From: an uncultured Bacteroidaceae bacterium
GTDB lineage: Bacteria; Bacteroidota; Bacteroidia; Bacteroidales; GCA-2748055
Assembly (NCBI GenBank): GCA_964563105.1
Contig: CAZLXM010000007.1
Coordinates: 253-64,252, forward strand
Reading direction: 5' to 3'
Length of the DNA stretch: 64,000 nt
Part shown: piece after piece, positions 1-64,000 of the stretch
Position numbering within the stretch: the stretch's first letter is position 1
Layout: every line of letters begins with the position of its first letter
Translations under genes and position numbers: made by a program
The notes under the pieces: generated by a model
The model's input: only the letters and a program-made list of their open reading frames with translations
Database searches by the model: none
What the model was told of the DNA's origin: nothing

Positions 1-1017
1 TGGAACAAAGGTCGTATCAATGGCAGGATTTTAACAGCTTTGAAAGCCCGGATTGCCCTGTTTGTTGCCAGTCAGGCATTTTCTCCCAGCACAGCAAAAT
101 GGGAAGCTGCTGCTGATGCAGCTGCTATTTTATTAAAAAATATAGGAGGTGTTTCAGGATTGGCTGCAGCAGGAAGGACATTCTATCTTACCAATAATAA
201 TGCTGATATAATCTGGAGAAGAGATGTACAGCAAATCAATTCCTGGGAAAGAGATAATTTCCCACCATCACTTTTTGGTAATGGAAGGACCAATCCAAGT
301 CAGAATCTGGTAGACGCATTTCCTATGATTAATGGTTATCCTGTCAATAATGCTGCCAGTGGATATAATCCTTCTGAACCATATAAAGACAGAGACCCCA
401 GATTAACACACTATATTGTATATAGTGGTAGTAAGATTGGTTCAGCAACCATAAATACAAATACCGAAGATCCTTCCAATGGCCTTAACAGTCTGATTAC
501 TTCCACCCGGACAGGTTATTATCTTAAAAAACTTTTAAGGGATAATGTGAACCTTGCACCGAATATTGACCTCAGACAGGAGCATTTCTATACTCTTCTG
601 AGATATACCGAATTATTCCTTAATTATGCCGAAGCTGCAAATGAAGCATGGGGACCTACCGGTGATCCCAGAGGAAACGGGTTTAATGCGAGCACTATTA
701 TTGCAGCAATAAGAGCGAGAGCCGGAATAACCCAGCCCGATGAATATCTTGGTACAGTTAACAGTCAGGCTGATATGCGTCAATTGATACGAAATGAAAG
801 ACGTATTGAATTGTGTTTTGAAGGATTCAGATTCTGGGACCTTCGTCGCTGGGACCTTCCCCTGGATGAGAAGGTTAAGGGTATGTCGATTACTAATAAT
901 GTATATACAGTAATTGATGTTGAAGAAAGGTCTTATAAGAGTTATATGAAATATGGCCCAATACCTTACTTTGAAATTTTGAAAAATAAGAGTCTGGTTC
1001 AAAATGAAGGCTGGTAG
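1..1017 (+). CDS. SusD/RagB-family nutrient-binding outer-membrane lipoprotein, C-terminal part (5' end lies outside the window)
   Basis: The frame is open from base 1, so the ORF-track start at 40 is only an in-frame TTG. The C-terminal signature ERRIELCFEGFRFWDLRRW is typical of SusD-like proteins. A second surface-lipoprotein gene follows it. Confidence 0.85.
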   Translation, partial: WNKGRINGRILTALKARIALFVASQAFSPSTAKWEAAADAAAILLKNIGGVSGLAAAGRTFYLTNNNADIIWRRDVQQINSWERDNFPPSLFGNGRTNPSQNLVDAFPMINGYPVNNAASGYNPSEPYKDRDPRLTHYIVYSGSKIGSATINTNTEDPSNGLNSLITSTRTGYYLKKLLRDNVNLAPNIDLRQEHFYTLLRYTELFLNYAEAANEAWGPTGDPRGNGFNASTIIAAIRARAGITQPDEYLGTVNSQADMRQLIRNERRIELCFEGFRFWDLRRWDLPLDEKVKGMSITNNVYTVIDVEERSYKSYMKYGPIPYFEILKNKSLVQNEGW

Positions 1018-1045
1018 AATTTTTTTAACAAAAAATATTTGTAAA

Positions 1046-2068
1046 ATGAAAAATATAAGCATTTTATTTATTTCAATATTTATGGTGGGATTGTTCTCTT
1101 GTCAGAATGAAAAATGGGAATTTGATGATTTTGACTATTCCACTGTATATTTCCCTTACCAGTATCCAGTCAGGACTTTGGTATTGGGCGATTATGAAAC
1201 AGGCGACAACAGCAATGACAATAACTTGAAATTTGTTGTTTCTGCTGCTATTGGCGGGATGTATGAGAATAAAGAAAACAGGACGGTAAATTATGAGCTT
1301 GCACCGGCACTTGCACAAAATGTCAGAACCACAACAAGTGATACTTTAACAATACTTCCCTCTAACTATTATACTTTGACTCCTCTTAATCAGATCATTA
1401 TTCCTAAGGGGAAATTTAGCGGAGGTGTTGAAGTACAATTAACCGAGGATTTTCTTAATGATCCCAGGGCTCATACAAGGCGTTATGTTTTACCATTGAA
1501 GATTACTTCAAGCTCTCTTGATAGTGTATTAAGCGGTAAACCCGGCACTGATAATCCTGATCCGAGGGTTGCTGCAGATTGGGATATTGTTCCAAAAAAT
1601 TTCACATTGTTTGGAATTAAATATATTAATGCCTATCATGGAAAGTATTTACACAGAGGGCAGTCTGTTATTAAGAATGCTGCAAATGAAACCTTGCAGA
1701 CCAATGTTTATCGTAAGCCATATGTTGAACAGGATGAAATATGGACATTGGCAACTGTTGGCAGGAATACTGTATCTGTTACCGGTGTTATACGGCAAAC
1801 TCCTGCAAGCCCGGGTAATTTTACCATGAAATTAACCTTTGATAATAATGGTAACTGTACAATAGTAAATGATCCTGCATCGGCTTTTGCTGTTACAGGA
1901 AGCGGAAAATTTCTGAAGAATGCTGATAGCTGGGGTAATAAGCCCAGAAATGCAATCTATATCAACTATCAGATTACCGTTGGTTCAGAAACTCATTTTG
2001 CTACAGACACCCTTGTTATAAGAGACAGGGATGTAAGATTTGAAGTGTTTACACCCGTTATTTATTAA
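1046..2068 (+). CDS. Surface glycan-binding-type lipoprotein in the SusE/F position (DUF1735-like)
   Basis: I chose the ATG at 1046, which gives MKNISILFISIFMVGLFSC with a lipobox Cys. The motif STVYFPYQYP followed by beta-rich sequence resembles DUF1735/BT_3987-type proteins. It lies directly downstream of the susD-like gene. Confidence 0.55.
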   Translation: MKNISILFISIFMVGLFSCQNEKWEFDDFDYSTVYFPYQYPVRTLVLGDYETGDNSNDNNLKFVVSAAIGGMYENKENRTVNYELAPALAQNVRTTTSDTLTILPSNYYTLTPLNQIIIPKGKFSGGVEVQLTEDFLNDPRAHTRRYVLPLKITSSSLDSVLSGKPGTDNPDPRVAADWDIVPKNFTLFGIKYINAYHGKYLHRGQSVIKNAANETLQTNVYRKPYVEQDEIWTLATVGRNTVSVTGVIRQTPASPGNFTMKLTFDNNGNCTIVNDPASAFAVTGSGKFLKNADSWGNKPRNAIYINYQITVGSETHFATDTLVIRDRDVRFEVFTPVIY

Positions 2069-2117
2069 AATATTTTTTGATTTTCATAAAATTTATTTTA
2101 GTAAATATTGATTCTTT

Positions 2118-2154
2118 GAACAAATAAGCCTGCTAAATGCGGGCTTATTTGTTC
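2118..2154 (+). terminator. Hairpin terminator candidate after the susD/lipoprotein pair
   Basis: Perfect 13-bp inverted repeat gaacaaataagcc / ggcttatttgttc around an 11-nt loop, about 50 nt after the stop at 2068. There is no strong U-tract. Confidence 0.5.
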
Positions 2155-2227
2155 ATCATGCAAATAAAGATTATAGTTGTATTTATTTAGTAAGTAATTT
2201 AGCTTAATTGTTAAGGAGTAGTTAAGT

Positions 2228-3277
2228 ATGAAAAAAAGTGATAATTATTCAAGACGAAATTTTTTGAAAAAGTCGGGAGCAGGTGCCGGATTGATCGGAT
2301 TAGGCAATTTTTCAACTAATTTAAGCACTATTGGATCAGAAAAAGTTCATAATAACATTAGGCTTGAAAAAAGATCTCCAAGAGTGGTCAGGGTCCTGAC
2401 CGTATCAAAGACTGGTACCAGTTTCTCAGCAGTGCCTTTTGGAAGAAATGAAGTTGTTCAGGGGGTTATTGATCGTATCAGGTTGGCAAGTGTTTATAAA
2501 CCTGATATTATTAGTATTTTTGAGCTTTTTAATGGCGCTCCTCCATCCGAAGCTCAGGAAGTTCCCGGTCCACTCACTAATACTATGGCTGAACTGGCAA
2601 AAGAACTAAATAGTTATATTATTTGTCCTTTGCATACAAAAGCAGGTTCAAAAGTTTACAATTCTGCTGTTCTTATTGACAGAGACGGATCAATATCCGG
2701 GCAATATAATAAATGCCATCCTGTTACAGGTGAAATTGCCGGAGGGGTTAGCCCTGGAGTCATTCCTCCTCCTGTTTTTAAAACTGATTTTGGTACAATC
2801 GGTATCCAGATATGTTTTGATGTAAACTGGATTGACAGATGGAAAGAACTAAAAGATCAGGGTGCTGAGATTGTTTTCTGGCCTTCTGCCTATCCCGGTG
2901 GCAGAATGCTTCCTGCCTATGCCTGGATGTTCAAATACTACATTGTTACTTCAACATGGCGTGACCCTGCTACTATCTATGATATGACCGGTGATATTAT
3001 TGCCAGTAGCGGTTTATACGAACGCTGGGCTTTTGCTTCACTTAATATGGAAAAAGCTTTTCTTGAAACAGTTACTGGTTATACTAACAGACTTAATGAT
3101 GCAAAAAGAAAATATGGTTCCAAACTTATTATAAAATATTATCATGATGAAGATTGGACCACTATAGAAAGTAATTCGCCGGATCTGTATATTAAAGATA
3201 TATTGAAGGAATATGACCTTGTTCCCCATTGGGATTATATAAAAAATGAAGAAATAGAGCAGGCAAAATTCCGTTGA
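2228..3277 (+). CDS. Carbon-nitrogen hydrolase (nitrilase-superfamily) protein with a Tat-type signal
   Basis: N-terminal SRRNFLKKSGAGAG twin-arginine motif. Candidate Glu-Lys-Cys triad contexts are IFELF, YNKCHP and GIQICFDVNW, plus FWPSAYPGG. A paralogue lies at 19652-20683. Confidence 0.8.
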   Translation: MKKSDNYSRRNFLKKSGAGAGLIGLGNFSTNLSTIGSEKVHNNIRLEKRSPRVVRVLTVSKTGTSFSAVPFGRNEVVQGVIDRIRLASVYKPDIISIFELFNGAPPSEAQEVPGPLTNTMAELAKELNSYIICPLHTKAGSKVYNSAVLIDRDGSISGQYNKCHPVTGEIAGGVSPGVIPPPVFKTDFGTIGIQICFDVNWIDRWKELKDQGAEIVFWPSAYPGGRMLPAYAWMFKYYIVTSTWRDPATIYDMTGDIIASSGLYERWAFASLNMEKAFLETVTGYTNRLNDAKRKYGSKLIIKYYHDEDWTTIESNSPDLYIKDILKEYDLVPHWDYIKNEEIEQAKFR

Positions 3278-3406
3278 TATTTGTGAAATAATGTTCACTT
3301 AATTTTGTGCAGCTATTTTTCATATTTATTGTTATTCTGTTTTTAGATTGTTTATGTTTATTAATATTTGCTTTATCCTTTATTTTTCTAATTAAAATTT
3401 TTTACT

Positions 3407-4624
3407 ATGAAACATTTATTGATTTACATCTTATTAATTCCTTTATTGATGTTTCTTAGCTGTACTTCTACAGATAAATCTGAACCCTTTACTTTTAAAA
3501 TTCCTGCAGATTATCTTCTTGAGCCTGATGAAATTCCTGTATTCTGGAAAAACACTCTGGAAGAGGTGTCTGACATTCTGGAAAACACTGTTAAGCTTGG
3601 AGAAGTTAAGACAATAGGAACTTCCGCAGGTGGCAGACCAATTAAAGCAGTATTTTATGGCAGTCCACGTGAAGGTAAGGGCACTTCCACGTTCTCAGGT
3701 TCGCTTGGCTTTGGTGATGTCAGAGCCTATCGTGGTCCTGATCATGATAAAACTGTATATTTGGGTATGTCGGCCGTTCATGGGTTTGAGCTGGAAGGCA
3801 TTGTCGGGACTCTTAATCTGATTACTGTTCTTGAAACTGGTAAGGATCTGAGAGGAAAAGAATGGCCTGAAATTACTGAAGTTGCCGGGAAGGTTGATCG
3901 CCTTATAATAATACCCGTAATGAACCCTGACGGGCGCGCAAGAGTTCCTATAAAAATGGAGATACACAGGGGAAGTTCTAAAAATTATAAGATTAATGAA
4001 TTCCTAAATACCGGTGGATATGAAGATGGGTCCATGATAGGCTGGCCACAGGTTAAGGAGTTTATCCCGATGGATTTTACAAAATATGGATTTCCCGGAG
4101 GATATCCCAATGATGCAGGAGTAAATATCATGCATGATGATTTTTTTGGAGAGCGGCAACCTGAAACACAGGCACTGTTTGATCTTGTAGCAAAGGAAAA
4201 GCCCGATCTGATTTTTAATATGCATACAGGGGCACCCTTTCAAAACTACTTCATCCGTATGCACCGGCCTTTTGCCGAACCTGCTCTGACTAAAGCTTTT
4301 GAGGCTCTATATACCTGGGTTCATTCAGCACTTGCATTGATGGGCTTGCAAAGCACAAATGACCCGGCTATTGAAGCAGATCTTTCAGATGTTTACCAGG
4401 GGGCATATAATCTTGATGCAGCTCTCAATTTACACTGCGGAGCATTGAGTGTGGTTATCGAATCACCAAATCATGGTTTTTCCGGTACTAACAGGGCTGG
4501 AGAAACAGTTTTACAAACTCCTGAAATGATCCTTGATGCTCAATTGGCATGCCATCAGGAAGGAATGAAATTCCTTGCAGAAACGGGAGGCAGGTCAAAA
4601 TGGACTCCCGCAAGAAAAAGATAA
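3407..4624 (+). CDS. M14 (zinc carboxypeptidase-fold) family lipoprotein
   Basis: Lipobox LMFLSC. HxxE zinc motif in SAVHGFELEG, IIIPVMNPDGRA motif, and a later NMHTGAP His. Confidence 0.6.
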   Translation: MKHLLIYILLIPLLMFLSCTSTDKSEPFTFKIPADYLLEPDEIPVFWKNTLEEVSDILENTVKLGEVKTIGTSAGGRPIKAVFYGSPREGKGTSTFSGSLGFGDVRAYRGPDHDKTVYLGMSAVHGFELEGIVGTLNLITVLETGKDLRGKEWPEITEVAGKVDRLIIIPVMNPDGRARVPIKMEIHRGSSKNYKINEFLNTGGYEDGSMIGWPQVKEFIPMDFTKYGFPGGYPNDAGVNIMHDDFFGERQPETQALFDLVAKEKPDLIFNMHTGAPFQNYFIRMHRPFAEPALTKAFEALYTWVHSALALMGLQSTNDPAIEADLSDVYQGAYNLDAALNLHCGALSVVIESPNHGFSGTNRAGETVLQTPEMILDAQLACHQEGMKFLAETGGRSKWTPARKR

Positions 4625-4662
4625 AATAAGCTTCTTTATAAATAAAATTAATTTAAATCAAA

Positions 4663-6396
4663 TTGAAAAATTTTCAAAAAATCCTTCTTTTAGTGATTTT
4701 TGCCGGTTTGAGGCTTATTTCCCATGCCGATGAAATAAGTTATGAAGAAAACAGAATTATTTTTGTAGATAATTCTTTATCAGCTAGTTGCGAGAAATAT
4801 GACCTGAATACCAGGACTTGTGGAAAGGGTGATAATTTAGCATATACTGATCTTGAAACTGCCTGTTTGAATGCTATCCCCGGAGATCTTATTTTGATCA
4901 GAGAAGGAATATACAATGGCAGTAATAATAGAATTGTCCCCTTGAATTCCGGAATAAAGGAGAAAGAGATATATTTTAAAAATTATAATGGAGAAAAGGT
5001 TGTTATTACCTCTGTTGGAAGTGATTATGCTATATTTATTGAAGGGAAAGAATATATCACTATTGAAGGGCTTACTTTTACAGAAGTTTATGCTTTTGGG
5101 AGAATCATTGACTCAAACCATATTATATTAAGAAGGAATAATTTTCTTAATATGAATTCCAATCAATGGTTAGCTTTACATTTTGTTAACAGTAATTATA
5201 ACAAGGTTTTGGATAATACCCTTTATAGCGTTGGTATGGGTAGCGGAAAGGACAATCTTCAGTTTGTTTATTCAAATCATAATTTAATAGAAGGAAACCG
5301 CATCGAAAGCATAGGTCACGTATTATGGGCAATAAAATGCGGCTGTTTTAATGTGGTAAGAAATAATTATTTCTATAATCATAATCAGAAAATAGCTGAG
5401 GTTTTTGATTGCAATGATGGTACTACATATACTGTCAGACATACGCATGTGAATGCAACTAAATTTAATCTGATTGACAACAATATTTTTGCCTATACCG
5501 ATAAAGACAGAAAAAGAGAGAGAGACGGGCGTCCGGGCGGTCCATATAACGGAATACAATATGCCGGCCAGGATGGCATTATAAGAAGAAATGTTTTTTA
5601 CAATAATTTGGGTGGAGGACTCGGCTTAACGACTTATTTTGATGAGGCTGAATATAATACCGGAAACAGGGTTTATAATAATCTCTTTTATAAAAACGGG
5701 CATGGAGCAATAGATATCTCAGGTTCAGCAAGATATAGTTTTTCAGATAATATTTTGAAAAATAATATTCTTTATAAAAATTATTTTGCTAACTGGGATA
5801 ATGTGTATGATATTTTAGGTTATTCTAAGATTGATGGAAAACCTTTACAAATTCTGACATCAAGAAAAACGGCTGATTATCTTTTTGATAATAACAATAT
5901 TTTTAATAATGTTAAAGAAGAAAATCACCTTATTGCCAGTCTTGGTGAATATAAAACCCAGGATCCTGATGACAGGTCACTTCAATATTGGGAGAAGAAT
6001 TATCCTGATATATTTAAAAATAATTTACAGGAGGATCCTTTATTTATTGATACTGAAAAAAATGATTTCAGGCTACGGGCTGAAAGTCCTATGATAGATA
6101 AAGGTACGTTTTTAACGAAAACAACTTCATCAGGATCCGGCACCAGGGTTCTTGTAGAGGATGTGCGTTATTTTTATGATGGCTATGATATTGAAGGTGA
6201 AACAGGTGATTTGATACAATTTGAAAAGGGGGGCAGGGCCAGGATTGTTTCCATAGATTATGAAGCAAATATTTTGATTTTAGATAGGAACCTGATTTGG
6301 GACAAAGCGCAGGGAATAAGTCTTTCTTATTTTGGAAATGCTCCTGACCTGGGCCCTTATGAATTTACATCAGATCCGTCAGGTACGGGAGAATAA
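4663..6396 (+). CDS. Secreted right-handed parallel beta-helix repeat protein (pectin-lyase fold)
   Basis: TTG start and signal-like N-terminus. It has many repeats of the NN(I/L)(F/Y)xNN type (NNYFYNHN, NNIFAY, RNVFYNNLGGG, NNLFYKNGHG, NNILYKN). Confidence 0.65.
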   Translation: MKNFQKILLLVIFAGLRLISHADEISYEENRIIFVDNSLSASCEKYDLNTRTCGKGDNLAYTDLETACLNAIPGDLILIREGIYNGSNNRIVPLNSGIKEKEIYFKNYNGEKVVITSVGSDYAIFIEGKEYITIEGLTFTEVYAFGRIIDSNHIILRRNNFLNMNSNQWLALHFVNSNYNKVLDNTLYSVGMGSGKDNLQFVYSNHNLIEGNRIESIGHVLWAIKCGCFNVVRNNYFYNHNQKIAEVFDCNDGTTYTVRHTHVNATKFNLIDNNIFAYTDKDRKRERDGRPGGPYNGIQYAGQDGIIRRNVFYNNLGGGLGLTTYFDEAEYNTGNRVYNNLFYKNGHGAIDISGSARYSFSDNILKNNILYKNYFANWDNVYDILGYSKIDGKPLQILTSRKTADYLFDNNNIFNNVKEENHLIASLGEYKTQDPDDRSLQYWEKNYPDIFKNNLQEDPLFIDTEKNDFRLRAESPMIDKGTFLTKTTSSGSGTRVLVEDVRYFYDGYDIEGETGDLIQFEKGGRARIVSIDYEANILILDRNLIWDKAQGISLSYFGNAPDLGPYEFTSDPSGTGE

Positions 6397-6533
6397 TTAT
6401 ATAAAAGTTAATAAATCAGGATGTATTTTACTTTAGTTCTTTAAAAATTAAGCCTGATCTGCTTATAAAATAATCCAAATTTTATTAAAACAAAAGATAT
6501 ATTAGTTTAGCAGGAGCAGTTGTTGATCAGATA

Positions 6534-8321
6534 TTAATTATAAAGAACATAATACCAGAAAGTATTTCCATATTTTTCCTGTAATATCTTTTTTGCTACG
6601 TTCAGGTCATTGTTGAATTGCTCAAATGTCCGGTAAAACTGTTGAAAATTCCCCCTGATTTTTTTATTGATAGTTAGTTTGCCGAAAGGGCTTAATTCAG
6701 ATTCCGGCAGTGCCTGATAAACACTTAATGCTTCTTGTACGTGTACAGGTAATTCATTATAATCAAATAATGTGAAATTAGGAATATCATTAATTACTGC
6801 CAAAAAATCTTTTTTTAGAAGTAAAAAAGCTAACTTATATTCAAAAGCATGTTTATTAGGCGGATCATAGTTTAACATTGCTTCCAGATTAAGCAGTGGA
6901 TTTTGAATATCAATAATAAAATCTTCTTTGATTTTAATTTTTTTCTTTTCCCCCAATTCAGGATGTGCATTTACTGCTTTGTCATCAAATAGCAATTTTT
7001 CAAATTCCAATGCTTCTTTATTATAAAACAATGTTTTTTTAAGCAGTGAAATATATTTTGCTGCCATATAGTAGTTCCCATTAATTAGTTCAGTTTTAAT
7101 CAGCATTTTAATTCCCTGTGGAGTATATCCTTGCATTACCATATATTCAAAATTCCAGCGGTGGGCTTCATTAATTATTCCAATAGTATAATAAAAATAA
7201 CCGCCTCTTTTAAGAATTTCGCCTATACGTTCCCATTGAAGGAATAGGGTACTGTTTTCAACACTTTGGGGAAAATGGAATAACATATCGTTAAGCTTTC
7301 CTCTCTCACAAAGTGCAATATTTACTAAATAGCTTGTTAATCTGTTGTTCGATGGATGCTTTATGTTATAAGCTATCAATTCATCCATTTTGTTGTTATA
7401 AAATAATTTTTCCGTATGAAAATAATGCTTCAGGTTTTTATCATATTTTGTAATACAAATGATCAGAGAAATAACAATTATAAATATTGAAGTAAAATAA
7501 TTTTGAAACAAATTTTTGATTTTACTGCTTTTGCTAAATGCCGGAAAGAAATTGTTTAAGGCTAATGAAGTAATTATCAGTAACAGAAGAATACTAAAAG
7601 CCAATGTTTGATATCCAATATTTTGTATTGAAAAAGGGAAAATTAAAAGTTTACTGAGTGTTTGAAAAAAAAAGTATTCTTTTGAAAAATATATGTATAA
7701 AAAAGATATAAGCCAGAGGGCAATAACAACATAAATATCGTTTTTAATAGCATTCTTTATTAAATATATTGAGATCATTATAAATAAAAGCCATGCAAAA
7801 CTGCCTGTAAAAAAGAACCAAATGGGTGCAAAAATTACGATAAGCCATTTACATCCTTTTTTTAAAAATTTTATTATTAAATAAAAGATCAGTAATTGAA
7901 GAAATATTCCTATTGTATTGTAGATCAAAAATTGATAATTGGTATGCAGATAAAATAAAATACCTCCTGAAAGGAAGGGCAGGATAAATGAATTGCTTCC
8001 TCTGGAAATCAGATATATTTTATCGATTATAAAAACTGTTACAATAATAAATAATGAAATAATTATTGAACCAATAAAATGATAATAAAAAAAAGAAGAG
8101 ATAAAATTGCCAATATAGATTAATAATTTCCCCGGTGCATTTAAATGATCAGTAAAGAAGTTACGGTTTGTTATAAAAAGAGATATGTTTTCCTGATAAA
8201 AGAAAATATAATCTGTCATTAAATAAAAGAAGAAAAATAAGATCAGGAAAAATCCCGGGTAAACTAATAAACGACATAGTGTAAAAGTATCAGGTTTATG
8301 TTTTAATATATTTGCAGGCAT
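6534..8321 (-). CDS. Polytopic membrane protein (about 10+ predicted TM segments) with a C-terminal helical soluble domain; possibly DUF6057-type
   Basis: The first ~300 aa are very hydrophobic and rich in F/I/L. The last ~290 aa are hydrophilic (HYFHTEKLFYNNKMDE...GIINEAHRWNFEYMVMQG). An intact paralogue of identical length (595 aa) lies at 23301-25088. Confidence 0.6.
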   Translation of the reverse strand: MPANILKHKPDTFTLCRLLVYPGFFLILFFFFYLMTDYIFFYQENISLFITNRNFFTDHLNAPGKLLIYIGNFISSFFYYHFIGSIIISLFIIVTVFIIDKIYLISRGSNSFILPFLSGGILFYLHTNYQFLIYNTIGIFLQLLIFYLIIKFLKKGCKWLIVIFAPIWFFFTGSFAWLLFIMISIYLIKNAIKNDIYVVIALWLISFLYIYFSKEYFFFQTLSKLLIFPFSIQNIGYQTLAFSILLLLIITSLALNNFFPAFSKSSKIKNLFQNYFTSIFIIVISLIICITKYDKNLKHYFHTEKLFYNNKMDELIAYNIKHPSNNRLTSYLVNIALCERGKLNDMLFHFPQSVENSTLFLQWERIGEILKRGGYFYYTIGIINEAHRWNFEYMVMQGYTPQGIKMLIKTELINGNYYMAAKYISLLKKTLFYNKEALEFEKLLFDDKAVNAHPELGEKKKIKIKEDFIIDIQNPLLNLEAMLNYDPPNKHAFEYKLAFLLLKKDFLAVINDIPNFTLFDYNELPVHVQEALSVYQALPESELSPFGKLTINKKIRGNFQQFYRTFEQFNNDLNVAKKILQEKYGNTFWYYVLYN

Positions 8322-8331
8322 GGCAGAACTA

Positions 8332-9798
8332 TCAATTTGTTTGAATAGTTTCAGATTTTGCGGTTTTTCGGATTTCTCCGGGTGTTAATACTATTTTTCT
8401 TTTTGATAATTCAGGAATATTATAAGTTTTTAAATAGCTGTCATAAAATTCAGGATCTTTTTGTGGTAATACAAAAGCTTTACAACTTTCGCCATTTTCA
8501 TAAATATAAGATATATAAGGCCTGGCAGTTAATCCATCTATTCGTTTACTGCTAAAGGCCAGCCATTTGTTATTTGAAGACCATGAATGGTAACTTTCAG
8601 TATAATCGCTATTCAAAGACATTTTTGAAATTTCCATGTTCTCAAGGTTTAAGGAATAAAGATCAGCATCCTTATGCCAGATGGAAAAGCAACCATAATC
8701 ATGCAAAGTGAATACAAGGAAATTACCATTAGGGGAAATCCTTGGAAATGATACGCTTTTATTGAATTGGCCAAGAGCATCAAATATTAATTCAGGCAGG
8801 CCAAATGTTTGGCTTTCTTCATCAAAGGGAATTCTGTAAAGATTGTATTTAATATCCTGGTAGTCTAATTCTGATTCGGGGATATTTGCCCTGCAAAAGT
8901 ATAGATATTTTCCATCAGGCCCCCATTCAGGATATGTATCCATATACAGTTCCTTTTTGGGCAGATCAACGGGCGATATTTTATTTGAATCAATGTTATA
9001 AAGAATTAATGAGGAGGCAACATCAATAACTTCAACTTTTTTATTTTCCGATGCATGGAAAAGCTGACCAGTTTTATTACTTGAAAAAGCAATGAATTTT
9101 CCTGAAGGATGCCAACGGGGATAAACCGGATTGTATTTCATTTCCTCACTTTTCAGATTATATCTTTTTAATTTTCTGTCTTTATAGAAATATGTGTCCC
9201 CAAATGAGCCTCTTACATGAAAAAAGAAATCTGAATTATTTTTTGGATTAAATGTGTGGCAATTAATACAGTTATTATCAATAATTGAATTTTCTATTAT
9301 GGAATGAACTTTAAAATTTTCCAAACAACGCTGTTGAATATTTAAATCAACATAAGCTTCATAACCAGGATATAATAAACGGTAGCTCATATATGGGTCG
9401 ATCGGATCAGGGGCTATTTTCATTGTGAAAGGTTTAAAACTCTTCCATATTTCCTGATCATCTTTGCACAAAATTGTAATATGAAGCTCCTGGTTAATAT
9501 TATCATTAAGAATTTTTTTCCATTTTTTCATGGGGATAATGATCTTTCCATTTTTTGAAGATAAAACCATTAGAATATTACATTTGTTGGAAAATTGGGC
9601 AATATAACGGGAAGCTTCTTCTTTAATAAGAAAATTTAAAGGCGCGATATTTGGAGGTATGGTAATATCAATATAATCTGGTGTTATATGAGGGAACTCA
9701 GGAATGAGCCGGGCCTTTTCAACCGGGATCATTGAACAACCAAAAAAAAGCAGGAAAGCAAATGGAAATAAATATTTTCTAGTTAATATATTTTTCAA
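8332..9798 (-). CDS. Lipoprotein with a single CxxCH motif and a PD40/TolB-like beta-propeller-type C-terminal region
   Basis: Lipobox LLFFGC. CINCH is encoded at 9256-9270. Repeats of the WHPSGKFIAFSS / WGPDGKYLYF / ISPNGNFLVF / WSSNNKWLAFSS type resemble PD40 repeats. It sits 10 nt upstream of the membrane-protein gene. Confidence 0.55.
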   Translation of the reverse strand: MKNILTRKYLFPFAFLLFFGCSMIPVEKARLIPEFPHITPDYIDITIPPNIAPLNFLIKEEASRYIAQFSNKCNILMVLSSKNGKIIIPMKKWKKILNDNINQELHITILCKDDQEIWKSFKPFTMKIAPDPIDPYMSYRLLYPGYEAYVDLNIQQRCLENFKVHSIIENSIIDNNCINCHTFNPKNNSDFFFHVRGSFGDTYFYKDRKLKRYNLKSEEMKYNPVYPRWHPSGKFIAFSSNKTGQLFHASENKKVEVIDVASSLILYNIDSNKISPVDLPKKELYMDTYPEWGPDGKYLYFCRANIPESELDYQDIKYNLYRIPFDEESQTFGLPELIFDALGQFNKSVSFPRISPNGNFLVFTLHDYGCFSIWHKDADLYSLNLENMEISKMSLNSDYTESYHSWSSNNKWLAFSSKRIDGLTARPYISYIYENGESCKAFVLPQKDPEFYDSYLKTYNIPELSKRKIVLTPGEIRKTAKSETIQTN

Positions 9799-10235
9799 AT
9801 TTTTATTATTATATATATTGAATACAATATTTTCTAAAAATCTTTTAAAAGATAAATTTACAAAAAAAACTGCTAACTAATCTTAAAATAAGCCATATAT
9901 TATTGTTGCAGGCAGTCAGTTATTTTACTGTAATTCTATTTCTAAAACTCAATATGGCCCTAAAGGGTTGCTTTTTTCCTTTCCTGATAAAACAAGTGTT
10001 ATAATTCTTCGTATTGTATTTGGCCTAGAGAGACAATTATATAGTTTTCAGGATCAGGACATAAGTTTGGCGATTTTAAACTATGCATTGGTTAATGAAT
10101 TATATTACCGGGATACCGCCCATTTTTATGAAGACAGAAAAACAGGTGTGGTAAGTGAATAAAGAACAGGTTATAAGAGATTGAAGAGAGGATATTGTTC
10201 TTTCAACATAACTGAATGTCAGGAAAGGAGATTAA

Positions 10236-10365
10236 TTAGTGGTAGCCACGGGTTTTTCAAGAATAACATGCATGCCTGTTTTTAAGGCCCTAACTGCAAC
10301 ATCATGATGAAAGTTATCTGATAAACAAATATCTACAATAGAGATAATTATATGAATAAAATGTT
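10236..10365 (-). pseudogene. Short relic of a Gfo/Idh/MocA oxidoreductase gene
   Basis: The minus-strand translation reads ...IVDICLSDNFHHDVAVRALKTGMHVILEKPVATTN*. This matches the conserved xxH...A..AL.xGxHVxxEKP segment of the family. It is bounded by stops about 43 codons apart and has no start or Rossmann region. Confidence 0.5.
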
Positions 10366-10430
10366 AGCATGACAAAAAGGTTTTGCTTCAAATTAAGTCA
10401 ATTATCCTGTTAATTAAAATCGTAAATTGA

Positions 10431-12182
10431 CTAATTAATTATATTCCCTTTTGAGTAAACAACTTTGCCCCCGACAATTGTTGCTTCTGATTCGATTTCC
10501 TTTATATTATCTACCGGGCAGGTAAGAATGTCGTCAGTAAGAATAACCATATCAGCTAGTTTTCCCCCTTCTATAGAGCCTTTTAGCAATTCTTCTGAAG
10601 ATGCAAATGCATTATTAATTGTATACATTTTCAGGGCTTCTTCCCTCGTGATTGCCTGCTGCGGTTCAATTACAGTTCCTCTTTCTGTTTTTCTTGTAAT
10701 TGCTGACCACATACCAAGAAAAGGGTTATAAGGATTAATAGAAGCATTTGCATCCCATTTTACCATGTGGTCTGAACCGCCATTAACCATAACCCCTGCA
10801 TCAAATAATGAACGATATGGATGGAAAGTGCGGATCTTTTCTTCTCCCAATATCTGAAGCATTGCGTCAGCATCTTTATAGAACCATGCAGGTTGTGAGT
10901 TTGCATATACTTCTAACTCTTTCATTTTCTTTATAGCGTCCTGTGTATAAAAATTACCATGAATTATTGAAAATCGTTTATTTTTTATTGATTTTGATTT
11001 ATTTATTTCTTCATAAACATCAAGCAGGAGATCAACACCGCCACCACCGGTTGAATGGGCCGTAAAACTCCAGTTAAGTTCATTTGCAGCTGAAACTATA
11101 GAAAGAAGCTGTTCCCGGGAATAATTCAAAACTCCTCTGTATGAAGGATCTTCAATTCCAAAAATAGCTTGTGCTTTATCACCCCAAGGTTCACGCATAT
11201 ATGCAGTTCCGGTTAAAATTCCACCATCCAGAATAATTTTTAATGGTCCTGCACGAAGCCATTCGTCACCATCACCTGTTTTATATCCGAGATTTTTTAA
11301 CCTGGCGCTCACATTTTCTTTCGTAATACTGTCTCCTCCCATCCTTAACATTATATTCTGGTAAATGCGGACTGTAAGCTTCTTATTACGGATCAAATCG
11401 TTATACATTTGAGTAGTTTCAGGATCATCTGAACCCTGGCACAAACTGGTAATTCCATATCGGTTATATCTTTCCAACATTGCTTCAAGGGCACTCAATT
11501 TTTCCTGATAAGTTAATACACGGGGGGTGGGACGTTTCAGTAAGCGAAATGCCGAAGCCCTGATAAAACCAGTTAACATTCCTGTATTTTCATCCCGTAA
11601 AAGTCCCGGATGATTTGTTGCTTTGGAAATTCCGGAAGCTTTCATTGCTGCCGAATTAATCATGCCTCCATAAGTCCCGTCAAGAAAAACCGGATGAAAT
11701 GGTGCAACTTCATCCATTTCAGTAAGGGTAGGTGATCTTAATTCTAAAAGCCGCGTTGCAAAAAACTTTGGAAAAATTATCCATTGATCTTTCTCTTTAA
11801 TTGTTGTTTGTTCTTTTATCCAATCAAGAAGTTCTGCTATAGAATGCACGTCAGGTATTTCTTCATCAATTTCACTTAAAAAAGCTAATTCAGGATGTAA
11901 ATGTGATTCATTAAGACCAGGAATTACGGTCTTTCCTTTGAGGTCAATAATTTTAGTGTTTTTCCCGGAAAACTTTTTAATCCTGGAAGAAGATCCTACA
12001 TCAATTATCATATCCTGAGTAATAGCCACTGCTTCAACGATCCTGAAATTATCATCTACAGTTACTATTTTACCGTTTAATAATATCATATCTGCAGGAT
12101 GGGTCACTTTACATGCTGAAAGGATAAGTATAAAAAAAGGAAGAAAAAAGATTGATTTCATTAAATTATTAACTGATTTCAT
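10431..12182 (-). CDS. Amidohydrolase-family (Amidohydro_3/YtcJ-like) metal-dependent hydrolase lipoprotein
   Basis: Lipobox LILSAC. HxH metal motif in GLNESHLHPE, later FTAHSTGGGG and GGSDH motifs, and a length of ~580 aa typical of the YtcJ-like group. Confidence 0.8.
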   Translation of the reverse strand: MKSVNNLMKSIFFLPFFILILSACKVTHPADMILLNGKIVTVDDNFRIVEAVAITQDMIIDVGSSSRIKKFSGKNTKIIDLKGKTVIPGLNESHLHPELAFLSEIDEEIPDVHSIAELLDWIKEQTTIKEKDQWIIFPKFFATRLLELRSPTLTEMDEVAPFHPVFLDGTYGGMINSAAMKASGISKATNHPGLLRDENTGMLTGFIRASAFRLLKRPTPRVLTYQEKLSALEAMLERYNRYGITSLCQGSDDPETTQMYNDLIRNKKLTVRIYQNIMLRMGGDSITKENVSARLKNLGYKTGDGDEWLRAGPLKIILDGGILTGTAYMREPWGDKAQAIFGIEDPSYRGVLNYSREQLLSIVSAANELNWSFTAHSTGGGGVDLLLDVYEEINKSKSIKNKRFSIIHGNFYTQDAIKKMKELEVYANSQPAWFYKDADAMLQILGEEKIRTFHPYRSLFDAGVMVNGGSDHMVKWDANASINPYNPFLGMWSAITRKTERGTVIEPQQAITREEALKMYTINNAFASSEELLKGSIEGGKLADMVILTDDILTCPVDNIKEIESEATIVGGKVVYSKGNIIN

Positions 12183-12357
12183 TATGAAAATAATATTATT
12201 TGCTTAAAAAAGTTTAATTGTGTTAAAGATAAAAAAAGAGTTTATTTTCGCCTAATTTGTAAATGGAAAAAGCAAAAGAAAAAATGAATTGACCTGTTTT
12301 CTTAAAAATACCTTATATATTTTCGTGATATTTTTAAAAGCAGTTTAGTTAAATAAA

Positions 12358-14499
12358 TTAGTCGACATAATTATTAAAATTTTCCCATTTTACATTCCAT
12401 TTTCCATTTTTTGGGAATTGACCTGAGATGCACATTTTTGCAATTGCAGTTAATAATCCCCCATTACCCGGCAAATAAACAGCAAGGTTAGGCCTTTGAT
12501 AATTGTGCCCGTTTAGGAGGTATTTATTTTTGTTGGTTTGCATTAGAAGAAAATCAATAGCTTTTTCTTCCTGGTGTAAAGATGCTGCTGACAATGCCAG
12601 CATTGGAAAATCCCATCCCCATGCTGATGGCCAGTTCCATTTAATATTTATTGAATCAAGTGAATTGCGAAGAATGTCTTTATTTATCTTATCTGTAGCA
12701 GGCAGGGCCCCTAAAATACCTGACACAACAGGATGGTCACTCAAATAACGAGTGTTTTCGTAAGAATCTTCAGTGTCTTCAGAACAGAGATAAACTCCGT
12801 TCTTTTCTGGTAATGCCGAAAGCCTGGAAACAACGTCTGCCCAGAGGGGATCAGGCTCAAGTTTTAATCTGCTTCGCCATTCCAGGGCTGTTTTAAGCGC
12901 CCAATACCAATATGCAAGTTCAAATACAGGATTTATAGTAGTTTCCGGTTTTAAACTTTCCTGTGCCGGAATTAAAACCGGGCCTAAAATATAACGATTA
13001 TCCACACTGTCAAAAAAAGCATAGGAAGCCATAAAATTTGCGGTTTCAAATACCAGTTCATTATACTTATTTAAAATTTCTTCCTTATTCTCTGCATTTT
13101 TATAAAGTAATTCGGAAAAGAAAATAAAATGTGGCTGTTGCCATATCAGGTAAGTTCCTACAGTACTGGGGCTTTCTCTGCCGTCAGGACCGGTCATTTT
13201 GGGCCATCTTACACCCGAATATCCCTGATGTTTCGCGGTTTCCATCGCTTTATCAAAGATGCTGTTATAATAGTCCATTTGCTTTTTAAGTATGTTCTCC
13301 CGTTTCCATAAAGCAAAATGAACTGCATGCCACCAATGCATTTCCAGATGGAACTTACCATACCAGCTATTATAAGTCAGGCCGGTTTCGGCAGGAGGAA
13401 GTGAACCACTGCATTGGATTTTGGTAAGATATTGTGATAATATAACTCTTCTTTCTAATTCAAATGCCCTTGGATCAGTACATTGTGAAAAGTCCGCTGC
13501 AGCTCCGCTTGTCCAGAATTCTTTCCAGGCCCTTCTGCTTTCACGCCTGCTTTCACGAAAAGTATATAAAGTACTATCAATTAGCGACTTACTAAAGCAA
13601 AAAGAACTCTCAAAAGATGAATCTTTCAATTCGGGGATAATATAATATAAATGTTTCGAAACTTCTGTTATACGGGCATTTCTATGGACAGCCATAAAAT
13701 AATATCTGTCTTTAGTTTGTTCACGTTCAATAATTGTATGATCAGTTGACCCGGAGATAATTTTAGTAGAATGTTTTTCGGGTTTATTAAAATCATAAGC
13801 TGAAGGTAAAGGTGTTCCTAATGGAAAATGAATTTTAATTTTCAATTGCCCTGTAGAAATTAGCCTGGAAGTTATTTTCACAGAAACTAAATCTGATTTT
13901 GGGTGACAAACAGTATGTACCTCAACTGCTGAGCCCTCCACATAAAATTTACTTTTTATCATGCCTGTCCACAAATCAAGCTTTTGAACGGGATTAGTGA
14001 TATCCTGAATATTTATCTCTGATCCGTCTTTCTTTACAATTTGTAGGCCTATCATCCCCAGGTGGATGCGATGAGGATTGGTGCGTAACCATTCGGAAGC
14101 CCGGACTTTTCTTGAATCTGCATGGTCTCTGAACTGATGAACATAATTTATGGTCCTGCCGTGAACTTCATAACTTTTGTAAACATCTGTCAATTGAAAA
14201 TTTTCAGTATTTTCATTTCTATGCCAGCCCCAGTTCGACATAGTACCTAAAGGGATACCTTTTTCATAAATTTCCGGAAAGGTCTGTAAACCGGTAATAT
14301 CAACCGTAAATGCAAAATCGCCATTACCTAATGACAAGGAACTAAGGCTGTCAATAATGGAGTGTTCAATATTATGTCTGGTAACCAGATCAAAACGGTT
14401 AATAGAAGAAGAGAAATTACATGCTGTCAGATAACAACATACAAATATTATTAAAGAGAAAAAAGTAGTTTTAAATCTATTATGATGATTTCCATTCAT
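12358..14499 (-). CDS. Large lipoprotein, putative (alpha/alpha)6-type glycoside hydrolase of unassigned family
   Basis: Lipobox YLTAC. N-terminal LGNGDFAFTVDITGLQTF resembles the N-domains of GH65/GH95-like enzymes. The aromatic-rich helical C-terminal half contains EMHWWHAVHF and YLIWQQPHFIFF. I could not assign a family. Confidence 0.4.
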   Translation of the reverse strand: MNGNHHNRFKTTFFSLIIFVCCYLTACNFSSSINRFDLVTRHNIEHSIIDSLSSLSLGNGDFAFTVDITGLQTFPEIYEKGIPLGTMSNWGWHRNENTENFQLTDVYKSYEVHGRTINYVHQFRDHADSRKVRASEWLRTNPHRIHLGMIGLQIVKKDGSEINIQDITNPVQKLDLWTGMIKSKFYVEGSAVEVHTVCHPKSDLVSVKITSRLISTGQLKIKIHFPLGTPLPSAYDFNKPEKHSTKIISGSTDHTIIEREQTKDRYYFMAVHRNARITEVSKHLYYIIPELKDSSFESSFCFSKSLIDSTLYTFRESRRESRRAWKEFWTSGAAADFSQCTDPRAFELERRVILSQYLTKIQCSGSLPPAETGLTYNSWYGKFHLEMHWWHAVHFALWKRENILKKQMDYYNSIFDKAMETAKHQGYSGVRWPKMTGPDGRESPSTVGTYLIWQQPHFIFFSELLYKNAENKEEILNKYNELVFETANFMASYAFFDSVDNRYILGPVLIPAQESLKPETTINPVFELAYWYWALKTALEWRSRLKLEPDPLWADVVSRLSALPEKNGVYLCSEDTEDSYENTRYLSDHPVVSGILGALPATDKINKDILRNSLDSINIKWNWPSAWGWDFPMLALSAASLHQEEKAIDFLLMQTNKNKYLLNGHNYQRPNLAVYLPGNGGLLTAIAKMCISGQFPKNGKWNVKWENFNNYVD

Positions 14500-14881
14500 T
14501 TTTAGGATACTTAGAGTTTAAATATATTCAGGTTTAATTTTTCGGTCTTATTTATAACTTCATTATTTAATTAATTACAAAAATAATGAATTTCACAAAG
14601 TTGTTATGAAATTATAAGTGTGTGAATATATTGGATTTTTGATAATTTTGTTTAAGGTCAAAATAAGTTCTATTAAATTGGATTAAAGAAACAGATTAAA
14701 AATTATATTTGATCCTGATCTTTATGAAAAGGCTGATCTGATCCTTAATATTTAATTATGTTACCATCAGGAGGTATTGATTTTTTTCCTGAAGCATGAA
14801 CTATTTAAAACATGTCTCATGCAGGAGCAAAAAAAATGAAAATATTCTGTGATTTATAACAATATCCTTTAACTTAAAAAA

Positions 14882-17167
14882 ATGAAGCGAAGAATCTCAT
14901 TTAAATATCTTATTTATACAATTTTTATTCATTTTATCACAATAATTCCAATAGCAGCACAGGCAGTTTCAAAAATTGAATGGATGACCATTGATAATGT
15001 AGCTATCCCCATTCCCCCGGCAGAACATCCCCGGCTTTTCTTAATGGCTTCGGATGTAAATGGGATAAGAGCCAGATTAGAGCATCCGGTATTGAAATCT
15101 GTAGTTGATTCCTTACGTATTCAATCAGGCTATTCTCTCCAGTTGAAATTGGAATGGGATGCCATTCAGTATTTAGTTTCAAAAGACAAAATACTCGGAC
15201 GATCTATTATTGATTCTGCACTGATTTTATTGCAGCAAACAGAGTTGCCGCAAATGGGTGATGCTGCCCGTGTTACCGGAAGGATGATGGTTACCGGGGC
15301 TATTATATACGATTGGCTTTATCCTTTAATTACCAACAAAGAAAAAGATGTATTTATTAGAGAATTAATCCGCCTTGCAAAAACTTTGGAATGTGGGTAT
15401 CCGCCTGCTAAACAGGGATCTGTGACCGGCCATTCATCGGAAAGTTTTATTATGCGTGATATGTTATCAGCCGGAATAGCAATATATGATGAATTTCCTG
15501 AAATGTATGAACTGGCTGCTACCCGGTTTTTCCGTGATCATGTCCCTGTTCGTAACTGGTTATATAATGGCCATGCGTATCATCAGGGTGATTCCTATGG
15601 CCCCTTAAGATTTAGCTGGGATACTTATCCATTAATGATCTTTAGCAGAATGGGTGTGAATAATGTATATAATCCGGAACAACAATATGTTCCTTATTTT
15701 TATCTTTATACTACACGTCCTGATGGTCAGCGAATGCGTGCAGGTGATACTTACTTTCATTCCGGTCATGGTGCAACACATGGAAGACCATGGGATCAAT
15801 ATGTTGGCACTTTATTTACGGCTGGTTATTATAAGGACGGGATTTTACTTGATCAATTCCTCCGCCAGGGAGGCAGTGATGGAAAAGCTCATGGCAGGAT
15901 CAATCAAAGAGAATATATTTTCCAGTTTTTATGGCGGGATTTGGAATTGCAGGCTCAATCAATTACCACATTACCTCTTTCAAGATATTTTGGGCCTCCA
16001 TTTGGATGGATGGTGGCCAGAACAGGCTGGGATGAAAATTCTGTTATATCTGAAATGAAGATCAATGTTTATAATTTCAGTAATCATCAGCATTTGGATG
16101 CAGGGGCCTTCCAGATTTATTACAGGGGGCCTCTTGCTACAGAATCCGGACTTTATGCCGGAACCAGCGGTGCTTATGGAAGCCCTCATTGTAAAAATTA
16201 TTACTGGCGTACCATTGCTCATAATTCTCTATTAGTTTATGATCCTGATGAAAAATTTAGCCCGCGGGGTGATTTTGGAAATGATGGAGGGCAGCGTTTG
16301 CCAAATAACCGATATGAACCACTAAACCTGGAATCAATGCTTGATCCGGATAAAGGATATAAAACCGGTGAAGTATTGGCACATAGTTATGGTCCCTGTC
16401 TCAAAGAACCGGATTATACCTATATTAAAGGCGATATAACAGATGCCTATAGTACAAAAGTTAAAGATGTTAAGCGTTCATTTGTCTTCCTGAATTTGAA
16501 AAATAATAAAGTTCCCGCTGCGCTTATTATTTTTGATAAAGTTGTGTCCTCATCTCCTTCATTTAAAAAATACTGGTTACTCCATAGCATTGATGAACCG
16601 GAAATAAAAGGAAATGAAGTAACAATTATGAGAAGAGAACAAAAAGAAAACGGAAAACTGGTAAACATCAGTCTGATCCCTGAAAAGAATAATTTTGAAC
16701 TTAAATCTGTGGGAGGCCCTGGCAAAGAATTTTGGGTATTCGGCACAAATTATGAAAATGAAATGCGTGATGCCTCCGGCTTACATACCTATGAAAGAGC
16801 TGCATGGCGTATTGAACTTTCACCAAAATTCCCTGTAAGTGACAATTATTTTCTGAATGTTATGCAGGTGATGGAAAATAATATTAAAGAAATGCATGTG
16901 AGTAAGATCGAGGGTGATAAAATAATTGGCGTCCTGATTTTTGACAGGATTGTGTTTTTTAGTAAAAATTTGGACGAAATAAATTCATCGTTTACTTTTT
17001 CTATAAAAAAAGATGGTATTTTTAAAATTCTTATTACTGATTTACCTGCCGGGAAATGGAAAGTAATAAAGGATGGAGAAGTTATTATACCTTCAATAAA
17101 TGTTCGTGATCAGGAAGGAACTTTATATTTTGAAGGCAAAAAAGGAAATTATTCAGTTATCAGGTAA
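14882..17167 (+). CDS. Heparinase II-like polysaccharide lyase (PL21-type), copy 1
   Basis: Signal peptide present. Long motif matches to Pedobacter heparinus heparinase II as I recall it: VTGAIIYDW, LECGYPP, MRDMLSAGIAIYDEFPEMY, YHQGDSYG, NHQHLDAGAFQIYY, RTIAHNSLLVYDP, NDGGQRLP, DYTYIKGDIT, VPAALIIFDKV and KKYWLLHSI. Confidence 0.85.
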   Translation: MKRRISFKYLIYTIFIHFITIIPIAAQAVSKIEWMTIDNVAIPIPPAEHPRLFLMASDVNGIRARLEHPVLKSVVDSLRIQSGYSLQLKLEWDAIQYLVSKDKILGRSIIDSALILLQQTELPQMGDAARVTGRMMVTGAIIYDWLYPLITNKEKDVFIRELIRLAKTLECGYPPAKQGSVTGHSSESFIMRDMLSAGIAIYDEFPEMYELAATRFFRDHVPVRNWLYNGHAYHQGDSYGPLRFSWDTYPLMIFSRMGVNNVYNPEQQYVPYFYLYTTRPDGQRMRAGDTYFHSGHGATHGRPWDQYVGTLFTAGYYKDGILLDQFLRQGGSDGKAHGRINQREYIFQFLWRDLELQAQSITTLPLSRYFGPPFGWMVARTGWDENSVISEMKINVYNFSNHQHLDAGAFQIYYRGPLATESGLYAGTSGAYGSPHCKNYYWRTIAHNSLLVYDPDEKFSPRGDFGNDGGQRLPNNRYEPLNLESMLDPDKGYKTGEVLAHSYGPCLKEPDYTYIKGDITDAYSTKVKDVKRSFVFLNLKNNKVPAALIIFDKVVSSSPSFKKYWLLHSIDEPEIKGNEVTIMRREQKENGKLVNISLIPEKNNFELKSVGGPGKEFWVFGTNYENEMRDASGLHTYERAAWRIELSPKFPVSDNYFLNVMQVMENNIKEMHVSKIEGDKIIGVLIFDRIVFFSKNLDEINSSFTFSIKKDGIFKILITDLPAGKWKVIKDGEVIIPSINVRDQEGTLYFEGKKGNYSVIR

Positions 17168-17308
17168 GGCCTTTTAAATTTTTTCTGCCTAAAGTCAATG
17201 TAGCATTGTGAAATATTTTGTGAATATATTTTCGTTAAATTGAAACACTTATTTTTGCATGGTATCAAAACACTCTAATATACAATAGCATAGTTAAAAT
17301 ATCTAAAG

Positions 17309-19588
17309 ATGGAACCGGAAAATTTTAAATTGACAATAAATAAGCTTTTAATAATTATATTTATGCTGTTATCAGGTTGTAAGCATGATGACAATTTACT
17401 TACAGCTCAGCCTGAAACAGAGGTCCTATGGAAAAATATTGATACAATTGCAATTCCTCTTCCTCCTTCCATACATCCCCGCTTATATATAAACAGTACT
17501 GATGTTGCTGAAATGGGAACAAGATTAAAAAATCCTGTTTTACAACATATTGTTGGAAAACTAATTTCACAATCAGATAAAACACCGCAAAATCAGGTTG
17601 AATGGAATGCTATTTTTTATCTTGTAAATAAAGATAAGTCATTTGGAAGAAATATTATTGATTCTACTGCAGCTTTATTAAAAAGGACAGTGTTACCAGA
17701 TATCCTTGATGCAGCCAGGGTAACGGGGAGGATGATGGTAACAGGGGCAATAGTTTATGATTGGCTTTATCCCTTATTGAGCACTGCAGATAAAGAGTTA
17801 TTTATCAGTGAATTAGTTCGTTTAGCCAAAACTCTTGAATGTGGTTATCCGCCAACTAAACAGGGATCTGTAACAGGACATTCATCTGAAAGTTTTGTTA
17901 TGCGTGATATGTTATCAGCCGGCATAGCCATTTATGATGAATTCCCCGAAATGTATGAACTTGCTGCAACACGGTTTTTTCGTGAACATTTACCTGTCAG
18001 GAACTGGTTATATAACGGCCATGCCTATCATCAGGGTGATTCATACGGTCCTCACCGGTTTAGCTGGGATACTTATCCTTTAATGATTTTCAGTAAAATG
18101 GGATTAGATAATATATATAATCCCGATCAGCAGTTTGTACCTTATTTTTATATCTATACTACCAGGCCGGATGGCCAAAGGATGCGGGCAGGTGATACTT
18201 TTGCCCATAGTGCAGCTCCGGGAAGGCCTTGGGGTCAATATGCAGGTACATTATTCGCTGCGGGTTATTATAATGACGGAATTTTACTTGAGCAATTCCT
18301 TCGTCAGGGTAGAAGTGATGGTAACGAAAATATATTCCAGTTTTTATGGTGGAATACAGAACTGCAACCTAAGCCAATTAATGACCTGCCACTTTCCAGA
18401 TATTTCGGGCCACCTTTCGGATGGATGGTTGCCCGCACAGGGTGGGATAAAAATTCGGTAATTGCTGAAATGAAAATAAATGAATATAATTTTACCAACC
18501 ACCAACATTTGGATGCAGGGTCATTTCAGATATATTACAAAGGCCCCCTTGCCACTGAATCTGGTTTATATTCCGGAACTGACGGAGAATATGGAAGTTC
18601 TCACTGTAAAAACTACTATTGGCGTACAATTGCGCATAATAGTCTTTTAATTTATGACCCGCTTGAAAAATTCGGTTCAGGAAATGGTTATGGCAATGAC
18701 GGAGGACAACGCTTGCCAAATAATCGCTCTGAACCACGGAATCTTAATGTTATGTTAAATCCTGCAAATGGTTATAAAACAGGTGAAATTATTGCTCATG
18801 GATTTGGAGATTCCAGGGATAAACCTGATTATACCTACTTAAAGGGTGATATAACAAAAGCATACAGTTCAAAAGTAATTGAGCTGAAACGTTCTTTTGT
18901 CTTCCTAAACCTTAAAAATGACAATGTCCCTGCTGCTCTTGTAATATATGATAAAATAATTTCTTCGCAATCTTCATATAAAAAATATTGGCTGCTTCAT
19001 AGTATTGAGGAGCCTGTTTTACAGCAAAATAAAGTAATAATTAGTCATTCTGATATTGATGCAAATGGACGCCTTGTAAATATCTGCCTGATTCCGGAGA
19101 AAAATAATATGGAAATTAATGCAGTTGGAGGGCCGGGCAAAGAATTTTGGGTATTTGGAGTGAATTATAAAAATGATCCAAAATATATAAATCCAAATAC
19201 ATATGAAAATGCTGCCTGGCGAATTGAAATTTCACCTCTAGAAGCTTCTCAGGAAAACTATTTCCTAAATATAATGCAGGTAATGGAGAATCATGTTAAA
19301 GAACTGGATGTAAAAAAAGTAGAAGGTAATGATATTACCGGGGCAGTTATTGCAGATCGTATTGTTTTTTTTAGTAAAACCTCCGGTGAAATAAATTCTT
19401 CAGTTAATTTTAGTATTGAAGATGAAGGGAGTTATATGGTTCTCATTACAGATCTTGCACCCGGAAAATGGCAGATTTGGCGGGATGATAAGTTAATTGT
19501 TCAGAACGCTGAAGTAAAGGGCGAAGAAAAAGCACTATATTTTGAGGGATTAAAAGGGAAGTATGTATTAACAAAATTGCTTAAATAA
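17309..19588 (+). CDS. Heparinase II-like polysaccharide lyase (PL21-type), copy 2 (tandem paralogue, lipoprotein)
   Basis: Lipobox MLLSGC. It carries the same motif set as copy 1, with long identical runs such as AKTLECGYPP.KQGSVTGHSSESF.MRDMLSAGIAIYDEFPEMYELAATRFFR. Confidence 0.85.
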   Translation: MEPENFKLTINKLLIIIFMLLSGCKHDDNLLTAQPETEVLWKNIDTIAIPLPPSIHPRLYINSTDVAEMGTRLKNPVLQHIVGKLISQSDKTPQNQVEWNAIFYLVNKDKSFGRNIIDSTAALLKRTVLPDILDAARVTGRMMVTGAIVYDWLYPLLSTADKELFISELVRLAKTLECGYPPTKQGSVTGHSSESFVMRDMLSAGIAIYDEFPEMYELAATRFFREHLPVRNWLYNGHAYHQGDSYGPHRFSWDTYPLMIFSKMGLDNIYNPDQQFVPYFYIYTTRPDGQRMRAGDTFAHSAAPGRPWGQYAGTLFAAGYYNDGILLEQFLRQGRSDGNENIFQFLWWNTELQPKPINDLPLSRYFGPPFGWMVARTGWDKNSVIAEMKINEYNFTNHQHLDAGSFQIYYKGPLATESGLYSGTDGEYGSSHCKNYYWRTIAHNSLLIYDPLEKFGSGNGYGNDGGQRLPNNRSEPRNLNVMLNPANGYKTGEIIAHGFGDSRDKPDYTYLKGDITKAYSSKVIELKRSFVFLNLKNDNVPAALVIYDKIISSQSSYKKYWLLHSIEEPVLQQNKVIISHSDIDANGRLVNICLIPEKNNMEINAVGGPGKEFWVFGVNYKNDPKYINPNTYENAAWRIEISPLEASQENYFLNIMQVMENHVKELDVKKVEGNDITGAVIADRIVFFSKTSGEINSSVNFSIEDEGSYMVLITDLAPGKWQIWRDDKLIVQNAEVKGEEKALYFEGLKGKYVLTKLLK

Positions 19589-19651
19589 TTAATTTAAATC
19601 TGATCCTATTGATATAAAAGATAAGTATTCATTTTTAAAAATGTTTAAGAT

Positions 19652-20683
19652 ATGACATATCAATCGAGAAGGAAATTTATGAAAAATGCATCATTTGGGG
19701 CGACTGCATTTGGACTATCTGGTTTTACACCTGCAGCCGGTAATTATGATAAAAAGGAAATTAAACGGATGCCCCGGGAAGTATGGATCGCAACTATTAC
19801 CCAGCATAATATCGGTGGTAATAATATCCGGGAATCCATCCAATCTGCATTAAGGCAGATGGAAAATGCCCTACCATTTAAACCTGATATCTATTGCCTT
19901 CCTGAAGCATTTCATGTTGCAGCAGTGAAGGGAGGGAGGCCGTCTCCTGAAATTTCTGCTGAAAATGGATCCGGAAATATTATAAACCCTTTTCAGGCAT
20001 TCGCAAAAAAGAATAACTGTTATGTGATATGTTCTGTTTATACTGTTGAGAGTGGGAAATATTATAATGCAGCTGTTATTATTGACCGCCAGGGTAAATA
20101 TATGGGTGAATATAGGAAAGTGAGGTTAACAGTGGAAGAGTTAAAATATTTAACTCCCGGGCCCCGGGATATTCCTGTGTTTCAAACTGATTTTGGAATA
20201 ATAGGTGTACAAATATGTTTTGATATTGAATGGCCCGAGGGATGGTCCCGGCTGGGTGATAAAGGAGCTGAAATGGTATTTTGGCCCTCTGCCTTTGCAG
20301 GTGGCAAGATGGTGAACACATATGCCTGGCAAAATCACTACTGTGTAATTTCAAGTACAAGGAAAAATACCAGTAAAATTTGTGATATTACCGGAGAAGA
20401 AATTGCAGTAAGCGGAAACTATAGTCCCTGGGGAGTATGTGCTCCGGTAAATCTGGAAAAGGCATTTCTTCATAGCTGGCCGTATAATAAACATTTTCCT
20501 GAAATAGAGCGCAAATACGGCAGGAAAGTTAGGATATATACTCTGCATGAAGAGGAATTTTCAATAATAGAAAGTTTATCGATGGATATAAAGGTCGCAG
20601 ATATTATGAAAGAATTTGGTTTAAAAACGCATCGTGAACATAAAAAAATTGCTGAATTAGAACAAAATAAATTTTATTCCTGA
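19652..20683 (+). CDS. Carbon-nitrogen hydrolase family protein with a Tat-type signal (paralogue of 2228-3277)
   Basis: SRRKFMKNASFGATAFG twin-arginine motif. Triad contexts are CLPEAFH, YRKVRL and GVQICFDIEW, plus FWPSAFAGG. It starts 63 nt after heparinase II-like copy 2. Confidence 0.8.
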   Translation: MTYQSRRKFMKNASFGATAFGLSGFTPAAGNYDKKEIKRMPREVWIATITQHNIGGNNIRESIQSALRQMENALPFKPDIYCLPEAFHVAAVKGGRPSPEISAENGSGNIINPFQAFAKKNNCYVICSVYTVESGKYYNAAVIIDRQGKYMGEYRKVRLTVEELKYLTPGPRDIPVFQTDFGIIGVQICFDIEWPEGWSRLGDKGAEMVFWPSAFAGGKMVNTYAWQNHYCVISSTRKNTSKICDITGEEIAVSGNYSPWGVCAPVNLEKAFLHSWPYNKHFPEIERKYGRKVRIYTLHEEEFSIIESLSMDIKVADIMKEFGLKTHREHKKIAELEQNKFYS

Positions 20684-20737
20684 CTTTTTTTATCCGGTTT
20701 TTATTATTGATTCATTTATTATTACAAAGGGACTAAT

Positions 20738-23236
20738 ATGTTTTCAAAAATAAACTTTATGAGAAATTTACTTTTTATTCCTTCCAAAAAAGATCATTTT
20801 TTCTTTAATAAAAATAAACATTCAGGCAGAAATGTATTCTCGACTTATTTAATGATTTCCTTATTTTTTCTTATAATCACTTCTTCATGTAACTCTCCTG
20901 CAGAAGATAAACAAATACTGCCTGAAGCTGAACCTAAGCCTTATACTGTTCGTTATGCACCTGCTGACGGAAGTGTTTCACAGATTGACCCACCGGCTTT
21001 TATCTGGTTACCTGTTGATAAAAAAGAAGAATATATACTCCAATATAGCACTAAAGCTGATTTTAAACCTGAGCAGACTAAAACAATAAACTGTAGCCGG
21101 ACTATTTTTGTCCCCCATGAAACTATGGGTTCCGGAAAATGGTACTGGCGTTATGGAATTAAAGATGACCAGACAGGTAAATTGATTTTTAGCAAAGTCC
21201 GTAAATTTACTATTGTTAAGAATGCCGTGGAAGTGCCTTTTCCGGATGTGAAAAAAGTAATTGATGATCTTAAAGGTATCCGCCCGCGTAATTTAGTCAG
21301 AAATGAAGATATTCATCATTTCAGGGAGCTTGGGGCAGGCCCTTTAAAAGGATATCTTGATAATCTGAAAAGAAATGGAAATAAATTTTTAGGCGAGCCA
21401 TTACATCCTGAACCGGATTTTTTATCTGAAGACAGGGAGCAGAAAATAGTTGATTTTGTTAAGATCATGAGGTCCACCAGAGTATTTAACAGTGGAATAT
21501 CAGAGTGTGCCACTCTTTATTTATTAACAGGTGAAGAGAAATATGGGATGGAAGCGAGGCGCCGGATGTTACATCTTGCTTCATGGGACCCTGAGGGAAG
21601 CACAAGCCTTTTTCATAATGATGAACCCGGTCATGAAATAATTAGTGTTATTGCAAGGGCTTATGACTGGATATATCCGCTTCTTGACCAGAATGATAAA
21701 GATAAAATATGTAAAATGCTTGCTGTAAGGATTCCGCAGCTTTATAAAGTATTAATTAATAAACCTTTCGAAATACATCCTTACGAGTCACATGCAATGG
21801 GTTATTTTATAGGGGATTTACTGGAGGCTTGTATTTGCATGGCAGATGAAATTCCGGTTGAGGAAATGTTGGAATATGTTTTACTTCAACTCTGGTCTCC
21901 CTACTTTCCTCCTTATGGCGGAGATGATGGTGGTTGGTGCGAAGGGCCTTCATACTGGCAATGGAGTACAGCAGTTTTTTTACGTATTTTTAGTCTTGTT
22001 GAACAAAATTGCGGTGTGGATCTGACCAATAAACCATGGCTGAAAAATACTGCATTTTTTAAACTATACTGTAATCCTCCATATTCAAAAATGTCACCCT
22101 TTGGTGATGGACAGTCTGGGGTTCCAGGTTTATCAGGAATAATGTTTAAACTTGGGGTAACATACAATAATCCTTATGCTTTGTGGTATGATAAACAGCT
22201 AAATGCTAAACCACAAGGAGTTGAACGTTTTAAATATTTCATCGAAACAGAAGATACAGGCAAATCACCCGAGGATCTCCCACAGGCACATTGCTTTCAT
22301 AATATTGGCCTGGCTTGTATGCACAGCGATTTGGCAAATGGTGAAAATAATGTCCATTTTATGCTTCGAAGCAGTCCATTTGGGGCAATAAGCCATGCAT
22401 ATGCTGATCAAAATGCTTTTGTCCTCTTTGGATATGGCGAACCGCTCGCTATTGCTTCAGGTTACTATCCTTATTATGACAGTCCCCATCACAGAAGTTG
22501 GACATGGCATACAAAGGCATCAAATAGTATTTTGGTAAATGGTGAAGGACAGAAAATACGTAACTGGGATTCACGCGGGAAAATAACTGATTTTAAAACA
22601 ACGGATTATGCCCATTATGCTATTGGAGACGCCACAGAGGCTTATTTTGGAAGTGTTAAACGTTTTTACAGGCATGCACTTTTTCTTAGACCGACTATTC
22701 CTGAAGATGAACCTGTAATTATACTTTATGATGATGTTGCAAGTCAGGATCCTTCTATCTATGACTGGTTGCTTCATTCTATTGAAAAAATGCAGGCAGA
22801 TGAACAAAATAAATCGGTAACCATAAGGAGGGGAGCTGCCGGACTGTTTGTTCAATTCCTTACACCGGAACAATTAAAATTTTCCCAAACAGATGAGTTT
22901 ACTGTCCCCCCTGAATCTGATAATATGCCTAATCAATGGCATTTAAATGCGCAAACAACTGTTGCTGATACAGTTGCAAAATTTATAACAGTATTAATGC
23001 CTTTCCGGCAAGGTCTGGAACAAAATCTTCCGCGAATAAGGTTTATTGATAAAGCCGGCTGGGTTATCATTGAGTTAACAAGCTCACATACAACACAGGT
23101 GGTAGCATTCCGGACAGGGGCTAAACCGGGGACGTCCATTAAAATTGGAGATTTTAAAACCAAAGCTGATGTTGCGGCTACTGCATATGATTTGCAGGGT
23201 AACGTAAGGGCCTCAATACAAATTGAAAATAAATAA
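20738..23236 (+). CDS. DUF4962 / heparinase II/III-family polysaccharide-lyase-like protein
   Basis: The N-terminal PPAFIWLPV...YILQYSTKADF...KWYWRYG pattern resembles DUF4962. A helical toroid-like middle is followed by a C-terminal ISHAYADQNAF...ASNSILVNGEGQ region like the heparinase II/III C-domain. The start is uncertain: M39 at 20852 gives the lipobox-like MISLFFLIITSSC. Confidence 0.7.
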   Translation: MFSKINFMRNLLFIPSKKDHFFFNKNKHSGRNVFSTYLMISLFFLIITSSCNSPAEDKQILPEAEPKPYTVRYAPADGSVSQIDPPAFIWLPVDKKEEYILQYSTKADFKPEQTKTINCSRTIFVPHETMGSGKWYWRYGIKDDQTGKLIFSKVRKFTIVKNAVEVPFPDVKKVIDDLKGIRPRNLVRNEDIHHFRELGAGPLKGYLDNLKRNGNKFLGEPLHPEPDFLSEDREQKIVDFVKIMRSTRVFNSGISECATLYLLTGEEKYGMEARRRMLHLASWDPEGSTSLFHNDEPGHEIISVIARAYDWIYPLLDQNDKDKICKMLAVRIPQLYKVLINKPFEIHPYESHAMGYFIGDLLEACICMADEIPVEEMLEYVLLQLWSPYFPPYGGDDGGWCEGPSYWQWSTAVFLRIFSLVEQNCGVDLTNKPWLKNTAFFKLYCNPPYSKMSPFGDGQSGVPGLSGIMFKLGVTYNNPYALWYDKQLNAKPQGVERFKYFIETEDTGKSPEDLPQAHCFHNIGLACMHSDLANGENNVHFMLRSSPFGAISHAYADQNAFVLFGYGEPLAIASGYYPYYDSPHHRSWTWHTKASNSILVNGEGQKIRNWDSRGKITDFKTTDYAHYAIGDATEAYFGSVKRFYRHALFLRPTIPEDEPVIILYDDVASQDPSIYDWLLHSIEKMQADEQNKSVTIRRGAAGLFVQFLTPEQLKFSQTDEFTVPPESDNMPNQWHLNAQTTVADTVAKFITVLMPFRQGLEQNLPRIRFIDKAGWVIIELTSSHTTQVVAFRTGAKPGTSIKIGDFKTKADVAATAYDLQGNVRASIQIENK

Positions 23237-23300
23237 CAGAATTATTTTTTCAATTTTATTATTAAGAAAACCCAATGTTAAGTTTTGTATTTATCTTGTT

Positions 23301-25088
23301 TTAGTTGTAGAGAAAATAATACCAGAATGTATTTTGAATTTCTTTTTGTAATGCCATTCTTGCAGCATCTATATTATTTCCATATTGATTAAGAGTTTTA
23401 TTTAAATTTTGAAAATTCGTTCTTATTTCTTTAGTTATATTTTGAGAACCGGAAAAATCTGTTTTTGATCCGGAAAACGCCTGATATACGCAAAGAGCTT
23501 CCTGTATATGTATTGGAATGAAGTCAAATCCAAATTTTTTAAGATTATGCATATCATTAATTATGGCAGAGAAATCTTTAGTTAGTAATAAAAATGCAAG
23601 TTTATATTCAAAAGCTTGTTTGTTTGGCCAATCATAATTTAATGCATTTTCCAGGTTAAAAAGAGGATTTTGTAAATCAATGATGAAATCTTCCATAATT
23701 TTATTTCTTCTTTTTTCACCTAATTCCGGATGTAAGTCTATTGCCATATCATCAAACAATAATTTTTCAAATTCCGAAGCTTCTTTACGATAAAAAAGAG
23801 AATGTTTCAGTAATGAAATATATTTAGCTGCAATTTCAAAATTTCCATTTATTAGTTCTGTTTTAATCAGCATTTTTATTCCCTGAGGAGTGAAACCTTC
23901 CATTACCATATATTCGAAATTCCATCTGTGGGCTTCATTTATAATTCCTATTGTGTAATAAAAATATCCCCCTCTTTTAAGAATTTCTCCAATACGTTCC
24001 CATTCAAGGAAAAGTGTATTGTTTTCAATACTTTGAGGAAAATGGAAAAGCATGTCATTGAGTTTTCCAGTTTCACAAAGTGCAATATTTACAAAATAGC
24101 TTGTTAACCTGTTATTGGAGGGATGACGCTTATTAAAGGCGATTATTTCATCCATTTTATTCTGGTAAAATAATTTTTCTGTATGAAAGTAATGTTTTAG
24201 ATTTTTATCAACTCTTTTTATACATGGGATTAGGGCTAATAAGATTATAATTATTGCAGTTAAAGGTTTATTTAATTTACTCTCAAATTTACCTGATGAA
24301 AAAATATTTCGACATAGTTTAATAAATGGCAATAAAATACATATTAAAATAATCAGAAAAATAAATAACAGGAATTGATTGCCTGCATTAAGGATTAAGA
24401 AAGGGAAGATTATGAGCTTGCTGAAAGGTTGGAAGAAAAAGTATTCTTCAGATAAATATAAAAATAAAAAGCATATACTCCACATACCTATAATTATTAT
24501 CCAATCAGATTTAGCCGGTTTTTGAAGTATAGTAAAAGAAAGCATTATAAATAACAACCAGGCAAAGCTGCCTGTCAGAAAAAACCATCCTGGGGTAAAA
24601 ATTATTATTAACCATTTATAGTCTTTTTTTATAAACTTTATTATCAGATAAAAAGCCAGAACCTGGAAAAATATCCCAATGGTATTGTAAATCAAATAGT
24701 GATAATGTGTATGTAAATAAAATAAAATACCTCCTGCTAGAAATGGAATTACAAATCCGGTATTTCCTGTTTTAAATTTAATTATTTGGGCAGTAACAAA
24801 TACTATTGCTATAATAAATGATGAAATAATAAGTGAACCTATGAGTGGGTAATAATAAAATGCGGAAAAAAATTTGCCAAGATATATCAAAAAATTTCCG
24901 GGCGAATTTAAATGATTAACAAAAAAGCTCCATCCTGTTATAAAGAATGAAGATTTTTCCTGAAAAAAGAAAATATAATTTATAAAAAAATAGAAATATG
25001 TAAATAAGATCAGAAAAAACAATAAATATGGAAAGTGCCTTAAAATTGGGAAGAAGATTGATTTGTAAATTGTATTATTTTTCAACAT
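23301..25088 (-). CDS. Polytopic membrane protein, intact paralogue of 6534-8321
   Basis: Same 595-aa length and colinear sequence. The C-terminal domain is nearly identical over long runs (HPSNNRLTSY.VNIALCE.GKLNDMLFHFPQS.EN.TLFL.WERIGEILKRGGYFYYTIGIINEAHRWNFEYMVM). Confidence 0.6.
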   Translation of the reverse strand: MLKNNTIYKSIFFPILRHFPYLLFFLILFTYFYFFINYIFFFQEKSSFFITGWSFFVNHLNSPGNFLIYLGKFFSAFYYYPLIGSLIISSFIIAIVFVTAQIIKFKTGNTGFVIPFLAGGILFYLHTHYHYLIYNTIGIFFQVLAFYLIIKFIKKDYKWLIIIFTPGWFFLTGSFAWLLFIMLSFTILQKPAKSDWIIIIGMWSICFLFLYLSEEYFFFQPFSKLIIFPFLILNAGNQFLLFIFLIILICILLPFIKLCRNIFSSGKFESKLNKPLTAIIIILLALIPCIKRVDKNLKHYFHTEKLFYQNKMDEIIAFNKRHPSNNRLTSYFVNIALCETGKLNDMLFHFPQSIENNTLFLEWERIGEILKRGGYFYYTIGIINEAHRWNFEYMVMEGFTPQGIKMLIKTELINGNFEIAAKYISLLKHSLFYRKEASEFEKLLFDDMAIDLHPELGEKRRNKIMEDFIIDLQNPLFNLENALNYDWPNKQAFEYKLAFLLLTKDFSAIINDMHNLKKFGFDFIPIHIQEALCVYQAFSGSKTDFSGSQNITKEIRTNFQNLNKTLNQYGNNIDAARMALQKEIQNTFWYYFLYN

Positions 25089-25112
25089 TGTAACAAGTTT
25101 CTAAACAATCAT

Positions 25113-26268
25113 TTAGTTTGAACAGCCTCTGATTTTGCAATATTCCGTATTTTGCCGGGTGTTAATACAATTTTCCGGGATATTAAAAGTTTTTAAAAAT
25201 GTATCATAAAATGTCGGGCCCTTCTGAGGTAACACGAAAGGTTTACAACTATCCCCGTTTTTTTGTATATAAGATATATAGGGTCTGGCTGTTAATCCAT
25301 CTTCGCGTTTGTTGCTAAAAACCAGCCATTTGCTATTTGATGACCATGAATGATAACTTTCATATAAATCACTGTTCAGGTCTAACCTGGAAACAACGCA
25401 TGTTTCCAGATTAATAGAATAAAGATCTGCATTTTTGTGCCATATTGAAAAACAGCCGTAATCTTGTAAAGTAAAAATCAAATATTTACCATTGGGAGAT
25501 ATCCTGGGAAAAGAAACACTTTTGTCAAGAGCAAGGGCATCAAATATTAATTCAATTGTTCCAAATGTGCGATTTTCTTTATTGAACGAAATCCTGTACA
25601 GGTTATACTTTATATTCTTATATTCTAATTTCGAATCAGGCTTAATTGCCCTGCAAAAATAAGTGCCACCAAAAGAGCCTCTTGCATGAAAAAAGAAATC
25701 AGATTGATTGTCAGGATTGAATGTATGGCAATTAATGCAGTTATTTTCTATTATACTGTTTTCTATAAGAGAATGAACCTTGAAATTTTCCAGGCAACGT
25801 TGTTTTATACTTAAATTGGTATAGGCCTCAAAACCAGGATATAATAAACGATAAGAAAGAAAAGGGCCTATTGGGTCAACAGATATATTCATAATTAAAA
25901 GGTTTGAATTTTTTCCACTGACTCTGTTTATCTTTACAAAAAACAGTTATCTGAATCTCCTGGTTAATATTGTCCTTAAGGATATTTTTCCATTTACTCA
26001 ATGGGATCATGACCTTCCCGGTTGTTGAAAATATTTCCATTAAGATTTTCAAATTACAGGAAAATCGGACAAAAAATGCTAAACCATCTTCTTTGACCTG
26101 AAAATTTAAAGGAGCAATATTTGGAGGTATTGTAATGTTTGTATAATCAGGCTTTATTTCAGGAAATTGTAAAATATTCTCCGGATTAATTGTTGCTATG
26201 TCTGTGCAGCCTAAAATAAATAGCAAAATATTGCATTTGAAAAAATATTTTAAAAAAGTTTTTTTCAA
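25113..26268 (-). pseudogene. Degraded paralogue of the CxxCH/PD40-like lipoprotein gene 8332-9798
   Basis: It is split into two ORFs (25876-26268 and 25113-25892) by a 1-nt insertion near 25890 (aaacctttt aat t atg here versus aaacctttc aca atg in copy A). About 97 codons are missing between TYF and CRA (junction ~25655). A further frameshift near the 3' end makes an alternative frame read KIVLTPGKIRNIAKSEAVQTK, matching copy A. Confidence 0.75.
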
Positions 26269-26479
26269 TTTTTATTTATAGTTTAAATAGTAAAGTATAA
26301 ACTTACAAAAAAAGTAGTAATTGGGTATAAAAATCAAAAATCCCGATAAATTTTTAATTTGCCGTTTGATAATTTCTTTGTACTTTTCCTTCACAGAGTG
26401 ATACTTTTACTTATCTTTATCTAATGAAAGGCTTAACCATAGATTAATCCCACGAGTGAAACATATAAAAAATGAATTT

Positions 26480-27484
26480 ATGAAAAAACACAATGAACAA
26501 AGCAAAGTATTTTCCAGAAGAAAATTCTTAAGTAAAACTATTTCTGCTTCTGCTGGTATTAGTATACTTCCTTTGGCTTACCAATGTAAAGGGGTATCCG
26601 CCGGAAAACCGGATTCAAAATTTGGAGGTGTACAGATAGGTGCAATAACTTATAGCTGGAGGAGTATGCCATCTCAGGCACAGGATATTATTGATTATTG
26701 TGTAATGGCTGGAATAAGTTCGATAGAATTAATGAATCCGGTTGTAGAGGATTTTGCCGGTATTCCTCAGTTACCACCCAGGCCTGAACGAAATGTTAAT
26801 TTATCCCCGGAAGACAAGGCTGCATATAATACTGCTGTTTCAAAGGCCAATGAAGACAGACGAAAATGGAGAATATCTGCGCCAATGAAAAAATTTGAAG
26901 AATTTCGGAAAATGTTTAACAATGCTGGTATAAATATTCATATTACTAAATTTAGTCCTGCATCCTGGACTGATGAGGAAGTGGATTATTCATTTAAAGC
27001 TGCTAAAGCATTGGGTTCTATCGGAGTCTCTAATGAAATTGGTGAGGAAGCATGCAAACGTCTGGGATATTTTGCCGAAAAGCACGGAATGTATGCAATT
27101 TTCCATAATCACCTTCAACCCGGTGAACCGGGGTTTAGCTTTGATACCTTTCTTTCATATTCTTCTGCAAATATGCTTAATTTTGATGCAGGGCACTATT
27201 TTGGAGCTACAGGCCTTCATCCTAATGGAATTATTGAAAGATTACATGACCGGATCGCCAGCATTCATTTAAAAGATAAAACAGGGCCATCATCCGAACC
27301 TGCAAATACCAATATGCCCTGGGGAAAGGGAGAAACTCCTATCGCAGACATATTACGTTTAATCCGGAAAAATAAATGGCCGATATATTGTGATATTGAG
27401 CTTGAATATCCAGTTCCTGAAGGTTCGGATGCAGGAAAAGAAGTAAAGAAATGTGTTGATTATTGTAAAGCTATTTTACTCTGA
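26480..27484 (+). CDS. Xylose-isomerase-like TIM-barrel protein (sugar phosphate isomerase/epimerase family) with a Tat-type signal
   Basis: The ATG at 26480 gives MKKHNEQSKVFSRRKFLSKTISASAG, whereas the ORF track starts at the GTG at 26456. Family-like motifs are IFHNH, HLKD and CDIELEY. Confidence 0.8.
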   Translation: MKKHNEQSKVFSRRKFLSKTISASAGISILPLAYQCKGVSAGKPDSKFGGVQIGAITYSWRSMPSQAQDIIDYCVMAGISSIELMNPVVEDFAGIPQLPPRPERNVNLSPEDKAAYNTAVSKANEDRRKWRISAPMKKFEEFRKMFNNAGINIHITKFSPASWTDEEVDYSFKAAKALGSIGVSNEIGEEACKRLGYFAEKHGMYAIFHNHLQPGEPGFSFDTFLSYSSANMLNFDAGHYFGATGLHPNGIIERLHDRIASIHLKDKTGPSSEPANTNMPWGKGETPIADILRLIRKNKWPIYCDIELEYPVPEGSDAGKEVKKCVDYCKAILL

Positions 27485-27795
27485 ATAATCATAAATATAT
27501 TTTATTCCGGCAGGGTTATTTATAAAACATTTTTTGGAGCTGGTATAAACATCAAAGGGATTTAGTACACTGACACAGTAAGTTATTGTGAAGAATAAAT
27601 CTGATTCAAATAGTGTGTCACTTTAGAATTCAGATAAAGTACTTGTTTATCATTACAATGTTTGGGGCCTGTAATAGATTTTTTAGTGTCGGGTAACAGA
27701 ATTAAAACTTTGAAATTTTGAAATATTTATTAGTAAATAGTTTCTATAAATGTGATACTGCTTGATAAATTATTGTATAACTTTTTTGTTAAAAT

Positions 27796-29079
27796 ATGAA
27801 TTACTTTTTAAGAAAGATAAGTTATAATATTATTTTAATTTTATTTCTGATTACTAATGAATTTGATGTTTTTAACAATGATTTGACAACATGCAATTTA
27901 AATCAAGATGGGTTATTTGCAGCAAGAATTACCGATTCAATTAAATCACCTGTTAAATATATAAATTCTTCTTTTGAAAATGCTTCCCCTGTTTATTGGG
28001 AATATAATCCTGACGGATCAGTTCAAATAACCTGTTTATATGATCATGAAAGGGAATCACCTAACAGGGCTTCCAATCATTGGCATTTTCAGGTACAGGC
28101 CTCTAAAGGTGCTAATTTAGTTCTATATTTAAATTTTTTTGATCAAGTATGGAATGGAAAGGCTTCTGCAAACTTTTCAAGGATTAAAAATTTTTATATT
28201 TCTATTGATGGTAAACATTGGTCTCTTTTGCCGGTAGAGGCTGTAGATAATAATATTTTAAAATTAAGTATTCTGATGCCTGCTGACAGAGTTTTTCTTA
28301 CACAAGTTGAGCCATACAGGATAAGTGATTTAGAAAACTTAAAAAGAGAAATTAAAAATAATCCTTTAACGGAAATTATTACAATTGGGAAAACTGTAGA
28401 AGGCAGAGAACTTGAGATTATAAGAGTTGGATATCCAGAAGCTCCTTACCGGGTTTTTATCCGGGCGCGTTCCCACCCCTGGGAAGCAGGAGGTAACTGG
28501 GTGGTACAAGGCCTTATTCGAAGTTTGCTTGAGAAAACAGAGGAGATAAATTCTTATTTAAAAAAATATTGTTTATATGTTTTACCCATGGCTAATAAAG
28601 ACGGAGTTTATAGAGGTCTTACCCGCTTTAACAGCATGGGATGTGATCTTAACAGAAACTTGGATTTACCTGCTGATCCAATTTTAGCACCTGAAAATTA
28701 TGCTATGGAATTATGGTTAAAAACTATGATTGATCAAGGGAAAAAGCCTCATATTGCGATTGATTTGCATAATGACATGGGTGGGAAACTGCTTGTAAGT
28801 TACCCAAATGTCAATCTGGATACCTATCTGACTAATATGCGGCGATTTGAAGATCTTTTGTATAAACATACCTGGTTCCGGGAAGGTAGTTCCGGCAGAA
28901 ATTCCCGTATTCCCGGAAGTTTTGGTGAAAGTATGATTGAACGCTTTGGAATTGATGGCTGCGTACTCGAATTAAACCGTTTATGGATTGAGGGTTTAAA
29001 AAAGGAGCCTTTCGGAAAGGATTGGGAGTTATTTGGCAGGCAATTGCGTGATGTTTTTTTCGAGTATTTCGAAAAATAA
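27796..29079 (+). CDS. M14-family metallocarboxypeptidase-fold protein with an N-terminal beta-sandwich domain (cytosolic-carboxypeptidase-like subfamily)
   Basis: HxxE in RARSHPWEAGGNW, then VLPMANKDGV and IDLHND. The N-terminal ~170 aa domain precedes GKTVEGRELEIIRVG. Confidence 0.75.
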   Translation: MNYFLRKISYNIILILFLITNEFDVFNNDLTTCNLNQDGLFAARITDSIKSPVKYINSSFENASPVYWEYNPDGSVQITCLYDHERESPNRASNHWHFQVQASKGANLVLYLNFFDQVWNGKASANFSRIKNFYISIDGKHWSLLPVEAVDNNILKLSILMPADRVFLTQVEPYRISDLENLKREIKNNPLTEIITIGKTVEGRELEIIRVGYPEAPYRVFIRARSHPWEAGGNWVVQGLIRSLLEKTEEINSYLKKYCLYVLPMANKDGVYRGLTRFNSMGCDLNRNLDLPADPILAPENYAMELWLKTMIDQGKKPHIAIDLHNDMGGKLLVSYPNVNLDTYLTNMRRFEDLLYKHTWFREGSSGRNSRIPGSFGESMIERFGIDGCVLELNRLWIEGLKKEPFGKDWELFGRQLRDVFFEYFEK

Positions 29080-29257
29080 ATTGAATAAGACTTGTAGTGC
29101 TTTATAATTAATTATATTTGGATAGTAAATTCTTTTTACGGGGAATTCAAGATATAGACTAATATTTATAATAGATTTGACCGTAAAAGGAAATTTTAAT
29201 TTTAGCAATATTGAATATTTATTTTCTGATTTTTATATTATTTAATTCAAAAAAAAC

Positions 29258-30448
29258 ATGGAAAAAACTAATTATCAAAAAGCTGCAATTGTAGCTTTAA
29301 TGTCTGTATTTACGCTGGCTATTTGTTTTATTATTCTTGGGGCCATATCTGTTGAATTAATGAATTCATTAAATATTGATGCCGGTAAATTTGGAACTCT
29401 TGTTTTGGGAATGTTCCTTAGCTGTTGTATTGTACAGTTGTTTATCGGGCCCCTGGTGGATAAAATTGGTTATAAACCGGTAGCTGTCTTAGGTTTTATT
29501 GTTACCAGCCTGAGTATTTTTCTACTGGCATTGGCAAATAGTTTTTCGCTTGCCTTAATTGCTTGTATTATCATGGGAATAGGCGCTATGTCGTTGAATA
29601 CTGTCGGAAATACTCTTATTCCGGTTGTTCTTTTTGATGGTAAAGACCCTGCACGTGCGAGTAATTTTGGTAATGCTTTTTTTGGATTAGGATATGTGCT
29701 TACTCCTCTTTTTCTGGTTTTCATGCTTAAAACATTAAATCTCCCATATAATATTGCTTTGATAATTTTAAGTATAATTATCCTGATCTTCTTAGTTTAT
29801 GCTTTATTGGCGCACTTTCCAAAAGTATCGGTTGGTTTCAAATTTAATATGGTATTGGGTGTTCTTGTAAAGCCTGCAGTTCTTATTGCTGCCCTGGCAT
29901 TGTTTTGTTATATGTCTCTTGAGATATCCATGGGAACCTGGATCCGTAAACTTATGGAAGAAGTTTATTCAGGGTCCGGCATAGCCAATGCTGCAACAAA
30001 ATCAGGAGTTGCTTTAAGTTTGTTTGGAGTAGCTATGATGGCCGGAAGATTCCTTTCATCAACAATTAAGAATCTTACCGCAATGGGTGCTAAAGTAATC
30101 ATTTCAATGGCAATTGTTTCATTGCTTTCAATTATACTTATGATAGTTACAAAAAGCCCTGCTTTGGGAATATTCGCAATAATACTTGCCGGTCTTGCCT
30201 TTGCTCCAATTTTTCCAACCATAGTTGGTGTTACTTTTAATAAATTTGATCCCAGTTTGTATGGAACAATTTTCGGAATAATGTTTTCCGTTGGATTACT
30301 GGGAGGAACATTTGTGCCTAAAATCATTGGTAATCTTAGTGTAGGCTCAAGTGTTCAGCAAAGCCTGCTTATTGCCGGAATAATGGCTGTAATATTGATC
30401 GTCATATCTTTATTTATTGGTCGTGTTGGTAAAACAGTGGATAAGTAA
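29258..30448 (+). CDS. MFS sugar transporter (FucP / glucose-galactose-type)
   Basis: About 12 hydrophobic segments and an MFS loop motif GPLVDKIGYKP. Confidence 0.8.
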   Translation: MEKTNYQKAAIVALMSVFTLAICFIILGAISVELMNSLNIDAGKFGTLVLGMFLSCCIVQLFIGPLVDKIGYKPVAVLGFIVTSLSIFLLALANSFSLALIACIIMGIGAMSLNTVGNTLIPVVLFDGKDPARASNFGNAFFGLGYVLTPLFLVFMLKTLNLPYNIALIILSIIILIFLVYALLAHFPKVSVGFKFNMVLGVLVKPAVLIAALALFCYMSLEISMGTWIRKLMEEVYSGSGIANAATKSGVALSLFGVAMMAGRFLSSTIKNLTAMGAKVIISMAIVSLLSIILMIVTKSPALGIFAIILAGLAFAPIFPTIVGVTFNKFDPSLYGTIFGIMFSVGLLGGTFVPKIIGNLSVGSSVQQSLLIAGIMAVILIVISLFIGRVGKTVDK

Positions 30449-30481
30449 TTTTATATTATTAAATAACTAAATTATTTTCTG

Positions 30482-31618
30482 ATGAAAAAAATAAAAATGG
30501 GAATGATAGGCGGCGGTATTGGCGCCTTTATCGGTGATGCTCATCGCCGTGCTGCCCGTATTTGCAATGATTATGAAGTCGTTGGAGGAGTGTTTGACGT
30601 TGATTATGAAAAGAGCAAACAATTTGCTCTTCAGGAAGGGATTGACCTTTCACGTTGCTATGAAAGTGTTGACAAACTTATTTCCTCGGAGTCAGCTCTT
30701 CCTGTAAATGAGCGAATGCAAATGGTAGCAATTGTGACACCAAATTATTTACATTATCCTTTTGCCAGGAAGCTCCTCAATAATGGTTTCCATGTGATGT
30801 GTGAGAAGCCAATGACTTTGACTATCGATGAGGCTCTTGATCTTGAGAAAATTGTGGGCGAAACAAAGCTTACATTTGCACTAACTCATACTTATACCGG
30901 ATATCCAATGATAAGGCAAATGCGTGAGCTTATAAAACAGGGTGTTTTGGGAACAATTCAGCGGATCGATGCACAATATTATCAGGGATGGATTAATTCT
31001 ATTATTCATGGAACAGATAGTCGTATTACCGGTATCTGGAGATTGGAACCTGAATATGCAGGTATAAGTAGTTGTATGGGCGATATAGGTGTTCATGCTT
31101 TTAATTTGATTGAATATACCACCGGCCTTGAAGTTCAGGAAGTATTATCAGATCTTAGCCCTGTTAAGGAAGGCATCAAAATGGACCTTGACGGAACTGT
31201 TTTATTAAGATTTAAAAACAGTTTAAAAGGAGTGGTACGTTCAACACAGGTAGCAGCCGGCGAAGAAAATAATCTTACCATTGCTGTTTATGGTTCAAAA
31301 GCCAGCCTGAAATGGGGTCAGGAAAATCCCAATTATTTGTATATGCTTAGTGATACAGACCCAACTAAAGTATTTAAACCTGCTAATGCTTATAACAGTC
31401 AGTTTGCAGAGTCATCCCACACCATGCCGTCGGGACACCCGGAAGGAATTTATGAAGCACTGGCAAATATTTATAAAGGAACTGCAAAGTCAATCCGTGG
31501 AGAAGAATTTACACCCGGTGAATTCCCAACTGTTCATGACGGAGTGCGTGGCATGAAATTTATCCATGCGGTCGTGAATTCCAATAAAAACGGAAATATC
31601 TGGCAAAAAATATCTTAA
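30482..31618 (+). CDS. Gfo/Idh/MocA-family NAD(P)-dependent oxidoreductase (cytoplasmic, no signal)
   Basis: Rossmann start KMGMIGGGIGAFIG. Conserved IVTPNYLHYPFA...GFHVMCEKPMT segment. Confidence 0.85.
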   Translation: MKKIKMGMIGGGIGAFIGDAHRRAARICNDYEVVGGVFDVDYEKSKQFALQEGIDLSRCYESVDKLISSESALPVNERMQMVAIVTPNYLHYPFARKLLNNGFHVMCEKPMTLTIDEALDLEKIVGETKLTFALTHTYTGYPMIRQMRELIKQGVLGTIQRIDAQYYQGWINSIIHGTDSRITGIWRLEPEYAGISSCMGDIGVHAFNLIEYTTGLEVQEVLSDLSPVKEGIKMDLDGTVLLRFKNSLKGVVRSTQVAAGEENNLTIAVYGSKASLKWGQENPNYLYMLSDTDPTKVFKPANAYNSQFAESSHTMPSGHPEGIYEALANIYKGTAKSIRGEEFTPGEFPTVHDGVRGMKFIHAVVNSNKNGNIWQKIS

Positions 31619-31645
31619 TAAATAGTTTGTTTTTTATATGAACTG

Positions 31646-31677
31646 ATGACAGCCGGTTTTTATCCTCCGGCTGTCAT
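31646..31677. terminator. Bidirectional hairpin terminator candidate between convergent genes
   Basis: Perfect 11-bp inverted repeat atgacagccgg / ccggctgtcat with a 10-nt loop. It lies between the stop at 31618 (+) and the stop at 31713 (-). Confidence 0.55.
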
Positions 31678-31712
31678 AAAATTTATAAATACGAGAGATG
31701 GCTGTTAAATGA

Positions 31713-32822
31713 TCAGTTACTGCCTTTATACATATTAAAAATTTTAATTGCATTTGTGTTATATATCTTTTCAAGAACTTCATCAGGCAGATATAGACCA
31801 TAAATCATCCAGCGGCCCTGAAGCTTATGAGCTGGTGTGGGGTCAAAATATTCGTCATCAGTTTCCAGGAATCGATAATAAACCCTGTATGACTCTGCGT
31901 TACAGGGAGTGTCTGTTCCAAATAATATCCTGTCCTGATATTTGATCATAAATTTTCGTGCTGTATATGGCTGCCGTCCTAGTTCACTGATCCTGGCATT
32001 AATATCTACATAAAAATTTGGATATTTTTCCAGCCACATTGAAACCCGTCCCAGTTCTTCAGGAAGATTACCTACATGCGCACCAATAAAAATAGTATTG
32101 GGATGACGGGCAATTACCCGGTTTCTTTGATCAAGGATCTCATTTTTTGCCGGAAATTCATCACCATAAAAAGACCAGTTGGGATGTTCTGCCAGTTCAT
32201 CATATCTTTCATTGTATTTATCAACCGGGCCGGCATGAAAGGCTTTAGGATCAGTGACGTGAATCATTACCGGAATACCCAGTTCACCACATTTCGCCCA
32301 TATAGGGTCAATTCTTGGATCATCAACAGGTACCACTTTCCCACTTTTATCCTTTAATGTCAATCCAAGATTTTTGAATATTTTTAATCCCCTGCATCCC
32401 ATTTTTACAGCTTCTTCAAGTTTTTGTGCCTCTTTGGTCCCAAAATTGTGCTCATCAATTTTACTGAAATCAGGAGAAAAGAAAACAATAAATCTTTCAT
32501 TGGATATACTGTTGGATACTTCAAGATGTTTTTTATAAAAATTATCACGTGATCGACCATCAAGGCTGACACATATCCATACTCCGGCTTTGTTCATTTC
32601 CTCCAGATATTCCTGAGTTTTATCCAGGTTGCCCAGATGGTTATGGATATCAATAACCGGAAATTTTGGCTGCATAACTTTTGTTTCCTTTACTACCAGC
32701 TGACTAATCGGTTGCCAGTCAAGTAAGCGCAGATCACCCGGCTGAGCTGCTAAAAAATATGGAAAGATCATATAAAAGATATATGCCGAAATTAAGCTGT
32801 TAAAAGATTTTTTATTTTTCAT
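31713..32822 (-). CDS. Amidohydrolase-family (Amidohydro_2-like TIM-barrel) protein, secreted
   Basis: Signal-like N-terminus. HxH metal motif in VIDIHNHLG, then VMIHV, IGAHVG and FGTDTP motifs. Confidence 0.75.
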   Translation of the reverse strand: MKNKKSFNSLISAYIFYMIFPYFLAAQPGDLRLLDWQPISQLVVKETKVMQPKFPVIDIHNHLGNLDKTQEYLEEMNKAGVWICVSLDGRSRDNFYKKHLEVSNSISNERFIVFFSPDFSKIDEHNFGTKEAQKLEEAVKMGCRGLKIFKNLGLTLKDKSGKVVPVDDPRIDPIWAKCGELGIPVMIHVTDPKAFHAGPVDKYNERYDELAEHPNWSFYGDEFPAKNEILDQRNRVIARHPNTIFIGAHVGNLPEELGRVSMWLEKYPNFYVDINARISELGRQPYTARKFMIKYQDRILFGTDTPCNAESYRVYYRFLETDDEYFDPTPAHKLQGRWMIYGLYLPDEVLEKIYNTNAIKIFNMYKGSN

Positions 32823-32994
32823 ATCACATAAAATTTTGATTTTAATAAAGCTGAAAAAAACCTTTATTATTTAAAGATGGTTCTTATAAGTTTTAAAAAG
32901 TAATCCGCTGAACAAATCATGATTTAATTTTTTCAGCAAAATTTGAGATTATCTAATTTTTAGTATCTTTTTACTTGTTTAATAATTTTAGAAT

Positions 32995-34416
32995 TTATAC
33001 CAATTCCGTTGTACCTCCTCCTAAAGTCAGATTTATGTCCATTCCGCGTTTATTAGTTTTCCAGGCCCCTGAAGTGAAATCCGGTACTTTTACGGGCATT
33101 GAACCATTTGCTACTGACCATATACTAAGAGGAATAATTGAAGTGGAAACAGCAGCATCATAAACATCTATATCCATTGGCATGCCATTTCTGAGGCAGT
33201 CAATCAAACGCCAGTCTGTAGGGCTTACTCTTTCATAAGAACGCCCGCGGGGATTTATACTTCTCGCTTGCTCGGCAAGGGCAGTAAACCTCTTTGTAAT
33301 CTCAGGAGTGTATTTGTCTATTAAAGCTTTAAATTCTGCTTCCGGAAGCCATCCATCGTGACTCGTTGCGATACGTGGAGGGCCAGCCTGATAAGCACCT
33401 TTTGTTCCACTTATAAGATTAAAACGTACATCCGGCCGGGGTGATGACACATCATGCTGAACCATAATTGTACGCCCTTTATTAGTTCTTATTATTGTAG
33501 TATTCATATTACCCCGGAAACTTTTATGTTCAAAAGGTTTCCAAAAATCGTCTTCTGAAGCTAATCTGTCTGCGGTTGCCCTCATTAAGAAATCATCACT
33601 TGAAACTGATACCAGAAATTCCGGTTTATCCCCATAATTAATATCCATCATTTGGAGTATTGGCATTAAACCATGTTGTGGATACAGACTACCATGCTTA
33701 TTCATATTTTCTTTTAGTCTCCATAGATTATGATACATGGTTTTTGAAAAGTTGTATCTCATAAGAAGATCATGGATATAGGCGCCCTCTCCATGGATAA
33801 GGTCACCAAAAAATCCTTCCCGTACCATATTTAACAGGACAGCAGAATATCCTGAATGGCAGTTTGCCGACATTTGAACACAATGTTTTTTTGTCCTTTC
33901 AGATGTTTCTACAAGCTTCCAGCAATCTTCTATAGTTAAAGCAGCAGGTAATTCAGTATAAGCATGTTTGTCATTTTCCATAGCATAAATACACATTGGA
34001 GCATGTAAATGCCAGGGAGTTACAACCGCAATTAGATCAATATCTTTACGGTCACAAACTTTTTTCCATTCTTCTTCATGGCCTGAATAAGAATCCGGGT
34101 TTTGCCCCAGAAAGGCGATAGATTCTTTTGCTTTACTAACTCTGTCCGGTTCCAAATCACATAGAGCTTTTATCACAACACCCTTGATGCTGGCAAGCCT
34201 TCTTACAGTTCCTGAGCCGCGATTTCCAAGCCCGATTATGCCAACTCGCACCTCTTCCAATTTAGGCGCTTTATATCCTGACATGTTGAAAGTTTGCTTG
34301 TGAGTTACAGGAAATGGATCAGTAGTTTCTGGCTGACGTGAACATGACATTGTGCCAATCACGCCAATTCCGGCAAAACTGGATTTTTTTAAAAAATGTC
34401 TGCGTGAGTTTTTCAT
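32995..34416 (-). CDS. Tat-signal Gfo/Idh/MocA oxidoreductase (GH109-like architecture)
   Basis: SRRHFLKKSSFAGIG twin-arginine motif. Rossmann VRVGIIGLGNRGSG, then VVTPWHLHAPM...HAYTELPAA. The size and Tat signal resemble NAD-dependent GH109-type proteins; that link is an inference. Confidence 0.75.
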   Translation of the reverse strand: MKNSRRHFLKKSSFAGIGVIGTMSCSRQPETTDPFPVTHKQTFNMSGYKAPKLEEVRVGIIGLGNRGSGTVRRLASIKGVVIKALCDLEPDRVSKAKESIAFLGQNPDSYSGHEEEWKKVCDRKDIDLIAVVTPWHLHAPMCIYAMENDKHAYTELPAALTIEDCWKLVETSERTKKHCVQMSANCHSGYSAVLLNMVREGFFGDLIHGEGAYIHDLLMRYNFSKTMYHNLWRLKENMNKHGSLYPQHGLMPILQMMDINYGDKPEFLVSVSSDDFLMRATADRLASEDDFWKPFEHKSFRGNMNTTIIRTNKGRTIMVQHDVSSPRPDVRFNLISGTKGAYQAGPPRIATSHDGWLPEAEFKALIDKYTPEITKRFTALAEQARSINPRGRSYERVSPTDWRLIDCLRNGMPMDIDVYDAAVSTSIIPLSIWSVANGSMPVKVPDFTSGAWKTNKRGMDINLTLGGGTTELV

Positions 34417-34436
34417 ATTGATATAATAATTTGAGA

Positions 34437-35207
34437 TTAAATTTCTGAATAATCAGTAGGAAAAAGGAAGAAGATCTGTGAACGGGATACGGTATTTTCA
34501 TATTCTTTGAGTCCGGATAAGGTTTTCCAATCCGGATCAGCTCTAAAAGTATCCCAATGCTCATCCCTTGCTGCCTTATTTGCAAAGGTGGTCATATACA
34601 TAAGATTAGGCATGCTGTTTCCGCTTAGGACTTCACCATAAAAAACAGCATTGAATTTTAGTTTTTCAAAAATTCTGATTTCACCTCCCTGATTAAACAT
34701 ATGAACTTTTTTATTATATAATTTTTCTGTAGCACTTTTATAACTTCTTAGTTCATATATTCTTTCTGAAGGGGAGGTGGCATGTTGAGGTATTTGTAAC
34801 CTCGGCATATCAATAAATGCTTTCAATAAAATACTTTCAATATGGTCATAAGGAGGGGCATTATGCAAAGCATCTAAATAATCTTTCCCCATTTCTTTAT
34901 ATTGTGTGTCTTTTTCAAGGATGTCAGATAACTTTAAAAATTGGGTCATTGATTTGAAGGGTATTAAAACATAAATTCTTTTTCCATGGGCTGTATCACT
35001 TTCCACAGGCTTAAAAACTCCTGTTTTAGTTATTCCCGCCCTGTTTAGGGCAGGAAGGAAGGCTTCTTTAAGATACTTATCAATCCGTTTTTCCTGTGTT
35101 TTATTGTTAAATACATAAATTTTAATTTGATAAAACTCCTGCCTGGCGGCAGAAACCCTAAAAAAAGTCAAATTTATCAATACAATAATAAAAAGGATAA
35201 CACGCAT
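34437..35207 (-). CDS. NIPSNAP-family protein with an N-terminal signal-like segment
   Basis: I chose the ATG at 35207 (MRVILFIIVLINLTFFRVSAA) over the ORF-track start at 35339. There are two NIPSNAP-like halves (FYQIKIYVF... and IYELRSYKS...). It ends 20 nt before the next gene's start. Confidence 0.65.
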   Translation of the reverse strand: MRVILFIIVLINLTFFRVSAARQEFYQIKIYVFNNKTQEKRIDKYLKEAFLPALNRAGITKTGVFKPVESDTAHGKRIYVLIPFKSMTQFLKLSDILEKDTQYKEMGKDYLDALHNAPPYDHIESILLKAFIDMPRLQIPQHATSPSERIYELRSYKSATEKLYNKKVHMFNQGGEIRIFEKLKFNAVFYGEVLSGNSMPNLMYMTTFANKAARDEHWDTFRADPDWKTLSGLKEYENTVSRSQIFFLFPTDYSEI

Positions 35208-35735
35208 AATATTGTTTGATAAGTAAATTGTTTTTGTTCGTATAAAATTTGATTTTAATGATTTATCTACCGGCTGACAAATTTGCCTGAATGTGCTTTG
35301 CCTGTTTTTGCATACATTAATAAAACTTGTGCTTTTCATAATTGCTTTAATATTAAATTTTAAAGGTTAATAATTTTATAATAAATATTGTCTTCTTAAA
35401 AATCAAAAAAAGTATACAATGGATATATATAAAACAATGAATTTGTATAGCTTAAAATTACTTATTTAATCTCTAAGTTCAATAATATATTTTTCAATAT
35501 TTTTTAAAAAAATATTATAGGATAAGCATATTTGATCCTAAAAGTAAAATTAATTCCTTATTATGATAATCACTTGCCCGGATTAATTTTCAGGTTTTTT
35601 AAATAGTTCATTTTTTCTTTATTTCCGGCTAAACACTTTTACTGTTTGAATATATTTTTATAAACGCTGATTTTTATTTTGGATTTCCATTAATAAAAAA
35701 GATATTGATTATAATAGTTTCCCGGAGAAGGTAAT

Positions 35736-36431
35736 ATGTCAGATTATAAAAATTTAAGTATAAAAGAATGGTCGGCTGAAGACAGGCCCAGGGAAAAATT
35801 TTTAAAAAAAGGAGTGAATAGTCTTAGTGATACAGAGTTGCTTGCTATTCTTATTGGTTCAGGTACCAGAAATATCTCTGCTGTAGAACTTTCCAAAAAA
35901 ATATTGTCTTCCGCGGAAAATAATCTTATTCGACTGGGAAAATTTTCCCTAAGTGAGCTTGAACGAAATAAAGGTATAGGAAGAGTAAGGGCTTTAGTAA
36001 TCCTTGCTGCACTGGAACTTGGTCGAAGAAGAAATTATGCTGAAGCTCTTGAAAAAGAAAAAATCACTTCCAGTAAAGAAGTTTTTGATCTGTTTCATCC
36101 TCTTTTGGCTGATTTGCCACATGAGGAATTTTGGATCCTTTTATTGAACAGGGCAAATGTTATAATTGATAAAAATCGTATTAGTCAGGGAGGACTTAGC
36201 GGAACTGTTATAGATATCAGGATAATTCTTAAAAATGCAATTGAAAAATTGGCATCCGGATTAATTTTATGTCATAATCACCCTTCGGGGAATATAAAAC
36301 CGAGTGATTCTGACAGGAAAATAACATTGAGGATGAAAGAGGCAGCAGGCTTTATGGATATCAGTCTCCTTGATCATATTATTATAGCTGGTAATTCTTA
36401 TTTTAGTTTTTCTGATGAGGGAATAATTTGA
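35736..36431 (+). CDS. radC: RadC-family JAB/MPN-domain protein
   Basis: N-terminal RPREKFLKKG..LSDTELLAILIGSGT helix-hairpin-helix part and a C-terminal JAMM motif LILCHNHPSGNIKPSDSD. Confidence 0.85.
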   Translation: MSDYKNLSIKEWSAEDRPREKFLKKGVNSLSDTELLAILIGSGTRNISAVELSKKILSSAENNLIRLGKFSLSELERNKGIGRVRALVILAALELGRRRNYAEALEKEKITSSKEVFDLFHPLLADLPHEEFWILLLNRANVIIDKNRISQGGLSGTVIDIRIILKNAIEKLASGLILCHNHPSGNIKPSDSDRKITLRMKEAAGFMDISLLDHIIIAGNSYFSFSDEGII

Positions 36432-36448
36432 AAAATATCAAATCTTTT

Positions 36449-37618
36449 TTAATATTTCCCATAATCCATAAGTGTTTCCCACATAGCCCAAAAGTTGGCG
36501 GGTGGAATATCTTCCTGTATGTTATGAACTGTTGCAAAAACAAAACCTCCTCCGGGGGCCATGATATCCATAATTCTCTTAACCTCATCTTTAACCTCAT
36601 CAGGCTTACCGGTTTTTAAAGTTTCCTGAGTATTAACCCCGCCGCCCCAAAATACAATATCTTTGCCAAAATCTTTTTTCAGTTCTTTCAGTTTCATATT
36701 ATTCGCTGTAAACTGAACAGGATTATAAATATCCATTCCGGCTTCAATAAGATCAGGAATTAGCTCACGTATTGCCCCGCAGGAATGCATAAAGATTTTG
36801 ACGTCCGGTAATTTATTTTTAATATGTGACCATAACTGTTTGAAACGGGAGATTACAGTTTTTCTTAAGAAATCCGGTTCCAGCAGAGTTGATGTTTGTG
36901 TTCCCAGGTCATCACATTCTGCGGCCACACTTAACCTTTTTTGCAAATTATTTTTGATAAGCCACTCAATCATAAGGTCCCAGTATTGAATTTTATAATC
37001 AAGCACCACATCAAGAAGCTTTTCCACACCTGCAGGATTAATGATCGTGTCAATAAACCAGTTTTCGTATCCTCTGATCCTTAAAGAAGTTTCAATCAGG
37101 CCCGCACAATTTCTGTCGGCCAATACTCCATAATCAGAAATAAATTGTTTTTGTTTATTAAGATCGTTTATAATAATATCTGCATGGACCTGAATATTAG
37201 GTATCAGGTAATTTTTAAGTCCTTCCTCAATAGAAGAACAGGATTCCAAGGGATAAGTGTATTGATTGTAATAAAAATCTTTTGTTTCATCCATTTTCCA
37301 AAGACAGGACCATATATCAGTAATTTCCAGCACATTGCCATTACGTATTAATGTTTGTTCAAAATCTGGTATTCTGCGTGAGCCTATACGTCGAATATCC
37401 GAATTTAAATTTTTTAATGTTCTTTCTACAGGGGTGACAATTTGTTGTATAGGGTCAATTTCTTTTTTATCATATTCTGTTGGCCAGCCTTTGAATTCCA
37501 TAGCATTGATAAAAGCTTTTTTACTTATGCCTGTTACAGTAGTTCCTGCGAGGTCATAAGGTATTCTGTCGGGTTCGCTATGGTTTAGAGCTGTGTTTAA
37601 ACGTTCAAAGGGTTTCAT
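36449..37618 (-). CDS. Uroporphyrinogen decarboxylase (URO-D) family protein of unknown substrate
   Basis: N-terminal ERLNTALNHSEPDRIPYDL and a TIM-barrel-length sequence (389 aa) like URO-D/MtaA-type proteins. It is the last gene of a 3-gene operon (6-nt gap to the MFS gene). Confidence 0.7.
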   Translation of the reverse strand: MKPFERLNTALNHSEPDRIPYDLAGTTVTGISKKAFINAMEFKGWPTEYDKKEIDPIQQIVTPVERTLKNLNSDIRRIGSRRIPDFEQTLIRNGNVLEITDIWSCLWKMDETKDFYYNQYTYPLESCSSIEEGLKNYLIPNIQVHADIIINDLNKQKQFISDYGVLADRNCAGLIETSLRIRGYENWFIDTIINPAGVEKLLDVVLDYKIQYWDLMIEWLIKNNLQKRLSVAAECDDLGTQTSTLLEPDFLRKTVISRFKQLWSHIKNKLPDVKIFMHSCGAIRELIPDLIEAGMDIYNPVQFTANNMKLKELKKDFGKDIVFWGGGVNTQETLKTGKPDEVKDEVKRIMDIMAPGGGFVFATVHNIQEDIPPANFWAMWETLMDYGKY

Positions 37619-37624
37619 ATTTAA

Positions 37625-38896
37625 TTACATTTCTAAAGGTTTAATATTTGGTATCAAAAGATGCAATATTCCCAGAGCTATTAAATATCCGATAGCAGCA
37701 ATAAAAAAAGGAATAATATAGCCGTCCATTCCCAATTTATGTAAGTTACTTCCTACCAGCTGGGCAATAACAATTCCTCCAACAGCTCCGGAGAAACCCG
37801 CAATTCCTGTAACAGAAGCTGTAGCCTTTCGTGGAAAAATGTCCGACATAAGGCTGAAAATATTTGCCGACCAACCACAATGGCCTCCTGCTGCCAGGGC
37901 GATCAAAAAAACCGAAAGCCACATATTATTTATATGGGGAACCAGCATAACCGGTAATGTGAAAAGTACACAGATAAAAAATCCGGTTTTACGTCCCTTA
38001 TTAAGTGACCAGCCCGATTTTAAAAATTTTGATGTCAACCATCCCAGAAAAATTCCACCCATCCATGAGATCAGATAAATTGTAAAGAAAGGAATTCCTA
38101 TTTCCTGTAAATTTAATCCATATTTCCCGTTTAAAAATTTTGCGCCCCAAAAGAGATAAAACCACCAAATAGGATCAGTAACAAATTTCCCAACGCATAT
38201 ACCCCATATTTCCCGGGTTCTTAAAACAGTAATCCATTTTATCGTATTTTCCGATTTTTCTTTCTCGTCGCTATTAATAAACTCAAACTCTTCTTTTGAA
38301 ACCCAACGGTGTTTGTCGGGTTTTTTGTATAAAATCAGCCATGTAAGGATCCATATAATGCTGATTGGTAAGGTCCATAAAAAGGCTGCCTGCCATTTAT
38401 TATTAAATGCTGATACAATAATTGGTATAATAAGAGGGGACAATAGTGTTCCCACATTAGAACCTCCATTAAAAAGGCTGATAGCAAATGCCCTTTCTTT
38501 TTTAGGAAACCATTCTGCCAGGACTTTATTTGCCACCGGAAAGTTTCCCGATTGCCCTACTGACAGTCCAATACGTGCCAATGCAAAACCTGTCCAGCTT
38601 TTAGCAATGGCAGTTGAAGCTTGTGCAAATACCCATAGGCCTACTGCGATGGCATAACCGGATTTTGCGCCAATTTTATCTACAAAAGCTCCCATGATTA
38701 GAAAGCATATAGCATATCCAATCATAAAGGCAGTATTTATATTACCATATTGTTTTTCAGTCCACCCTATTTCATCCTGAAGAAAAGGGGCCATAATACC
38801 AAGGGCTGAGCGATCAAGATAAAGGAGTACAGTAGCAAAGAAAAGAAACAATAAGATTATCCACCTTATATTCATACTTCTTTTAAAGGGATTCAT
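37625..38896 (-). CDS. MFS transporter, ACS/hexuronate (ExuT)-like
   Basis: Twelve hydrophobic segments, with LYLDRSALGIMAP and GAFVDKIGAKSG motifs typical of the anion:cation symporter group. Confidence 0.75.
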   Translation of the reverse strand: MNPFKRSMNIRWIILLFLFFATVLLYLDRSALGIMAPFLQDEIGWTEKQYGNINTAFMIGYAICFLIMGAFVDKIGAKSGYAIAVGLWVFAQASTAIAKSWTGFALARIGLSVGQSGNFPVANKVLAEWFPKKERAFAISLFNGGSNVGTLLSPLIIPIIVSAFNNKWQAAFLWTLPISIIWILTWLILYKKPDKHRWVSKEEFEFINSDEKEKSENTIKWITVLRTREIWGICVGKFVTDPIWWFYLFWGAKFLNGKYGLNLQEIGIPFFTIYLISWMGGIFLGWLTSKFLKSGWSLNKGRKTGFFICVLFTLPVMLVPHINNMWLSVFLIALAAGGHCGWSANIFSLMSDIFPRKATASVTGIAGFSGAVGGIVIAQLVGSNLHKLGMDGYIIPFFIAAIGYLIALGILHLLIPNIKPLEM

Positions 38897-38912
38897 ACCT
38901 TAATGCTAAAAT

Positions 38913-40283
38913 TTATACCTTATCCGGAACAATAAAAGGTTTTCTATACTGTCTTGTTAACATAACATCAGCATCCGGGGCATTAATGAATTTCATTGTT
39001 ACAGGGTCAAACTCAAGGCTCCTTCCCAGACGATAAGCAATATTTCCAAGGTGTATTAAGGCACAGGAATAAAATCCCTCGCGTATATCTCCATTGGCGA
39101 GTTTCTGGTCGTTCGCCCTGACAGCATCAATAAAAGCTTGATAATGATTGCCCTCGCCACTTCCTCTTTCTCCTTCTGTCCGTTCTTTTCCATTATAAAC
39201 CTGCCATTCCTTTACATTTTTAGTCATGAATCCTTTTGATCCGTAAAAAAGATTACCTACAGTATTATCTGAACTGACCATATAAGCATTTGCCTCAGGA
39301 GTATCACCCTTAATTCCCTCTCTGTTTGTGATCCAATGACGGACTTCAAACTGAAGTATTTTTTTCTTATCTCCTTCTCCCTGTGGATTAGGAAATTCGA
39401 ACACCGCAATCATTGTATTTGGGGTATTCTGATCATCGTCAAACATAAAATGACCGCCTATTGCACTAATTTTTGTTGGCAGTGTAACGTTTAATCCCCA
39501 TCGGGCGATATCCATTTCATGAACTCCCTGGTTACCCATATCTCCATTTCCGTAGTCCCAGTTCCAATGCCAATTATAATGAAATCTGTTTTTCGAGAAT
39601 GGCTTTTTAGCTGCAGGCCCTGTCCAGAGATCATAGTCAACTCCTTCGGGTACAGCTTCATCTGGTGTTTTTCCAATAGTATCCCGCCATTTATAACATA
39701 GTCCTTTAGCCATATATACTTCACCAAGTTTGCCGCTATGCAGAAAGTCTGCCATACTTTGTGCACAGGGATTGCTTCTTTGTTCTGCACCATCCTGAAC
39801 AATAAGTTTATATTTTTCAGCAGCTTCAACAAGTTTTTGACCTTCAAAAAAATTGTGGCAACAAGGTTTTTCTACAGAAACATGTTTACCGGCCTGTAAA
39901 GCCCATATAGAAGCAAGTGTATGCCAATGATTCGGAGTTACAATAGAAACTGCATCAACATCCTTATCTTCATACAGTTTCCTTAAATCAATATAAGTTC
40001 TGGGTTTTGGCAAACCTTTCCTTGTAAAAAATTTTTCTATCCTTTCAGCAAACAAGTTACTGTCAACATCACATAAAGCAATGACATTACCATTTTTTGC
40101 ATTCTGATAGGATGAAATATGTGATTGTCCCATTCCATGGATCCCTATTACAGCGATATTAACCCGTTCATTGGATCCAATGATCTGCCCATAGGATCTG
40201 GCATTGAATCCCATTGCTCCAATGGTGATCCCGGCACTTCCTCTGGTAACTGTTTTTACAAATTCTCTTCTGGATTTTTTCAT
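38913..40283 (-). CDS. Tat-signal Gfo/Idh/MocA oxidoreductase
   Basis: SRREFVKTVTRGSAGITIGA twin-arginine motif. Rossmann VNIAVIGIHGMGQSH, then IVTPNHWHTLASIWALQAGKHVSVEKP. Confidence 0.8.
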   Translation of the reverse strand: MKKSRREFVKTVTRGSAGITIGAMGFNARSYGQIIGSNERVNIAVIGIHGMGQSHISSYQNAKNGNVIALCDVDSNLFAERIEKFFTRKGLPKPRTYIDLRKLYEDKDVDAVSIVTPNHWHTLASIWALQAGKHVSVEKPCCHNFFEGQKLVEAAEKYKLIVQDGAEQRSNPCAQSMADFLHSGKLGEVYMAKGLCYKWRDTIGKTPDEAVPEGVDYDLWTGPAAKKPFSKNRFHYNWHWNWDYGNGDMGNQGVHEMDIARWGLNVTLPTKISAIGGHFMFDDDQNTPNTMIAVFEFPNPQGEGDKKKILQFEVRHWITNREGIKGDTPEANAYMVSSDNTVGNLFYGSKGFMTKNVKEWQVYNGKERTEGERGSGEGNHYQAFIDAVRANDQKLANGDIREGFYSCALIHLGNIAYRLGRSLEFDPVTMKFINAPDADVMLTRQYRKPFIVPDKV

Positions 40284-40340
40284 AGTTTATAATTTTTGTT
40301 AGAACTTTTATTAGAATGTTTTAGTCATTTCTTTTTAAAC

Positions 40341-40380
40341 TTAATTCTGCTATAATATTCTTAATTCTGCTATAATATTC
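40341..40380. repeat. Perfect 20-bp tandem duplication (ttaattctgctataatattc x2)
   Basis: Read directly: 40341-40360 is identical to 40361-40380. It lies ~60-100 nt upstream of the start at 40283 of the minus-strand operon. Confidence 0.9.
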
Positions 40381-40543
40381 AAATGATTTTGACAAAAAGG
40401 GCCCATTTAAAAGTTGACAGGCTGTCTAAGTTATTTATGGTCATTTAAAATATTTAATATTTGTGATAGTCTAAAAATATAAAAAAGCAGCAAATATTTA
40501 TAGTACTTTTTCGAAAATTTAGAATTTGATTATTCCTGATCTT

Positions 40544-41101
40544 TCATTTTGTTTTTATGGTATAACTATTGGAAGAAAGTATTAATTTTTTGACTGCATT
40601 TTTGTCTTTACAATCTGTCAATAATTGTGTTATGCTTTTATTTAATACAGGGTGGATAAAATCAGCGGCTATTTCTTTGAGAGGAATAAGTACAAACTTA
40701 CGGAAATGTAATAAAGGATGAGGAATAATAAGACCATTAATATCTATAATACGGTTTTCAAAAAATAAAATATCTATATCCAAAATCCTGTCATTATATT
40801 GATACTGATCCCTGATTTTTCCTGTCTCATTTTCAATTTCCCTGATCTTTGACATCAGATCCAAAGGCGATAAACAGGATTTGATTTGAAGGGCCTGATT
40901 ATAAAAATAAGTATTGGTTTTAAAGCCCCAGGGTTCTGTTTCATAGATATGCGAATAAAATATAATATCTCCTAATCTCTCTGATATTTTTATTTGTGCA
41001 TATTTTAAATTTTGTAAACGATCTCCAATATTAGTTCCGGTAAGCAGAAAGACATTGGCAGGAATATTATTGCCATTAACTATAACTTGCGGATTAGACA
41101 T
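40544..41101 (-). CDS. folK: 2-amino-4-hydroxy-6-hydroxymethyldihydropteridine diphosphokinase
   Basis: HPPK motifs LLTGTNIGDR, IYETEPWG, RILDIDILFF and IPHPLLHFRKFVL. Confidence 0.85.
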   Translation of the reverse strand: MSNPQVIVNGNNIPANVFLLTGTNIGDRLQNLKYAQIKISERLGDIIFYSHIYETEPWGFKTNTYFYNQALQIKSCLSPLDLMSKIREIENETGKIRDQYQYNDRILDIDILFFENRIIDINGLIIPHPLLHFRKFVLIPLKEIAADFIHPVLNKSITQLLTDCKDKNAVKKLILSSNSYTIKTK

Positions 41102-41430
41102 ATTTTTTATTTGGTTTGATTTTTTATTGAATTTCCTGTTTTATTCGATATTTAAATAATCAGGTTTAATTTGGACTTATACTGTTTTATAATAAAATGA
41201 ATTTAATAACATGATTTTGTAGTTCCTCATTTCTTTGATCACTGATATTATTTATATAACAATTATAGCAAGTATAATTTTTAAATGTTCAAAATTACTT
41301 TTTTTTTGATGTATGTTATTAGATATATTTTGCGATTTCTGCTTCATTTTTCTGTTCAGCCTAAAATTCATAACTTCTATTTGCATTAAAAATTTGCGCT
41401 TCTCCGATTTGATCATTAACCAGATTAAAA

Positions 41431-41438
41431 TAATTTTG
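41431..41438 (+). promoter_or_regulatory. Bacteroidota -7 promoter box (TAnnTTTG) upstream of sugE
   Basis: taattttg lies 29 nt before the ATG at 41467. Confidence 0.4.
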
Positions 41439-41466
41439 TAGCCTTATAATAAAGAAAAAAGAAAGT

Positions 41467-41793
41467 ATGAGCTGGATCATAATAATTATTGCAGGCTTAT
41501 TTGAAGTTGCGTTTGCTTTTTGTTTAGGGAAGGCTAAACTTACTACAGGGTATGAAATGTATTTATGGTATACAGGATTTATTATTACCCTGAGTATAAG
41601 TATGGCTCTTTTAATTAAGGCCACCCAAACCTTACCTATAGGTACCGCCTATGCTGTATGGACAGGAATTGGCGCAGCCGGCACGGTATTAACAGGTATT
41701 TTTGTTTTTAAAGAGCCGGCAAGTTTTTCACGGATAATTTTACTTACAACTTTGATATTTTCTATAATAGGGCTAAAAATAGTGTCAGATTAA
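41467..41793 (+). CDS. sugE: SMR-family small multidrug/guanidinium exporter (SugE/Gdx-type)
   Basis: 108 aa with 4 TM segments. It has the conserved N-terminus MSWIIIIIAGLFEVAFAF, including the membrane Glu. Confidence 0.85.
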   Translation: MSWIIIIIAGLFEVAFAFCLGKAKLTTGYEMYLWYTGFIITLSISMALLIKATQTLPIGTAYAVWTGIGAAGTVLTGIFVFKEPASFSRIILLTTLIFSIIGLKIVSD

Positions 41794-41972
41794 AATTAAA
41801 AGAATTGTTTTTAATAAAAAGTAAAATTACAGATACGCTATTATAATAAATTATACTAATAAATGCCGTGTATGCTTAAGATATGGTTACTCCGGGAAAT
41901 TATAAGGAATGGTATTAAAATATCTTTTTAATTGAAAATTGCAGAGCGCTGAAAATTTAATTTCCACACAAG

Positions 41973-42059
41973 CGGTGAGGGAGGGATTCGAACCCTCGGT
42001 ACCCTTGCAGGTACGACAGTTTAGCAAACTGTTGGTTTAAGCCACTCACCCACCTCACC
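41973..42059 (-). tRNA. tRNA-Ser (anticodon GCT)
   Basis: The reverse complement folds by hand. Acceptor GGTGAGG/CCTCACC, anticodon stem ACAGT/ACTGT with loop TTGCTAA, long variable arm CGTACCTGCAAGGGTACC, T-arm GAGGG-TTCGAAT-CCCTC and discriminator G. No CCA is encoded. Confidence 0.9.
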
Positions 42060-42190
42060 AAAATAAAATTCTTTAAATGTGAAAATTAATTCTAACAGAA
42101 AGTATCAATTTAATTTTCTTGTACGGCAAAAATAAAGAAATGAAATGTACTTGCAAAATTTTAAAAAAATTAAAAATTATTTTAGAAGGA

Positions 42191-42643
42191 TTATTTCGAA
42201 ATATATGACATTATTCCAATAGCTTCTCCTTGTTTTCCATTCTTAAAGTTTATCAGAATGTTATATATACCGGATTTTTGACAGGAGAAATTAATTGATC
42301 TATATTCTTTACCGGTATCCGGATAATAAGTACTTGCCAATAAGGTAGTTTCATCATATAGCCGAAGTACAGCTTCTCCTTCTGATTTTTCCATATTACA
42401 GATAGAAAATCTGTAGGTTACATTTTTACGTAAAACGAGGGCAGTTTTGAATACTGCCGGACGTTCGTCTGGCTTGGTAGCATTTAGTTTAATTACAAAA
42501 TCCTTTAGATAAATTGCATCAGGACCTGCACTCATAGCACATTGTTGTATACTTTTTTGAATATCCTGACTAATTAATGATACAGGAAGAAAAATACTGG
42601 CTGATAAAACTAAGAATATGAAATATATGAATTTTTTTTTCAC
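42191..42643 (-). CDS. Small secreted hypothetical protein
   Basis: Signal peptide MKKKFIYFIFLVLSASIFLP followed by a beta-rich sequence. I recognised no family. Confidence 0.4.
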   Translation of the reverse strand: MKKKFIYFIFLVLSASIFLPVSLISQDIQKSIQQCAMSAGPDAIYLKDFVIKLNATKPDERPAVFKTALVLRKNVTYRFSICNMEKSEGEAVLRLYDETTLLASTYYPDTGKEYRSINFSCQKSGIYNILINFKNGKQGEAIGIMSYISK

Positions 42644-42839
42644 ACGAATAAAATTTAGTTATTTGGTGTTAATTAATCTGTATTGACGGAATTTTTAAAT
42701 TAATTTTTTTTAAGGAATGTGATCATTTTTAGTTTAAAGTTCAGCTACACTTTTTGATACACTATTTTTAATTTAGTATTTGTACAAAAATAATTTAAAT
42801 AAGTTGTTGTAGTTCAAAATTATATAAGATTTTTAAATA

Positions 42840-43739
42840 TCAAATGGTAATCAGTTCATTTCTAATTTTAATAATTTTATGAATAATGTTATCTAAAACT
42901 TCATCTGAAACATCAACAATACTATTTTCCTGTTGAACTATCATTAACATACCATCCTGTTCCACGGCTTTTGGCTCATTAATTTCAAAAGAAATTTTAA
43001 CATTATCAAATTCATTTTTAATTTCTTCAAATTGTTTGATAAGATTTACAAATTGTTCATCATTTTGATAGTTGCGAAGTATGAGAAGCAGATTATTTAG
43101 CACGGTTTTCTGCTCACCTATATATTCTTTTAATAGTTCATCACGTGTTTCCTTAACGACCTCTGACGCGAGATACATTCCTTCAATCCATACACCGCTT
43201 ATCATTAATGCGCTTAAATTACTTCTGTCAGTGAGCCGGAGATGATCATCCATCCTGTTAAAACTATTAACGGAAAGAAATATCAAAGAATCAATGCCTG
43301 AATTTCCTGTAGCAAGTCTTTTTAGTGTCGTAAAATCAAAAAAACGGCTTACTTTTAAGCCATCAGCCAGTTTATTTATAGCTGTAAGATAACTGATTGA
43401 TGATCCGGTTTTTTCATTTACATTCAGATAACCGAGATCGGCACCTAAAATACCTAGTTTTAGGGCCATTGTAAAGCTGGTTGAGTAAGAGTCTTCTACA
43501 TTTATCTTAGATAAATAATTCGGAGAAAAAGGGAATCCGAGATCTTTTATGAGTGCTGCCATCTCTATGGGGGAAGAGATATTTTGAGTTATTTCTTCCA
43601 TTGCCTGTGCTGATATTTTCAAATCTCCTTTGTTCATTTCTGAACCCGGAACAGTAAGGTCTTCCCGAAGGCGGTTTTTACAGGAAGAAAATACCGATAT
43701 AGCAAATATAAAGATTAAAAGCTTCTGTAACATATGCAT
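42840..43739 (-). CDS. Helical hypothetical lipoprotein, last gene of the signalling/ABC cluster
   Basis: Lipobox VFSSC. It starts 25 nt after the ABC gene stop. I recognised no family. Confidence 0.5.
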   Translation of the reverse strand: MHMLQKLLIFIFAISVFSSCKNRLREDLTVPGSEMNKGDLKISAQAMEEITQNISSPIEMAALIKDLGFPFSPNYLSKINVEDSYSTSFTMALKLGILGADLGYLNVNEKTGSSISYLTAINKLADGLKVSRFFDFTTLKRLATGNSGIDSLIFLSVNSFNRMDDHLRLTDRSNLSALMISGVWIEGMYLASEVVKETRDELLKEYIGEQKTVLNNLLLILRNYQNDEQFVNLIKQFEEIKNEFDNVKISFEINEPKAVEQDGMLMIVQQENSIVDVSDEVLDNIIHKIIKIRNELITI

Positions 43740-43764
43740 AATAATTATTATATAAAAAACATAA

Positions 43765-46700
43765 TCAGATTCGTCTGCTTACCAGTTTTTTAAGCCACTC
43801 ATAATAAAGGGCTAAATAAATTAAAAGATTTAGTATCCATATTATACTGATATTAAACCAAAACGTTTCAAAATAACGTCCGGCAAAATGTTTTTTCGGG
43901 GCAAAAAAGTGAGAACGAAAATCCAGATATGATCCCGGAATTGGATCAAGGAATATAGGATCGGATTGCCTCACAAGTGAATGCCTATATTCTACTATTT
44001 TATTTTTTTCATAGATTTTTTTAACATGATCTGAAACACTTTCATTATGATATTTATCCAGCATATTGAAATATAAATCCTTCCTGTTTTTCATCAGATA
44101 GCGGATCCGATTTGTTTTTTCCCGTTCAAACTTTGTAAAAATTTGTTGATAATGATTCTTTAATTGGGAAATATAAAATTCGAATGAATAAAATATAGCA
44201 GAACTAATATTTTCGGTAGTTGACTTATTATACTCCGGATCTGTATAAATACCGGTTACTTTTTCCTGTTTTCTTATTTCATTATTTAACAAAACAAAAT
44301 CTGATGCAGAATACGTAATCTTCCCATTATCCCTGAAATCTTCAAAACATTTATTTAATCTTGTTTCTAATTCAGGAATATAATATGAAAGATGAAAATC
44401 AGAATTAGTAATTTGTTTGTCAGTATTATAAAAATGCTTTTGAAATGAGTTGTCTTTAAATTGTTTAACCATCAGAGCCTCGTATGACCACTTGGTCGGC
44501 ATAATTTCAGCCAGAAAAGGGACTTTGTCAATTCTGCTTATATTTCTGTTCAATTTATCAAAGCTAAACATCGCACCGCTCAAAACCATCATAGGAATGA
44601 TTATCAAAGGGATAATTATATAAATAGTAACAGCGGAATTAAAAGATGCGGAAATATTCAGGCCTATCAGGTTCGCACATACTGCTGTTGTAAAAAATGC
44701 AAACCAATAGTGAAAGTACATTTCACGAAGATCAATAATATAGTGGGCGACTAAAATAAAACTGGCCGCCTGGATTGCTGAAATAAGTGTAAGTATCCCT
44801 ATTTTGGATATTAAATATGCTGACCAGCTGAGATGAAGGAATTTTTCTCTTTTCAATATTTTCCTGTCTCTGAATATCTCTTCGGCACTTACTGTTAATC
44901 CGAGAAAGAGGGAAACGATAAGAGACATAAATATATAAATCGGTATATTCTCATTTTCCCTGAATATATAATGTTTGGAAGAAGGATCAGCGATATACCG
45001 GATAATATAGGAGAGAATGAATGCTAATATGGGAGCTTCAAGAAGTGTAAGGGCCAAATATTGCTTATTACTGATTTTTGAAAGAAAATCTCTCACAGAA
45101 AAAATTCGGATTTGCTTAAACCAATCTGGTATTGATAGTGTTTTTGGAGGCTTTTCATCGATACATATAAATTCAGGCCCTTTTTTCGAATTTTTAAAAT
45201 ATTCCTGCCATTTTTCGGGGCTTACTTTACGGGAAGAAGTATAATTTCCATATTCATCCACAATTCTTGCTTCGATTATATTAAATATAAGTTCGGGATT
45301 TACATTCCCGCATGTCGGGCATTCTCCAATTTCAGCATTTATTTGGGCATCAAGATACTTAAAATACATAACCGCTTCAACCGGGTTCCCGGAATATACA
45401 AGATGTCCGCCTGAATCCAGGATAATTATACTGTCGAACATTTTAAATATTTCGGAGGATGGCTGATGGATAACAACAAAAATCAGTTTTCCTTTTAATG
45501 TTAATTCTTTCAGTAAATCCATAACATTGTCGGAATCACGTGAAGATAAGCCTGAAGTAGGTTCATCCACAAATAATATGGATGGTTCTCTAATCAATTC
45601 CAAAGCTATATTTAATCTTTTCCTTTGTCCTCCGCTAATTGTTTTATTGAAAAGATCCCCAACTTTCAGGTCTTTTTTATCTTCAATTCCCAGATTTCGT
45701 AATACTAATTCTGTTTTTTTGATAATCTGTTCTTCTGTCAGGTCCTTGAAACATAGCTTAACGTTGTAATAAAGATTTTCAAATACTGTCAGGGTTTCTA
45801 TAAGCATGTCATCCTGAGGGATATACCCAATTACTCCTTTTAAGTCATCTTTGTTTTCATGCAGCTTGATGCCATTTATTTTAACCTCACCTGAAGAGGG
45901 TTTAAATATACCGGTAAGAACATTGAGAAGTGTTGTTTTGCCCGATCCGCTTGCCCCAAGTATCCCTATAAGATTCCCCTGTTGAGCCGAAAAAGAGATT
46001 TCTCTTAATCCCTTATATCCATTTTTAAAGCGATATTCAAGATTTTTAACATTGAACGAAATACGTGTTTTTACCTGTTCCGACAGGAAATAGGAAGCTA
46101 TATCACTATAATATATAATTTTCCCTTTAGGTAATTTAAGGGCACTTCCCCTTGGGATGTGAGATATATTATTTTTATGTAAAATAAGTCCATTTAGAAA
46201 AATATCTTCATTTCCCGAATATTTTACGAAATACATATTTACATTTGGGACACAAAGAACTTTTAAACCCTGATCTGCTATTCCGGTATCAAATTCTCTA
46301 AATAAAATACCTCTCTCATTGATAACCAAAATATTTGGATTTGAACTGTTTTTTGTTTTTTTCGGAAATATAAATGTTTCGATACTATTTTTTATGCTTT
46401 CCGGTATTCGGAAAACCTCTGAAACTGTTTCAATGATTGCAAGCCTTTGGGTTGTGAGCTTCATTGAAGCCAATAAAAGTTCATAAAGACGGATGCATAC
46501 AACTATTTTCTGACTCTGGTTTAAAGTTTTATTTATTCTTTTACAAATCCCCAGTATCTTTACACTATCCAAAACGGAAGTTAGTTTAGGATTAACTGCA
46601 TTTACACCCGGTTTAGGGTTAATTAAAGGCTCAGGTCCGGAAATTTCAAGGAATAAGGTATAATATTTCTCAAAACCCTTATCACCTAATTGCTGTAATA

Positions 46701-46803
46701 AAAAATTTTTTACATATTCTTTTTCTCCCTTCTCAACTCCTCCATCTTGTTTAGTGAGAATTGCAAAAAGCTGCATCAATGCCTTTAGAATCTCCTCGCT
46801 CAT
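43765..46803 (-). CDS. ABC transporter fusion protein: N-terminal regulatory region, ATPase, ABC-2-type permease and an extra C-terminal domain with a terminal TM
   Basis: Walker A GASGSGKTTLLNVLTG, signature ISGGQRKRLNIALEL and Walker B ILFVDEPTSGLS. About 6 TM segments span roughly residues 580-750. A ~240-aa hydrophilic region follows, then a final TM FWFNISIIWILNLLIYLALYY. About 260 aa precede the ATPase. Confidence 0.8.
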   Translation of the reverse strand: MSEEILKALMQLFAILTKQDGGVEKGEKEYVKNFLLQQLGDKGFEKYYTLFLEISGPEPLINPKPGVNAVNPKLTSVLDSVKILGICKRINKTLNQSQKIVVCIRLYELLLASMKLTTQRLAIIETVSEVFRIPESIKNSIETFIFPKKTKNSSNPNILVINERGILFREFDTGIADQGLKVLCVPNVNMYFVKYSGNEDIFLNGLILHKNNISHIPRGSALKLPKGKIIYYSDIASYFLSEQVKTRISFNVKNLEYRFKNGYKGLREISFSAQQGNLIGILGASGSGKTTLLNVLTGIFKPSSGEVKINGIKLHENKDDLKGVIGYIPQDDMLIETLTVFENLYYNVKLCFKDLTEEQIIKKTELVLRNLGIEDKKDLKVGDLFNKTISGGQRKRLNIALELIREPSILFVDEPTSGLSSRDSDNVMDLLKELTLKGKLIFVVIHQPSSEIFKMFDSIIILDSGGHLVYSGNPVEAVMYFKYLDAQINAEIGECPTCGNVNPELIFNIIEARIVDEYGNYTSSRKVSPEKWQEYFKNSKKGPEFICIDEKPPKTLSIPDWFKQIRIFSVRDFLSKISNKQYLALTLLEAPILAFILSYIIRYIADPSSKHYIFRENENIPIYIFMSLIVSLFLGLTVSAEEIFRDRKILKREKFLHLSWSAYLISKIGILTLISAIQAASFILVAHYIIDLREMYFHYWFAFFTTAVCANLIGLNISASFNSAVTIYIIIPLIIIPMMVLSGAMFSFDKLNRNISRIDKVPFLAEIMPTKWSYEALMVKQFKDNSFQKHFYNTDKQITNSDFHLSYYIPELETRLNKCFEDFRDNGKITYSASDFVLLNNEIRKQEKVTGIYTDPEYNKSTTENISSAIFYSFEFYISQLKNHYQQIFTKFEREKTNRIRYLMKNRKDLYFNMLDKYHNESVSDHVKKIYEKNKIVEYRHSLVRQSDPIFLDPIPGSYLDFRSHFFAPKKHFAGRYFETFWFNISIIWILNLLIYLALYYEWLKKLVSRRI

Positions 46804-46818
46804 TATTATAAGTAATTT

Positions 46819-47193
46819 CTAATATTTAATAAATTCAAAAGGCACATCAGTCATTTCGCTGTATTCTTCTCCGGCTTCTTTCATATCCTCATCATAATCG
46901 GGATAGTACCATTTAACTAATATACCTGCACCTTTTTTAATAATATCTTCAAGGATTAAAAGAATATCCAGGATCTTTTTTGATGAAGCTGTGTTAAAAT
47001 AACTGAATTTAAAAGCCAGGGTTGTTTTTTTAAGAGGATCTGTTGAATATTGTTTTAGCCATTTAAGTACTGGCTCATAAAAAGTATTAACATCTTCGGG
47101 CAAAGATTTTCCTTCGATCTTAAACAAACAATTATCTTTGTCCAGGATTATTTCAGGATTATCATCACTTGCTTTAATAATTAACTTGTCCAT
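46819..47193 (-). CDS. SiaC-like (DUF1987) regulatory phosphoprotein
   Basis: At 124 aa it matches the DUF1987 pattern: ...PEIILDKDNCLFKIEGKSLPEDVNTFYEPVLKWL...FKFSYFNTASSKKILDIL...WYYPDYDEDMKEAGEE. Confidence 0.8.
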   Translation of the reverse strand: MDKLIIKASDDNPEIILDKDNCLFKIEGKSLPEDVNTFYEPVLKWLKQYSTDPLKKTTLAFKFSYFNTASSKKILDILLILEDIIKKGAGILVKWYYPDYDEDMKEAGEEYSEMTDVPFEFIKY

Positions 47194-47194
47194 T

Positions 47195-47776
47195 TTATTT
47201 TATATTTCTTGGAATTGCTGAAGTAAAAAGGAAAAAGGAGATGTTATCAGAAAGTGGAAGAAATTGATATTCAAGTTTTCCTCCGGTCTTTCTTTTTATA
47301 TCAATAAATCCTAATCCTGCTCCGCCTTTTTTTGATATTCTGCCTTCTTTCAATTGTTTCTTATATAATTCGTTTAACTCATCTTTTTCAAGCGAATTAA
47401 TTTTTTCGATAAATTTGCGAAGTGGATTTACTCTTGAATTATTTATTAGATTTCCTGTAACAACATGGTATTCTGATTTATTTACACTAATCATTAATAG
47501 GCCTTTATGAATATTTCCTGATGCAGATATTGAAGGTATTAAAGCATGCTTTGTTATATTTTGCAGACATTCAATCATAACATGATATACTTTTTTCTGT
47601 ACGATTTCAGATTCATCTTCCCTCGAAAGTTTATCTTCTGTTACTGAAGAAAATGTTTTAATTAACTGATGATTAATATCTCCTTCATATGCCATTGTGA
47701 TTTCATATTCTTTCATCCCGTTATATAAGTCATATAAAAACTTCAGGAAATTGCAGCAATTTTTATTTGAATTCAT
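47195..47776 (-). CDS. SiaB-like protein kinase (GHKL/anti-sigma-kinase-like ATPase fold)
   Basis: Pattern YEITMAYEGDINHQLI...VYHVMIECLQNITKHA...KKGGAGLGFIDIKRKTGGKLEYQF. It ends 1 nt upstream of the siaC-like gene. Confidence 0.75.
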   Translation of the reverse strand: MNSNKNCCNFLKFLYDLYNGMKEYEITMAYEGDINHQLIKTFSSVTEDKLSREDESEIVQKKVYHVMIECLQNITKHALIPSISASGNIHKGLLMISVNKSEYHVVTGNLINNSRVNPLRKFIEKINSLEKDELNELYKKQLKEGRISKKGGAGLGFIDIKRKTGGKLEYQFLPLSDNISFFLFTSAIPRNIK

Positions 47777-47805
47777 TTATTTTATAATTAAATCTGCAAC
47801 AAATA

Positions 47806-50412
47806 TTAAAATTCAATACCTATCATTAACAGGTCATCGAGCTGTCTTGTCCCATCCTGCCATTTTGCAAAGTCATGTTGAAAAAATGAGTAGTAGTTTT
47901 CCATGGAATAATTTTGATTTTCAAGTATAAGCTCTCTGACTCTTTTAGTTGAATATTTTCTTCCATAAGGGCCTCCAAGCTGGTCAGTAAGGCCGTCAGT
48001 AAAAAAAAATATCTTATCCCCTTTTTTGGTTTTTATAGTTTTATTAGTGAATTTTACTTCTGCCCTTTTCCCTGTCATTAAACCTCCTATCGCTCTCCGG
48101 TCGCCTTTGTATTCTCTAAGTATCCCTTTACTAAAATGTAGAAGTGGTCTGTAGGCACCCGCATATTCCAAATATTGTTTTTCGAGATTTATTTTACAGA
48201 GAGCGATATCCATACCATCCTGGCTCTCAGATGAGTTAAGTTCCTGTTTTAAGGTGTGCCTTACCTTTTTATTTAATATATTTAAAATTTCTGCAGGAGA
48301 GTATCCATTGTAATTATCAACTGTATCATTCAGGAGAAAATATCCGACAAATGAAAGGAGAGCACCGGGAACACCATGCCCTGTACAATCTATAGCCGCA
48401 ACATACAGCCATTCATCTTTAACATTAAACCAGGGGAAATCGCCCGAAACCACATCCCTTGGTTTATAAAAAACAAAACTATCAGGGAAGTATTTTTGGA
48501 ATATCTTTAAATCGGGGAGGAGTGCTTTTTGAATTCTTTTAGCATAATTGATGCTGTCTTCAATATTTTTATTTTTAATTTGAATCTCTTTTTCAATCTT
48601 CTTGGCTTCAGTAATATCATGCCCGACAAATAATACAGTTTCAAGTACATTGTTTGAAATTTCCGGAATGGCATCAAAACTTATTATTCTTTCCAACAGC
48701 ATATCTCCCATTTTAACAGTTACCGAAATTTCAGTATTAGTTTTATGGGGATTTACTGAAATTTCCATCAGGGTGTTGGTAAAGTAATCTTTAAATGTTT
48801 TATGAATTTCAACTTCCGACAAAAATTTGTTAATAAGGCCTTTTGAGTCAAAAGGTATATAATCTTCAACTACCGGATTTACGTAATGAAATTGTCCCGC
48901 AGTACTCAATCTAAGTATAAGGTCCAGGGAATTTTCGGATAATGATTGCATCCTTGACTTAAGACGCTCTTCTTTTTCAGCTCTTATTTTTTCGGTAATA
49001 TCTCTTGAATTTAGAATAATTCCTTTTATTGAAGGATCATCCAGCATATTTTTGGATGAGGTTTCGAGGAAAATGCGCTCTCCATCTTTTTTTATAAAAG
49101 AATAACGAATTACATGCTTTTCATTTATTCCCAATGCTGTGTTTTCCATCAGTTTACGCATATTGTACTGATTTTCTTTAGCTAAACGTTCAAAATCTTT
49201 TCCATTCATCATTTCTTCGGGTGTATAGCCAAGTATTTTAATAACAGATGGGCTCACATATGTCATTTTGAGGTCATGATCATAAATGGATATTATTTCT
49301 GAAGCATTTTCAAGTAACCAGTGGAGTTTACTTTGTGCATTTTCAACTTCTATAATCTTGGTTTCAAGTTGGTTATTAATTTTTTGCAGCTCTTCCTGTG
49401 TTTTTTTCATTATTCTCGCATTTTCCTGCAATTTATGTTCATTAGAACGGAGTTCTTCTGTCATCTTCTGCGATTCAGAAAGCAGAGATTCAGTTTTAAG
49501 CCTTAATTTAAGATTATGTAAAGCTCGCCCTATTATTTCACCAAGTTCAAGCATAAACTGTATGGTTAACTTAGGAACTTTTTCCTGAAGAAATGCAAAT
49601 TCAACTACGCCCTGAAGGTTATTATCTGAAATTAAAGGGATTAGAAGAATACTGGCGGGTTTTTGATCACCTAAAATACCAGATGTTATAGAAATGTAGT
49701 CTTTCGGAATTTCAGTCCTGTAAATGTAGTCCATTTCATAAGCACATTCTCCTATCAGGCTTTCTCCAATCCTGAATTCCTGATCAACAAATCTTCGACG
49801 GTTGTAAGCATAGTGTGCGATATTAATCAAAACTTTCCGTTCATTATCAAGCAAATAAAAAGCTCCCTGGCTTGCTTCAATATAGTTTATAAGAGTTTTA
49901 AGAAGCTGAAAGGATATTTCATTTAGATTGGTATGAGTTCTTAATATCCGGGAAATAATTTCCTTTCCTTCAGATATCCATGTTTGTTGCTTTTCTTTCC
50001 TGGCATTGGAGCGCAGAAAACTCTGTAACATGATTAGGGCATTTCCCAGCTTATCATCCGGCCCTTCAGTGTTAATTGGTATAGTGAAATCACCTGTGCC
50101 AATTCTTTTGGCTTGTTCAGCATATCCCTCAATCAGTGCCCTTTTAGCTGAAATTAAAGATTGAAATTTTATTTCCTTTTCGTGATATTTTTTCTGAAAT
50201 TTAATGTAAGTTATAATAAAAAGAAAAGGAAATAAGTCTGCAAGGAATACTACAGGATTGACAGCATGAATGGCCGCAATTCCGGTCAATGAGAAAGAAA
50301 TCTTGTAAAATGAAACCAGGCCTATATACAAAACAATAAAATAGACAATTCCCGGAAGAACTATTTTATAGATGTTTTTTTTATATTTTATTTGAATCAG
50401 ATCAGGCTTCAT
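47806..50412 (-). CDS. Membrane-anchored HAMP-like/GAF/coiled-coil/PAS/PP2C (SpoIIE-type) protein phosphatase, SiaA-like
   Basis: N-terminal TM segments. GAF-like region SQGAFYLLDNE...LIGECAYE...LLIPLISDNNLQGVVEF. PAS-like regions lie around ASEIISIYDHDLKMTYVSPS. The C-terminal SpoIIE motifs are VVSGDFPWFNV...VAAIDCTGHGVPGALLS...FFFTDGLTDQ. Confidence 0.8.
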   Translation of the reverse strand: MKPDLIQIKYKKNIYKIVLPGIVYFIVLYIGLVSFYKISFSLTGIAAIHAVNPVVFLADLFPFLFIITYIKFQKKYHEKEIKFQSLISAKRALIEGYAEQAKRIGTGDFTIPINTEGPDDKLGNALIMLQSFLRSNARKEKQQTWISEGKEIISRILRTHTNLNEISFQLLKTLINYIEASQGAFYLLDNERKVLINIAHYAYNRRRFVDQEFRIGESLIGECAYEMDYIYRTEIPKDYISITSGILGDQKPASILLIPLISDNNLQGVVEFAFLQEKVPKLTIQFMLELGEIIGRALHNLKLRLKTESLLSESQKMTEELRSNEHKLQENARIMKKTQEELQKINNQLETKIIEVENAQSKLHWLLENASEIISIYDHDLKMTYVSPSVIKILGYTPEEMMNGKDFERLAKENQYNMRKLMENTALGINEKHVIRYSFIKKDGERIFLETSSKNMLDDPSIKGIILNSRDITEKIRAEKEERLKSRMQSLSENSLDLILRLSTAGQFHYVNPVVEDYIPFDSKGLINKFLSEVEIHKTFKDYFTNTLMEISVNPHKTNTEISVTVKMGDMLLERIISFDAIPEISNNVLETVLFVGHDITEAKKIEKEIQIKNKNIEDSINYAKRIQKALLPDLKIFQKYFPDSFVFYKPRDVVSGDFPWFNVKDEWLYVAAIDCTGHGVPGALLSFVGYFLLNDTVDNYNGYSPAEILNILNKKVRHTLKQELNSSESQDGMDIALCKINLEKQYLEYAGAYRPLLHFSKGILREYKGDRRAIGGLMTGKRAEVKFTNKTIKTKKGDKIFFFTDGLTDQLGGPYGRKYSTKRVRELILENQNYSMENYYSFFQHDFAKWQDGTRQLDDLLMIGIEF

Positions 50413-51175
50413 GACACATATTTGTCAGGCTAAAAAGTTCTTTCCCAAGTTCATTTGATAATATTTTTAATATTTCCAAACCATTATTGCCGATATCTGA
50501 CAAGGTGGAAAATTCTATTAATGCTATACACTGGTCTTCATAGATTATAGGGGTTAGATAAAGAAAGCGGGCATAAGTGCTGCCCAGTCCTGATGCGAGT
50601 AATCTATATGTTTTAGAAAGATTGGATAATTTCATTACTTGCATATCTAAAGCTGCTTGTCCATGAATGCCTTCACCAGCTCTAAAAGGTAAAGCCCGGT
50701 TTTCCGGAGCTATGGCATATTCTTCTGAAACCTCAAAAAGAGAATGTTCCGGATTATAAAGAAATACTACTCCCTGCATGATATTAAACTCGGATGCAAG
50801 ACTTTTAAGGATAGTTGCAAAACCTGGTTTACTTAATTTTTGAATCGTTTCCTGCTTTATTTTTTGAGCAATGTCATAAGGCCTTATATACTGGACTTCT
50901 TTATTATCTGAAAGAGAGGCTTTATTTACTTCAGATGAGATTTCATTTTTAAGGTTGTTACGAATTTTATTTACCGGATAATTATTAATGTATTGAAAAA
51001 ATAAAAATATTATGAGAAGCAGGATAATACTAAAAAAAAATAATAAGATAAAAGGATAATTTCCAGTTTTAATATAAATATTCCATGAAATGAAAAACAA
51101 TCCGGAAACAGATATTGTTAGTAGCACAAATGCTGATACTATATATTTTATATTACTAAAATCCTGAATCTTCAT
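50402..51175 (-). CDS. Two-TM membrane protein with a cytoplasmic GAF-like domain
   Basis: There are two hydrophobic segments. Then MQGVVFLYNPE...GEGIHGQAALD...LTPIIYEDQCIALIEF is colinear with the GAF regions of the two flanking genes. Its stop overlaps the next gene's start by 11 nt. Confidence 0.6.
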   Translation of the reverse strand: MKIQDFSNIKYIVSAFVLLTISVSGLFFISWNIYIKTGNYPFILLFFFSIILLLIIFLFFQYINNYPVNKIRNNLKNEISSEVNKASLSDNKEVQYIRPYDIAQKIKQETIQKLSKPGFATILKSLASEFNIMQGVVFLYNPEHSLFEVSEEYAIAPENRALPFRAGEGIHGQAALDMQVMKLSNLSKTYRLLASGLGSTYARFLYLTPIIYEDQCIALIEFSTLSDIGNNGLEILKILSNELGKELFSLTNMCHEA

Positions 51176-51299
51176 TTAAACCCGAGCGTTTAATACTTAA
51201 ATATTTTTCTGATTAATCCGGTAGTTCCCGTAGTAATCAACTTTTACGGAAAAATCAGATTCAGGTTTTAAATTTTCCGGGTAAAAACTATTTGCTTGA

Positions 51300-53333
51300 T
51301 TATGAGGATATATCAGAATAAGGAGGAATATTTTTTTGAAGTGTTTTTATCTGATCATTTAATCTTTGAATTTCATTTGCAGCTTTCTCCAGCAATTGAT
51401 GGTTTTGTTTCTTTTCTGTAATATCATTGGCTATATTTATTATTTTTTGGATTTTCCCATCATTATCAACAACAGATGAGAATGTTCCTTCCAGCCATAC
51501 TTCTTTTCCACTGAAAAGCCTGTATTTTTCTATTTTGTTTATAATCTGTCCTTCACGAATGTTTTTCCAAAATAGTTTATATTCTTCACTATATTTATCA
51601 GTCAGTGCAAAATCGCTATGATGTTTTCCGATTATCTGGTCTTTGGATGTTTCCAGAACTAGTTGCATTTTATCATTCACATTTGAAAACCTTCCGTTCT
51701 CAGTGAATTCTGCTACTAAAGAAGATGAATTAACCGCAAATAATATAGCTGACATTTCAGATTCTTTTTTATGATATTCATCCTGTGCTTTTTGTAATTG
51801 GGCCATACTTTTTTTCATTCGCTCTTCCTGTTGTAGCATTATTTCAGTTTGTTCCCGTGATTGTTCTAAAAGCTTTGATTTTTGTTCATTAATTTTTACT
51901 GAAGCAAGTGTTGAGGCTGTAATTTCACTAATTTGCCCAACAAAGGTTATTTCAAATGTTTGTAATACTTTCATTGATGCAATTTCGAGAACACCAATAA
52001 CTGCTTCTTCAATTTTCAGGGGCACGACCAGAAGACATAATGGTTTTGATTCGCCTAGTCCTGAGCTTATTTCAAGATAATCTTCCGGAATATCTGTCAT
52101 AAATATTGTTTCTTTTTCCAGTGCGCATGTCCCTACGAGTCCCTCACCAGTCTGTATTTGCTTTTGCAAATATTTTCGTCTGTCAAACGCATAAGCAGCT
52201 ATCATATCAAAATATGTCCCTTCATTTTCATCTTTTGCAAGATAAATTCCGGCTGCTGAGGCTCCAATATATTGCACCAGATTTAAAATAACTTTATATG
52301 CCAATTCTGTCACATTCTCCCTCTCAGAACGAAAAATTTCTCCGAATTTTGCAATTCCTTCATTTATCCAACTTCTTCTGTTGTCTTCTTCAATTCTTTT
52401 TAAAGTTTCAATCCGGGTATGATATAGTTTTTCTTTTAATCTTATTAGAGAACTTCCAAGGATGTCATGTTCTCCTGCAGGAATAAAACCGGCTGAATAA
52501 TTTCCTTCAGCTAAATTATTTGCAAATTCAGCTTTTGTTTTTAGTTGTGTAGTAAGAATATTCAGGTCATCATTTATTAACCTGATATCATCAAATCCTG
52601 CCGATTGCAAATTGTCAGGTATTTTGCCTTCTTTAAGGTGCCCCGTATTTTTTTTAATTTCAGCAAAACGGAGAGACAGTACAGATCCAAAATAGTATAG
52701 AAGGCTAATTATCAGGATGCCTGAGATAGATAACCAAATAATAAGTTTTGAACGATAAGTCTTGTAATAATCTGAAAGGTAATCTGAACTAAATTTGTAT
52801 AAGTCCATTATTAAATTCTCAATTAAACGGGTTTGAATTATAAAATCATCCAGAATCCCGCCTTTATCCCTTCCTCCTATTTTGCGTAATATCCTGTTGT
52901 TCTGAGATATATCGTCAAAATTTGCAAATAATTGGTCAATTGCATTTTTGTAATCAACTGTAAGTTTATTCAATTCACTGAGATTTTCCCTGATAGTACG
53001 GATCTTTCTAATTTCAGGAGGATTTGTAACAAAAGGAATACTATTTTCAAAAACATCAAATGAAGATTGTAATGCAAGTAGTTCTATGTTCGCTTCTTCA
53101 GGATTTTCTTCAGGATGAAAAAGGCCGGCTTCGGGATTAACATGAGTAATACCAAGGTAATTTATATAATTATGGAATAATACATTTGTAATAATCAGAT
53201 CTGATTTTATTTCTGATAATTGCATTAACCTGTTCCATCTGTCAAAAAAGAATAAACCTGACAATATCCATATTGACATAAAAATACTGGTGAAAAGCAC
53301 TATAGTGCTTTTTATTCCAGGCAATCGGGCCAT
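51300..53333 (-). CDS. Membrane sensor-like protein: TM, periplasmic region, TM, HAMP-like, GAF, coiled-coil, PAS; no recognisable output domain
   Basis: TM segments at ~10-30 and ~196-218. HAMP-like LAEGNYSAGFIPAGEHDILGSSLIRL. GAF SAAGIYLAKDE...LVGTCALE...LVVPLKIEEAVIGVLEI. PAS-like LVAEFTENGRFSNVNDK...GKHHSDF...INIANDITEKK. It ends after the PAS region. Confidence 0.7.
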   Translation of the reverse strand: MARLPGIKSTIVLFTSIFMSIWILSGLFFFDRWNRLMQLSEIKSDLIITNVLFHNYINYLGITHVNPEAGLFHPEENPEEANIELLALQSSFDVFENSIPFVTNPPEIRKIRTIRENLSELNKLTVDYKNAIDQLFANFDDISQNNRILRKIGGRDKGGILDDFIIQTRLIENLIMDLYKFSSDYLSDYYKTYRSKLIIWLSISGILIISLLYYFGSVLSLRFAEIKKNTGHLKEGKIPDNLQSAGFDDIRLINDDLNILTTQLKTKAEFANNLAEGNYSAGFIPAGEHDILGSSLIRLKEKLYHTRIETLKRIEEDNRRSWINEGIAKFGEIFRSERENVTELAYKVILNLVQYIGASAAGIYLAKDENEGTYFDMIAAYAFDRRKYLQKQIQTGEGLVGTCALEKETIFMTDIPEDYLEISSGLGESKPLCLLVVPLKIEEAVIGVLEIASMKVLQTFEITFVGQISEITASTLASVKINEQKSKLLEQSREQTEIMLQQEERMKKSMAQLQKAQDEYHKKESEMSAILFAVNSSSLVAEFTENGRFSNVNDKMQLVLETSKDQIIGKHHSDFALTDKYSEEYKLFWKNIREGQIINKIEKYRLFSGKEVWLEGTFSSVVDNDGKIQKIINIANDITEKKQNHQLLEKAANEIQRLNDQIKTLQKNIPPYSDISS

Positions 53334-53335
53334 AT

Positions 53336-54181
53336 TTATGACTTTTTAAAATATACTTGTTGTTTTTTTTCAAAATAATTACTGCAACTTCCCTGAATGC
53401 GTTCATGCATGCCAAGTATCAGGCAACCGGAAGCAGGAAGGTTACTATAAAAAAGTTGATACATCTTTTTTTGCATTGAAGGGTTAAAATATATGATTAC
53501 ATTTCTGCATACAATTATATCATAATATAAACCAAAAGGATTCCCTTCTTTAATTATATTGGATAATTTATAAACAGGTTTGTTTAAAAGGGCAGGAGAC
53601 ATTCTAAGTTCATCCGTAGCCTCGTCAATAGTAAAATATTTATTATATGATATTTTCTTTTTTTGCATGGATATTGATTCAGGATTAATTACCTTTTCGA
53701 AATTATCAAGAAATATTTTGTTACTCAAATATTTGTAAATTCCTTTTTTTGCAATTTCCAAAGAATCAGGATTAATATCAGTTGCATATATTTCGCATTT
53801 TTCAAACAAATTTAGCTTATCTAACAGGATCAACATTGAATACACTTCTAAACCTGTGGAACAGCCTACATGCCATATTTTTACAGTATTTTTATTTTTG
53901 TAATATGGCAAAACAGTATTTTGTAAATTTATCCATAGTTCAGTATCCCTGAATAATTCAGTAGTGTTTACGGTAATGATTTTAATAATGTTATCTGCGA
54001 TACTTTTATCTTTAATAATCTTGTCTGAAAGTTGCAACAAGTTTATTTTGTATGTGCGTAATACTTTGCTTAATCTATTTTTCAAGGAATTAGCAGAATA
54101 GCCTGATAAATCATAACATGAAAATTCTTTAAGTGTATCAATAATAAATTTAACGTCATTATTATCCGTAATATCTGTCAT
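53336..54181 (-). CDS. CheR-type SAM-dependent protein-glutamate O-methyltransferase-like protein
   Basis: CheR motifs TELFRD, IWHVGCSTGLEVYSMLILL, IYATDINPDSLEIAKKGIY and DIIVCRNVIIYFN. Its stop lies 2 nt before the next gene's start. Confidence 0.8.
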   Translation of the reverse strand: MTDITDNNDVKFIIDTLKEFSCYDLSGYSANSLKNRLSKVLRTYKINLLQLSDKIIKDKSIADNIIKIITVNTTELFRDTELWINLQNTVLPYYKNKNTVKIWHVGCSTGLEVYSMLILLDKLNLFEKCEIYATDINPDSLEIAKKGIYKYLSNKIFLDNFEKVINPESISMQKKKISYNKYFTIDEATDELRMSPALLNKPVYKLSNIIKEGNPFGLYYDIIVCRNVIIYFNPSMQKKMYQLFYSNLPASGCLILGMHERIQGSCSNYFEKKQQVYFKKS

Positions 54182-54326
54182 TTTTATAAGGGGTATGATT
54201 TAATAGTAAAACTAAGAAAAATTATAAAAAAATCATATTTTACAATTTTCCGGTTAATCTTTTGATATTTTTTAATGTTTGTAAATTAATAATTTTTGTA
54301 TCTTAAGCCCTATAAAAATTTTTCTT

Positions 54327-54944
54327 ATGGAATTGAAACAAGCCATTGAATTACGTACCAGTGTCAGAAGTTATCTGCCTGATGATGTTCCTGAACCGGA
54401 TATTAGGGAGATGGTACGTTTAGCAGGATTAGCTCCCAGTGTAAATAACTTTCAGCCCTGGGGTTTTATTCTTATCAGGAGCAAGAAGAAATTATTGCTG
54501 ATGTCTCAGGTAGTTACAAATCGATTGTCGGAATTTCCAAAAAAAGATTCCAAAATTGCAGCAAATATTAAAAACCAGGTAGAATGGTATTCTACTTTTT
54601 TTAAAGATGCCCCCGCAGTTGTTGCTGTAACACTTGATAAGTATGAATCTGTCTGGGAACGAGGAATAGATATTTCACATGAAGAGATCAATCAGCTTAG
54701 GATGTATCCTGATATTCAAAGTTCCGGGGCTTGTATCCAGAATTTTCTTTTGGCTGCAACAGATATGGGTTATGGTACATGTTGGATGAGCAGCCCGGTT
54801 ATTGCTGCTGCTGAATTGGAAACATTGCTGGGGATAAAAAAACCATCCAAATTATTAAGTTTGATTGCAATTGGTAAACCAGCCAAAGGTTTTCGTCCAA
54901 AAGAAAAAGAAGATATGAGTAATAAAATGATCATTATTGATTAG
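54327..54944 (+). CDS. Nitroreductase-family protein
   Basis: Motifs RTSVRSY, APSVNNFQPWGFILI and a C-terminal GYGTCWM. Confidence 0.8.
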   Translation: MELKQAIELRTSVRSYLPDDVPEPDIREMVRLAGLAPSVNNFQPWGFILIRSKKKLLLMSQVVTNRLSEFPKKDSKIAANIKNQVEWYSTFFKDAPAVVAVTLDKYESVWERGIDISHEEINQLRMYPDIQSSGACIQNFLLAATDMGYGTCWMSSPVIAAAELETLLGIKKPSKLLSLIAIGKPAKGFRPKEKEDMSNKMIIID

Positions 54945-55224
54945 ATAATAAAAATTAGTATTTTCCGGTATTTATATTCTATTCAAACTATTAATTTTTC
55001 ATTAAAATTAATTAAACTCATCATTAAAGTATGATTTAAATGCCTTCATTTTTGTCCTATTAATTCAGTCAGGCTTATCTTTTTCCGTTTTTTTTTTTTG
55101 GTAAATCGCAATAATTCCACCAAATTTGCACCGAAAAAATTACGACATTTTAGCATAGTTAGGTGTCTGCGCTTTATATATTAGAAGGTTAGCAGAAAAA
55201 TTAAATCGTATAAAATATATTATT

Positions 55225-56565
55225 ATGAATGTAGATCAGTTAATGAATGATCTTATTAGGCGTACACCCGGTGAAACTGAGTATCATCAGGCAGTCCAGG
55301 AGGTCCTTGAGTCAATTGAAGAAGTTTATGATGAAAATCCACAGTTTGAATCTGCAAGAATTATTGAAAGGCTAATTGAGCCTGACAGAATATTCATTTT
55401 TAAAGTACCCTGGGAGGACGATAAGGGCAGGATTCATGTAAACAGAGGTTACAGGATTCAATTCAATAATGTTTTAGGGCCATATAAAGGTGGCCTGCGT
55501 TTTCATCCAAGTGTAAATTTAAGTATCTTAAAATTTTTAGGATTTGAACAAATATTTAAAAATAGTCTTACATCACTACCTCTGGGAGGCGCAAAAGGAG
55601 GAGCAGACTTTGATCCTAAAGGTAAATCAAATCATGAAATTATGCGCTTCTGCAATTCATTCATGCTTGAGTTGTGGTATCATATCGGGGCTGAAACTGA
55701 TGTTCCTGCCGGTGATATTGGTGTTGGGATACGAGAAATAGGATATTTACATGGTATGTATCGAAAACTTGCAAGAAGAAATACGGGTGTTTTTACCGGA
55801 AAGGGTATTAATTGGGGGGGAAGCCTTATCAGGCCTGAAGCTGCCGGCTATGGCGTTGTTTATTTCACTCAGGAAATGTTAAAGTTGAAAGGTGAATCTT
55901 TGGCAGGTAAGAAGGTGGCTGTATCCGGTTTTGGGAATGTTGCCTGGGGCGCTGTAAAGAAAGTTAACGAACTGGGGGGGAAAGTAGTAACACTTTCAGG
56001 CCCTGATGGATATATTCATGATCCTGAAGGTGTTAGTGGTGAAAAAATTAATTATATGGTAAGGCTCAGGGCTTCTAATGTGGATATCGTACGCCCTTAT
56101 GCTTCAGATTTTAAAGGAGTAAAATTTTTTAAAGATAAACGGCCATGGGAAGTTCCTGTAGATATAGCCCTTCCATGCGCAACTCAAAACGAACTTAACA
56201 AAGAAGATGCAGAAAATCTTGTAAGAAATGGATGTTTGTGTGTATGTGAAGGGGCCAACATGCCTTGTACACCCGAAGCTATTCAGATTTTACAGGGGAA
56301 AAATGTATTGTATTCTCCGGGTAAAGCCTCCAATGCAGGCGGGGTTTCTACTTCAGGACTTGAAATGTCACAAAATTCAATGAAAATGAACTGGAGCGAA
56401 AATGAAGTAGATAAAAAATTGAAACATATTATGCAAAATATCCATGAAAGTTGTGTGAAATATGGGACCAGGCCTGATGGATATGTTGATTATGTAAAAG
56501 GGGCAAATATTGCAGGATTTTTAAGAATTGCAAATTCAATGTTGGATCAGGGGATATATTGTTAA
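55225..56565 (+). CDS. gdhA: NADP-specific glutamate dehydrogenase
   Basis: KGGLRFHPSVNLSILKFLGFEQIFKNSLT.LPLGGAKGG and GFGNVAWGA Rossmann motifs. Length 446 aa. Confidence 0.95.
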   Translation: MNVDQLMNDLIRRTPGETEYHQAVQEVLESIEEVYDENPQFESARIIERLIEPDRIFIFKVPWEDDKGRIHVNRGYRIQFNNVLGPYKGGLRFHPSVNLSILKFLGFEQIFKNSLTSLPLGGAKGGADFDPKGKSNHEIMRFCNSFMLELWYHIGAETDVPAGDIGVGIREIGYLHGMYRKLARRNTGVFTGKGINWGGSLIRPEAAGYGVVYFTQEMLKLKGESLAGKKVAVSGFGNVAWGAVKKVNELGGKVVTLSGPDGYIHDPEGVSGEKINYMVRLRASNVDIVRPYASDFKGVKFFKDKRPWEVPVDIALPCATQNELNKEDAENLVRNGCLCVCEGANMPCTPEAIQILQGKNVLYSPGKASNAGGVSTSGLEMSQNSMKMNWSENEVDKKLKHIMQNIHESCVKYGTRPDGYVDYVKGANIAGFLRIANSMLDQGIYC

Positions 56566-56665
56566 AAACTAAGAATGTAGCTATTAAATTATAAGAATAT
56601 CCTTGCAAAAGCGTTACTACTGAAGGACATTCAACTAAGCAGGGTATTTGTAAAGTTTAGTTATT

Positions 56666-56968
56666 ATGATAAAGCATATTGTATTTTTTCGTTTAAAAGA
56701 ACAAGAAAATAAACAGATCAAATTAAATCAGCTTCAAGAACTAAAAAATTTTCTTGAAGGTTTGAAAAATAAAATTGACTGGATTGTTAATCTGGAAGTT
56801 GGTATTAATTACTCAACCAGGGATGTTGCCTTTGATTTGGCATTAATAAGTGATTTTAAAAACAATGAAGATCTTGAAAAATATATTTCACATCCTGAAC
56901 ATCAAAAACTCCTTGATCTTCTTAATGATATTAAAAAAGAAGTTGCGATAGTAGATTATGAATATTAG
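56666..56968 (+). CDS. Dabb (stress-responsive A/B barrel) family protein
   Basis: 100 aa with IKHIVFFRLKE...HPEHQKL, the typical Dabb pattern. Confidence 0.75.
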   Translation: MIKHIVFFRLKEQENKQIKLNQLQELKNFLEGLKNKIDWIVNLEVGINYSTRDVAFDLALISDFKNNEDLEKYISHPEHQKLLDLLNDIKKEVAIVDYEY

Positions 56969-56977
56969 TTTTACTAT

Positions 56978-57961
56978 ATGAGTAATTCACTGTACCCGTT
57001 AAAGTTTAAACCCATATTGAAAGATAAGATTTGGGGAGGTTCAAGGTTGCGTCAGTTTCCCGGAAAAGAGGAAGCTTCCGAAAAATGTGGAGAAAGCTGG
57101 GAAATTTCAGCTTTTGAAGATGAAATTACTATTGTTGCAGAAGGTTTTCTTCAGGGAAATAACCTCCAGGAATTAATAGAAATTTATATGGGCGATCTTA
57201 CCGGTGATAAAATATTTGAGCAGAATGGACTGGAATTTCCTTTATTGATCAAGTTTATCGAAACAGCTGATATTCTGAGTGTTCAGGTTCATCCTGATGA
57301 TGAAACGGCATTATCAAAACATAATCTAAGAGGAAAAACAGAAATGTGGTATATTGTTGATACAATTGGAGATGCCAGACTTATTTCAGGGTTTAACAGG
57401 GAAATATCACGGGAAGAATATGTTTATCATTTAAATGCCGGAAAAATTAATGATATACTCAATTATGTAAGAGTAAGAAAAGGGGATATTTTTTTTGTGC
57501 CTCCCGGAAGAATTCATGCTATTGGCCCCGGTATCCTGCTAACAGAAATTCAACAGGCATCTGATCTTACTTATCGTGTTTTTGACTGGGACAGGAAAGA
57601 TGAAAATGGGGGCCTAAGGCCCTTACATACTGAATTGGCACTTGAAGCTTTGGATTTCAATTATTATCCGGATGTTAAATCAAAATATGAAACAAAATTA
57701 AATGCTTCTGTTGAAGTTGTAGATAATATAAACTTTACTACTAATATTATACATCTTGATAAGGTTGTTGAAAAAAATTATAGTTTTATTGACTCTTTTG
57801 TTATTTATATATGTACGGAAGGGGAAGTAATCCTTAACGTTGAAAATTTGCAATCAACCACTTTAATGAAAGGTGAAACAGTACTTATACCTGCTGTAAT
57901 TAAGCAGCTTGTTGTTATACCCCTTATAAGGTCTACTTTATTGGAAGTATATATCAAATAA
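56978..57961 (+). CDS. manA: Class I mannose-6-phosphate isomerase
   Basis: Motifs KIWGG, ESWEIS, LSVQVHPDD, TEMWYIV and PPGRIHAIGPG. Confidence 0.8.
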   Translation: MSNSLYPLKFKPILKDKIWGGSRLRQFPGKEEASEKCGESWEISAFEDEITIVAEGFLQGNNLQELIEIYMGDLTGDKIFEQNGLEFPLLIKFIETADILSVQVHPDDETALSKHNLRGKTEMWYIVDTIGDARLISGFNREISREEYVYHLNAGKINDILNYVRVRKGDIFFVPPGRIHAIGPGILLTEIQQASDLTYRVFDWDRKDENGGLRPLHTELALEALDFNYYPDVKSKYETKLNASVEVVDNINFTTNIIHLDKVVEKNYSFIDSFVIYICTEGEVILNVENLQSTTLMKGETVLIPAVIKQLVVIPLIRSTLLEVYIK

Positions 57962-58006
57962 ACAAAGCACTTTTAGTGATTAAAAGTTTGAAATATCCTC
58001 CTTAAA

Positions 58007-58624
58007 ATGATTATAAAAAAAGCAGTATTTGTTCAGAGTAGTACTTCAGTAAAAAATTGTCCGGACAGCGATAAACCGGAATTTGCATTCATTGGCAGGT
58101 CTAATGTGGGAAAATCTTCACTGATTAATTATTTAACCGGAATAAAAAATCTGGCTAAAACCTCCCTTACTCCGGGTAAGACACGTCTTATTAATCATTT
58201 CTTAATAAATGATGAATGGTACCTGGTAGACCTTCCGGGTTATGGTTATGCAAAACTTAGTAAAAAAGAAAGAGATAATTTTTCTGTAATTCTAAAGGAT
58301 TATATTTACAAACGATTACAAATGTATTGTTTGTTTTTATTGATTGATTGCCGGCATAAACCGAAGATCAATGATCTGGATTTAATAAATTGGTTGGGAG
58401 AAAATAATATTCCATTTGTTATTGTGTTTACTAAAACAGATAAATTAAATAAACAGGAACTGGGAGAAAGTGTAAAAGTTTATCATCAGGAATTAAAAAA
58501 AACGTGGGAAAAACTTCCGCTTTTCTTTTATACTTCCATTAAAACTAAATCAGGTAAAGAAGAAATCCTGAGATATATTGAACAAATAATTAAGCCGGAA
58601 ACAGCCTTTAACCAAAAGGATTAA
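58007..58624 (+). CDS. engB: Ribosome-biogenesis GTPase YihA/YsxC
   Basis: G1 GRSNVGKSSLIN, DLPGYGYA and FTKTDK (G4). Confidence 0.9.
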   Translation: MIIKKAVFVQSSTSVKNCPDSDKPEFAFIGRSNVGKSSLINYLTGIKNLAKTSLTPGKTRLINHFLINDEWYLVDLPGYGYAKLSKKERDNFSVILKDYIYKRLQMYCLFLLIDCRHKPKINDLDLINWLGENNIPFVIVFTKTDKLNKQELGESVKVYHQELKKTWEKLPLFFYTSIKTKSGKEEILRYIEQIIKPETAFNQKD

Positions 58625-58734
58625 ATCTTATATAATACTGATATATTGTATAAAAGTAACAAAATCAACATTTAATGTGCATAACTACTCGTCATTTTTA
58701 TATTGAAAGTAAAGGAATTTGGCGCAGGAATTTT

Positions 58735-58742
58735 TACATTTG
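58735..58742 (+). promoter_or_regulatory. Bacteroidota -7 promoter box (TAnnTTTG) upstream of prs
   Basis: tacatttg lies 40 nt before the ATG at 58782. Confidence 0.4.
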
Positions 58743-58781
58743 CAGCATTAATGTCTAATTAAAACAATCTTTCCTTAAAAG

Positions 58782-59720
58782 ATGAGAGGCTATTCCCCTA
58801 TTAAATTTTTTGCCGGCAGAAGTTCATGCCCGCTTGCCGAAAAAATAACAAAAGCATATGGCTCGGAAATTGGTAAAACTTCATTTCTCGAATTTAGTGA
58901 TGGCGAGCTTCAACCCGCTTATGATGAGTCAGTAAGGGGTTGCACTGTATTTATTATTCAATCTACACCTCCGCCTTCCGAAAATCTAATGGAATTACTT
59001 TTAATGATTGACGCAGCTAAAAGGGCCAGTGCATATAAAGTAGTTGCAGTAATCCCGTATTTCGGTTATGCGAGGCAGGACAGAAAGGACCGCCCGCGTG
59101 CATCCATAGGAGGAAAATTAGTGGCAAATCTTCTTATATCGGCAGGTGTTGATCGTGTTATGACTATGGACCTTCATGCCGACCAGGTTCAGGGTTTTTT
59201 TGATATTCCGGTTGACCACCTGTATGCCTCAACTATTTTTGTTCCATATATTAAAAGTCTTAACCTTGATAATATTGCAATTGCTGCCCCTGATATGGGC
59301 GGGACAAAAAGAGCAAATGCTTATGCACGATTTCTTAATACACAGATGATAATTTGTTATAAAATGAGAAAAAAGCCAAATGTAGTTGAACAAATTAAGG
59401 CTATAGGAGAAATTGAAGGCAAGAATGTTTTTATTGTTGATGATATGATTGATACTGCCGGAACAGTTTGCCTGGCAGCAGAAACAATGATAAATGAAGG
59501 GGCAAAATCAGTGAGGGTAATTGCATCACATCCGGTGTTATCAGGCAAATCATACGATAAAATAAACAAATCAATAATAGAGGAGGTTATTGTTACTGAT
59601 TCAATACCGGTTAAACCTTATTCAGATAAGATTAAAGTACTATCAATAGCAGAACTTTTTGCAGAGGTTATTAATAAAGTTTATAATTATCAGTCAATAA
59701 GTACGCATTTTATTATTTAG
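58782..59720 (+). CDS. prs: Ribose-phosphate pyrophosphokinase
   Basis: Motifs YFGYARQDRK, MDLHADQVQGFFDIPVD and the PRPP loop VDDMIDTAGT. Confidence 0.95.
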   Translation: MRGYSPIKFFAGRSSCPLAEKITKAYGSEIGKTSFLEFSDGELQPAYDESVRGCTVFIIQSTPPPSENLMELLLMIDAAKRASAYKVVAVIPYFGYARQDRKDRPRASIGGKLVANLLISAGVDRVMTMDLHADQVQGFFDIPVDHLYASTIFVPYIKSLNLDNIAIAAPDMGGTKRANAYARFLNTQMIICYKMRKKPNVVEQIKAIGEIEGKNVFIVDDMIDTAGTVCLAAETMINEGAKSVRVIASHPVLSGKSYDKINKSIIEEVIVTDSIPVKPYSDKIKVLSIAELFAEVINKVYNYQSISTHFII

Positions 59721-59724
59721 TTAT

Positions 59725-59732
59725 TATATTTG
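59725..59732 (+). promoter_or_regulatory. Bacteroidota -7 promoter box (TAnnTTTG) upstream of rplY
   Basis: tatatttg lies ~89 nt before the ATG at 59821. Confidence 0.35.
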
Positions 59733-59820
59733 CAATCCTTTTTTACGCATCAGGATTTATCCTTTTTGTGTGATGAGGAATTAAATAAATTAAGTTTAAT
59801 TCTTAGTAGCACGTTTTATT

Positions 59821-60459
59821 ATGAAGACATTCAAAATTGAAGTTAAAAAAAGAGAGGTAACCGGAAAATCATCTACCCGGAAATTAAGAAGCAATGAAAA
59901 TATACCTTGTGTAATGTATGGAGGAAAAGATATACATCATTTTTATGCTCATGAAAACTCTTTTCGTAAAATAGTTTATACTAACGAGGTTTTTATTGTT
60001 GAATTCGATATTGAAGGAAAAAAACATAAAGGTGTTATTCAGGATATTCAATTTCATCCGGTTACTGATAAAATCCAACATATGGATTTTATTGAAGTCT
60101 TTGATGACAGGCCGGTAGTTGTAAACATTCCTGTTGAACTTACCGGAAGCTCCATTGGTATTAAAAACGGCGGGAGATTGAGGCAAAGGCGCAGAAGCCT
60201 TAAAGTTAAAGGACTAATTGAATATTTACCAGATAGCCTTAAAATTGACATTACTAATGTTGATATTGGACAGGTAGTGAAAATTGGCGATTTACATTTT
60301 GAAAATTTAGAGCTACTTGACCCTCACAGAGCCATGGTAATCTCTGTAGTTTCATCCCGTGTAGCATTGAAATCAGCTACAATGGCTGAAGGAGAACTTA
60401 CTGTTGCAGAGGAAGGGCAAGTTGAGGGAGAAGAAACTGAAGTCAGGGAAGAAAGTTAA
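59821..60459 (+). CDS. rplY: 50S ribosomal protein L25 / general stress protein Ctc form
   Basis: GKSSTRKLRSNENIPCVMYG, then a beta-barrel domain and an acidic C-terminal tail. Confidence 0.9.
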   Translation: MKTFKIEVKKREVTGKSSTRKLRSNENIPCVMYGGKDIHHFYAHENSFRKIVYTNEVFIVEFDIEGKKHKGVIQDIQFHPVTDKIQHMDFIEVFDDRPVVVNIPVELTGSSIGIKNGGRLRQRRRSLKVKGLIEYLPDSLKIDITNVDIGQVVKIGDLHFENLELLDPHRAMVISVVSSRVALKSATMAEGELTVAEEGQVEGEETEVREES

Positions 60460-60482
60460 TCTAATTTTTTATTTCCTGTACC

Positions 60483-61046
60483 TTGAAATATTTAATTGCA
60501 GGACTTGGAAATATTGGGGAAACTTATAAAAATACCCGCCATAATATTGGGTTTAATGTATTAGATGCACTGGCTCTCGAATTTAAAACAGATTTCAGGG
60601 ACAGAAGATATGCTTTTTCTTCAGAATTCCGGTTTAAAGGAAGAATATTTTATCTCATCAAACCATCTACATATGTAAACCTTAGTGGGAAAGCTGTTAA
60701 TTATTGGCTGAAAAAGAATAAAATCCCTTTAGAAAATTTTCTTGTTGTACTTGATGATTTATCACTTCCTTTTGGAGCATTACGTTTAAAACCTTCCGGT
60801 GGTGATGGCGGACATAATGGCTTAATACATATCTCTGAAACACTCGGGACTCAAAATTATGCCAGGCTTAGATTTGGAATAGGGTCTGATTACCCAAAAG
60901 GATACCAGGTTGAATATGTTTTGGGTAAGTGGGATGATAGTGAAAAAGAATTGTTGCCGGAAAGAATTTCACAGGCAAATGAAATGATAAAAGCTTTTGG
61001 AACTATAGGTATCGATCTGACAATGAGCAGGTATAATAATAAATAA
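60483..61046 (+). CDS. pth: Peptidyl-tRNA hydrolase
   Basis: TTG start. Motifs LIAGLGNIGETYKNTRHNIGF and GGHNGL. Confidence 0.9.
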   Translation: MKYLIAGLGNIGETYKNTRHNIGFNVLDALALEFKTDFRDRRYAFSSEFRFKGRIFYLIKPSTYVNLSGKAVNYWLKKNKIPLENFLVVLDDLSLPFGALRLKPSGGDGGHNGLIHISETLGTQNYARLRFGIGSDYPKGYQVEYVLGKWDDSEKELLPERISQANEMIKAFGTIGIDLTMSRYNNK

Positions 61047-61061
61047 CTAAGATACTTATTT

Positions 61062-61082
61062 GCAGGCTAAGCCTGTTTTTTT
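61062..61082 (+). terminator. Weak intrinsic terminator candidate after pth
   Basis: gcaggc-taa-gcctgt stem (5 Watson-Crick pairs plus a G-U) followed by a run of seven T. Confidence 0.45.
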
Positions 61083-61102
61083 GCTCTCTGAAATCAATAG
61101 TG

Positions 61103-61110
61103 TATCTTTG
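61103..61110 (+). promoter_or_regulatory. Bacteroidota -7 promoter box (TAnnTTTG) upstream of mutS
   Basis: tatctttg lies ~110 nt before the mutS start. Confidence 0.3.
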
Positions 61111-61219
61111 TATGATAAATTTTTATTGATTGGAAGAGAAAAACAAGAATTAAAAATAACATACTCTTCTTATAAAAATTTATTATCAAAACCTTAAAAC
61201 ACAATCTTTTAACTAAACA

Positions 61220-63841
61220 TTGGATAAGGCATCAAAATATGTGGATACTCCTCTAATGCGTCAATATTACGGCATTAAAGCTAAACATCCTGATGCTGTG
61301 CTATTGTTCAGAGTAGGTGATTTTTATGAGACCTTTGGTGAAGATGCCATCCGTACCTCTGAAATATTAGGTATTACTCTTACCAGAAGAGCTAATGGGG
61401 CCGCTTCTTATGTTGAATTAGCCGGATTCCCCTATCATGCACTGGACACATATCTTCCAAAACTTGTAAGGGCCGGGCAAAGGGTTGCAATATGTGAACA
61501 ACTGGAAGATCCCAGGCTTGTAAAAAAACTTGTAAAAAGAGGAATTACCGAAATGGTAACCCCGGGAGTATCTTTTAATGAAAACGTACTCGAAAATAAA
61601 GAAAATAATTTTTTGGCCGGAATATTCATGGACCATAAATCAGGCGGAGTTTCATTTCTTGATATCTCAACTGGTGAATTTCTTACAGCTCAGGGTAGTT
61701 TTGAATATATTGATAAACTATTAAGTAGTTTTCAGCCAAGAGAAATATTGATTGAAAAAAGAAAACAAAAGGAGTTCAGGGAAATTTTTGGGACTAATTA
61801 TTATACTTTTCCTTTAGATGACTGGGTATTTACTGAAGAAAATGCTCTGGATAAACTCACATACCAATTTAAAACGAACAGCTTAAAAGGTTTTGGTGTT
61901 GAAGCAATGAAACTTGGAATTATTGCTTCAGGAGCTATCCTACAATATCTTGAGATTACACGGCATACTAATGTCAATCATATTCTTACTCTTCAACGGA
62001 TTGAAGAGGACCATTTTGTATGGCTCGATCGCTTCACTATCAGAAACCTTGAAATATTCCGCTCAATTTATGATGAAGGGAAAACCTTGCATGATGTGAT
62101 GGACAGAACAGTGTCACCTATGGGATCGAGAATGCTTAAACGCTGGCTGGCTTTACCGTTGAAGGATATTGCCCCTTTGAATGAAAGACTTGATATTGTA
62201 GAGTTTTTTAGGAATAATGAAGAAGCAAGAACTTTTTTTCGAAATAAACTTAAAACTGCAGGAGATCTCGAAAGAATTATTTCGAAGGTCGCTGTTAATC
62301 GTGTTAGTCCCAGGGAAATACTTCAATTAAGTGTAGCTTTGGGAATTATAGGCCCCATGAAGGAATATTGCCTTAATGCCAGTCTAAAACCTTTACAAAG
62401 TATTGGAGAGCAATTTAATCCATGTGATTCTGTAAAAAACAGGATTGATAAAACAATAAAAGAAGATGCTTCGAACCAGATTAGTAAAGGGAATATTATT
62501 GCATCCGGTGTATCTGAAGAGCTTGACGAACTCAGAAAAATCATGTTTTCCGGGAAGAATTACCTTGTAGAATTACAGCAGAAAGAAATTGCACGTACAG
62601 GTATCCCTTCATTAAAAATAGCATATAATAATGTTTTCGGGTATTATATAGAGGTCAGGAATACACATAGGAATAGAGTTCCCCCGGAATGGGTCAGGAA
62701 GCAGACCCTTGTTAGTGCTGAACGTTATATAACCGAAGAGTTGAAAGAATATGAAACAAAAATACTTGGTGCAGAAGAAAAAAGTCTGGCACTGGAAATA
62801 AAGCTGTTCGAAGAACTTGTTACGGGCGTTGCAGATTTTATTCCTGCAATTCAATTGAATGCCTCACTTCTTGCGCGTTTGGATTGTTTGATATCGTATG
62901 CAGAATTGGCAATAAGCAACAAATATGTCAGACCGGCGCTAAATGAAAGCCTGATTATAGATATAAAGCAGGGGAGGCATCCGGTTATTGAAACTCAACT
63001 ACCAATAGATGAGGAATATGTTGCAAATGATGTATATCTGGATACCGACGATCAACAGATAATTATTCTTACCGGACCAAATATGTCCGGTAAATCTGCG
63101 CTTCTTCGACAAACTGCCCTTATTGTATTAATGGCACAAATAGGATGTTTTGTTCCTGCCGGTTCTGCCAGCATTGGGCTCGTCGATAAAATATTTACCC
63201 GGGTCGGGGCCTCCGATAATATATCCCTTGGAGAATCTACTTTTATGGTTGAAATGCTTGAAGCTGCAAGTATTCTTAATAATTTGTCAAACCGCAGCCT
63301 GATTCTTCTTGACGAAATAGGCAGAGGAACAAGCACATATGATGGAATATCTATTGCCTGGGCCATGGTCGAATATATTCATGAAAATTCCAGATCAAGG
63401 GCTAAAACAATGTTTGCTACTCATTACCATGAATTAAATGAAATGGAATCTTCATTTCCCAGAGTAAAAAATTATAATATATCGATAAAAGAGTTGAGCG
63501 ACAGGATACTTTTTGTACGTAAACTTGAACCCGGAGGAAGCGAACACAGTTTTGGGATCCATGTTGCAAGGATGGCCGGAATGCCTCGCAGCGTTGTTAA
63601 AAGAGCTGATGAAATACTTAAAGAACTAGAAAAAGGCCATGAAAAAAAGACCCTTACTAAACCTGTTTCCGGGCTCGCCGCTCAACGTGAAGGTTTTCAG
63701 CTTAGTTTTTATCAGCTTGATGACCCGGTACTGAAACAGATTCGTGATCAAATTGCCGGACTGGATATTAATAACCTTACTCCAATGGAAGCTTTAAATA
63801 AGCTGAATGAGATTCAAAGAGTGATAGGGGCTGGTAAATGA
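61220..63841 (+). CDS. mutS: DNA mismatch repair protein MutS
   Basis: Motifs [19 protein letters not shown], Walker [10 protein letters not shown] and [16 protein letters not shown]. The start is TTG at 61220; an in-frame GTG a few codons later is also possible. Confidence 0.95.
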
Positions 63842-63985
63842 TTGATTGTAATTAAATCACCGGATATTTTATCTGGTTAACGGGCACTTTCTAATAACTC
63901 CTTTAATTTCTTTTGCAGAATCAAAAAAAACCTTAATTTTGCAAGCCCATAAACATTATTTAGTATTTTTGTTCTTATAATATAA

Positions 63986-64000
63986 GCGGGAATAGCTCAG
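63986..64000 (+). tRNA. 5' end of a tRNA gene truncated by the window edge
   Basis: gcgggaatagctcag matches the acceptor-stem plus D-arm consensus (..TAGCTCAG). TAnnTTTG boxes lie at 63934-63941 and 63964-63971. Identity cannot be determined. Confidence 0.5.

Follow-up and report, generated by a model that had tools for sequence, protein, structure and literature searches.

The window, by which we mean the whole 64,000-nucleotide stretch of DNA analysed here, encodes two carbon-nitrogen (CN) hydrolases, hereafter copy 1 and copy 2, that lie in separate putative operons among the following genes and features.

1-1017, plus strand: SusD-family gene (Pfam), its 5' part cut by the window start
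1004-2068, plus strand: DUF5627/BT_3987-like surface lipoprotein gene (Pfam), upstream of copy 1
2228-3277, plus strand: CN hydrolase copy 1 (P0001), 349 aa
2252-2257: arginine pair of the copy 1 Tat motif
2522-2524, 2711-2713, 2732-2734 and 2813-2815: putative catalytic residues of copy 1, E99, K162, E169 (second Glu) and C196
3407-4624, plus strand: M14a, a divergent M14 metallopeptidase (PF00246, E 5.8e-9), 129 nt past copy 1
4663-6396, plus strand: right-handed beta-helix protein (PF13229), last gene of the first operon
10431-12182, minus strand: Amidohydro_3 metal amidohydrolase (PF07969, E 2e-84), between the two operons
14882-17167 and 17309-19588, plus strand: tandem pair of heparinase II genes (HepB, PL21-type), directly upstream of copy 2
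19652-20683, plus strand: CN hydrolase copy 2 (P0002), 343 aa
19667-19672: arginine pair of the copy 2 Tat motif
19904-19906, 20117-20119, 20138-20140 and 20216-20218: putative catalytic residues of copy 2, E85, K156, E163 (second Glu) and C189
20738-23236, plus strand: lyase-like gene with DUF4962 and Hepar_II_III_C domains (Pfam, E 6e-50), 54 nt past copy 2
27796-29079, plus strand: M14b, a second M14 metallopeptidase (PF00246, E 2e-17), about 7 kb downstream of copy 2

Gene order and spacing agree with those given in an earlier note on this DNA, copy 1 lying 159 nt past the SusD/DUF5627 pair and copy 2 63 nt past the second heparinase II gene. In the gaps concerned, a terminator scan gave no more than is expected from shuffled sequence, which lends weak support to co-transcription. 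The heparinase II pair, with HepII_C, Hepar_II_III_C and DUF4962 domains in Pfam, scores 965 and 926 bits against the NCBIfam HepB model (NF045571, cut-off 600), and the DUF4962 gene downstream of copy 2 only 69 bits. M14a, for which neither the PDB nor NCBIfam returned a match, is 61% identical to an M14 protein encoded directly after the CN hydrolase in a Tannerellaceae locus (L067). M14b retains the HxxE, DLNRN and DLH motifs, the second of which we take to be the carboxylate-binding site of M14 enzymes, and is 52% identical to the M14 protein of locus L092, whose gene overlaps that of the CN hydrolase by 4 nt. Right-handed beta-helix genes also occur one to four genes from CN hydrolases elsewhere in the source genome (contig C26), in locus L106 and in G009 (C93). 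The window further encodes a Tat-type Gfo protein, a GH109 and an AP_endonuc_2 protein. The Amidohydro_3 gene, for which no NCBIfam equivalog was found, represents a further amide hydrolase in the same region.

Both copies belong to the nitrilase superfamily, scoring 70.1 (copy 1) and 97.6 bits (copy 2) against PF00795 in the HMM search that the earlier note had proposed, well above the curated cut-off of 23.2. The Glu, Lys and Cys contexts that the note had read by eye are all present, as IFELF (E99), YNKCH (K162) and ICFDVNW (C196) in copy 1 and as CLPEAF (E85), YRKVR (K156) and ICFDIEW (C189) in copy 2, and alignment puts a predicted Glu-Lys-Glu-Cys set at the canonical catalytic positions in each. 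In phmmer comparisons with solved structures the Lys, the Cys and the second Glu (E169/E163) land on the catalytic residues of PH0642, the first Glu also matches in the alignment with Drosophila beta-alanine synthase, and the Glu, Lys and Cys of copy 2 align with PDB 2vhh and 1j31. Across 17 and 88 homologues the Glu and Cys are invariant, and the Lys, the second Glu and the arginine pair are at least 90% conserved. An AlphaFold2 model of copy 1 (pLDDT 88, pTM 0.83) confidently predicts the four-layer alpha-beta-beta-alpha nitrilase fold; a Foldseek search with the predicted model gave 212 PDB matches at E<=0.001, of which the top 50 are all nitrilase-superfamily structures. The C-terminal 90 aa were considered as an extra domain and rejected as such, the Foldseek alignments spanning 280-300 columns of the mature protein of about 300 residues. 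Given this coverage, and since relatives that have no signal peptide follow the profile as far as its last positions, the C-terminal tail is the family's own and is missed by the Pfam model. Judged from their sequences, both copies are apparently active, export-tagged nitrilase-superfamily amidases.

The twin-arginine leaders described in the earlier note are likewise present, as SRRNF at residues 8-12 of copy 1 and SRRKF at residues 5-9 of copy 2. The pattern expected of a Tat signal is an N-terminal S/T-R-R-x-F-L-K with a mildly hydrophobic h-region. Copy 1 matches the Tat model TIGR01409 (23.7 bits, cut-off 16.7), and the motif of copy 2, SRRKFMK followed by ASFGATAFGLSGF, was recognised by eye only, TIGR01409 giving no match. 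A Tat-type motif is carried by 201 of 231 full-length homologues (87%), which rules out chance, and a TatC protein (PF00902, 234.6 bits) is encoded on contig C61 of the same genome. In a small subclade of homologues Sec or lipoprotein signals stand in place of Tat, so that export itself is the conserved feature; the coexistence of Tat and Sec variants makes the family well suited to the question of why an enzyme that has no cofactor should use Tat. The earlier remark that nitrilases are normally cytoplasmic is broadly correct but has exceptions. The CN-hydrolase domain of Lnt sits at the periplasmic face of the inner membrane, and the vanins and biotinidase are secreted nitrilase-superfamily amidases.

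The exported family that includes both copies comprises 819 clusters at E<=1e-30 (hundreds of clusters defined at 50% identity) from several phyla, mostly Bacteroidota and Planctomycetota. Within it, copies 1 and 2 (38% identity across the whole length, E 2e-77) represent two anciently separated clades; a recent duplication was ruled out by this low identity, by their placement in separate well-supported clades and by the existence of closer orthologues elsewhere. The copy 2 clade has 17 rows and includes members that adjoin PL8 and sulfatase genes. Distribution among relatives is patchy and accessory: three of 61 carry a member of the family, none of them in the same genus. Cultivable bacteria with such a gene include Dyadobacter sp. 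CY323, Rhabdobacter roseus DSM 105074, Parapedobacter tibetensis, Negadavirga shengliensis and Chitinophaga sp. YIM B06452. Fusions occur to CBM_4_9 in a more distant, short-type relative, to ThuA with the family's C-terminal tail kept, and, weakly, to a DUF1080-like domain. The statement that no such member has a defined role has held up: curated equivalog models were not reached, and our literature searches found no characterised member. No amidase is mentioned in a proteomics study of a degrader rich in GH123, and the exact sequences of the L018 and L026 proteins are not on record. Membership in AguB, DCase/beta-ureidopropionase, AmiE/AmiF, Nit1 or Lnt was rejected, all scores lying far below the respective cut-offs, including 16.5-31.4 bits for aliphatic amidase/formamidase (NF009802/NF009803, cut-offs 427/406), 21-41 bits for the Nit1-type deaminated glutathione amidase (NF033621/NF043013, cut-offs 355/500), and 17.8 and 32.7 bits for Lnt (TIGR00546, cut-off 132.9). 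No Nit2/omega-amidase model appeared among the NCBIfam matches.

Our neighbourhood survey covered 91 CN hydrolase loci, of which four belong to the source genome. Glycan-type genes lie within four genes of the CN hydrolase in 32 of 43 Bacteroidota loci but in only 6 of 26 Planctomycetota loci, and the Bacteroidota members sit mostly inside loci degrading hexosamine- and uronate-rich glycans. A link to glycan degradation stands at the level of the family, borne out by these Bacteroidota loci, by the enrichment of PL8, PIG-L and GH123 given below and by the CBM_4_9 fusion, but its more specific form, co-occurrence with PL21/DUF4962 genes, which the earlier note had proposed to test by such a survey, is not supported, a heparinase II-like neighbour being found only at the copy 2 locus of the window among all 91 loci. 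The closest relatives, from the same taxonomic family, have no neighbouring genes in common with the window, and a single obligatory partner gene is ruled out, since the 108 unassigned flanking genes represent 134 Pfam families, none of which occurs more than five times.

Lyase linkage recurs as PL8 alone, mainly in the copy 2 clade, where two PL8 genes (L016, L018) or one (L017) lie directly upstream of the CN hydrolase, in the paired cases on the same strand; in one relative of the same taxonomic family a PL8 pair and a tandem pair of CN hydrolase genes are transcribed towards each other. Against genome background, PL8 occurs in 3-4 of 40 loci (about 0.12 expected), PIG-L in 11 of 40 (0.74 expected, P 4e-10, about six independent lineages) and GH123 in four loci (0.24 expected). 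A conserved neighbour, 'unk369', is NagX-like over its full length (NF046061, 304 bits) and HGSNAT-like (PDB 8vkj, E 2e-16); in L103 and L104 it is the gene immediately following the CN hydrolase, and it accompanies GH123 in four lineages that span three CN hydrolase clades. Neutral-ceramidase-like amidases occur in six loci, including beside both distant paralogues in the source genome, SGSH_C-domain sulfatases adjoin the CN hydrolase in five loci, and a YdjC gene does so in a relative. Several arrangements involve genes for uronate or carboxylate handling: a DUF4861/GH88-like gene directly follows a copy 1 orthologue, L067 has the order SusD-CN-M14-AKR-DUF2264-glyoxalase-GH88, the overlapping CN-M14 pair of L092 is followed by a CE15 glucuronoyl esterase, a Dyadobacter locus reads SusC-SusD-CN, a DgcN-like gene and an L-Ala-D/L-Glu-epimerase-like gene, and UxaC and UxuA adjoin a distant CN hydrolase paralogue of the source genome. 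M14 genes, of two types, adjoin the CN hydrolase in three loci. Gfo/Idh/MocA is the commonest neighbour (25 of 91 loci, in 12 within three genes), and AP_endonuc_2 occurs in nine loci, Tat-signal aldo-keto reductases in seven and DUF1080 in six; the counts for Gfo/Idh/MocA, sulfatases and SusCD are raw and were not relied on as evidence, these families being very abundant in the phyla concerned.

As candidate substrates the earlier note had named a uronamide, an amino-acid-amidated uronate, an N-acyl group and an alpha-keto-amide. In the reading that we favour, to which we assign a probability of roughly 0.4, the enzymes would release ammonia by deamidating a terminal carboxamide, for example that of a uronamide or of a peptide with an isoglutamine-type amide. 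The proteins would fold in the cytoplasm, probably oligomerising there as nitrilase-fold enzymes do, and would then be carried in folded form to the periplasm by the Tat pathway. The cysteine would attack the amide carbon of a fragment derived from a glycan or from the cell envelope, ammonia would depart, and the thioester would be hydrolysed to a free carboxylate. Candidate targets are a uronamide on the substrates or products of lyases and, where amino acids or peptides are attached, an amide of the isoglutamine type, and the unmasked carboxylate would be what the neighbouring polysaccharide lyases, GH88-type hydrolases, M14 carboxypeptidases and D-Glu/dipeptide epimerase systems need. Each copy probably has a substrate of its own. 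The usual reaction of amidases in the nitrilase superfamily is release of NH3 from R-CONH2 or from a carbamoyl group, which favours carboxamide deamidation, as do neighbours that use carboxylates, namely the two HepB genes, PL8, the GH88-like gene, M14, the CE15 loci, UxaC/UxuA and the Dyadobacter epimerase-like gene. Deamidation of uronamides in the periplasm also has a precedent in WbmE (PMC2615507). The carboxamide reading is weakened by the strongest statistical associations (PIG-L, and NagX/HGSNAT-like with GH123), which implicate the amine of hexosamines and not carboxyl groups, by the great heterogeneity of the neighbours, the confinement of heparinase II to the window and the lack of synteny, and by the scarcity of glycan-type neighbours in Planctomycetota. 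Uronamides are, moreover, rare in known glycans, yet the CN hydrolase family is very common, which also counts against it. The nearest solved relatives, decarbamoylases and omega-amidases at about 20% sequence identity, would seem to say little about specificity.

The context evidence fits about equally well the main rival reading, in which the enzymes would free glucosamine or galactosamine of an N-substituent other than acetyl (N-carbamoyl, N-formyl, N-glycolyl or some further N-acyl group), a function that we regard as conceivable if on balance unlikely. The membrane acetyltransferase of NagX/HGSNAT type would re-acetylate the freed amine, so that the substrate-assisted GH123 and GH20 enzymes can act; alternatively, the enzyme would complement the PIG-L and YdjC de-N-acetylases. 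The excess of PIG-L and GH123 over background, the recurrence of the NagX/HGSNAT-like gene with GH123 in four lineages and the presence of neutral-ceramidase-like amidases, YdjC and SGSH_C sulfatases all suit such a role, and the nearest solved relatives, being decarbamoylases, do liberate amines. These associations may, however, merely mirror hexosamine-rich substrates; PIG-L loci and NagX-like loci do not overlap, so that no single scheme covers both, and an enzyme that took off acetyl groups would serve no purpose beside an N-acetyltransferase. Nitrilase-fold enzymes do not typically cleave secondary amides in which a small acyl group is joined to a bulky amine as leaving group, and N-carbamoyl hexosamines are, to our knowledge, not known as glycan components, both of which speak against hexosamine substrates. 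Another candidate role is that of a partner in a periplasmic oxidative (3-keto) sugar pathway, in which a Gfo/Idh/MocA or ThuA-type system would first oxidise a 2-acetamido sugar, the glycosidic bond would be eliminated, and the amidase would hydrolyse the enamide or the released acetamide to acetate and ammonia. We hold this to be very unlikely: the frequency of Gfo/Idh/MocA, the recurrence of AP_endonuc_2, DUF1080 and Tat-signal aldo-keto reductases, the ThuA and weak DUF1080 fusions and the Tat-type Gfo, GH109 and AP_endonuc_2 proteins of the window are consistent with it, but Gfo and its related families abound in the phyla concerned, and the aliphatic amidase/formamidase models match more weakly than AguB. 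The chemistry is our own inference, and we know of no precedent for it.

Two further explanations dispense with a dedicated glycan substrate or with hydrolysis. A general periplasmic amidase scavenging nitrogen or carbon from small free amides, its operon position incidental or merely a matter of co-regulation, would explain the extremely diverse flanks with no fixed partner, the Planctomycetota loci that mostly have no recognisable glycan neighbours, the patchy distribution (3 of 61 relatives, none in the same genus) and the existence of cytoplasmic sister proteins. It appears distinctly unlikely in view of the enrichment of PL8, PIG-L and GH123 against genome background, the same-strand, short-gap positions in lyase operons of several lineages, the translational coupling with an M14 gene and the fusions to CBM_4_9, ThuA and DUF1080-like domains. 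The nitrilase fold is also capable of acyl-group transfer on the periplasmic side, as in Lnt, and a homologue with an apparent Ser at the Lys position (P0227), together with the weak Lnt-model match of 33 bits, could hint at an Lnt-like acyl-transferase or a catalytically silent binding subunit in vivo. The tetrad is nevertheless invariant or nearly so throughout the family, inspection of the translations by eye revealed no membrane segments beyond the signal peptides, and the Lnt score falls far under its cut-off, making a non-hydrolase extremely unlikely.

Carboxamide deamidation, like the release of hexosamine amines, would make these proteins periplasmic 'de-blocking' amidases, and it is possible, if doubtful, that they form a first class of carbohydrate-active enzymes with a nitrilase fold. 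On this equally tentative generalisation, they might convert amidated carboxyls or N-blocked hexosamines into forms accessible to lyases, hexosaminidases and M14 carboxypeptidases, and their targets could perhaps be bacterial envelope-type and GAG-like glycans (teichuronic-acid-, heparosan- or chondroitin-like) together with attached amidated peptides. If so, they would supply a missing step in microbial necromass turnover. Polysaccharide-utilisation loci have been catalogued almost wholly by glycoside hydrolases, lyases, esterases and sulfatases, with amide cleavage barely represented, and among degraders from soil, sediment and the sea a large, conserved, exported amidase family is met repeatedly within them. 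Once its substrate is identified, models of how glycans and cell walls are turned over would gain a type of reaction, the presence of an amidase in some lyase operons would be accounted for, and a new family of carbohydrate-active enzymes would probably be defined.

Among known systems, the best structural match is AguB/CPA (N-carbamoylputrescine amidase of Medicago, MtCPA, PDB 5h8i; Foldseek E 2e-21, TM 0.58/0.72), also the best partial match in NCBIfam, which shares with copies 1 and 2 the alpha-beta-beta-alpha fold and the Glu-Lys-Glu-Cys tetrad. Identity is only about 22%, however, and TIGR03381 scores 51.7 and 65.7 bits with partial model coverage, against a cut-off of 410; CPA, unlike copies 1 and 2, is cytoplasmic, has no signal peptide and belongs to polyamine synthesis, and the source genome has a separate aguB beside an agmatine deiminase gene on contig C46. 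The top PDB sequence matches (E 4e-13 to 2e-13) are PH0642/Nit2-type omega-amidases (1j31, 6ypa, 2w1v), in which the Lys, second Glu and Cys align residue for residue with those of both copies and which hydrolyse the terminal carboxamides of dicarboxylate mono-amides, the chemistry favoured here, but which are cytoplasmic, about 260-280 aa long and about 20% identical. Vanin/pantetheinase and biotinidase (weak PDB matches 4cyf and 7slv, E about 1e-6) resemble the two copies as secreted or extracellular nitrilase-superfamily amidases, but are two-domain eukaryotic proteins that cleave secondary amides of cofactors and have neither a Tat signal nor a link to glycan loci. Lnt likewise has a nitrilase-fold domain acting on the periplasmic side, but it is an integral membrane acyl-transferase with another export route, whereas copies 1 and 2 are soluble. 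WbmE of Bordetella bronchiseptica has a papain-like transglutaminase-superfamily fold with no sequence relationship to the two copies, and it serves biosynthesis, not catabolism, by remodelling the O antigen of the cell that makes it; what it has in common with the reaction proposed here is periplasmic uronamide deamidation, by which it turns uronamide residues of the polysaccharide into uronic acids (PMC2615507).

The earlier note had described two carbon-nitrogen (CN) hydrolase genes in the window, and both open reading frames were confirmed:

2228-3277, + strand: copy 1, CN hydrolase P0001, 349 aa
19652-20683, + strand: copy 2, CN hydrolase P0002, 343 aa

The two proteins are 38% identical over their full length and match the Pfam CN_hydrolase profile with 70.1 bits (P0001) and 97.6 bits (P0002; cut-off 23.2). 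The Glu-Lys-Cys motifs quoted from the sequence are present and lie on catalytic positions of solved structures: in phmmer alignments, P0002 has E85, K156 and C189 at the positions where Drosophila beta-alanine synthase and Pyrococcus PH0642 have their catalytic Glu, Lys and Cys, and K162, E169 and C196 of P0001 match the Lys, second Glu and Cys of PH0642. Glu and Cys are invariant in the homologue alignments (n=17 and n=88), with the Lys, the second Glu and an Arg-Arg pair at least 90% conserved. An AlphaFold2 model of P0001 built from 88 sequences (mean pLDDT 88, pTM 0.83) is confident from about residue 50 on; residues 23-45 are disordered, as expected of a signal peptide and linker. Its top Foldseek matches are exclusively nitrilase-superfamily structures at 16-23% identity, among them N-carbamoylputrescine amidohydrolase (5h8i, E 2e-21), mouse Nit2, the PH0642 amidase, D-carbamoylases and formamidases. 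Neither protein approached any NCBIfam equivalog, the best being AguB (52-66 bits, cut-off 410), and aliphatic amidase, formamidase, Nit1-type and Lnt identities were rejected on scores far below those of AguB. Profile, fold and NCBIfam results therefore place both copies securely within the nitrilase superfamily and outside every characterised branch.

The proposed twin-arginine signals also held up. P0001 passes the Tat-signal model TIGR01409, the P0002 leader carries SRRKFMK ahead of a mildly hydrophobic stretch, neither leader contains a Cys, and TatC is encoded in the source genome. An RR-x-hydrophobic motif lies within the first 35 residues of 201 of 231 full-length homologues, the remainder having mostly visibly mis-called starts, and a small subclade bears Sec or lipoprotein-type signals in place of Tat. 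The conserved trait of the family is thus predicted export itself, with Tat as the usual route, possibly reflecting folding or oligomerisation before export.

Word-indexed searches returned 1175 and 954 relatives, named in their sources only as "carbon-nitrogen hydrolase family protein", "predicted amidohydrolase" or, automatically, "beta-ureidopropionase". When 1.84 billion cluster representatives were searched with a profile, 819 matched at E<=1e-30 and 6565 did so at E<=1e-10. A large number of relatives, 300-320 aa long, start at profile position 45, and hence without leader, forming what is by sequence a predicted cytoplasmic sister group. These also retain the C-terminal tail, which is therefore part of the fold; its reading as an added domain was discarded. 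Carriers include Chitinophagaceae, Cytophagales, Saprospiraceae, Prolixibacteraceae and others within the Bacteroidota, as well as Planctomycetota, Latescibacterota, KSB1, Ignavibacteriota, Acidobacteriota, Gemmatimonadota and Omnitrophota. The distribution is patchy, with the family found at E<=1e-40 in 3 of 61 relatives of the source genome, none of the three in the same genus. A tree of 94 members places P0001 in an 8-row clade (support 100) and P0002 on the far side in a 17-row clade (support 97), positions that rule out local duplication; the two are old paralogues.

Other contigs of the source genome encode two further, distant exported CN hydrolases and an ordinary cytoplasmic aguB. The third exported enzyme (C26:1493-2497, 334 aa) has a Sec-type signal and the E/K/C residues; its gene is flanked by neutral-ceramidase-like and beta-helix genes (C26:1-4089), echoing the CN hydrolase-M14-beta-helix order at 2228-6396 of the window. 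The fourth (447 aa, of which about 200 form an N-terminal extension) sits at C1:32760-41624 in the order ceramidase-like, double DUF1080, CN hydrolase, SSF transporter, uronate isomerase UxaC, mannonate dehydratase UxuA; in relatives of this type a CBM_4_9 domain occupies the place of the extension (P0390). The aguB gene (C46:4196-5079, - strand) adjoins an agmatine deiminase gene and is split into two adjacent open reading frames (127 and 164 aa), with two in-frame TGA codons reported by the genome search; a pseudogene, a misassembly or recoding could each explain this. Elsewhere, exported CN hydrolases are tandemly duplicated in several genomes (L042, L065 and L101, the last on contig C70 of genome G009), and three polypeptides of 549-689 aa hold two CN_hydrolase domains (P0256, P0307, P0333). 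Fusions comprise ThuA with a member keeping the family's tail, CBM_4_9 with a more distant, short-type relative and, weakly, DUF1080.

In the window, copy 1 has SusD and DUF5627 surface protein genes upstream, and a divergent M14 peptidase and a beta-helix protein downstream. Copy 2 lies between two heparinase II (HepB) genes, full-strength equivalogs at 965 and 926 bits (cut-off 600), and a DUF4962/Hepar_II_III protein gene; the region also encodes an Amidohydro_3 enzyme, a second M14, Gfo/Idh/MocA and GH109-type oxidoreductases and a xylose-isomerase-like TIM barrel. The short gaps around both copies contain no terminator-like hairpins, which agrees, if weakly, with co-transcription. A 713-aa lipoprotein encoded divergently from the HepB operon (12358-14499, - strand; weak GH65-central-domain match, E 4e-4; no NCBIfam match) is a possible candidate for the missing unsaturated-uronate hydrolase step.

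The neighbourhood survey covered 91 CN hydrolase loci, drawn from species genomes (80), metagenome or assembly contigs (10) and the source genome itself (four sites); open reading frames were called and then searched with seed HMMs. The linkage to PL21/DUF4962 lyase genes suggested in the earlier note did not extend to the family: among the 91 loci heparinase II-like neighbours occur in the window only, and relatives from its own taxonomic family have none of its neighbouring genes. The 108 unassigned proteins encoded immediately beside CN hydrolases match 134 different Pfam families, each found in at most 5 of them, so that a fixed partner gene is ruled out. Recognisable glycan-type neighbours nevertheless lie within four genes at 32 of 43 Bacteroidota loci, and at 6 of 26 in the Planctomycetota, a phylum that clusters genes less. 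Three partners were compared with a background of genome-wide copy numbers in 40 of the surveyed genomes.

Recurring partners of CN hydrolase genes, observed and expected loci
PIG-L de-N-acetylase: 11 observed, 0.74 expected, P 4e-10, about six independent lineages
GH123: 4 observed, 0.24 expected
PL8 lyase: 3-4 observed, about 0.12 expected

Within the clade of P0002, PL8 genes immediately precede the CN hydrolase in the same orientation (two in L016 and L018, one in L017), mirroring the HepB-HepB-CN hydrolase order of the window. In one relative from the same taxonomic family, a tandem pair of CN hydrolase genes converges with a pair of PL8 genes, and a DUF4861/GH88-like gene comes after the P0001 orthologue. 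M14 genes directly follow CN hydrolases of different clades in the window, L067 and L092. The L067 peptidase, 61% identical to the M14 at 3407-4624, is followed by a Tat aldo-keto reductase, DUF2264, a glyoxalase-family gene, GH88 and GH31. That of L092 (Saprospiraceae), 52% identical to the M14 at 27796-29079, overlaps its CN hydrolase gene by 4 nt and precedes a CE15 glucuronoyl-esterase-like protein; all three enzymes of this trio (L092:9983-14764) could unblock a carboxyl group. In one Dyadobacter locus the order is ECF/FecR-SusC-SusD-CN hydrolase-DgcN-like-L-Ala-D/L-Glu-epimerase-like. A conserved neighbour with no Pfam match on record (L103:11056-12129, L104:11046-12155; also L020, L021, L057, L077 and L093) is a NagX-like/HGSNAT-like transmembrane glucosamine N-acetyltransferase (NF046061, 304 bits, full length; PDB 8vkj, E 2e-16), which directly follows the CN hydrolase in two loci and accompanies GH123 in four lineages and three CN hydrolase clades. 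Its gene and a ceramidase-like one overlap in L020 and L021, suggesting swapping of N-acyl groups on hexosamines; neutral-ceramidase-like amidases occur at six loci, including beside both distant source-genome paralogues. Six Chitinophagaceae loci (L024, L026, L027, L030, L031, L034) share a conserved PUL, M14 ... SusD-SusC-FecR-ECF sigma / CN hydrolase-915-aa protein-PIG-L, whose 915-aa protein has no Pfam match and a weak GH30-like match.

P0001 and P0002 are thus securely exported, catalytically equipped predicted amidases, and the family is, equally securely, an accessory of periplasmic glycan catabolism, especially of hexosamine- and uronic-acid-rich polymers (GAG-like or bacterial-envelope-type). 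Action on the carboxyl side or on the amine side fits the gene context about equally. We favour the former, with a probability of roughly 0.4, because superfamily chemistry is usually ammonia-releasing and because of the lyase, GH88, CE15, M14 and epimerase neighbours: deamidation of a carboxamide (R-CONH2 to R-COO-) would unmask the carboxylate on which lyases, GH88, M14 carboxypeptidases and D-Glu enzymes depend. The alternative, in which GlcN or GalN would lose a non-acetyl N-substituent, has the statistically strongest partners on its side (PIG-L, NagX-like with GH123, and ceramidase-like genes), and we regard it as rather unlikely. A general small-amide scavenger, a helper of a 3-keto oxidative pathway and a non-hydrolytic role carry lesser weight.

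Literature searches aimed at the exported clade found no description of it, and the sole result of one on uronamides was WbmE, which deamidates uronamides in the periplasm (PMC2615507). WbmE offers a precedent for carboxamide deamidation but is not homologous to P0001 or P0002. Known here are the predicted fold and the presumed chemistry; new is an unassigned, exported, glycan-locus-associated branch.

Follow-up and report, generated by a model that had tools for sequence, protein, structure and literature searches.

Tandem PL21 lyases of a Planctomycetota/Verrucomicrobiota-type branch in a Bacteroidia locus: a plausible variant of a glycosaminoglycan-degrading cluster

Two heparinase II homologues that lie in tandem ahead of a CN hydrolase gene and a third lyase gene, with no sulfatase or GH88 gene around them, raise the question of which glycan such a cluster degrades, and of whether the missing genes say anything about how that glycan is decorated. 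The cluster lies in a stretch of 64,000 nucleotides (hereafter the window) from an uncultured Bacteroidaceae bacterium; the contig, C7, consists of the window plus 288 bases, and the assembly is fragmented into 182 contigs. On balance, we think that the four genes probably make up the core that carries out depolymerisation in a glycan-utilisation locus built by lateral acquisition and directed at a backbone of the heparosan/heparan-sulfate type, and the cluster as a whole may be regarded as a plausible variant of the known glycosaminoglycan-degrading clusters.

Gene layout of the locus

The ORF list contains four forward-strand frames at 14882-17167, 17309-19588, 19652-20683 and 20738-23236, separated by gaps of 141, 63 and 54 nt, and thus returns the coordinates, strand and gap sizes of the four-gene layout described in the first-pass annotation. 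These genes and the elements around them are as follows:

1..1017, + strand: 3' part of a susD gene, broken by the contig end
2228..3277, + strand: CNH_A, a second Tat-exported CN hydrolase, 38% identical to CNH_B
10431..12182, − strand: Amidohydro_3 metal-dependent hydrolase, a lipoprotein, syntenic with metagenome contig L084
12358..14499, − strand: GH65-like lipoprotein, 713 aa, divergent from the cluster
14500..14881, no strand: divergent intergenic region of 382 bp between the GH65-like gene (−) and HepII_1 (+)
14882..17167, + strand: HepII_1, PL21 heparinase II homologue, 761 aa, SPI-type signal, predicted to be soluble or periplasmic
17250..17257, + strand: candidate internal promoter TATTTTTG, 52 nt upstream of HepII_2, fitting TAnnTTTG by eye
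17309..19588, + strand: HepII_2, PL21 heparinase II homologue, 759 aa, lipoprotein
19652..20683, + strand: CNH_B, nitrilase-superfamily (CN hydrolase) amidase, 343 aa, twin-arginine signal
20738..23236, + strand: PL15-family lyase (protein 4), 832 aa, predicted lipoprotein (ITSSC)

The term operon, which had been applied to the four genes, agrees with their shared strand and short gaps; co-transcription itself, however, stays presumptive, because scans for sigma-70 promoters and for terminators gave counts no better than chance. The promoter of the cluster is probably located in the divergent region at 14500..14881. A 16-nt word in this region, TAATGAATTTCACAAA (14584-14599), is common to the window and the equivalent intergenic region of L084, a single match that is also expected by chance (34 of 100 shuffles). 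The candidate box in the 141-nt gap was recognised by the Bacteroidota -7 promoter consensus, TAnnTTTG.

The susD fragment is located 14 kb upstream of the cluster, with four opposite-strand genes between them, and the CNH_A gene sits in a SusD-SGBP-CNH-M14-beta-helix operon. Contig C110 probably carries the 5' part of susD at its end; it was picked as the upstream contig solely because its end encodes the matching N-terminal part, and the SusC genes for this region are probably on C110 as well. No k-mer overlap joins the upstream end of C7 to another contig, because the head of C7 lies within a paralogous susD.

Two PL21 lyases of a distinct branch and a PL15 lyase

Both HepII_1 and HepII_2 contain the Pfam domains HepII_C, Hepar_II_III_C and DUF4962 and match Pedobacter heparinase II (3E80) along their entire length (E 2e-232 and 7e-226, respectively), being 50.3% and 48.6% identical to the Pedobacter heparinus enzyme and 67% identical to each other at the protein level; HepII_1, the copy that was scored, reaches 965 bits with the NCBIfam HepB equivalog NF045571, for which the cut-off is 600. 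The PL21-type identity suggested by the first reading of the sequence is borne out by these full-length matches and by the retention of the catalytic residues. The four motifs singled out in that reading, GHSSESF, YHQGDSYG, NHQHLDAG and TIAHNS, are all present and invariant in both copies, and hold His202/Glu205, Tyr257, His406/His408 and His451 (Pedobacter numbering). The roles assigned to PL21 residues are catalytic for His202, Tyr257 and His406 and neutralising for Glu205 (PMC12088678, PMC10656541), and the alignment to characterised heparinase II shows no substitution at any of these four positions in either copy. The repeat described as a tandem duplication is the pair itself, with 72-79% nucleotide identity; dN/dS between the copies is 0.13, and both are under purifying selection.

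The phylogenetic position of the pair differs from that of the prototype. In the tree, both window copies and L005, their nearest PL21 relative (68% identity), form a trio with 100% support, which is sister (99%) to 26 sequences from Planctomycetota, Verrucomicrobiota and Lentisphaerota and stands apart from a 36-row Bacteroidota clade that includes P. heparinus. The pair is therefore assigned to a branch otherwise seen in Planctomycetota and Verrucomicrobiota (hereafter the PVC-type branch, as opposed to the classical one). We know of no characterised member of the PVC-type branch, and all characterised PL21 enzymes belong, to our knowledge, to one Bacteroidota branch.

The zinc ligands of heparinase II, which we take to be His408, Asp425 and His451 from a list reportedly given by Shaya et al. 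2006, are largely retained: His408 and His451 are kept, and Glu takes the place of Asp425 in the window copies as well as in L005, a conservative change. Compared with P. heparinus HepB (2FUQ, 2FUT, 3E7J, 3E80), the window copies share the full length, the three-domain layout with HepII_C and the six motif residues named above, but belong to a separate branch at 49-50% identity, and one of them is a lipoprotein. Apart from Asp425, the differences from HepB comprise W206 to S, N437 to G (read for HepII_1 from the alignment to heparinase II), K446 to W and R296 to T, together with the deletion of the segment that carries R96 and Y98. Across the PVC-type branch as compared with the classical one, W206 is replaced by A or S, N437 by G and K446 by W, all adjacent to catalytic residues, and three basic positions that are otherwise conserved, R96, R296 and K446, are lost; E205 and Y436 are among the residues next to a change. 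Because of the changes beside catalytic residues and the loss of R96 and R296, the specificity of the PVC-type branch may differ; a literature search on heparinase II residues 96, 206, 296, 437 and 446 returned nothing relevant. The PL21 enzymes characterised so far act on heparin and heparan sulfate only (PMC11848413, PMC10656541).

The two copies also differ in their N-termini, for which the first-pass annotation had predicted an SPI signal in one and a lipoprotein signal in the other, and both signals fit by motif: HepII_1 has an SPI-like N-terminus (IAAQ-A), and HepII_2 a lipobox (LSGC) with Cys24, followed by K-H-D-D. This last stretch resembles the Bacteroidota surface-export signal. The split is consistent with a division of labour between surface and periplasm, as far as signal motifs can indicate location.

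The fourth protein had been described as DUF4962 lyase-like, which is correct for the domain (DUF4962, E 6e-50, together with Hepar_II_III_C), although its matches to 3A0O and 6LJA allow the sharper name PL15. By sequence, it is nearer to the oligo-alginate lyase Atu3025 (3A0O, E 1.6e-82) than to the exo-heparinase (6LJA, E 2.4e-48), and it shares DUF4962 and Hepar_II_III_C with both Atu3025 (PL15, 3A0O/3AFL) and BIexoHep (PL15_2, 6LJA; PMC7904915). Counterparts of the catalytic residues listed for PL15, His311, Tyr365 and His531 (PMC12088678; Atu3025 numbering), are kept in the motifs SHA, SYW and SHAYAD, whereas the neutraliser Arg314, which marks PL15 subfamily 1, aligns with Gly355 of protein 4; the Asn-His pair of BIexoHep corresponds to Ser-His, and protein 4 differs from both reference enzymes in being a predicted lipoprotein. 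No close PL15 orthologue was found in 90 other genomes of the same family, where the best matches are 36-38% identical.

Sulfatases, amidases and the nature of the substrate

The absence of sulfatase and GH88 genes from the window, reported at first sight of the sequence, holds: searches of the genome with PF00884 and PF07470 gave zero matches on C7, HMMs made from the sulfatases and GH88s that this genome encodes had no match in the window, and neither type of gene was found on C110, whose upstream link is probable. Elsewhere the genome yields 31 sulfatase, 25 SGSH_C and 5 GH88 matches, all on other contigs. The first-pass annotation had taken the absence as an argument for a substrate that is unsulfated or decorated in another way, and this argument does not survive its control. 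In the same HMM test, no sulfatase or GH88 turns up closer than 10 kb to hepB in P. heparinus or in eight other Pedobacter genomes, and the prototype heparin/heparan sulfate enzyme is therefore equally isolated. Moreover, the L005 PL21 gene is about 6 kb from an SGSH-type sulfatase, in four other PL21 loci a sulfatase adjoins the PL21 gene or lies within about 2 kb of it, and sulfatases flanking PL21 or the amidase gene elsewhere have counterparts of 54-57% identity in this genome. The case for an unsulfated substrate is thus weak; the sulfation state of a substrate is not readable from local gene content, and a missing sulfatase or GH88 near a lyase gene is an unreliable guide.

These same observations tell against the alternative that survives best, in which the target is not heparin or heparan sulfate but an unsulfated or amide-decorated uronic-acid glycan (for example a bacterial capsule or exopolysaccharide, heparosan, or a GAG-like polymer with carboxamide or amino-acid-amide uronic acids), and the amidases of the locus stand in for sulfatases. 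We consider it possible but doubtful. It draws support from the lack of sulfatase and GH88 on the contig and on C110, from the residue changes of the PVC-type branch, and from the clade comparison, in which a sulfatase or GH88 flanks PL21 in 8/34 PVC-type loci and in 20/33 classical ones (Fisher p = 0.003), a difference that is confounded by phylum (PULs versus none).

The remaining support comes from the amidases. The CN hydrolase named in the first-pass annotation is recovered as a CN_hydrolase domain in Pfam (E 1e-27), and its tetrad, E85, K156, E163 and C189, is invariant in 23 family members. The AF2 model of CNH_B (pLDDT 87) is predicted to have the alpha-beta-beta-alpha fold of nitrilase-superfamily amidases and carbamoylases, with best Foldseek matches at E 1e-20 and about 20% identity; against N-carbamoylputrescine amidohydrolase (5H8I), Nit2 (2W1V) and the Pyrococcus amidase (6YPA), the Foldseek probability is 1.0 and the target-normalised TM-score reaches 0.77, with the Glu-Lys-Glu-Cys tetrad intact. 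It differs from these enzymes in its occurrence in glycan-degradation loci, in a conserved stretch of some 90 residues appended at the C-terminus, and in a twin-arginine signal (SRRKF by motif), from which a periplasmic location may be deduced. Five amidase-type genes lie within 35 kb (two CN hydrolases, two M14 peptidase-like genes and Amidohydro_3), and M14_B among them resembles deglutamylating cytosolic carboxypeptidases. A lyase or lyase-like gene (PL8, PL2, PL9-like beta-helix, Hepar_II_III or PL15) is present in 6/10 of the closest CN-hydrolase contexts, CN-hydrolase-like genes occur 5-8 kb from PVC-type PL21 genes in three loci, and on another contig of this genome a PL12-like lyase gene adjoins a gene for an AstE/AspA-type N-acyl-amino-acid hydrolase.

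A general partnership between CN hydrolases and lyases was nevertheless rejected, as it does not extend to 80 more distant metagenome loci of the amidase: their 93 immediate neighbours match 100 Pfam families, none of them dominant, and a lyase-like gene occurs in at least 5 of the 80 loci, and in at least 3 of the 30 that span 10 kb or more, counts that are lower bounds because the lyase reference set is small. We know of no need for a nitrilase-superfamily amidase in heparan-type catabolism, and a literature search for such enzymes in lyase loci, or for uronamide amidases, found nothing. The GH65-like lipoprotein was also considered as a substitute for GH88 and ruled out; at least about 8000 proteins match its family, with 62-73% identity among the best 120 listed, and because this family is ubiquitous and its contexts unrelated, the gene has no specific tie to the lyases.

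A more specific proposal, that PVC-type PL21 lyases, Tat-exported CN hydrolases and M14/amidohydrolase genes degrade a GAG-like microbial polysaccharide whose uronic acids are amidated with carboxamide groups or amino acids, appears improbable. If true, periplasmic de-amidation would be the counterpart of the desulfation of classical GAG loci, PL21 would act on a class of substrates new to it, and the nitrilase superfamily would for the first time be linked to the degradation of glycans.

Acquisition by a resident locus and the proposed working of the cluster

None of the 90 other genomes from the same family yielded a PL21 gene. Synteny between L084 and the window extends over Amidohydro_3 (78%), the GH65-like gene (73%), PL15 (73%), the CN hydrolase (82%) and AP_endonuc_2 (83%), and also takes in DUF6057 and PD40; in L084, the PL21 pair is missing, and the amidase gene follows PD40 instead of lying between lyase genes. 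The pair was inserted into a resident locus by lateral transfer. No insertion scars, IS elements or flanking repeats were found around it, the only repeats being those of the tandem duplication. In the window, the amidase gene has come to lie 63 nt after HepII_2 and 54 nt ahead of PL15, a position that suggests a rearrangement into one transcription unit.

This rearrangement argues against the view that the four genes are not one unit. In that view, the PL21 pair, acquired as a self-contained cassette, would have landed fortuitously within a resident locus for another substrate (PL15, amidase and AP_endonuc_2), and the shared strand and short gaps would have no functional meaning. Such a landing would agree with the L084 locus devoid of PL21, with the candidate promoter box in the 141-nt gap, with the ubiquity of the GH65-like neighbour and with the highly diverse neighbours of the amidase family; it is unlikely, given also the purifying selection on both copies and the recurrence of PL21 adjoining PL15 in classical heparin-type loci (three cases).

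The depolymerising core that we favour would act on a backbone of hexosamine alpha-1,4-linked to uronic acid. A PL21 gene of the PVC-type branch would have entered this Bacteroidia lineage and the pair would have come to lie directly ahead of the resident PL15 gene, with the locus's own Tat-exported amidase gene now between them. At the cell surface, the HepII_2 lipoprotein, with its acidic export-type tail, would cleave the polymer endolytically by beta-elimination; the oligosaccharide products would be imported via SusC/D-type transporters; periplasmic HepII_1 and the PL15 lipoprotein would complete the depolymerisation; and the CN hydrolase may strip off an amide-linked group (a carboxamide or N-acyl group) carried by the glycan or by the fragments released from it.

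In its general plan, such a cluster resembles the Bacteroides thetaiotaomicron heparin/heparan sulfate PUL BT4652-BT4675, reportedly described by Cartmell et al. 2017, and four classical PL21 loci, which likewise have several lyases with differing predicted locations, a PL15 that accompanies endolytic lyases, and SusC/D in the wider region. The window contig differs from these in lacking GH88, sulfatase, PL12 and PL13 genes, in a PL15 that is not of the exo-heparinase (PL15_2) type, in susC/D genes that are not adjacent, and in a Tat-exported CN hydrolase inside the lyase cluster. Several points weigh against the favoured reading: the PL15 resembles an alginate exo-lyase more than the exo-heparinase and has no Arg314, residues of the PVC-type branch are altered, GH88, GH89-type and sulfatase genes are all missing from the contig, a distance of 14 kb with opposite-strand genes separates SusC/D from the cluster, and the 141-nt gap holds a candidate promoter box.

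In summary, the window provides a clean example of a second PL21 branch, mostly from Planctomycetota and Verrucomicrobiota and now present in a Bacteroidia glycan locus, in which the catalytic centre appears intact and adjacent positions are changed. The substrate range of PL21 bears on the interpretation of heparinase II annotations in environmental genomes, and the CN hydrolase, predicted to be periplasmic and encoded within lyase clusters, may lead to a so far undescribed accessory step by which acidic glycans are broken down.

The four-gene lyase cluster and its enzymes

The window, which is contig C7 (64,288 bp) less 288 bases in a Bacteroidia assembly of 182 contigs and 3.9 Mb, carries the cluster listed here, and ORF calls agree with the four same-strand genes and gaps of 141, 63 and 54 nt described in the first-pass annotation.

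Features of the lyase cluster
14882-17167, + strand: HepII_1, ORF; Pfam HepII_C, Hepar_II_III_C, DUF4962
17250-17257, + strand: TATTTTTG, candidate -7 box read in the 141-nt HepII_1/HepII_2 gap
17309-19588, + strand: HepII_2, ORF; Pfam HepII_C, Hepar_II_III_C, DUF4962
19652-20683, + strand: CNH_B, ORF; Pfam CN_hydrolase
20738-23236, + strand: PL15 lyase (protein 4), ORF; Pfam DUF4962, Hepar_II_III_C

Gene order, strand and gaps of the proposed operon (14882-23236) thus stand, but its co-transcription is presumed, since sigma-70 and terminator scans of the cluster gave matches at chance level only. HepII_2 may have its own promoter, because TATTTTTG fits what we take to be the Bacteroidota -7 box. 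The 16-nt word TAATGAATTTCACAAA (14584-14599) is found a single time in the window and recurs identically in the intergenic region 3369-3635 of L084, a syntenic metagenome contig; in both it lies in the divergent GH65-like/lyase intergenic region, at differing distances from the flanking genes. Chance alone would give one such match in a third of shuffles.

The alignment with Pedobacter heparinus heparinase II (3E80) spans the whole of both HepII proteins (E 2e-232 for HepII_1 and 7e-226 for HepII_2), which are respectively 50.3% and 48.6% identical to the P. heparinus protein and 67% identical to each other; against the NCBIfam HepB equivalog, HepII_1 reaches 965 bits (cut-off 600). The four motifs singled out in the first reading are found, invariant, in both copies; in the numbering of the 772-aa precursor from locus L054, Arg148, His202, Glu205, Tyr257, Arg261, Asn405, His406, His408, Tyr429, Tyr436 and His451 are kept in both, whereas Asp425 is replaced by Glu and Asn437 by Gly. 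Both copies are under maintaining selection, as dN/dS between them is 0.13 (dS 1.86, near saturation). By motif reading, HepII_1 has an SPI-like N-terminus and HepII_2 a lipobox (LSGC), in line with the signal types originally reported; the lipobox is followed by K-H-D-D, which resembles the acidic signal that sends Bacteroidota lipoproteins to the surface, and these signals make a predicted division of labour between the surface (HepII_2) and the periplasm (HepII_1) reasonable. SPI-like N-termini occur in the other PL21 sequences inspected, including the tandem pairs of L057 and L069. A third, divergent PL21-like protein of the same genome (C68:6430-9252, locus L091; 940 aa, 33% identical to HepII) keeps all catalytic and zinc residues and the HepII_C domain, and its gene adjoins unknown proteins, a metallophosphatase and a DUF4114 protein.

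Protein 4, by sequence a PL15 lyase, matches Atu3025 (3A0O, E 1.6e-82) and the exo-heparinase exoHep (6LJA, E 2.4e-48) and retains residues equivalent to the catalytic His311, Tyr365 and His531. Compared with the catalytic residue lists for these two enzymes (PMC12088678), it has Gly in place of the neutralising Arg314 of Atu3025 and Ser-His where exoHep has Asn-His; protein 4 was therefore put in neither characterised PL15 subfamily.

Origin of the PL21 pair and its surroundings

A PL21 scan over one genome per species gave 79 loci, and in the maximum-likelihood tree HepII_1, HepII_2 and the protein of L005, a Mariniphaga MAG (68% identical), group as a trio (support 100%) that is sister (99%) to 26 sequences of Planctomycetota, Verrucomicrobiota and Lentisphaerota, together the PVC-type branch. 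Elsewhere in the tree, a 36-row Bacteroidota clade, the classical branch, contains P. heparinus, other Prolixibacteraceae and all the characterised PL21 enzymes that could be placed; PCHepII is 68% identical to Pedobacter heparinase II (PMC10656541). Ninety further genomes from this family yielded neither a PL21 gene at E <= 1e-20 nor a close orthologue of protein 4 (best match 36-38% identical). L084 is syntenic in Amidohydro_3 (78% identity), GH65-like (73%), PL15 (73%), DUF6057 (63%), PD40 (67%), CN hydrolase (82%) and AP_endonuc_2 (83%) genes, but PL21 genes are absent, and its CN hydrolase follows PD40 instead of lying between lyase genes. In the simplest history, an acquired PL21 pair would have inserted ahead of a PL15 gene already present, and a rearrangement would have moved the amidase gene in among the lyase genes; no insertion scars remain around the pair. 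The duplication may be older than the arrival in this lineage, given that the trio is internally unresolved in the tree. The PD40-like gene beside the second DUF6057 (25113-26268, - strand) is broken into two ORFs (259 and 130 aa); copy A (8332-9798) has 488 aa, and the L084 counterpart of the split gene is intact (481 aa).

Contig C110 (L090, 1-10666) is likely the upstream neighbour, because it ends in about residues 10-126 of susD, the N-terminal part missing from the window susD (1-1017), which starts at about residue 150. It carries a PocR/AraC regulator, SusC (1108 aa), SusD (594 aa) and a second SusC (948 aa), and sulfatase and GH88 are absent. These Sus genes make up a tandem double SusC/D arrangement. 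The pair of SusD and a BT_3987-like_N/DUF5627 surface protein has at least 10 paralogous copies in the genome (window 1-2068 and C3, C15, C21, C22, C55, C59, C100 and C144; SusD 50-58% identical), an expansion that probably caused the assembly break. At the other end, the window probably continues into C37, since the 31 bases at the end of C7 reappear at C37 positions 6-36. The GH65-like lipoprotein (12358-14499, - strand, 713 aa) matched no Pfam model above threshold, nor did sequence comparison give a PDB relative; its very widespread family has at least about 8000 proteins, the best 120 listed being 62-73% identical, some named 'protein-glucosylgalactosylhydroxylysine glucosidase' by JGI, and the gene adjoins GH16 in one genome.

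The CN hydrolase and its relatives

CNH_B, of the nitrilase superfamily, has a twin-arginine signal (SRRKF), and its Glu85, Lys156, Glu163 and Cys189 do not vary across 23 family members. Its confident AlphaFold model (pLDDT 87) resembles N-carbamoylputrescine amidohydrolase, Nit2 and a Pyrococcus amidase, with sequence identity of about 20%; the invariant tetrad and these model matches point to an amidase or carbamoylase type and no true nitrilase. Its paralogue CNH_A (2228-3277, 38% identical) lies in a SusD-SGBP-CNH-M14-beta-helix operon. Among the closest relatives (57-82% identity), some adjoin lyase or lyase-like genes, namely PL8 (L113), PL2 (L111) and a Pel9A-like beta-helix protein (L088), one is at most three genes from a Hepar_II_III lyase with GH95 and GH123 (L086), one is near PL15 (L084), two adjoin SGSH-type sulfatases (L001, L111) and one is with ceramidase and PIG-L genes (L003). 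In Dyadobacter (L004) and a metagenome contig (L112), CN hydrolases 63-64% identical to CNH_B directly follow SusC/SusD and precede DUF1611 and MR_MLE genes, a pair known for its part in D-glutamate or N-acetyl-D-glutamate conversion; this context hints that the family deamidates peptide-type or carboxamide substrates. The family is rare (2 of 401 sampled Bacteroidia genomes). A general CN hydrolase-lyase link fails in 80 more distant metagenome loci, where 93 immediate neighbours match 100 Pfam families with no dominant partner and a lyase-like gene occurs in only five, within a limited lyase reference set.

Substrate of the cluster

Profile searches bear out that C7 holds no sulfatase or GH88, from which an unsulfated or differently decorated substrate had been deduced. 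This deduction is weakened by the control, since the hepB loci of P. heparinus, source of the prototype heparin/heparan sulfate enzyme, and of eight other Pedobacter genomes, searched by HMM in the same way, likewise lack sulfatase and GH88 genes within 10 kb; by the rest of the genome, with 31 sulfatase, 25 SGSH_C and five GH88 matches and three other Hepar_II_III lyases, its sulfatases including 54-57% identical counterparts of those flanking, in other genomes, a PVC-type PL21 gene (L031) or the amidase (L001); and by PL21 relatives beside sulfatases, the closest, L005, having an SGSH-type sulfatase with GH109, Amidohydro_2 and Gfo/Idh/MocA genes, and L007, L031, L032 and L034 a sulfatase adjoining the PL21 gene or within about 2 kb. 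Sulfatase or GH88 genes are nevertheless rarer at PVC-type loci (8/34) than at classical ones (20/33; Fisher p = 0.003), a difference confounded by phylum-level genome organisation, and 18 positions separate the two branches, among them W206 to A/S beside Glu205, N437 to G beside Tyr436, K446 to W five positions ahead of His451, R296 to T and loss of the segment that contains R96 and Y98, so that three conserved basic residues are lost in the PVC-type branch. The 35-kb neighbourhood also contains two CN hydrolases, an Amidohydro_3 and two M14-like proteins, one resembling bacterial cytosolic carboxypeptidases, and on C30 (L114, 696-12809) a PL12-like lyase adjoins an AstE/AspA-type hydrolase. 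This pattern is circumstantially in keeping with a glycan bearing amide-linked decorations. An unsulfated or differently decorated substrate is, on balance, the less likely reading. The C30 lyase (Hepar_II_III_N plus C, 699 aa), whose AstE/AspA neighbour is of N-acyl-amino-acid hydrolase type, is also flanked by an esterase, a GH29 fucosidase, an 851-aa beta-helix protein and SusD, and makes a second lyase-plus-amidohydrolase pairing in this genome. Amidohydro_2 and a GH109-like Tat oxidoreductase occur alongside PVC-type PL21 in L005 (2827-15283), Amidohydro_2 does so in L009, and the same pair lies in the window at 31713-34416, 9-11 kb downstream of the cluster.

Chance juxtaposition of the four genes is improbable. 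The reading towards which we lean, by a modest degree, is a heparinase-II-type system, duplicated and gained by lateral transfer, that would act on a heparosan/heparan sulfate-type backbone in either sulfation state. The inference from missing neighbours offers no useful lead, but the unstudied PL21 branch and the putative periplasmic amidase do.

What the first reader, a model, noticed from the sequence alone, without database searches (positions are those of the whole stretch)
42840..54181. Eight-gene cluster coupling a CheR-like methyltransferase and GAF/PAS sensors to a SiaA/SiaB/SiaC-type partner switch whose likely output is an ABC transporter rather than a diguanylate cyclase
All genes are on the minus strand, with spacings of 2, 124, -11 (overlap), 29, 1, 15 and 25 nt. 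The order is as follows:
- CheR-like methyltransferase
- TM-HAMP-GAF-PAS protein with no output domain
- 2TM-GAF protein
- TM-HAMP-GAF-PAS-PP2C phosphatase (SiaA-like)
- SiaB-like kinase
- SiaC-like DUF1987 protein
- 1012-aa ABC fusion protein
- lipoprotein

In Pseudomonas aeruginosa the SiaA phosphatase and SiaB kinase set the phosphorylation state of SiaC. SiaC then binds and activates the diguanylate cyclase SiaD. This window has no GGDEF/EAL/HD-GYP protein. The gene in the SiaD position is an ABC transporter with a long N-terminal regulatory extension.

This suggests a Ser/Thr partner switch that gates a transporter (export of a surface polymer, lipid or signal), with multi-sensor and possibly methylation-based input. 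I am not aware of such a system being described.
Basis: partly seen in the sequence, partly recalled or inferred. Interest (0 to 1): 0.8.

Follow-up and report, generated by a model that had tools for sequence, protein, structure and literature searches.

The report
SiaBC phospho-switch wired to ABCG transporter
This is a conserved Bacteroidia gene cluster in which a Pseudomonas-type threonine phospho-switch (SiaA/SiaB/SiaC) sits directly next to an ABCG-type membrane transporter instead of the usual c-di-GMP enzyme, which suggests, without proving, that the switch controls export across the cell envelope.

Summary
All eight ORFs, their spacings and most domain calls check out. The cluster has a ninth gene, for a secreted 150-aa protein.

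The transporter is an ABCG-fold half-transporter. It carries a family-specific N-terminal module (a TerB-like helical bundle plus an FHA-like beta-sandwich) and a C-terminal extension.

I examined 80 loci from different Bacteroidia species that encode this transporter family:
- A SiaC-like gene lies immediately upstream in 75 of 76 evaluable loci.
- SiaB is present in 71 of 72.
- The PP2C phosphatase is present in 58 of 65.
- The lipoprotein is present in 68 of 69.
- The small secreted protein is present in 64 of 66.

Proteobacterial relatives instead have PP2C-SiaB-SiaC-GGDEF. Most Bacteroidia relatives also carry a second CheR and a CheB methylesterase, which this window has lost.

Catalytic motifs of the phosphatase, kinase and ATPase are intact, and so is the phospho-acceptor Thr68.

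Direct gating of the transporter by SiaC is inferred from gene context only. The substrate, the docking site and the direction of signalling are unknown. I found no paper describing this coupling.

Verdict: a new variant of a known partner-switch system. It is genuinely interesting and needs experiments.

The parts
53336..54181 (-). CheR-family SAM-dependent methyltransferase (281 aa). It is not an orthologue of chemotaxis CheR by NCBIfam score.
   Evidence: Pfam CheR 118.8 bits; CheR_N only 16 bits; NCBIfam CheR equivalog 66 bits against a cutoff of 435. A homologue lies within 10 kb upstream in 50 of 56 related loci.
51300..53333 (-). Membrane sensor (677 aa). It has two TM helices flanking a periplasmic segment of about 170 aa, then GAF and PAS, and no output domain.
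   Evidence: Pfam GAF_2 at aa 341-474 and PAS at aa 544-640. Hydrophobic segments at aa 11-29 and 197-215. HAMP is not detected. Relatives carry 4HB_MCP_1-GAF-PAS sensors.
50402..51175 (-). Small 2-TM protein with a weak GAF-like C-terminal domain (257 aa). It overlaps the SiaA-like gene by 11 nt.
   Evidence: GAF 17.7 bits, below cutoff. TM segments at aa 12-30 and 42-60. The homologue in L022 scores GAF_2 36 bits. The gene is syntenic in most loci.
47806..50412 (-). SiaA-like sensor phosphatase (868 aa): N-terminal TM helices, GAF, PAS and a PP2C/SpoIIE domain.
   Evidence: Pfam and NCBIfam hits. The C-terminal 274 aa align to P. aeruginosa SiaA-PP2C (6k4e, E=4.5e-34), and the DVVxGDF, DCxGHGVPGAL, TDGxxDQ and DD motifs are conserved (catalytic residues listed in PMC7647112). 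The domain lies upstream of the ABC gene in 58 of 65 loci.
47195..47776 (-). SiaB-family protein kinase (193 aa).
   Evidence: NCBIfam SiaB_fam_kinase 154 bits against a cutoff of 85; Pfam DUF6272 135 bits. Aligns to P. aeruginosa SiaB (6kko_A, E=1.9e-11), with QNI and GAGLG motifs shared. Present in 71 of 72 loci.
46819..47193 (-). SiaC-like DUF1987 phosphoprotein (124 aa) with acceptor Thr68 in the motif YFNTAS.
   Evidence: Pfam SiaC 131 bits. Aligns to P. aeruginosa SiaC (6kko_C, E=5e-12), with window YFNTAS opposite YLNTSS. YFNTAS is found in 73 of 75 orthologues. The gene lies immediately upstream of the ABC gene in 75 of 76 loci, with a median gap of 45 nt.
43765..46803 (-). ABCG-fold half-transporter (1012 aa) with N- and C-terminal extensions.
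   Evidence: Pfam ABC_tran plus ABC2_membrane. Full-length sequence alignments to ABCG2 and ABCG5. AlphaFold model pLDDT 79.6. The best Foldseek matches are ABCG5/G8, ABCG2, ABCG1 and plant ABCG16/25, with target-normalised TM 0.62-0.79 among the top 50 half-transporter matches. Walker A, Q-loop, signature, Walker B plus catalytic Glu, and H-loop are invariant in 54 homologues.
46363..46803 (-). ABC N-terminal TerB-like helical domain (aa 1-147), with a disordered linker at aa 58-74 followed by a near-invariant KLTSVxDS motif.
   Evidence: Homologues carry Pfam TerB PF05099; the window copy itself has no Pfam hit. Seven helices are predicted. Foldseek hit to PG1108 (2h5n, prob 0.99, E=0.15). 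The start MSEEILKAL..LF is largely invariant.
46084..46341 (-). ABC FHA-like beta-sandwich (about aa 155-240), probably not a canonical phosphothreonine reader.
   Evidence: The top 26 Foldseek PDB matches, and most of the first 50, are FHA domains (CEP170, MEK1, Rad53, Chk2; E about 0.02, prob about 1, target-normalised TM 0.4-0.5). The best profile hit against PDB is the MEK1 FHA domain, at a non-significant E=0.23. In that alignment the family has TGxED where the MEK1 FHA has SLNGT.
43768..44442 (-). ABC C-terminal extension (aa 788-1012): long helices, a small beta unit and a terminal TM helix at aa 980-1000.
   Evidence: Secondary structure of the model; hydrophobic segment at aa 981-999. 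Conserved in 77 of the 80 loci at 31-46% identity. No Pfam family.
42840..43739 (-). Lipoprotein (299 aa) of an uncharacterised family.
   Evidence: Signal peptide plus an invariant Cys20. No Pfam or PDB sequence match. Lies directly downstream of the ABC gene in 68 of 69 loci.
42191..42643 (-). Secreted small protein (150 aa with a signal peptide). This is a ninth conserved member of the cluster that the finding did not list.
   Evidence: Sequence. Present downstream in 64 of 66 loci. Signal peptides in homologues. No Pfam or PDB match.

Best explanation
This is a conserved Bacteroidia signalling-and-transport module.

Input (inferred). Membrane GAF/PAS sensors set the activity of the SiaA-like PP2C phosphatase. 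In most relatives a CheR/CheB methylation pair accompanies them; in this window there is a single CheR.

Switch (inferred from homology and conserved catalytic and acceptor residues). The phosphatase and the SiaB-like kinase set the phosphorylation state of Thr68 on the SiaC-like protein.

Output (inferred from gene context only). One form of SiaC then binds the co-encoded ABCG-type half-transporter and switches its activity. By analogy with Pseudomonas this is the unphosphorylated form. The most likely docking site is the family-specific cytoplasmic N-terminal TerB-like/FHA-like module.

Transport (guess). The transporter works with the lipoprotein and the small secreted protein encoded just downstream. 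It probably moves a hydrophobic or lipid-like envelope component outward. That guess rests on the substrates of known ABCG transporters.
For: 1. The homology is genuine and the active sites are intact.
- The PP2C domain aligns to SiaA-PP2C (E=4.5e-34) with the metal-binding Asp/Gly motifs.
- The kinase passes the SiaB-family cutoff and aligns to P. aeruginosa SiaB.
- SiaC aligns to P. aeruginosa SiaC with Thr68 in register, and the YFNTAS motif is kept in 73 of 75 orthologues.
- The ATPase motifs are invariant.

2. The ABC gene occupies the siaD slot. Proteobacterial loci read PP2C-SiaB-SiaC-GGDEF. No GGDEF motif occurs in the window.

3. Synteny across 80 species-level loci gives SiaC 75/76, SiaB 71/72, PP2C 58/65, lipoprotein 68/69 and orf150 64/66. 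From the SiaC side, 4 of 4 look-ups return the same cluster.

4. The minimal core retained in Carboxylicivirga is SiaB-SiaC-ABC-lipoprotein-orf150, with no phosphatase or CheR nearby. This ties SiaBC to the transporter rather than to the sensors.

5. The N-terminal module occurs only at the N-terminus of this roughly 1000-aa ABC family (241 representative clusters at E<=1e-30). Parts of it are near-invariant.

6. There is precedent. Rv1747, an ABC transporter with N-terminal FHA domains, is regulated by Ser/Thr phosphorylation from an operon partner (PMC3138270). SiaC is proposed to regulate adjacent proteins (PMC8457831).
Against: - There is no direct evidence of SiaC-transporter contact. No SiaC-ABC gene fusion was found among the unusually long family members.
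- The FHA-like call is weak (Foldseek E about 0.02; profile E=0.23). The loop that binds phosphothreonine in canonical FHA domains is replaced by acidic residues, so a phospho-dependent docking mechanism is not supported.
- One locus (L037) has the transporter without SiaBC, the lipoprotein or orf150.
- Cytophagales SiaB-SiaC pairs have no adjacent ABC, so SiaBC does not always need this partner.
- Conserved adjacency would also arise if the transporter were the input, or if the two were only co-expressed.
- The 80 loci are the closest of at least 413 relatives, and all are Bacteroidia. More distant relatives were not examined.
Confidence: 0.55

Rival explanations
1. The kinase, not SiaC, talks to the transporter. 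As in classical RsbW/SpoIIAB switches, the SiaB-like kinase binds or phosphorylates the transporter's N-terminal region, for example the near-invariant Thr/Ser in KLTSV that follows the disordered linker. SiaC only titrates the kinase. The FHA-like domain then reads an intramolecular phosphosite, as proposed for Rv1747/PknF.
For: - KLTSVxDS is near-invariant directly after a low-confidence linker at aa 58-74.
- An FHA-like fold lies next to it.
- In Rv1747, linker threonines between the FHA domains are the kinase targets (PMC8339232, PMC3138270).
- In canonical partner switches the kinase is the output-binding component (established knowledge of RsbW/SpoIIAB).
Against: - In the only characterised SiaABC system the output runs through SiaC, and SiaB's known substrate is SiaC (PMC8457831, PMC7647112).
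- The canonical FHA phosphothreonine-binding loop is not conserved.
- No phosphorylation of the transporter is known.
Confidence: 0.13
2. The transporter is the input, not the output. Its transport or occupancy state is sensed (flux sensing, as with Bce-type ABC transporters) and relayed through SiaB/SiaC to a target encoded elsewhere.
For: - Conserved adjacency says nothing about direction.
- The Carboxylicivirga loci keep SiaB-SiaC-ABC but no linked phosphatase or sensors. The transporter could therefore be what supplies the signal there.
- Cytophagales SiaB-SiaC pairs with no adjacent partner show that unlinked targets exist.
Against: - The cluster already carries three dedicated membrane sensors upstream of the switch in most genomes.
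- The ABC gene sits exactly where the output enzyme SiaD sits in proteobacteria.
- No candidate downstream target is conserved in the neighbourhood.
Confidence: 0.13
3. The link is operonic co-expression only. The switch and the transporter serve the same physiological response but do not touch each other, and SiaC regulates something else.
For: No physical or fusion evidence. One transporter occurs without SiaBC (L037).
Against: - Immediate adjacency is kept in 75 of 76 loci, with a median 45-nt gap, across genera whose flanking genes differ.
- A dedicated, family-restricted cytoplasmic N-terminal module sits on the transporter.
- Adjacency of regulator and target is the rule for SiaC-SiaD (PMC8457831).
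Confidence: 0.1

Closest known systems
SiaABCD partner-switch system of Pseudomonas aeruginosa (PA0172-PA0169)
   Same: - Same gene order: PP2C phosphatase, SiaB kinase, SiaC.
- The proteins are homologous to the solved SiaA-PP2C, SiaB and SiaC structures.
- The phospho-acceptor Thr68 is conserved, as are the catalytic motifs.
- An effector gene lies directly downstream of siaC.
   Different: - The effector is an ABCG-type transporter, not the GGDEF diguanylate cyclase SiaD.
- The phosphatase's sensor part is TM-GAF-PAS.
- Extra sensors and CheR (CheR/CheB in relatives) are attached.
- Scores fall below the NCBIfam equivalog cutoffs for SiaA, SiaB and SiaC.
Rv1747/PknF of Mycobacterium tuberculosis (FHA-domain ABC transporter regulated by Ser/Thr phosphorylation)
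   Same: - An NBD-TMD fused ABC exporter with N-terminal regulatory beta-sandwich domain(s) of FHA type.
- It is encoded in an operon with the Ser/Thr phospho-signalling enzyme that controls it (PMC3138270, PMC8339232).
   Different: - Rv1747 has two canonical phosphothreonine-binding FHA domains and a Hanks-type kinase that phosphorylates the transporter itself.
- Here the domain is only FHA-like and lacks the canonical binding loop.
- It is preceded by a TerB-like domain.
- The signalling unit is a SiaB/SiaC/PP2C partner switch.
STAS-type partner switches with non-sigma outputs (HptB-HsbR-HsbA/HsbD in P. aeruginosa; BgrSTUWV/BgrR in Sinorhizobium)
   Same: A PP2C phosphatase and an RsbW-like kinase set the phospho-state of a small antagonist protein, which then binds an enzyme rather than a sigma factor (as summarised in PMC8457831).
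   Different: Those outputs are diguanylate cyclases and the antagonist is a STAS protein. Here the antagonist is a DUF1987 protein and the presumed target is a membrane transporter.
Eukaryotic ABCG half-transporters (ABCG1, ABCG2, ABCG5/G8, plant ABCG16/25)
   Same: NBD-then-TMD order and the type V ABC exporter fold. Target-normalised TM is 0.62-0.79 with 18-26% identity for the half-transporter matches.
   Different: - This is a bacterial protein.
- It has an added 250-aa TerB-like/FHA-like N-terminus.
- It has an added 225-aa C-terminal extension with an extra TM helix.
- It is accompanied by a lipoprotein and a secreted protein.
Chemotaxis-like pathways with alternative outputs (for example Wsp: WspC/WspF methylation controlling the WspR cyclase)
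   Same: CheR-type, and in relatives CheB-type, enzymes are embedded in a non-motility signalling cluster.
   Different: No MCP signalling domain, CheA or CheW is found in the cluster. The sensors are GAF/PAS proteins and the transmitter is a PP2C phosphatase. The CheB in the two relatives whose genes were scanned (L022, L076) is a bare catalytic domain with no receiver.

Membership tests
SiaABCD system (P. aeruginosa type) | PP2C-type phosphatase homologous to SiaA, with catalytic Asp/Gly residues | tested here: met
   Aligns to 6k4e at E=4.5e-34 with the catalytic motifs conserved. The NCBIfam SiaA equivalog cutoff is not reached (172 bits against 700), because the sensor half differs.
SiaABCD system (P. 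aeruginosa type) | SiaB-family kinase | tested here: met
   NF038262 scores 154 bits against a cutoff of 85. The equivalog NF038264 scores 74.5 bits against 225, so that cutoff is not met. Aligns to 6kko_A.
SiaABCD system (P. aeruginosa type) | DUF1987/SiaC protein with a phospho-acceptor Thr equivalent to T68 | tested here: met
   PF09345 scores 131 bits. T68 in YFNTAS aligns with YLNTSS of P. aeruginosa SiaC. The equivalog score is 82 bits against a cutoff of 150, not met.
SiaABCD system (P. aeruginosa type) | GGDEF diguanylate cyclase (SiaD) as the SiaC target, encoded downstream | tested here: not met
   The downstream gene is an ABC transporter. No GGDEF motif occurs in the window. None appears in the related clusters that were annotated.
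ABCG / type V ABC exporter | NBD N-terminal to an ABC-2 type TMD in one polypeptide, with intact ATPase motifs | tested here: met
   ABC_tran at aa 266-417 and ABC2_membrane at aa 564-782. The ATPase motifs are invariant.
ABCG / type V ABC exporter | Fold similarity to solved ABCG structures | tested here: met
   Foldseek E about 1e-23 and target-normalised TM 0.62-0.79 to ABCG5/G8, ABCG2, ABCG1 and plant ABCG16/25. The model's pLDDT is 79.6.
FHA domain | FHA beta-sandwich fold | tested here: inconclusive
   The top 26 Foldseek matches, and most of the first 50, are FHA domains, but at E about 0.02 and target-normalised TM 0.4-0.5. The best profile hit against PDB is the MEK1 FHA domain at E=0.23. 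There is no Pfam FHA hit.
FHA domain | Conserved phosphothreonine-binding residues (Gly-Arg, Ser-x-x-His, Ser/Thr-x-Asn-Gly loop) | tested here: not met
   In the alignment to the MEK1 FHA domain the family has TGxED opposite SLNGT. No conserved Gly-Arg or Ser-x-x-His is evident. This is an alignment-based judgement on a weak alignment.
TerB domain (PF05099) | Match to the Pfam TerB model | tested here: inconclusive
   Many homologues carry PF05099, but the window copy gives no hit even at E<=10. The model is a helical bundle resembling PG1108/2h5n (prob 0.99, E=0.15).
Chemotaxis CheR/CheB adaptation system | CheR methyltransferase domain | tested here: met
   PF01739 scores 118.8 bits. The N-terminal CheR_N domain is weak at 16 bits.
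Chemotaxis CheR/CheB adaptation system | CheB methylesterase partner | tested here: not met
   tblastn with the CheB of L022 finds no CheB in the window. CheB is present in 50 of 56 related loci.
Chemotaxis CheR/CheB adaptation system | Methyl-accepting (MCP signalling) substrate domain, CheA and CheW | tested here: not met
   No MCPsignal, CheA or CheW family appears among the cluster proteins here or in the annotated relatives. Only a 4HB_MCP_1 ligand-binding domain is seen in some sensors.
Rv1747-type FHA-ABC transporter | Canonical FHA domain(s) plus a Hanks-type kinase that phosphorylates the transporter | tested here: not met
   The domain is only FHA-like. The linked kinase is SiaB-type, not Hanks-type. 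Phosphorylation of the transporter cannot be tested with these tools.

The most novel reading that the evidence does not exclude
Non-flagellated Bacteroidia may use a chemotaxis-style adaptation pair (two CheR plus one CheB) acting on GAF/PAS membrane sensors rather than on MCPs. This pair would tune a PP2C/SiaB/SiaC threonine partner switch. The output of that switch would be direct gating of an ABCG-type lipid or envelope exporter through a dedicated TerB-like/pseudo-FHA docking module. That would be a complete and previously undescribed signal-to-transport pathway.
Probability: 0.35. Interest if true: 0.8.

Novelty: new variant of a known kind. Interest (0 to 1): 0.62.

Why it matters
Partner-switching systems are known to control sigma factors, diguanylate cyclases and secretion-system regulators. 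A transporter as the direct target would add a new class of output.

It would also explain what SiaBC-like modules do in Bacteroidia. The clusters examined here carry no GGDEF gene beside siaC.

The transporter is a bacterial relative of the ABCG family, which includes the sterol, lipid and drug exporters. It comes with a conserved accessory lipoprotein and a secreted protein, so it may mark an unknown envelope-export pathway in a large group of anaerobic, marine and gut-associated Bacteroidia.

The embedded CheR/CheB pair, with no MCP, CheA or CheW, hints at reversible methylation of non-MCP sensors.

All of this can be tested directly in cultured carriers such as Anaerophaga thermohalophila or Carboxylicivirga.

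Tried and rejected
- Pfam on the isolated N- and C-terminal extensions, the lipoprotein and orf150 at E<=10 gave nothing useful.
- Profile searches of the lipoprotein and orf150 families against PDB sequences gave no credible match. Their folds and roles remain unknown.
- The sigma-70 promoter and terminator scan found no more sites than shuffled sequence. Bacteroidota promoters also differ from that consensus. A TAnnTTTG search only suggested a possible internal promoter in front of orf150.
- I looked for a SiaC-ABC gene fusion among unusually long family members. Their extra length comes from Lys/Glu-rich linkers and longer C-termini, not from a fusion.
- I tried to identify the source organism through the transporter protein. 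The protein is in NCBI on a 64,288-bp contig, but no name or context is on record.
- I considered a canonical phosphothreonine-reading FHA domain that would bind phospho-SiaC. I rejected it as the leading idea because the binding loop is not conserved.
- I searched the SiaA-like sensor and the 257-aa TM-GAF protein for CheR/CheB target sites. Only generic conserved EE/QE pairs turned up, in the GAF-PAS coiled-coil linker of the SiaA-like protein. This is too weak to claim.
A tblastn of plasmids gave only a small sample.

Full report
**Observation**

The ORF list reproduces the eight minus-strand genes at exactly the coordinates given. From those coordinates the spacings are 2, 124, -11, 29, 1, 15 and 25 nt, as stated.

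Pfam and NCBIfam confirm most of the domain calls:
- a CheR-family methyltransferase;
- a GAF-PAS membrane protein of 677 aa;
- a GAF-PAS-SpoIIE/PP2C protein of 868 aa whose C-terminal half matches the NCBIfam SiaA model;
- a SiaB-family kinase (154 bits against a cutoff of 85);
- a SiaC/DUF1987 protein (131 bits);
- a 1012-aa ABC_tran plus ABC2_membrane fusion;
- a lipoprotein with no known family.

Three details do not hold or need qualifying. The HAMP domains are not supported by Pfam; the best hit is 12 bits at E=0.24. The GAF call in the 257-aa protein is below threshold in this copy, although a homologue passes it. The cluster also has a ninth conserved gene, 42191-42643(-), for a 150-aa protein with a signal peptide.

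The cluster is bounded upstream by a divergently transcribed nitroreductase gene and downstream by a tRNA-Ser. No GGDEF-like or HD-GYP-like motif occurs in any long open frame of the 64-kb window. EAL domains were not searched for.

**The switch proteins are real Sia homologues with intact chemistry**

The last 274 residues of the 868-aa protein align to the crystallised SiaA-PP2C domain (6k4e, E=4.5e-34). The conserved blocks are DVVsGDF, DCtGHGVPGAL, TDGltDQ and DDllmi. These hold the Asp/Gly residues that PMC7647112 lists as the metal site.

The kinase aligns to P. aeruginosa SiaB (6kko_A) and shares the QNI and GAGLG motifs. The 124-aa protein aligns over its whole length to P. aeruginosa SiaC (6kko_C, E=5e-12). 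Window Thr68 in YFNTAS lies opposite the Thr of YLNTSS. This motif is present in 73 of 75 orthologues from other genomes.

All three proteins score below the NCBIfam 'equivalog' cutoffs. They are family members, not orthologues of the Pseudomonas proteins.

**The transporter**

Sequence searches align the region from about aa 265 to 790 end to end with ABCG2 and ABCG5. A full-length AlphaFold model built from 54 homologues has a mean pLDDT of 79.6. Foldseek places it with ABCG5/G8, ABCG2, ABCG1 and plant ABCG16/25, at E about 1e-23 and target-normalised TM 0.62-0.79. Walker A, Q-loop, signature, Walker B with the catalytic Glu, and the H-loop are invariant. It is therefore an active ABCG-fold half-transporter.

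Two extensions are specific to this family.

- N-terminal extension, about 250 aa. It modelled well (pLDDT 82).
  - Residues 1-147 form a seven-helix bundle. Homologues are annotated TerB, PF05099, and Foldseek finds PG1108/2h5n. The window copy itself gets no Pfam hit.
  - Residues 155-240 form a beta-sandwich. Its top 26 Foldseek matches, and most of the first 50, are FHA domains (CEP170, MEK1, Rad53, Chk2, PNKP), but only at E about 0.02.
  - A 50-sequence profile of this part finds the MEK1 FHA domain as its best PDB hit, at a non-significant E=0.23.
  - In that alignment the family has TGxED where the MEK1 FHA has SLNGT. I therefore call it FHA-like and probably not a phosphothreonine reader.
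  - The first roughly 20 residues (MSEEILKAL..LFA..KQD) are largely invariant. A KLTSVxDS motif directly after a disordered linker (aa 58-74) is near-invariant.

- C-terminal extension, aa 788-1012. It consists of long helices, a small beta unit and a terminal TM helix. Given the known ABCG topology, in which the C-terminus of TM6 is cytoplasmic, most of this extension is probably cytoplasmic. That is an inference.

An exhaustive profile search shows that the N-terminal module occurs only at the start of roughly 1000-aa proteins or on gene fragments. There are 241 representative clusters at E<=1e-30. No SiaC-ABC fusion was found.

**Comparative genomics: the key test**

I scanned one genome per GTDB species with a profile of the N-terminal module. 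This found at least 413 relatives. The best 80 loci were fetched with 10-kb flanks, and all are Bacteroidia. They include Marinilabiliaceae, Carboxylicivirga, Saccharicrinis, Anaerophaga, Salinivirgaceae, Williamwhitmania, one Cyclobacteriaceae MAG and many Bacteroidales MAGs.

tblastn with the window's proteins gave the following counts:

| Gene | Present / evaluable loci |
|---|---|
| SiaC immediately upstream of the ABC gene (median gap 45 nt) | 75 / 76 |
| SiaB | 71 / 72 |
| PP2C phosphatase | 58 / 65 |
| CheR within 10 kb | 50 / 56 |
| Lipoprotein | 68 / 69 |
| orf150 | 64 / 66 |

Starting from SiaC homologues instead, 4 of 4 context look-ups returned the same cluster. Flanking genes differed except between the two closest pairs.

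Two kinds of exception are informative.
- Carboxylicivirga genomes keep only SiaB-SiaC-ABC-lipoprotein-orf150, with no phosphatase, sensors or CheR nearby. SiaBC therefore travels with the transporter, not with the sensors.
- One Marinilabiliaceae MAG (L037) has the transporter alone beside ExbB/ExbD genes.

Outside this clade the picture differs. Proteobacterial megaplasmids show the canonical PP2C-SiaB-SiaC-GGDEF order. Two Cytophagales plasmids have SiaB-SiaC with neither a GGDEF nor this ABC gene next door.

That criterion is clearly not met.

**Methylation input**

In the two relatives whose genes were scanned against Pfam (L022 and Anaerophaga L076), the cluster is larger. It reads CheR, GAF-PAS sensor, second CheR, stand-alone CheB methylesterase, TM-GAF, SiaA, SiaB, SiaC, ABC, lipoprotein, orf150.

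Overall, 50 of 56 loci with enough upstream sequence have both a second CheR and a CheB. The precomputed annotation of two further relatives also shows the CheR-CheB pair.

The window has only 124 nt where that pair would be, and no CheB anywhere in its 64 kb. It is a reduced variant. A close relative whose SiaC is 71% identical still has the pair.

No MCP signalling domain, CheA or CheW is present, so the methylation substrate is unknown. Conserved EE/QE pairs in the GAF-PAS linker of the SiaA-like protein are only a weak lead.

**Most likely mechanism**

Shown by homology and residue conservation:
- a working PP2C phosphatase;
- a SiaB-type kinase;
- a SiaC-type substrate with the acceptor Thr;
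- an ATP-hydrolysing ABCG-fold transporter.

Inferred from near-universal adjacency, from the siaD-slot position and from the family-restricted cytoplasmic N-terminal module: SiaC, in one phospho-state, binds the transporter and changes its activity. The lipoprotein and the secreted protein act as periplasmic partners.

Guessed from the substrate range of ABCG transporters: export of a hydrophobic envelope component.

I put about 0.55 on this model as a whole. I am more confident, about 0.75-0.8, that the switch and the transporter are functionally coupled in some direction.

The rivals are:
- the kinase rather than SiaC contacts or phosphorylates the transporter, as PknF does with Rv1747;
- the transporter is the sensor input to the switch;
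- the genes are merely co-expressed.

**Comparison with known systems and novelty**

This is not a SiaABCD system in the strict sense, because the defining cyclase is absent. It is a SiaABC-type partner switch with a different neighbour.

The nearest functional analogue for phospho-control of an ABC exporter is Rv1747/PknF (PMC3138270, PMC8339232). That system differs in its kinase type, in having canonical FHA domains, and in direct phosphorylation of the transporter.

The SiaC-SiaD structure paper already suggested that DUF1987 proteins modulate adjacent proteins (PMC8457831).

Full-text searches found no description of a SiaBC/DUF1987-ABC coupling or of this TerB-like/FHA-like ABCG family. 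The searches combined SiaC and SiaB with 'ABC transporter', with partner-switch and Bacteroidetes, and with synteny. They also covered DUF1987 alone, and 'TerB domain' with FHA and 'ABC transporter'.

I rate it a new variant of a known kind. It is interesting and well supported as a conserved module. Its central mechanistic claim has not been tested.

Noticed in passing
window 51176-51299; related loci such as L022:4153-5536 and L076:3295-4907: Most relatives (50 of 56) carry a second CheR and a stand-alone CheB methylesterase between the GAF-PAS sensor gene and the TM-GAF gene. The window has only a 124-nt gap there and no CheB anywhere, so this copy has lost the demethylation half of the pair.
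   Followed up: yes
L007, L008, L015, L027, L031, L049 (Carboxylicivirga spp.): These loci hold a reduced module, SiaB-SiaC-ABC-lipoprotein-orf150. No PP2C phosphatase, sensors or CheR lie in the upstream sequence held (10 kb for five of the six loci; only 1.4 kb for L027). In L008, the one locus annotated with Pfam, the upstream genes are PorZ-like, DUF3352 and a GFO/IDH/MocA oxidoreductase. The phosphatase must be encoded elsewhere or be absent.
   Followed up: partly
L037:7146-13066: This is the single exception. A Marinilabiliaceae MAG has the TerB-like/FHA-like ABCG transporter without SiaB, SiaC, the lipoprotein or orf150. It lies directly after an ExbB-ExbD-ExbD cluster and before a type IIG-like restriction-modification gene.
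   Followed up: partly
window 46570-46590 (ABC aa 72-78) and 46744-46803 (aa 1-20): Two striking conserved patches lie in the transporter's N-terminal domain. One is a largely invariant start, MSEEILKAL..LFA..KQD. The other is a near-invariant KLTSVxDS immediately after a disordered linker. They are candidates for a docking surface and a phosphosite respectively.
   Followed up: partly
window 42644-42839: The lipoprotein-orf150 gap is 196 nt here, against a few to tens of nt in most relatives. It contains two TAnnTTTG motifs (Bacteroidota -7 consensus), so orf150 may have its own promoter in this genome.
   Followed up: no
window 41972-42059 (-): A tRNA-Ser (anticodon GCT) lies just downstream of orf150 and marks the end of the cluster.
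   Followed up: yes
L084:6419-7378 (Bernardetia plasmid); L085:3974-7393 (Persicobacter plasmid): Cytophagales plasmids carry SiaB-SiaC (Bernardetia) or PP2C-SiaB-SiaC (Persicobacter, followed by an IS3 element), with neither a GGDEF nor an ABC gene downstream. SiaBC modules in Bacteroidota therefore have further, unidentified outputs.
   Followed up: no
window 49378-49461 (SiaA-like aa 318-345): The coiled-coil linker between GAF and PAS of the SiaA-like phosphatase has EE/QE pairs conserved in at least 85% of 57 orthologues. This is a weak lead for the unknown CheR/CheB methylation substrate.
   Followed up: partly
L081:2041-2919, L082, L083: In one sub-lineage the cluster lacks CheR and CheB. 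It starts with a 4HB_MCP_1-GAF-PAS sensor preceded by a polyphosphate kinase 2 (PPK2) gene.
   Followed up: no
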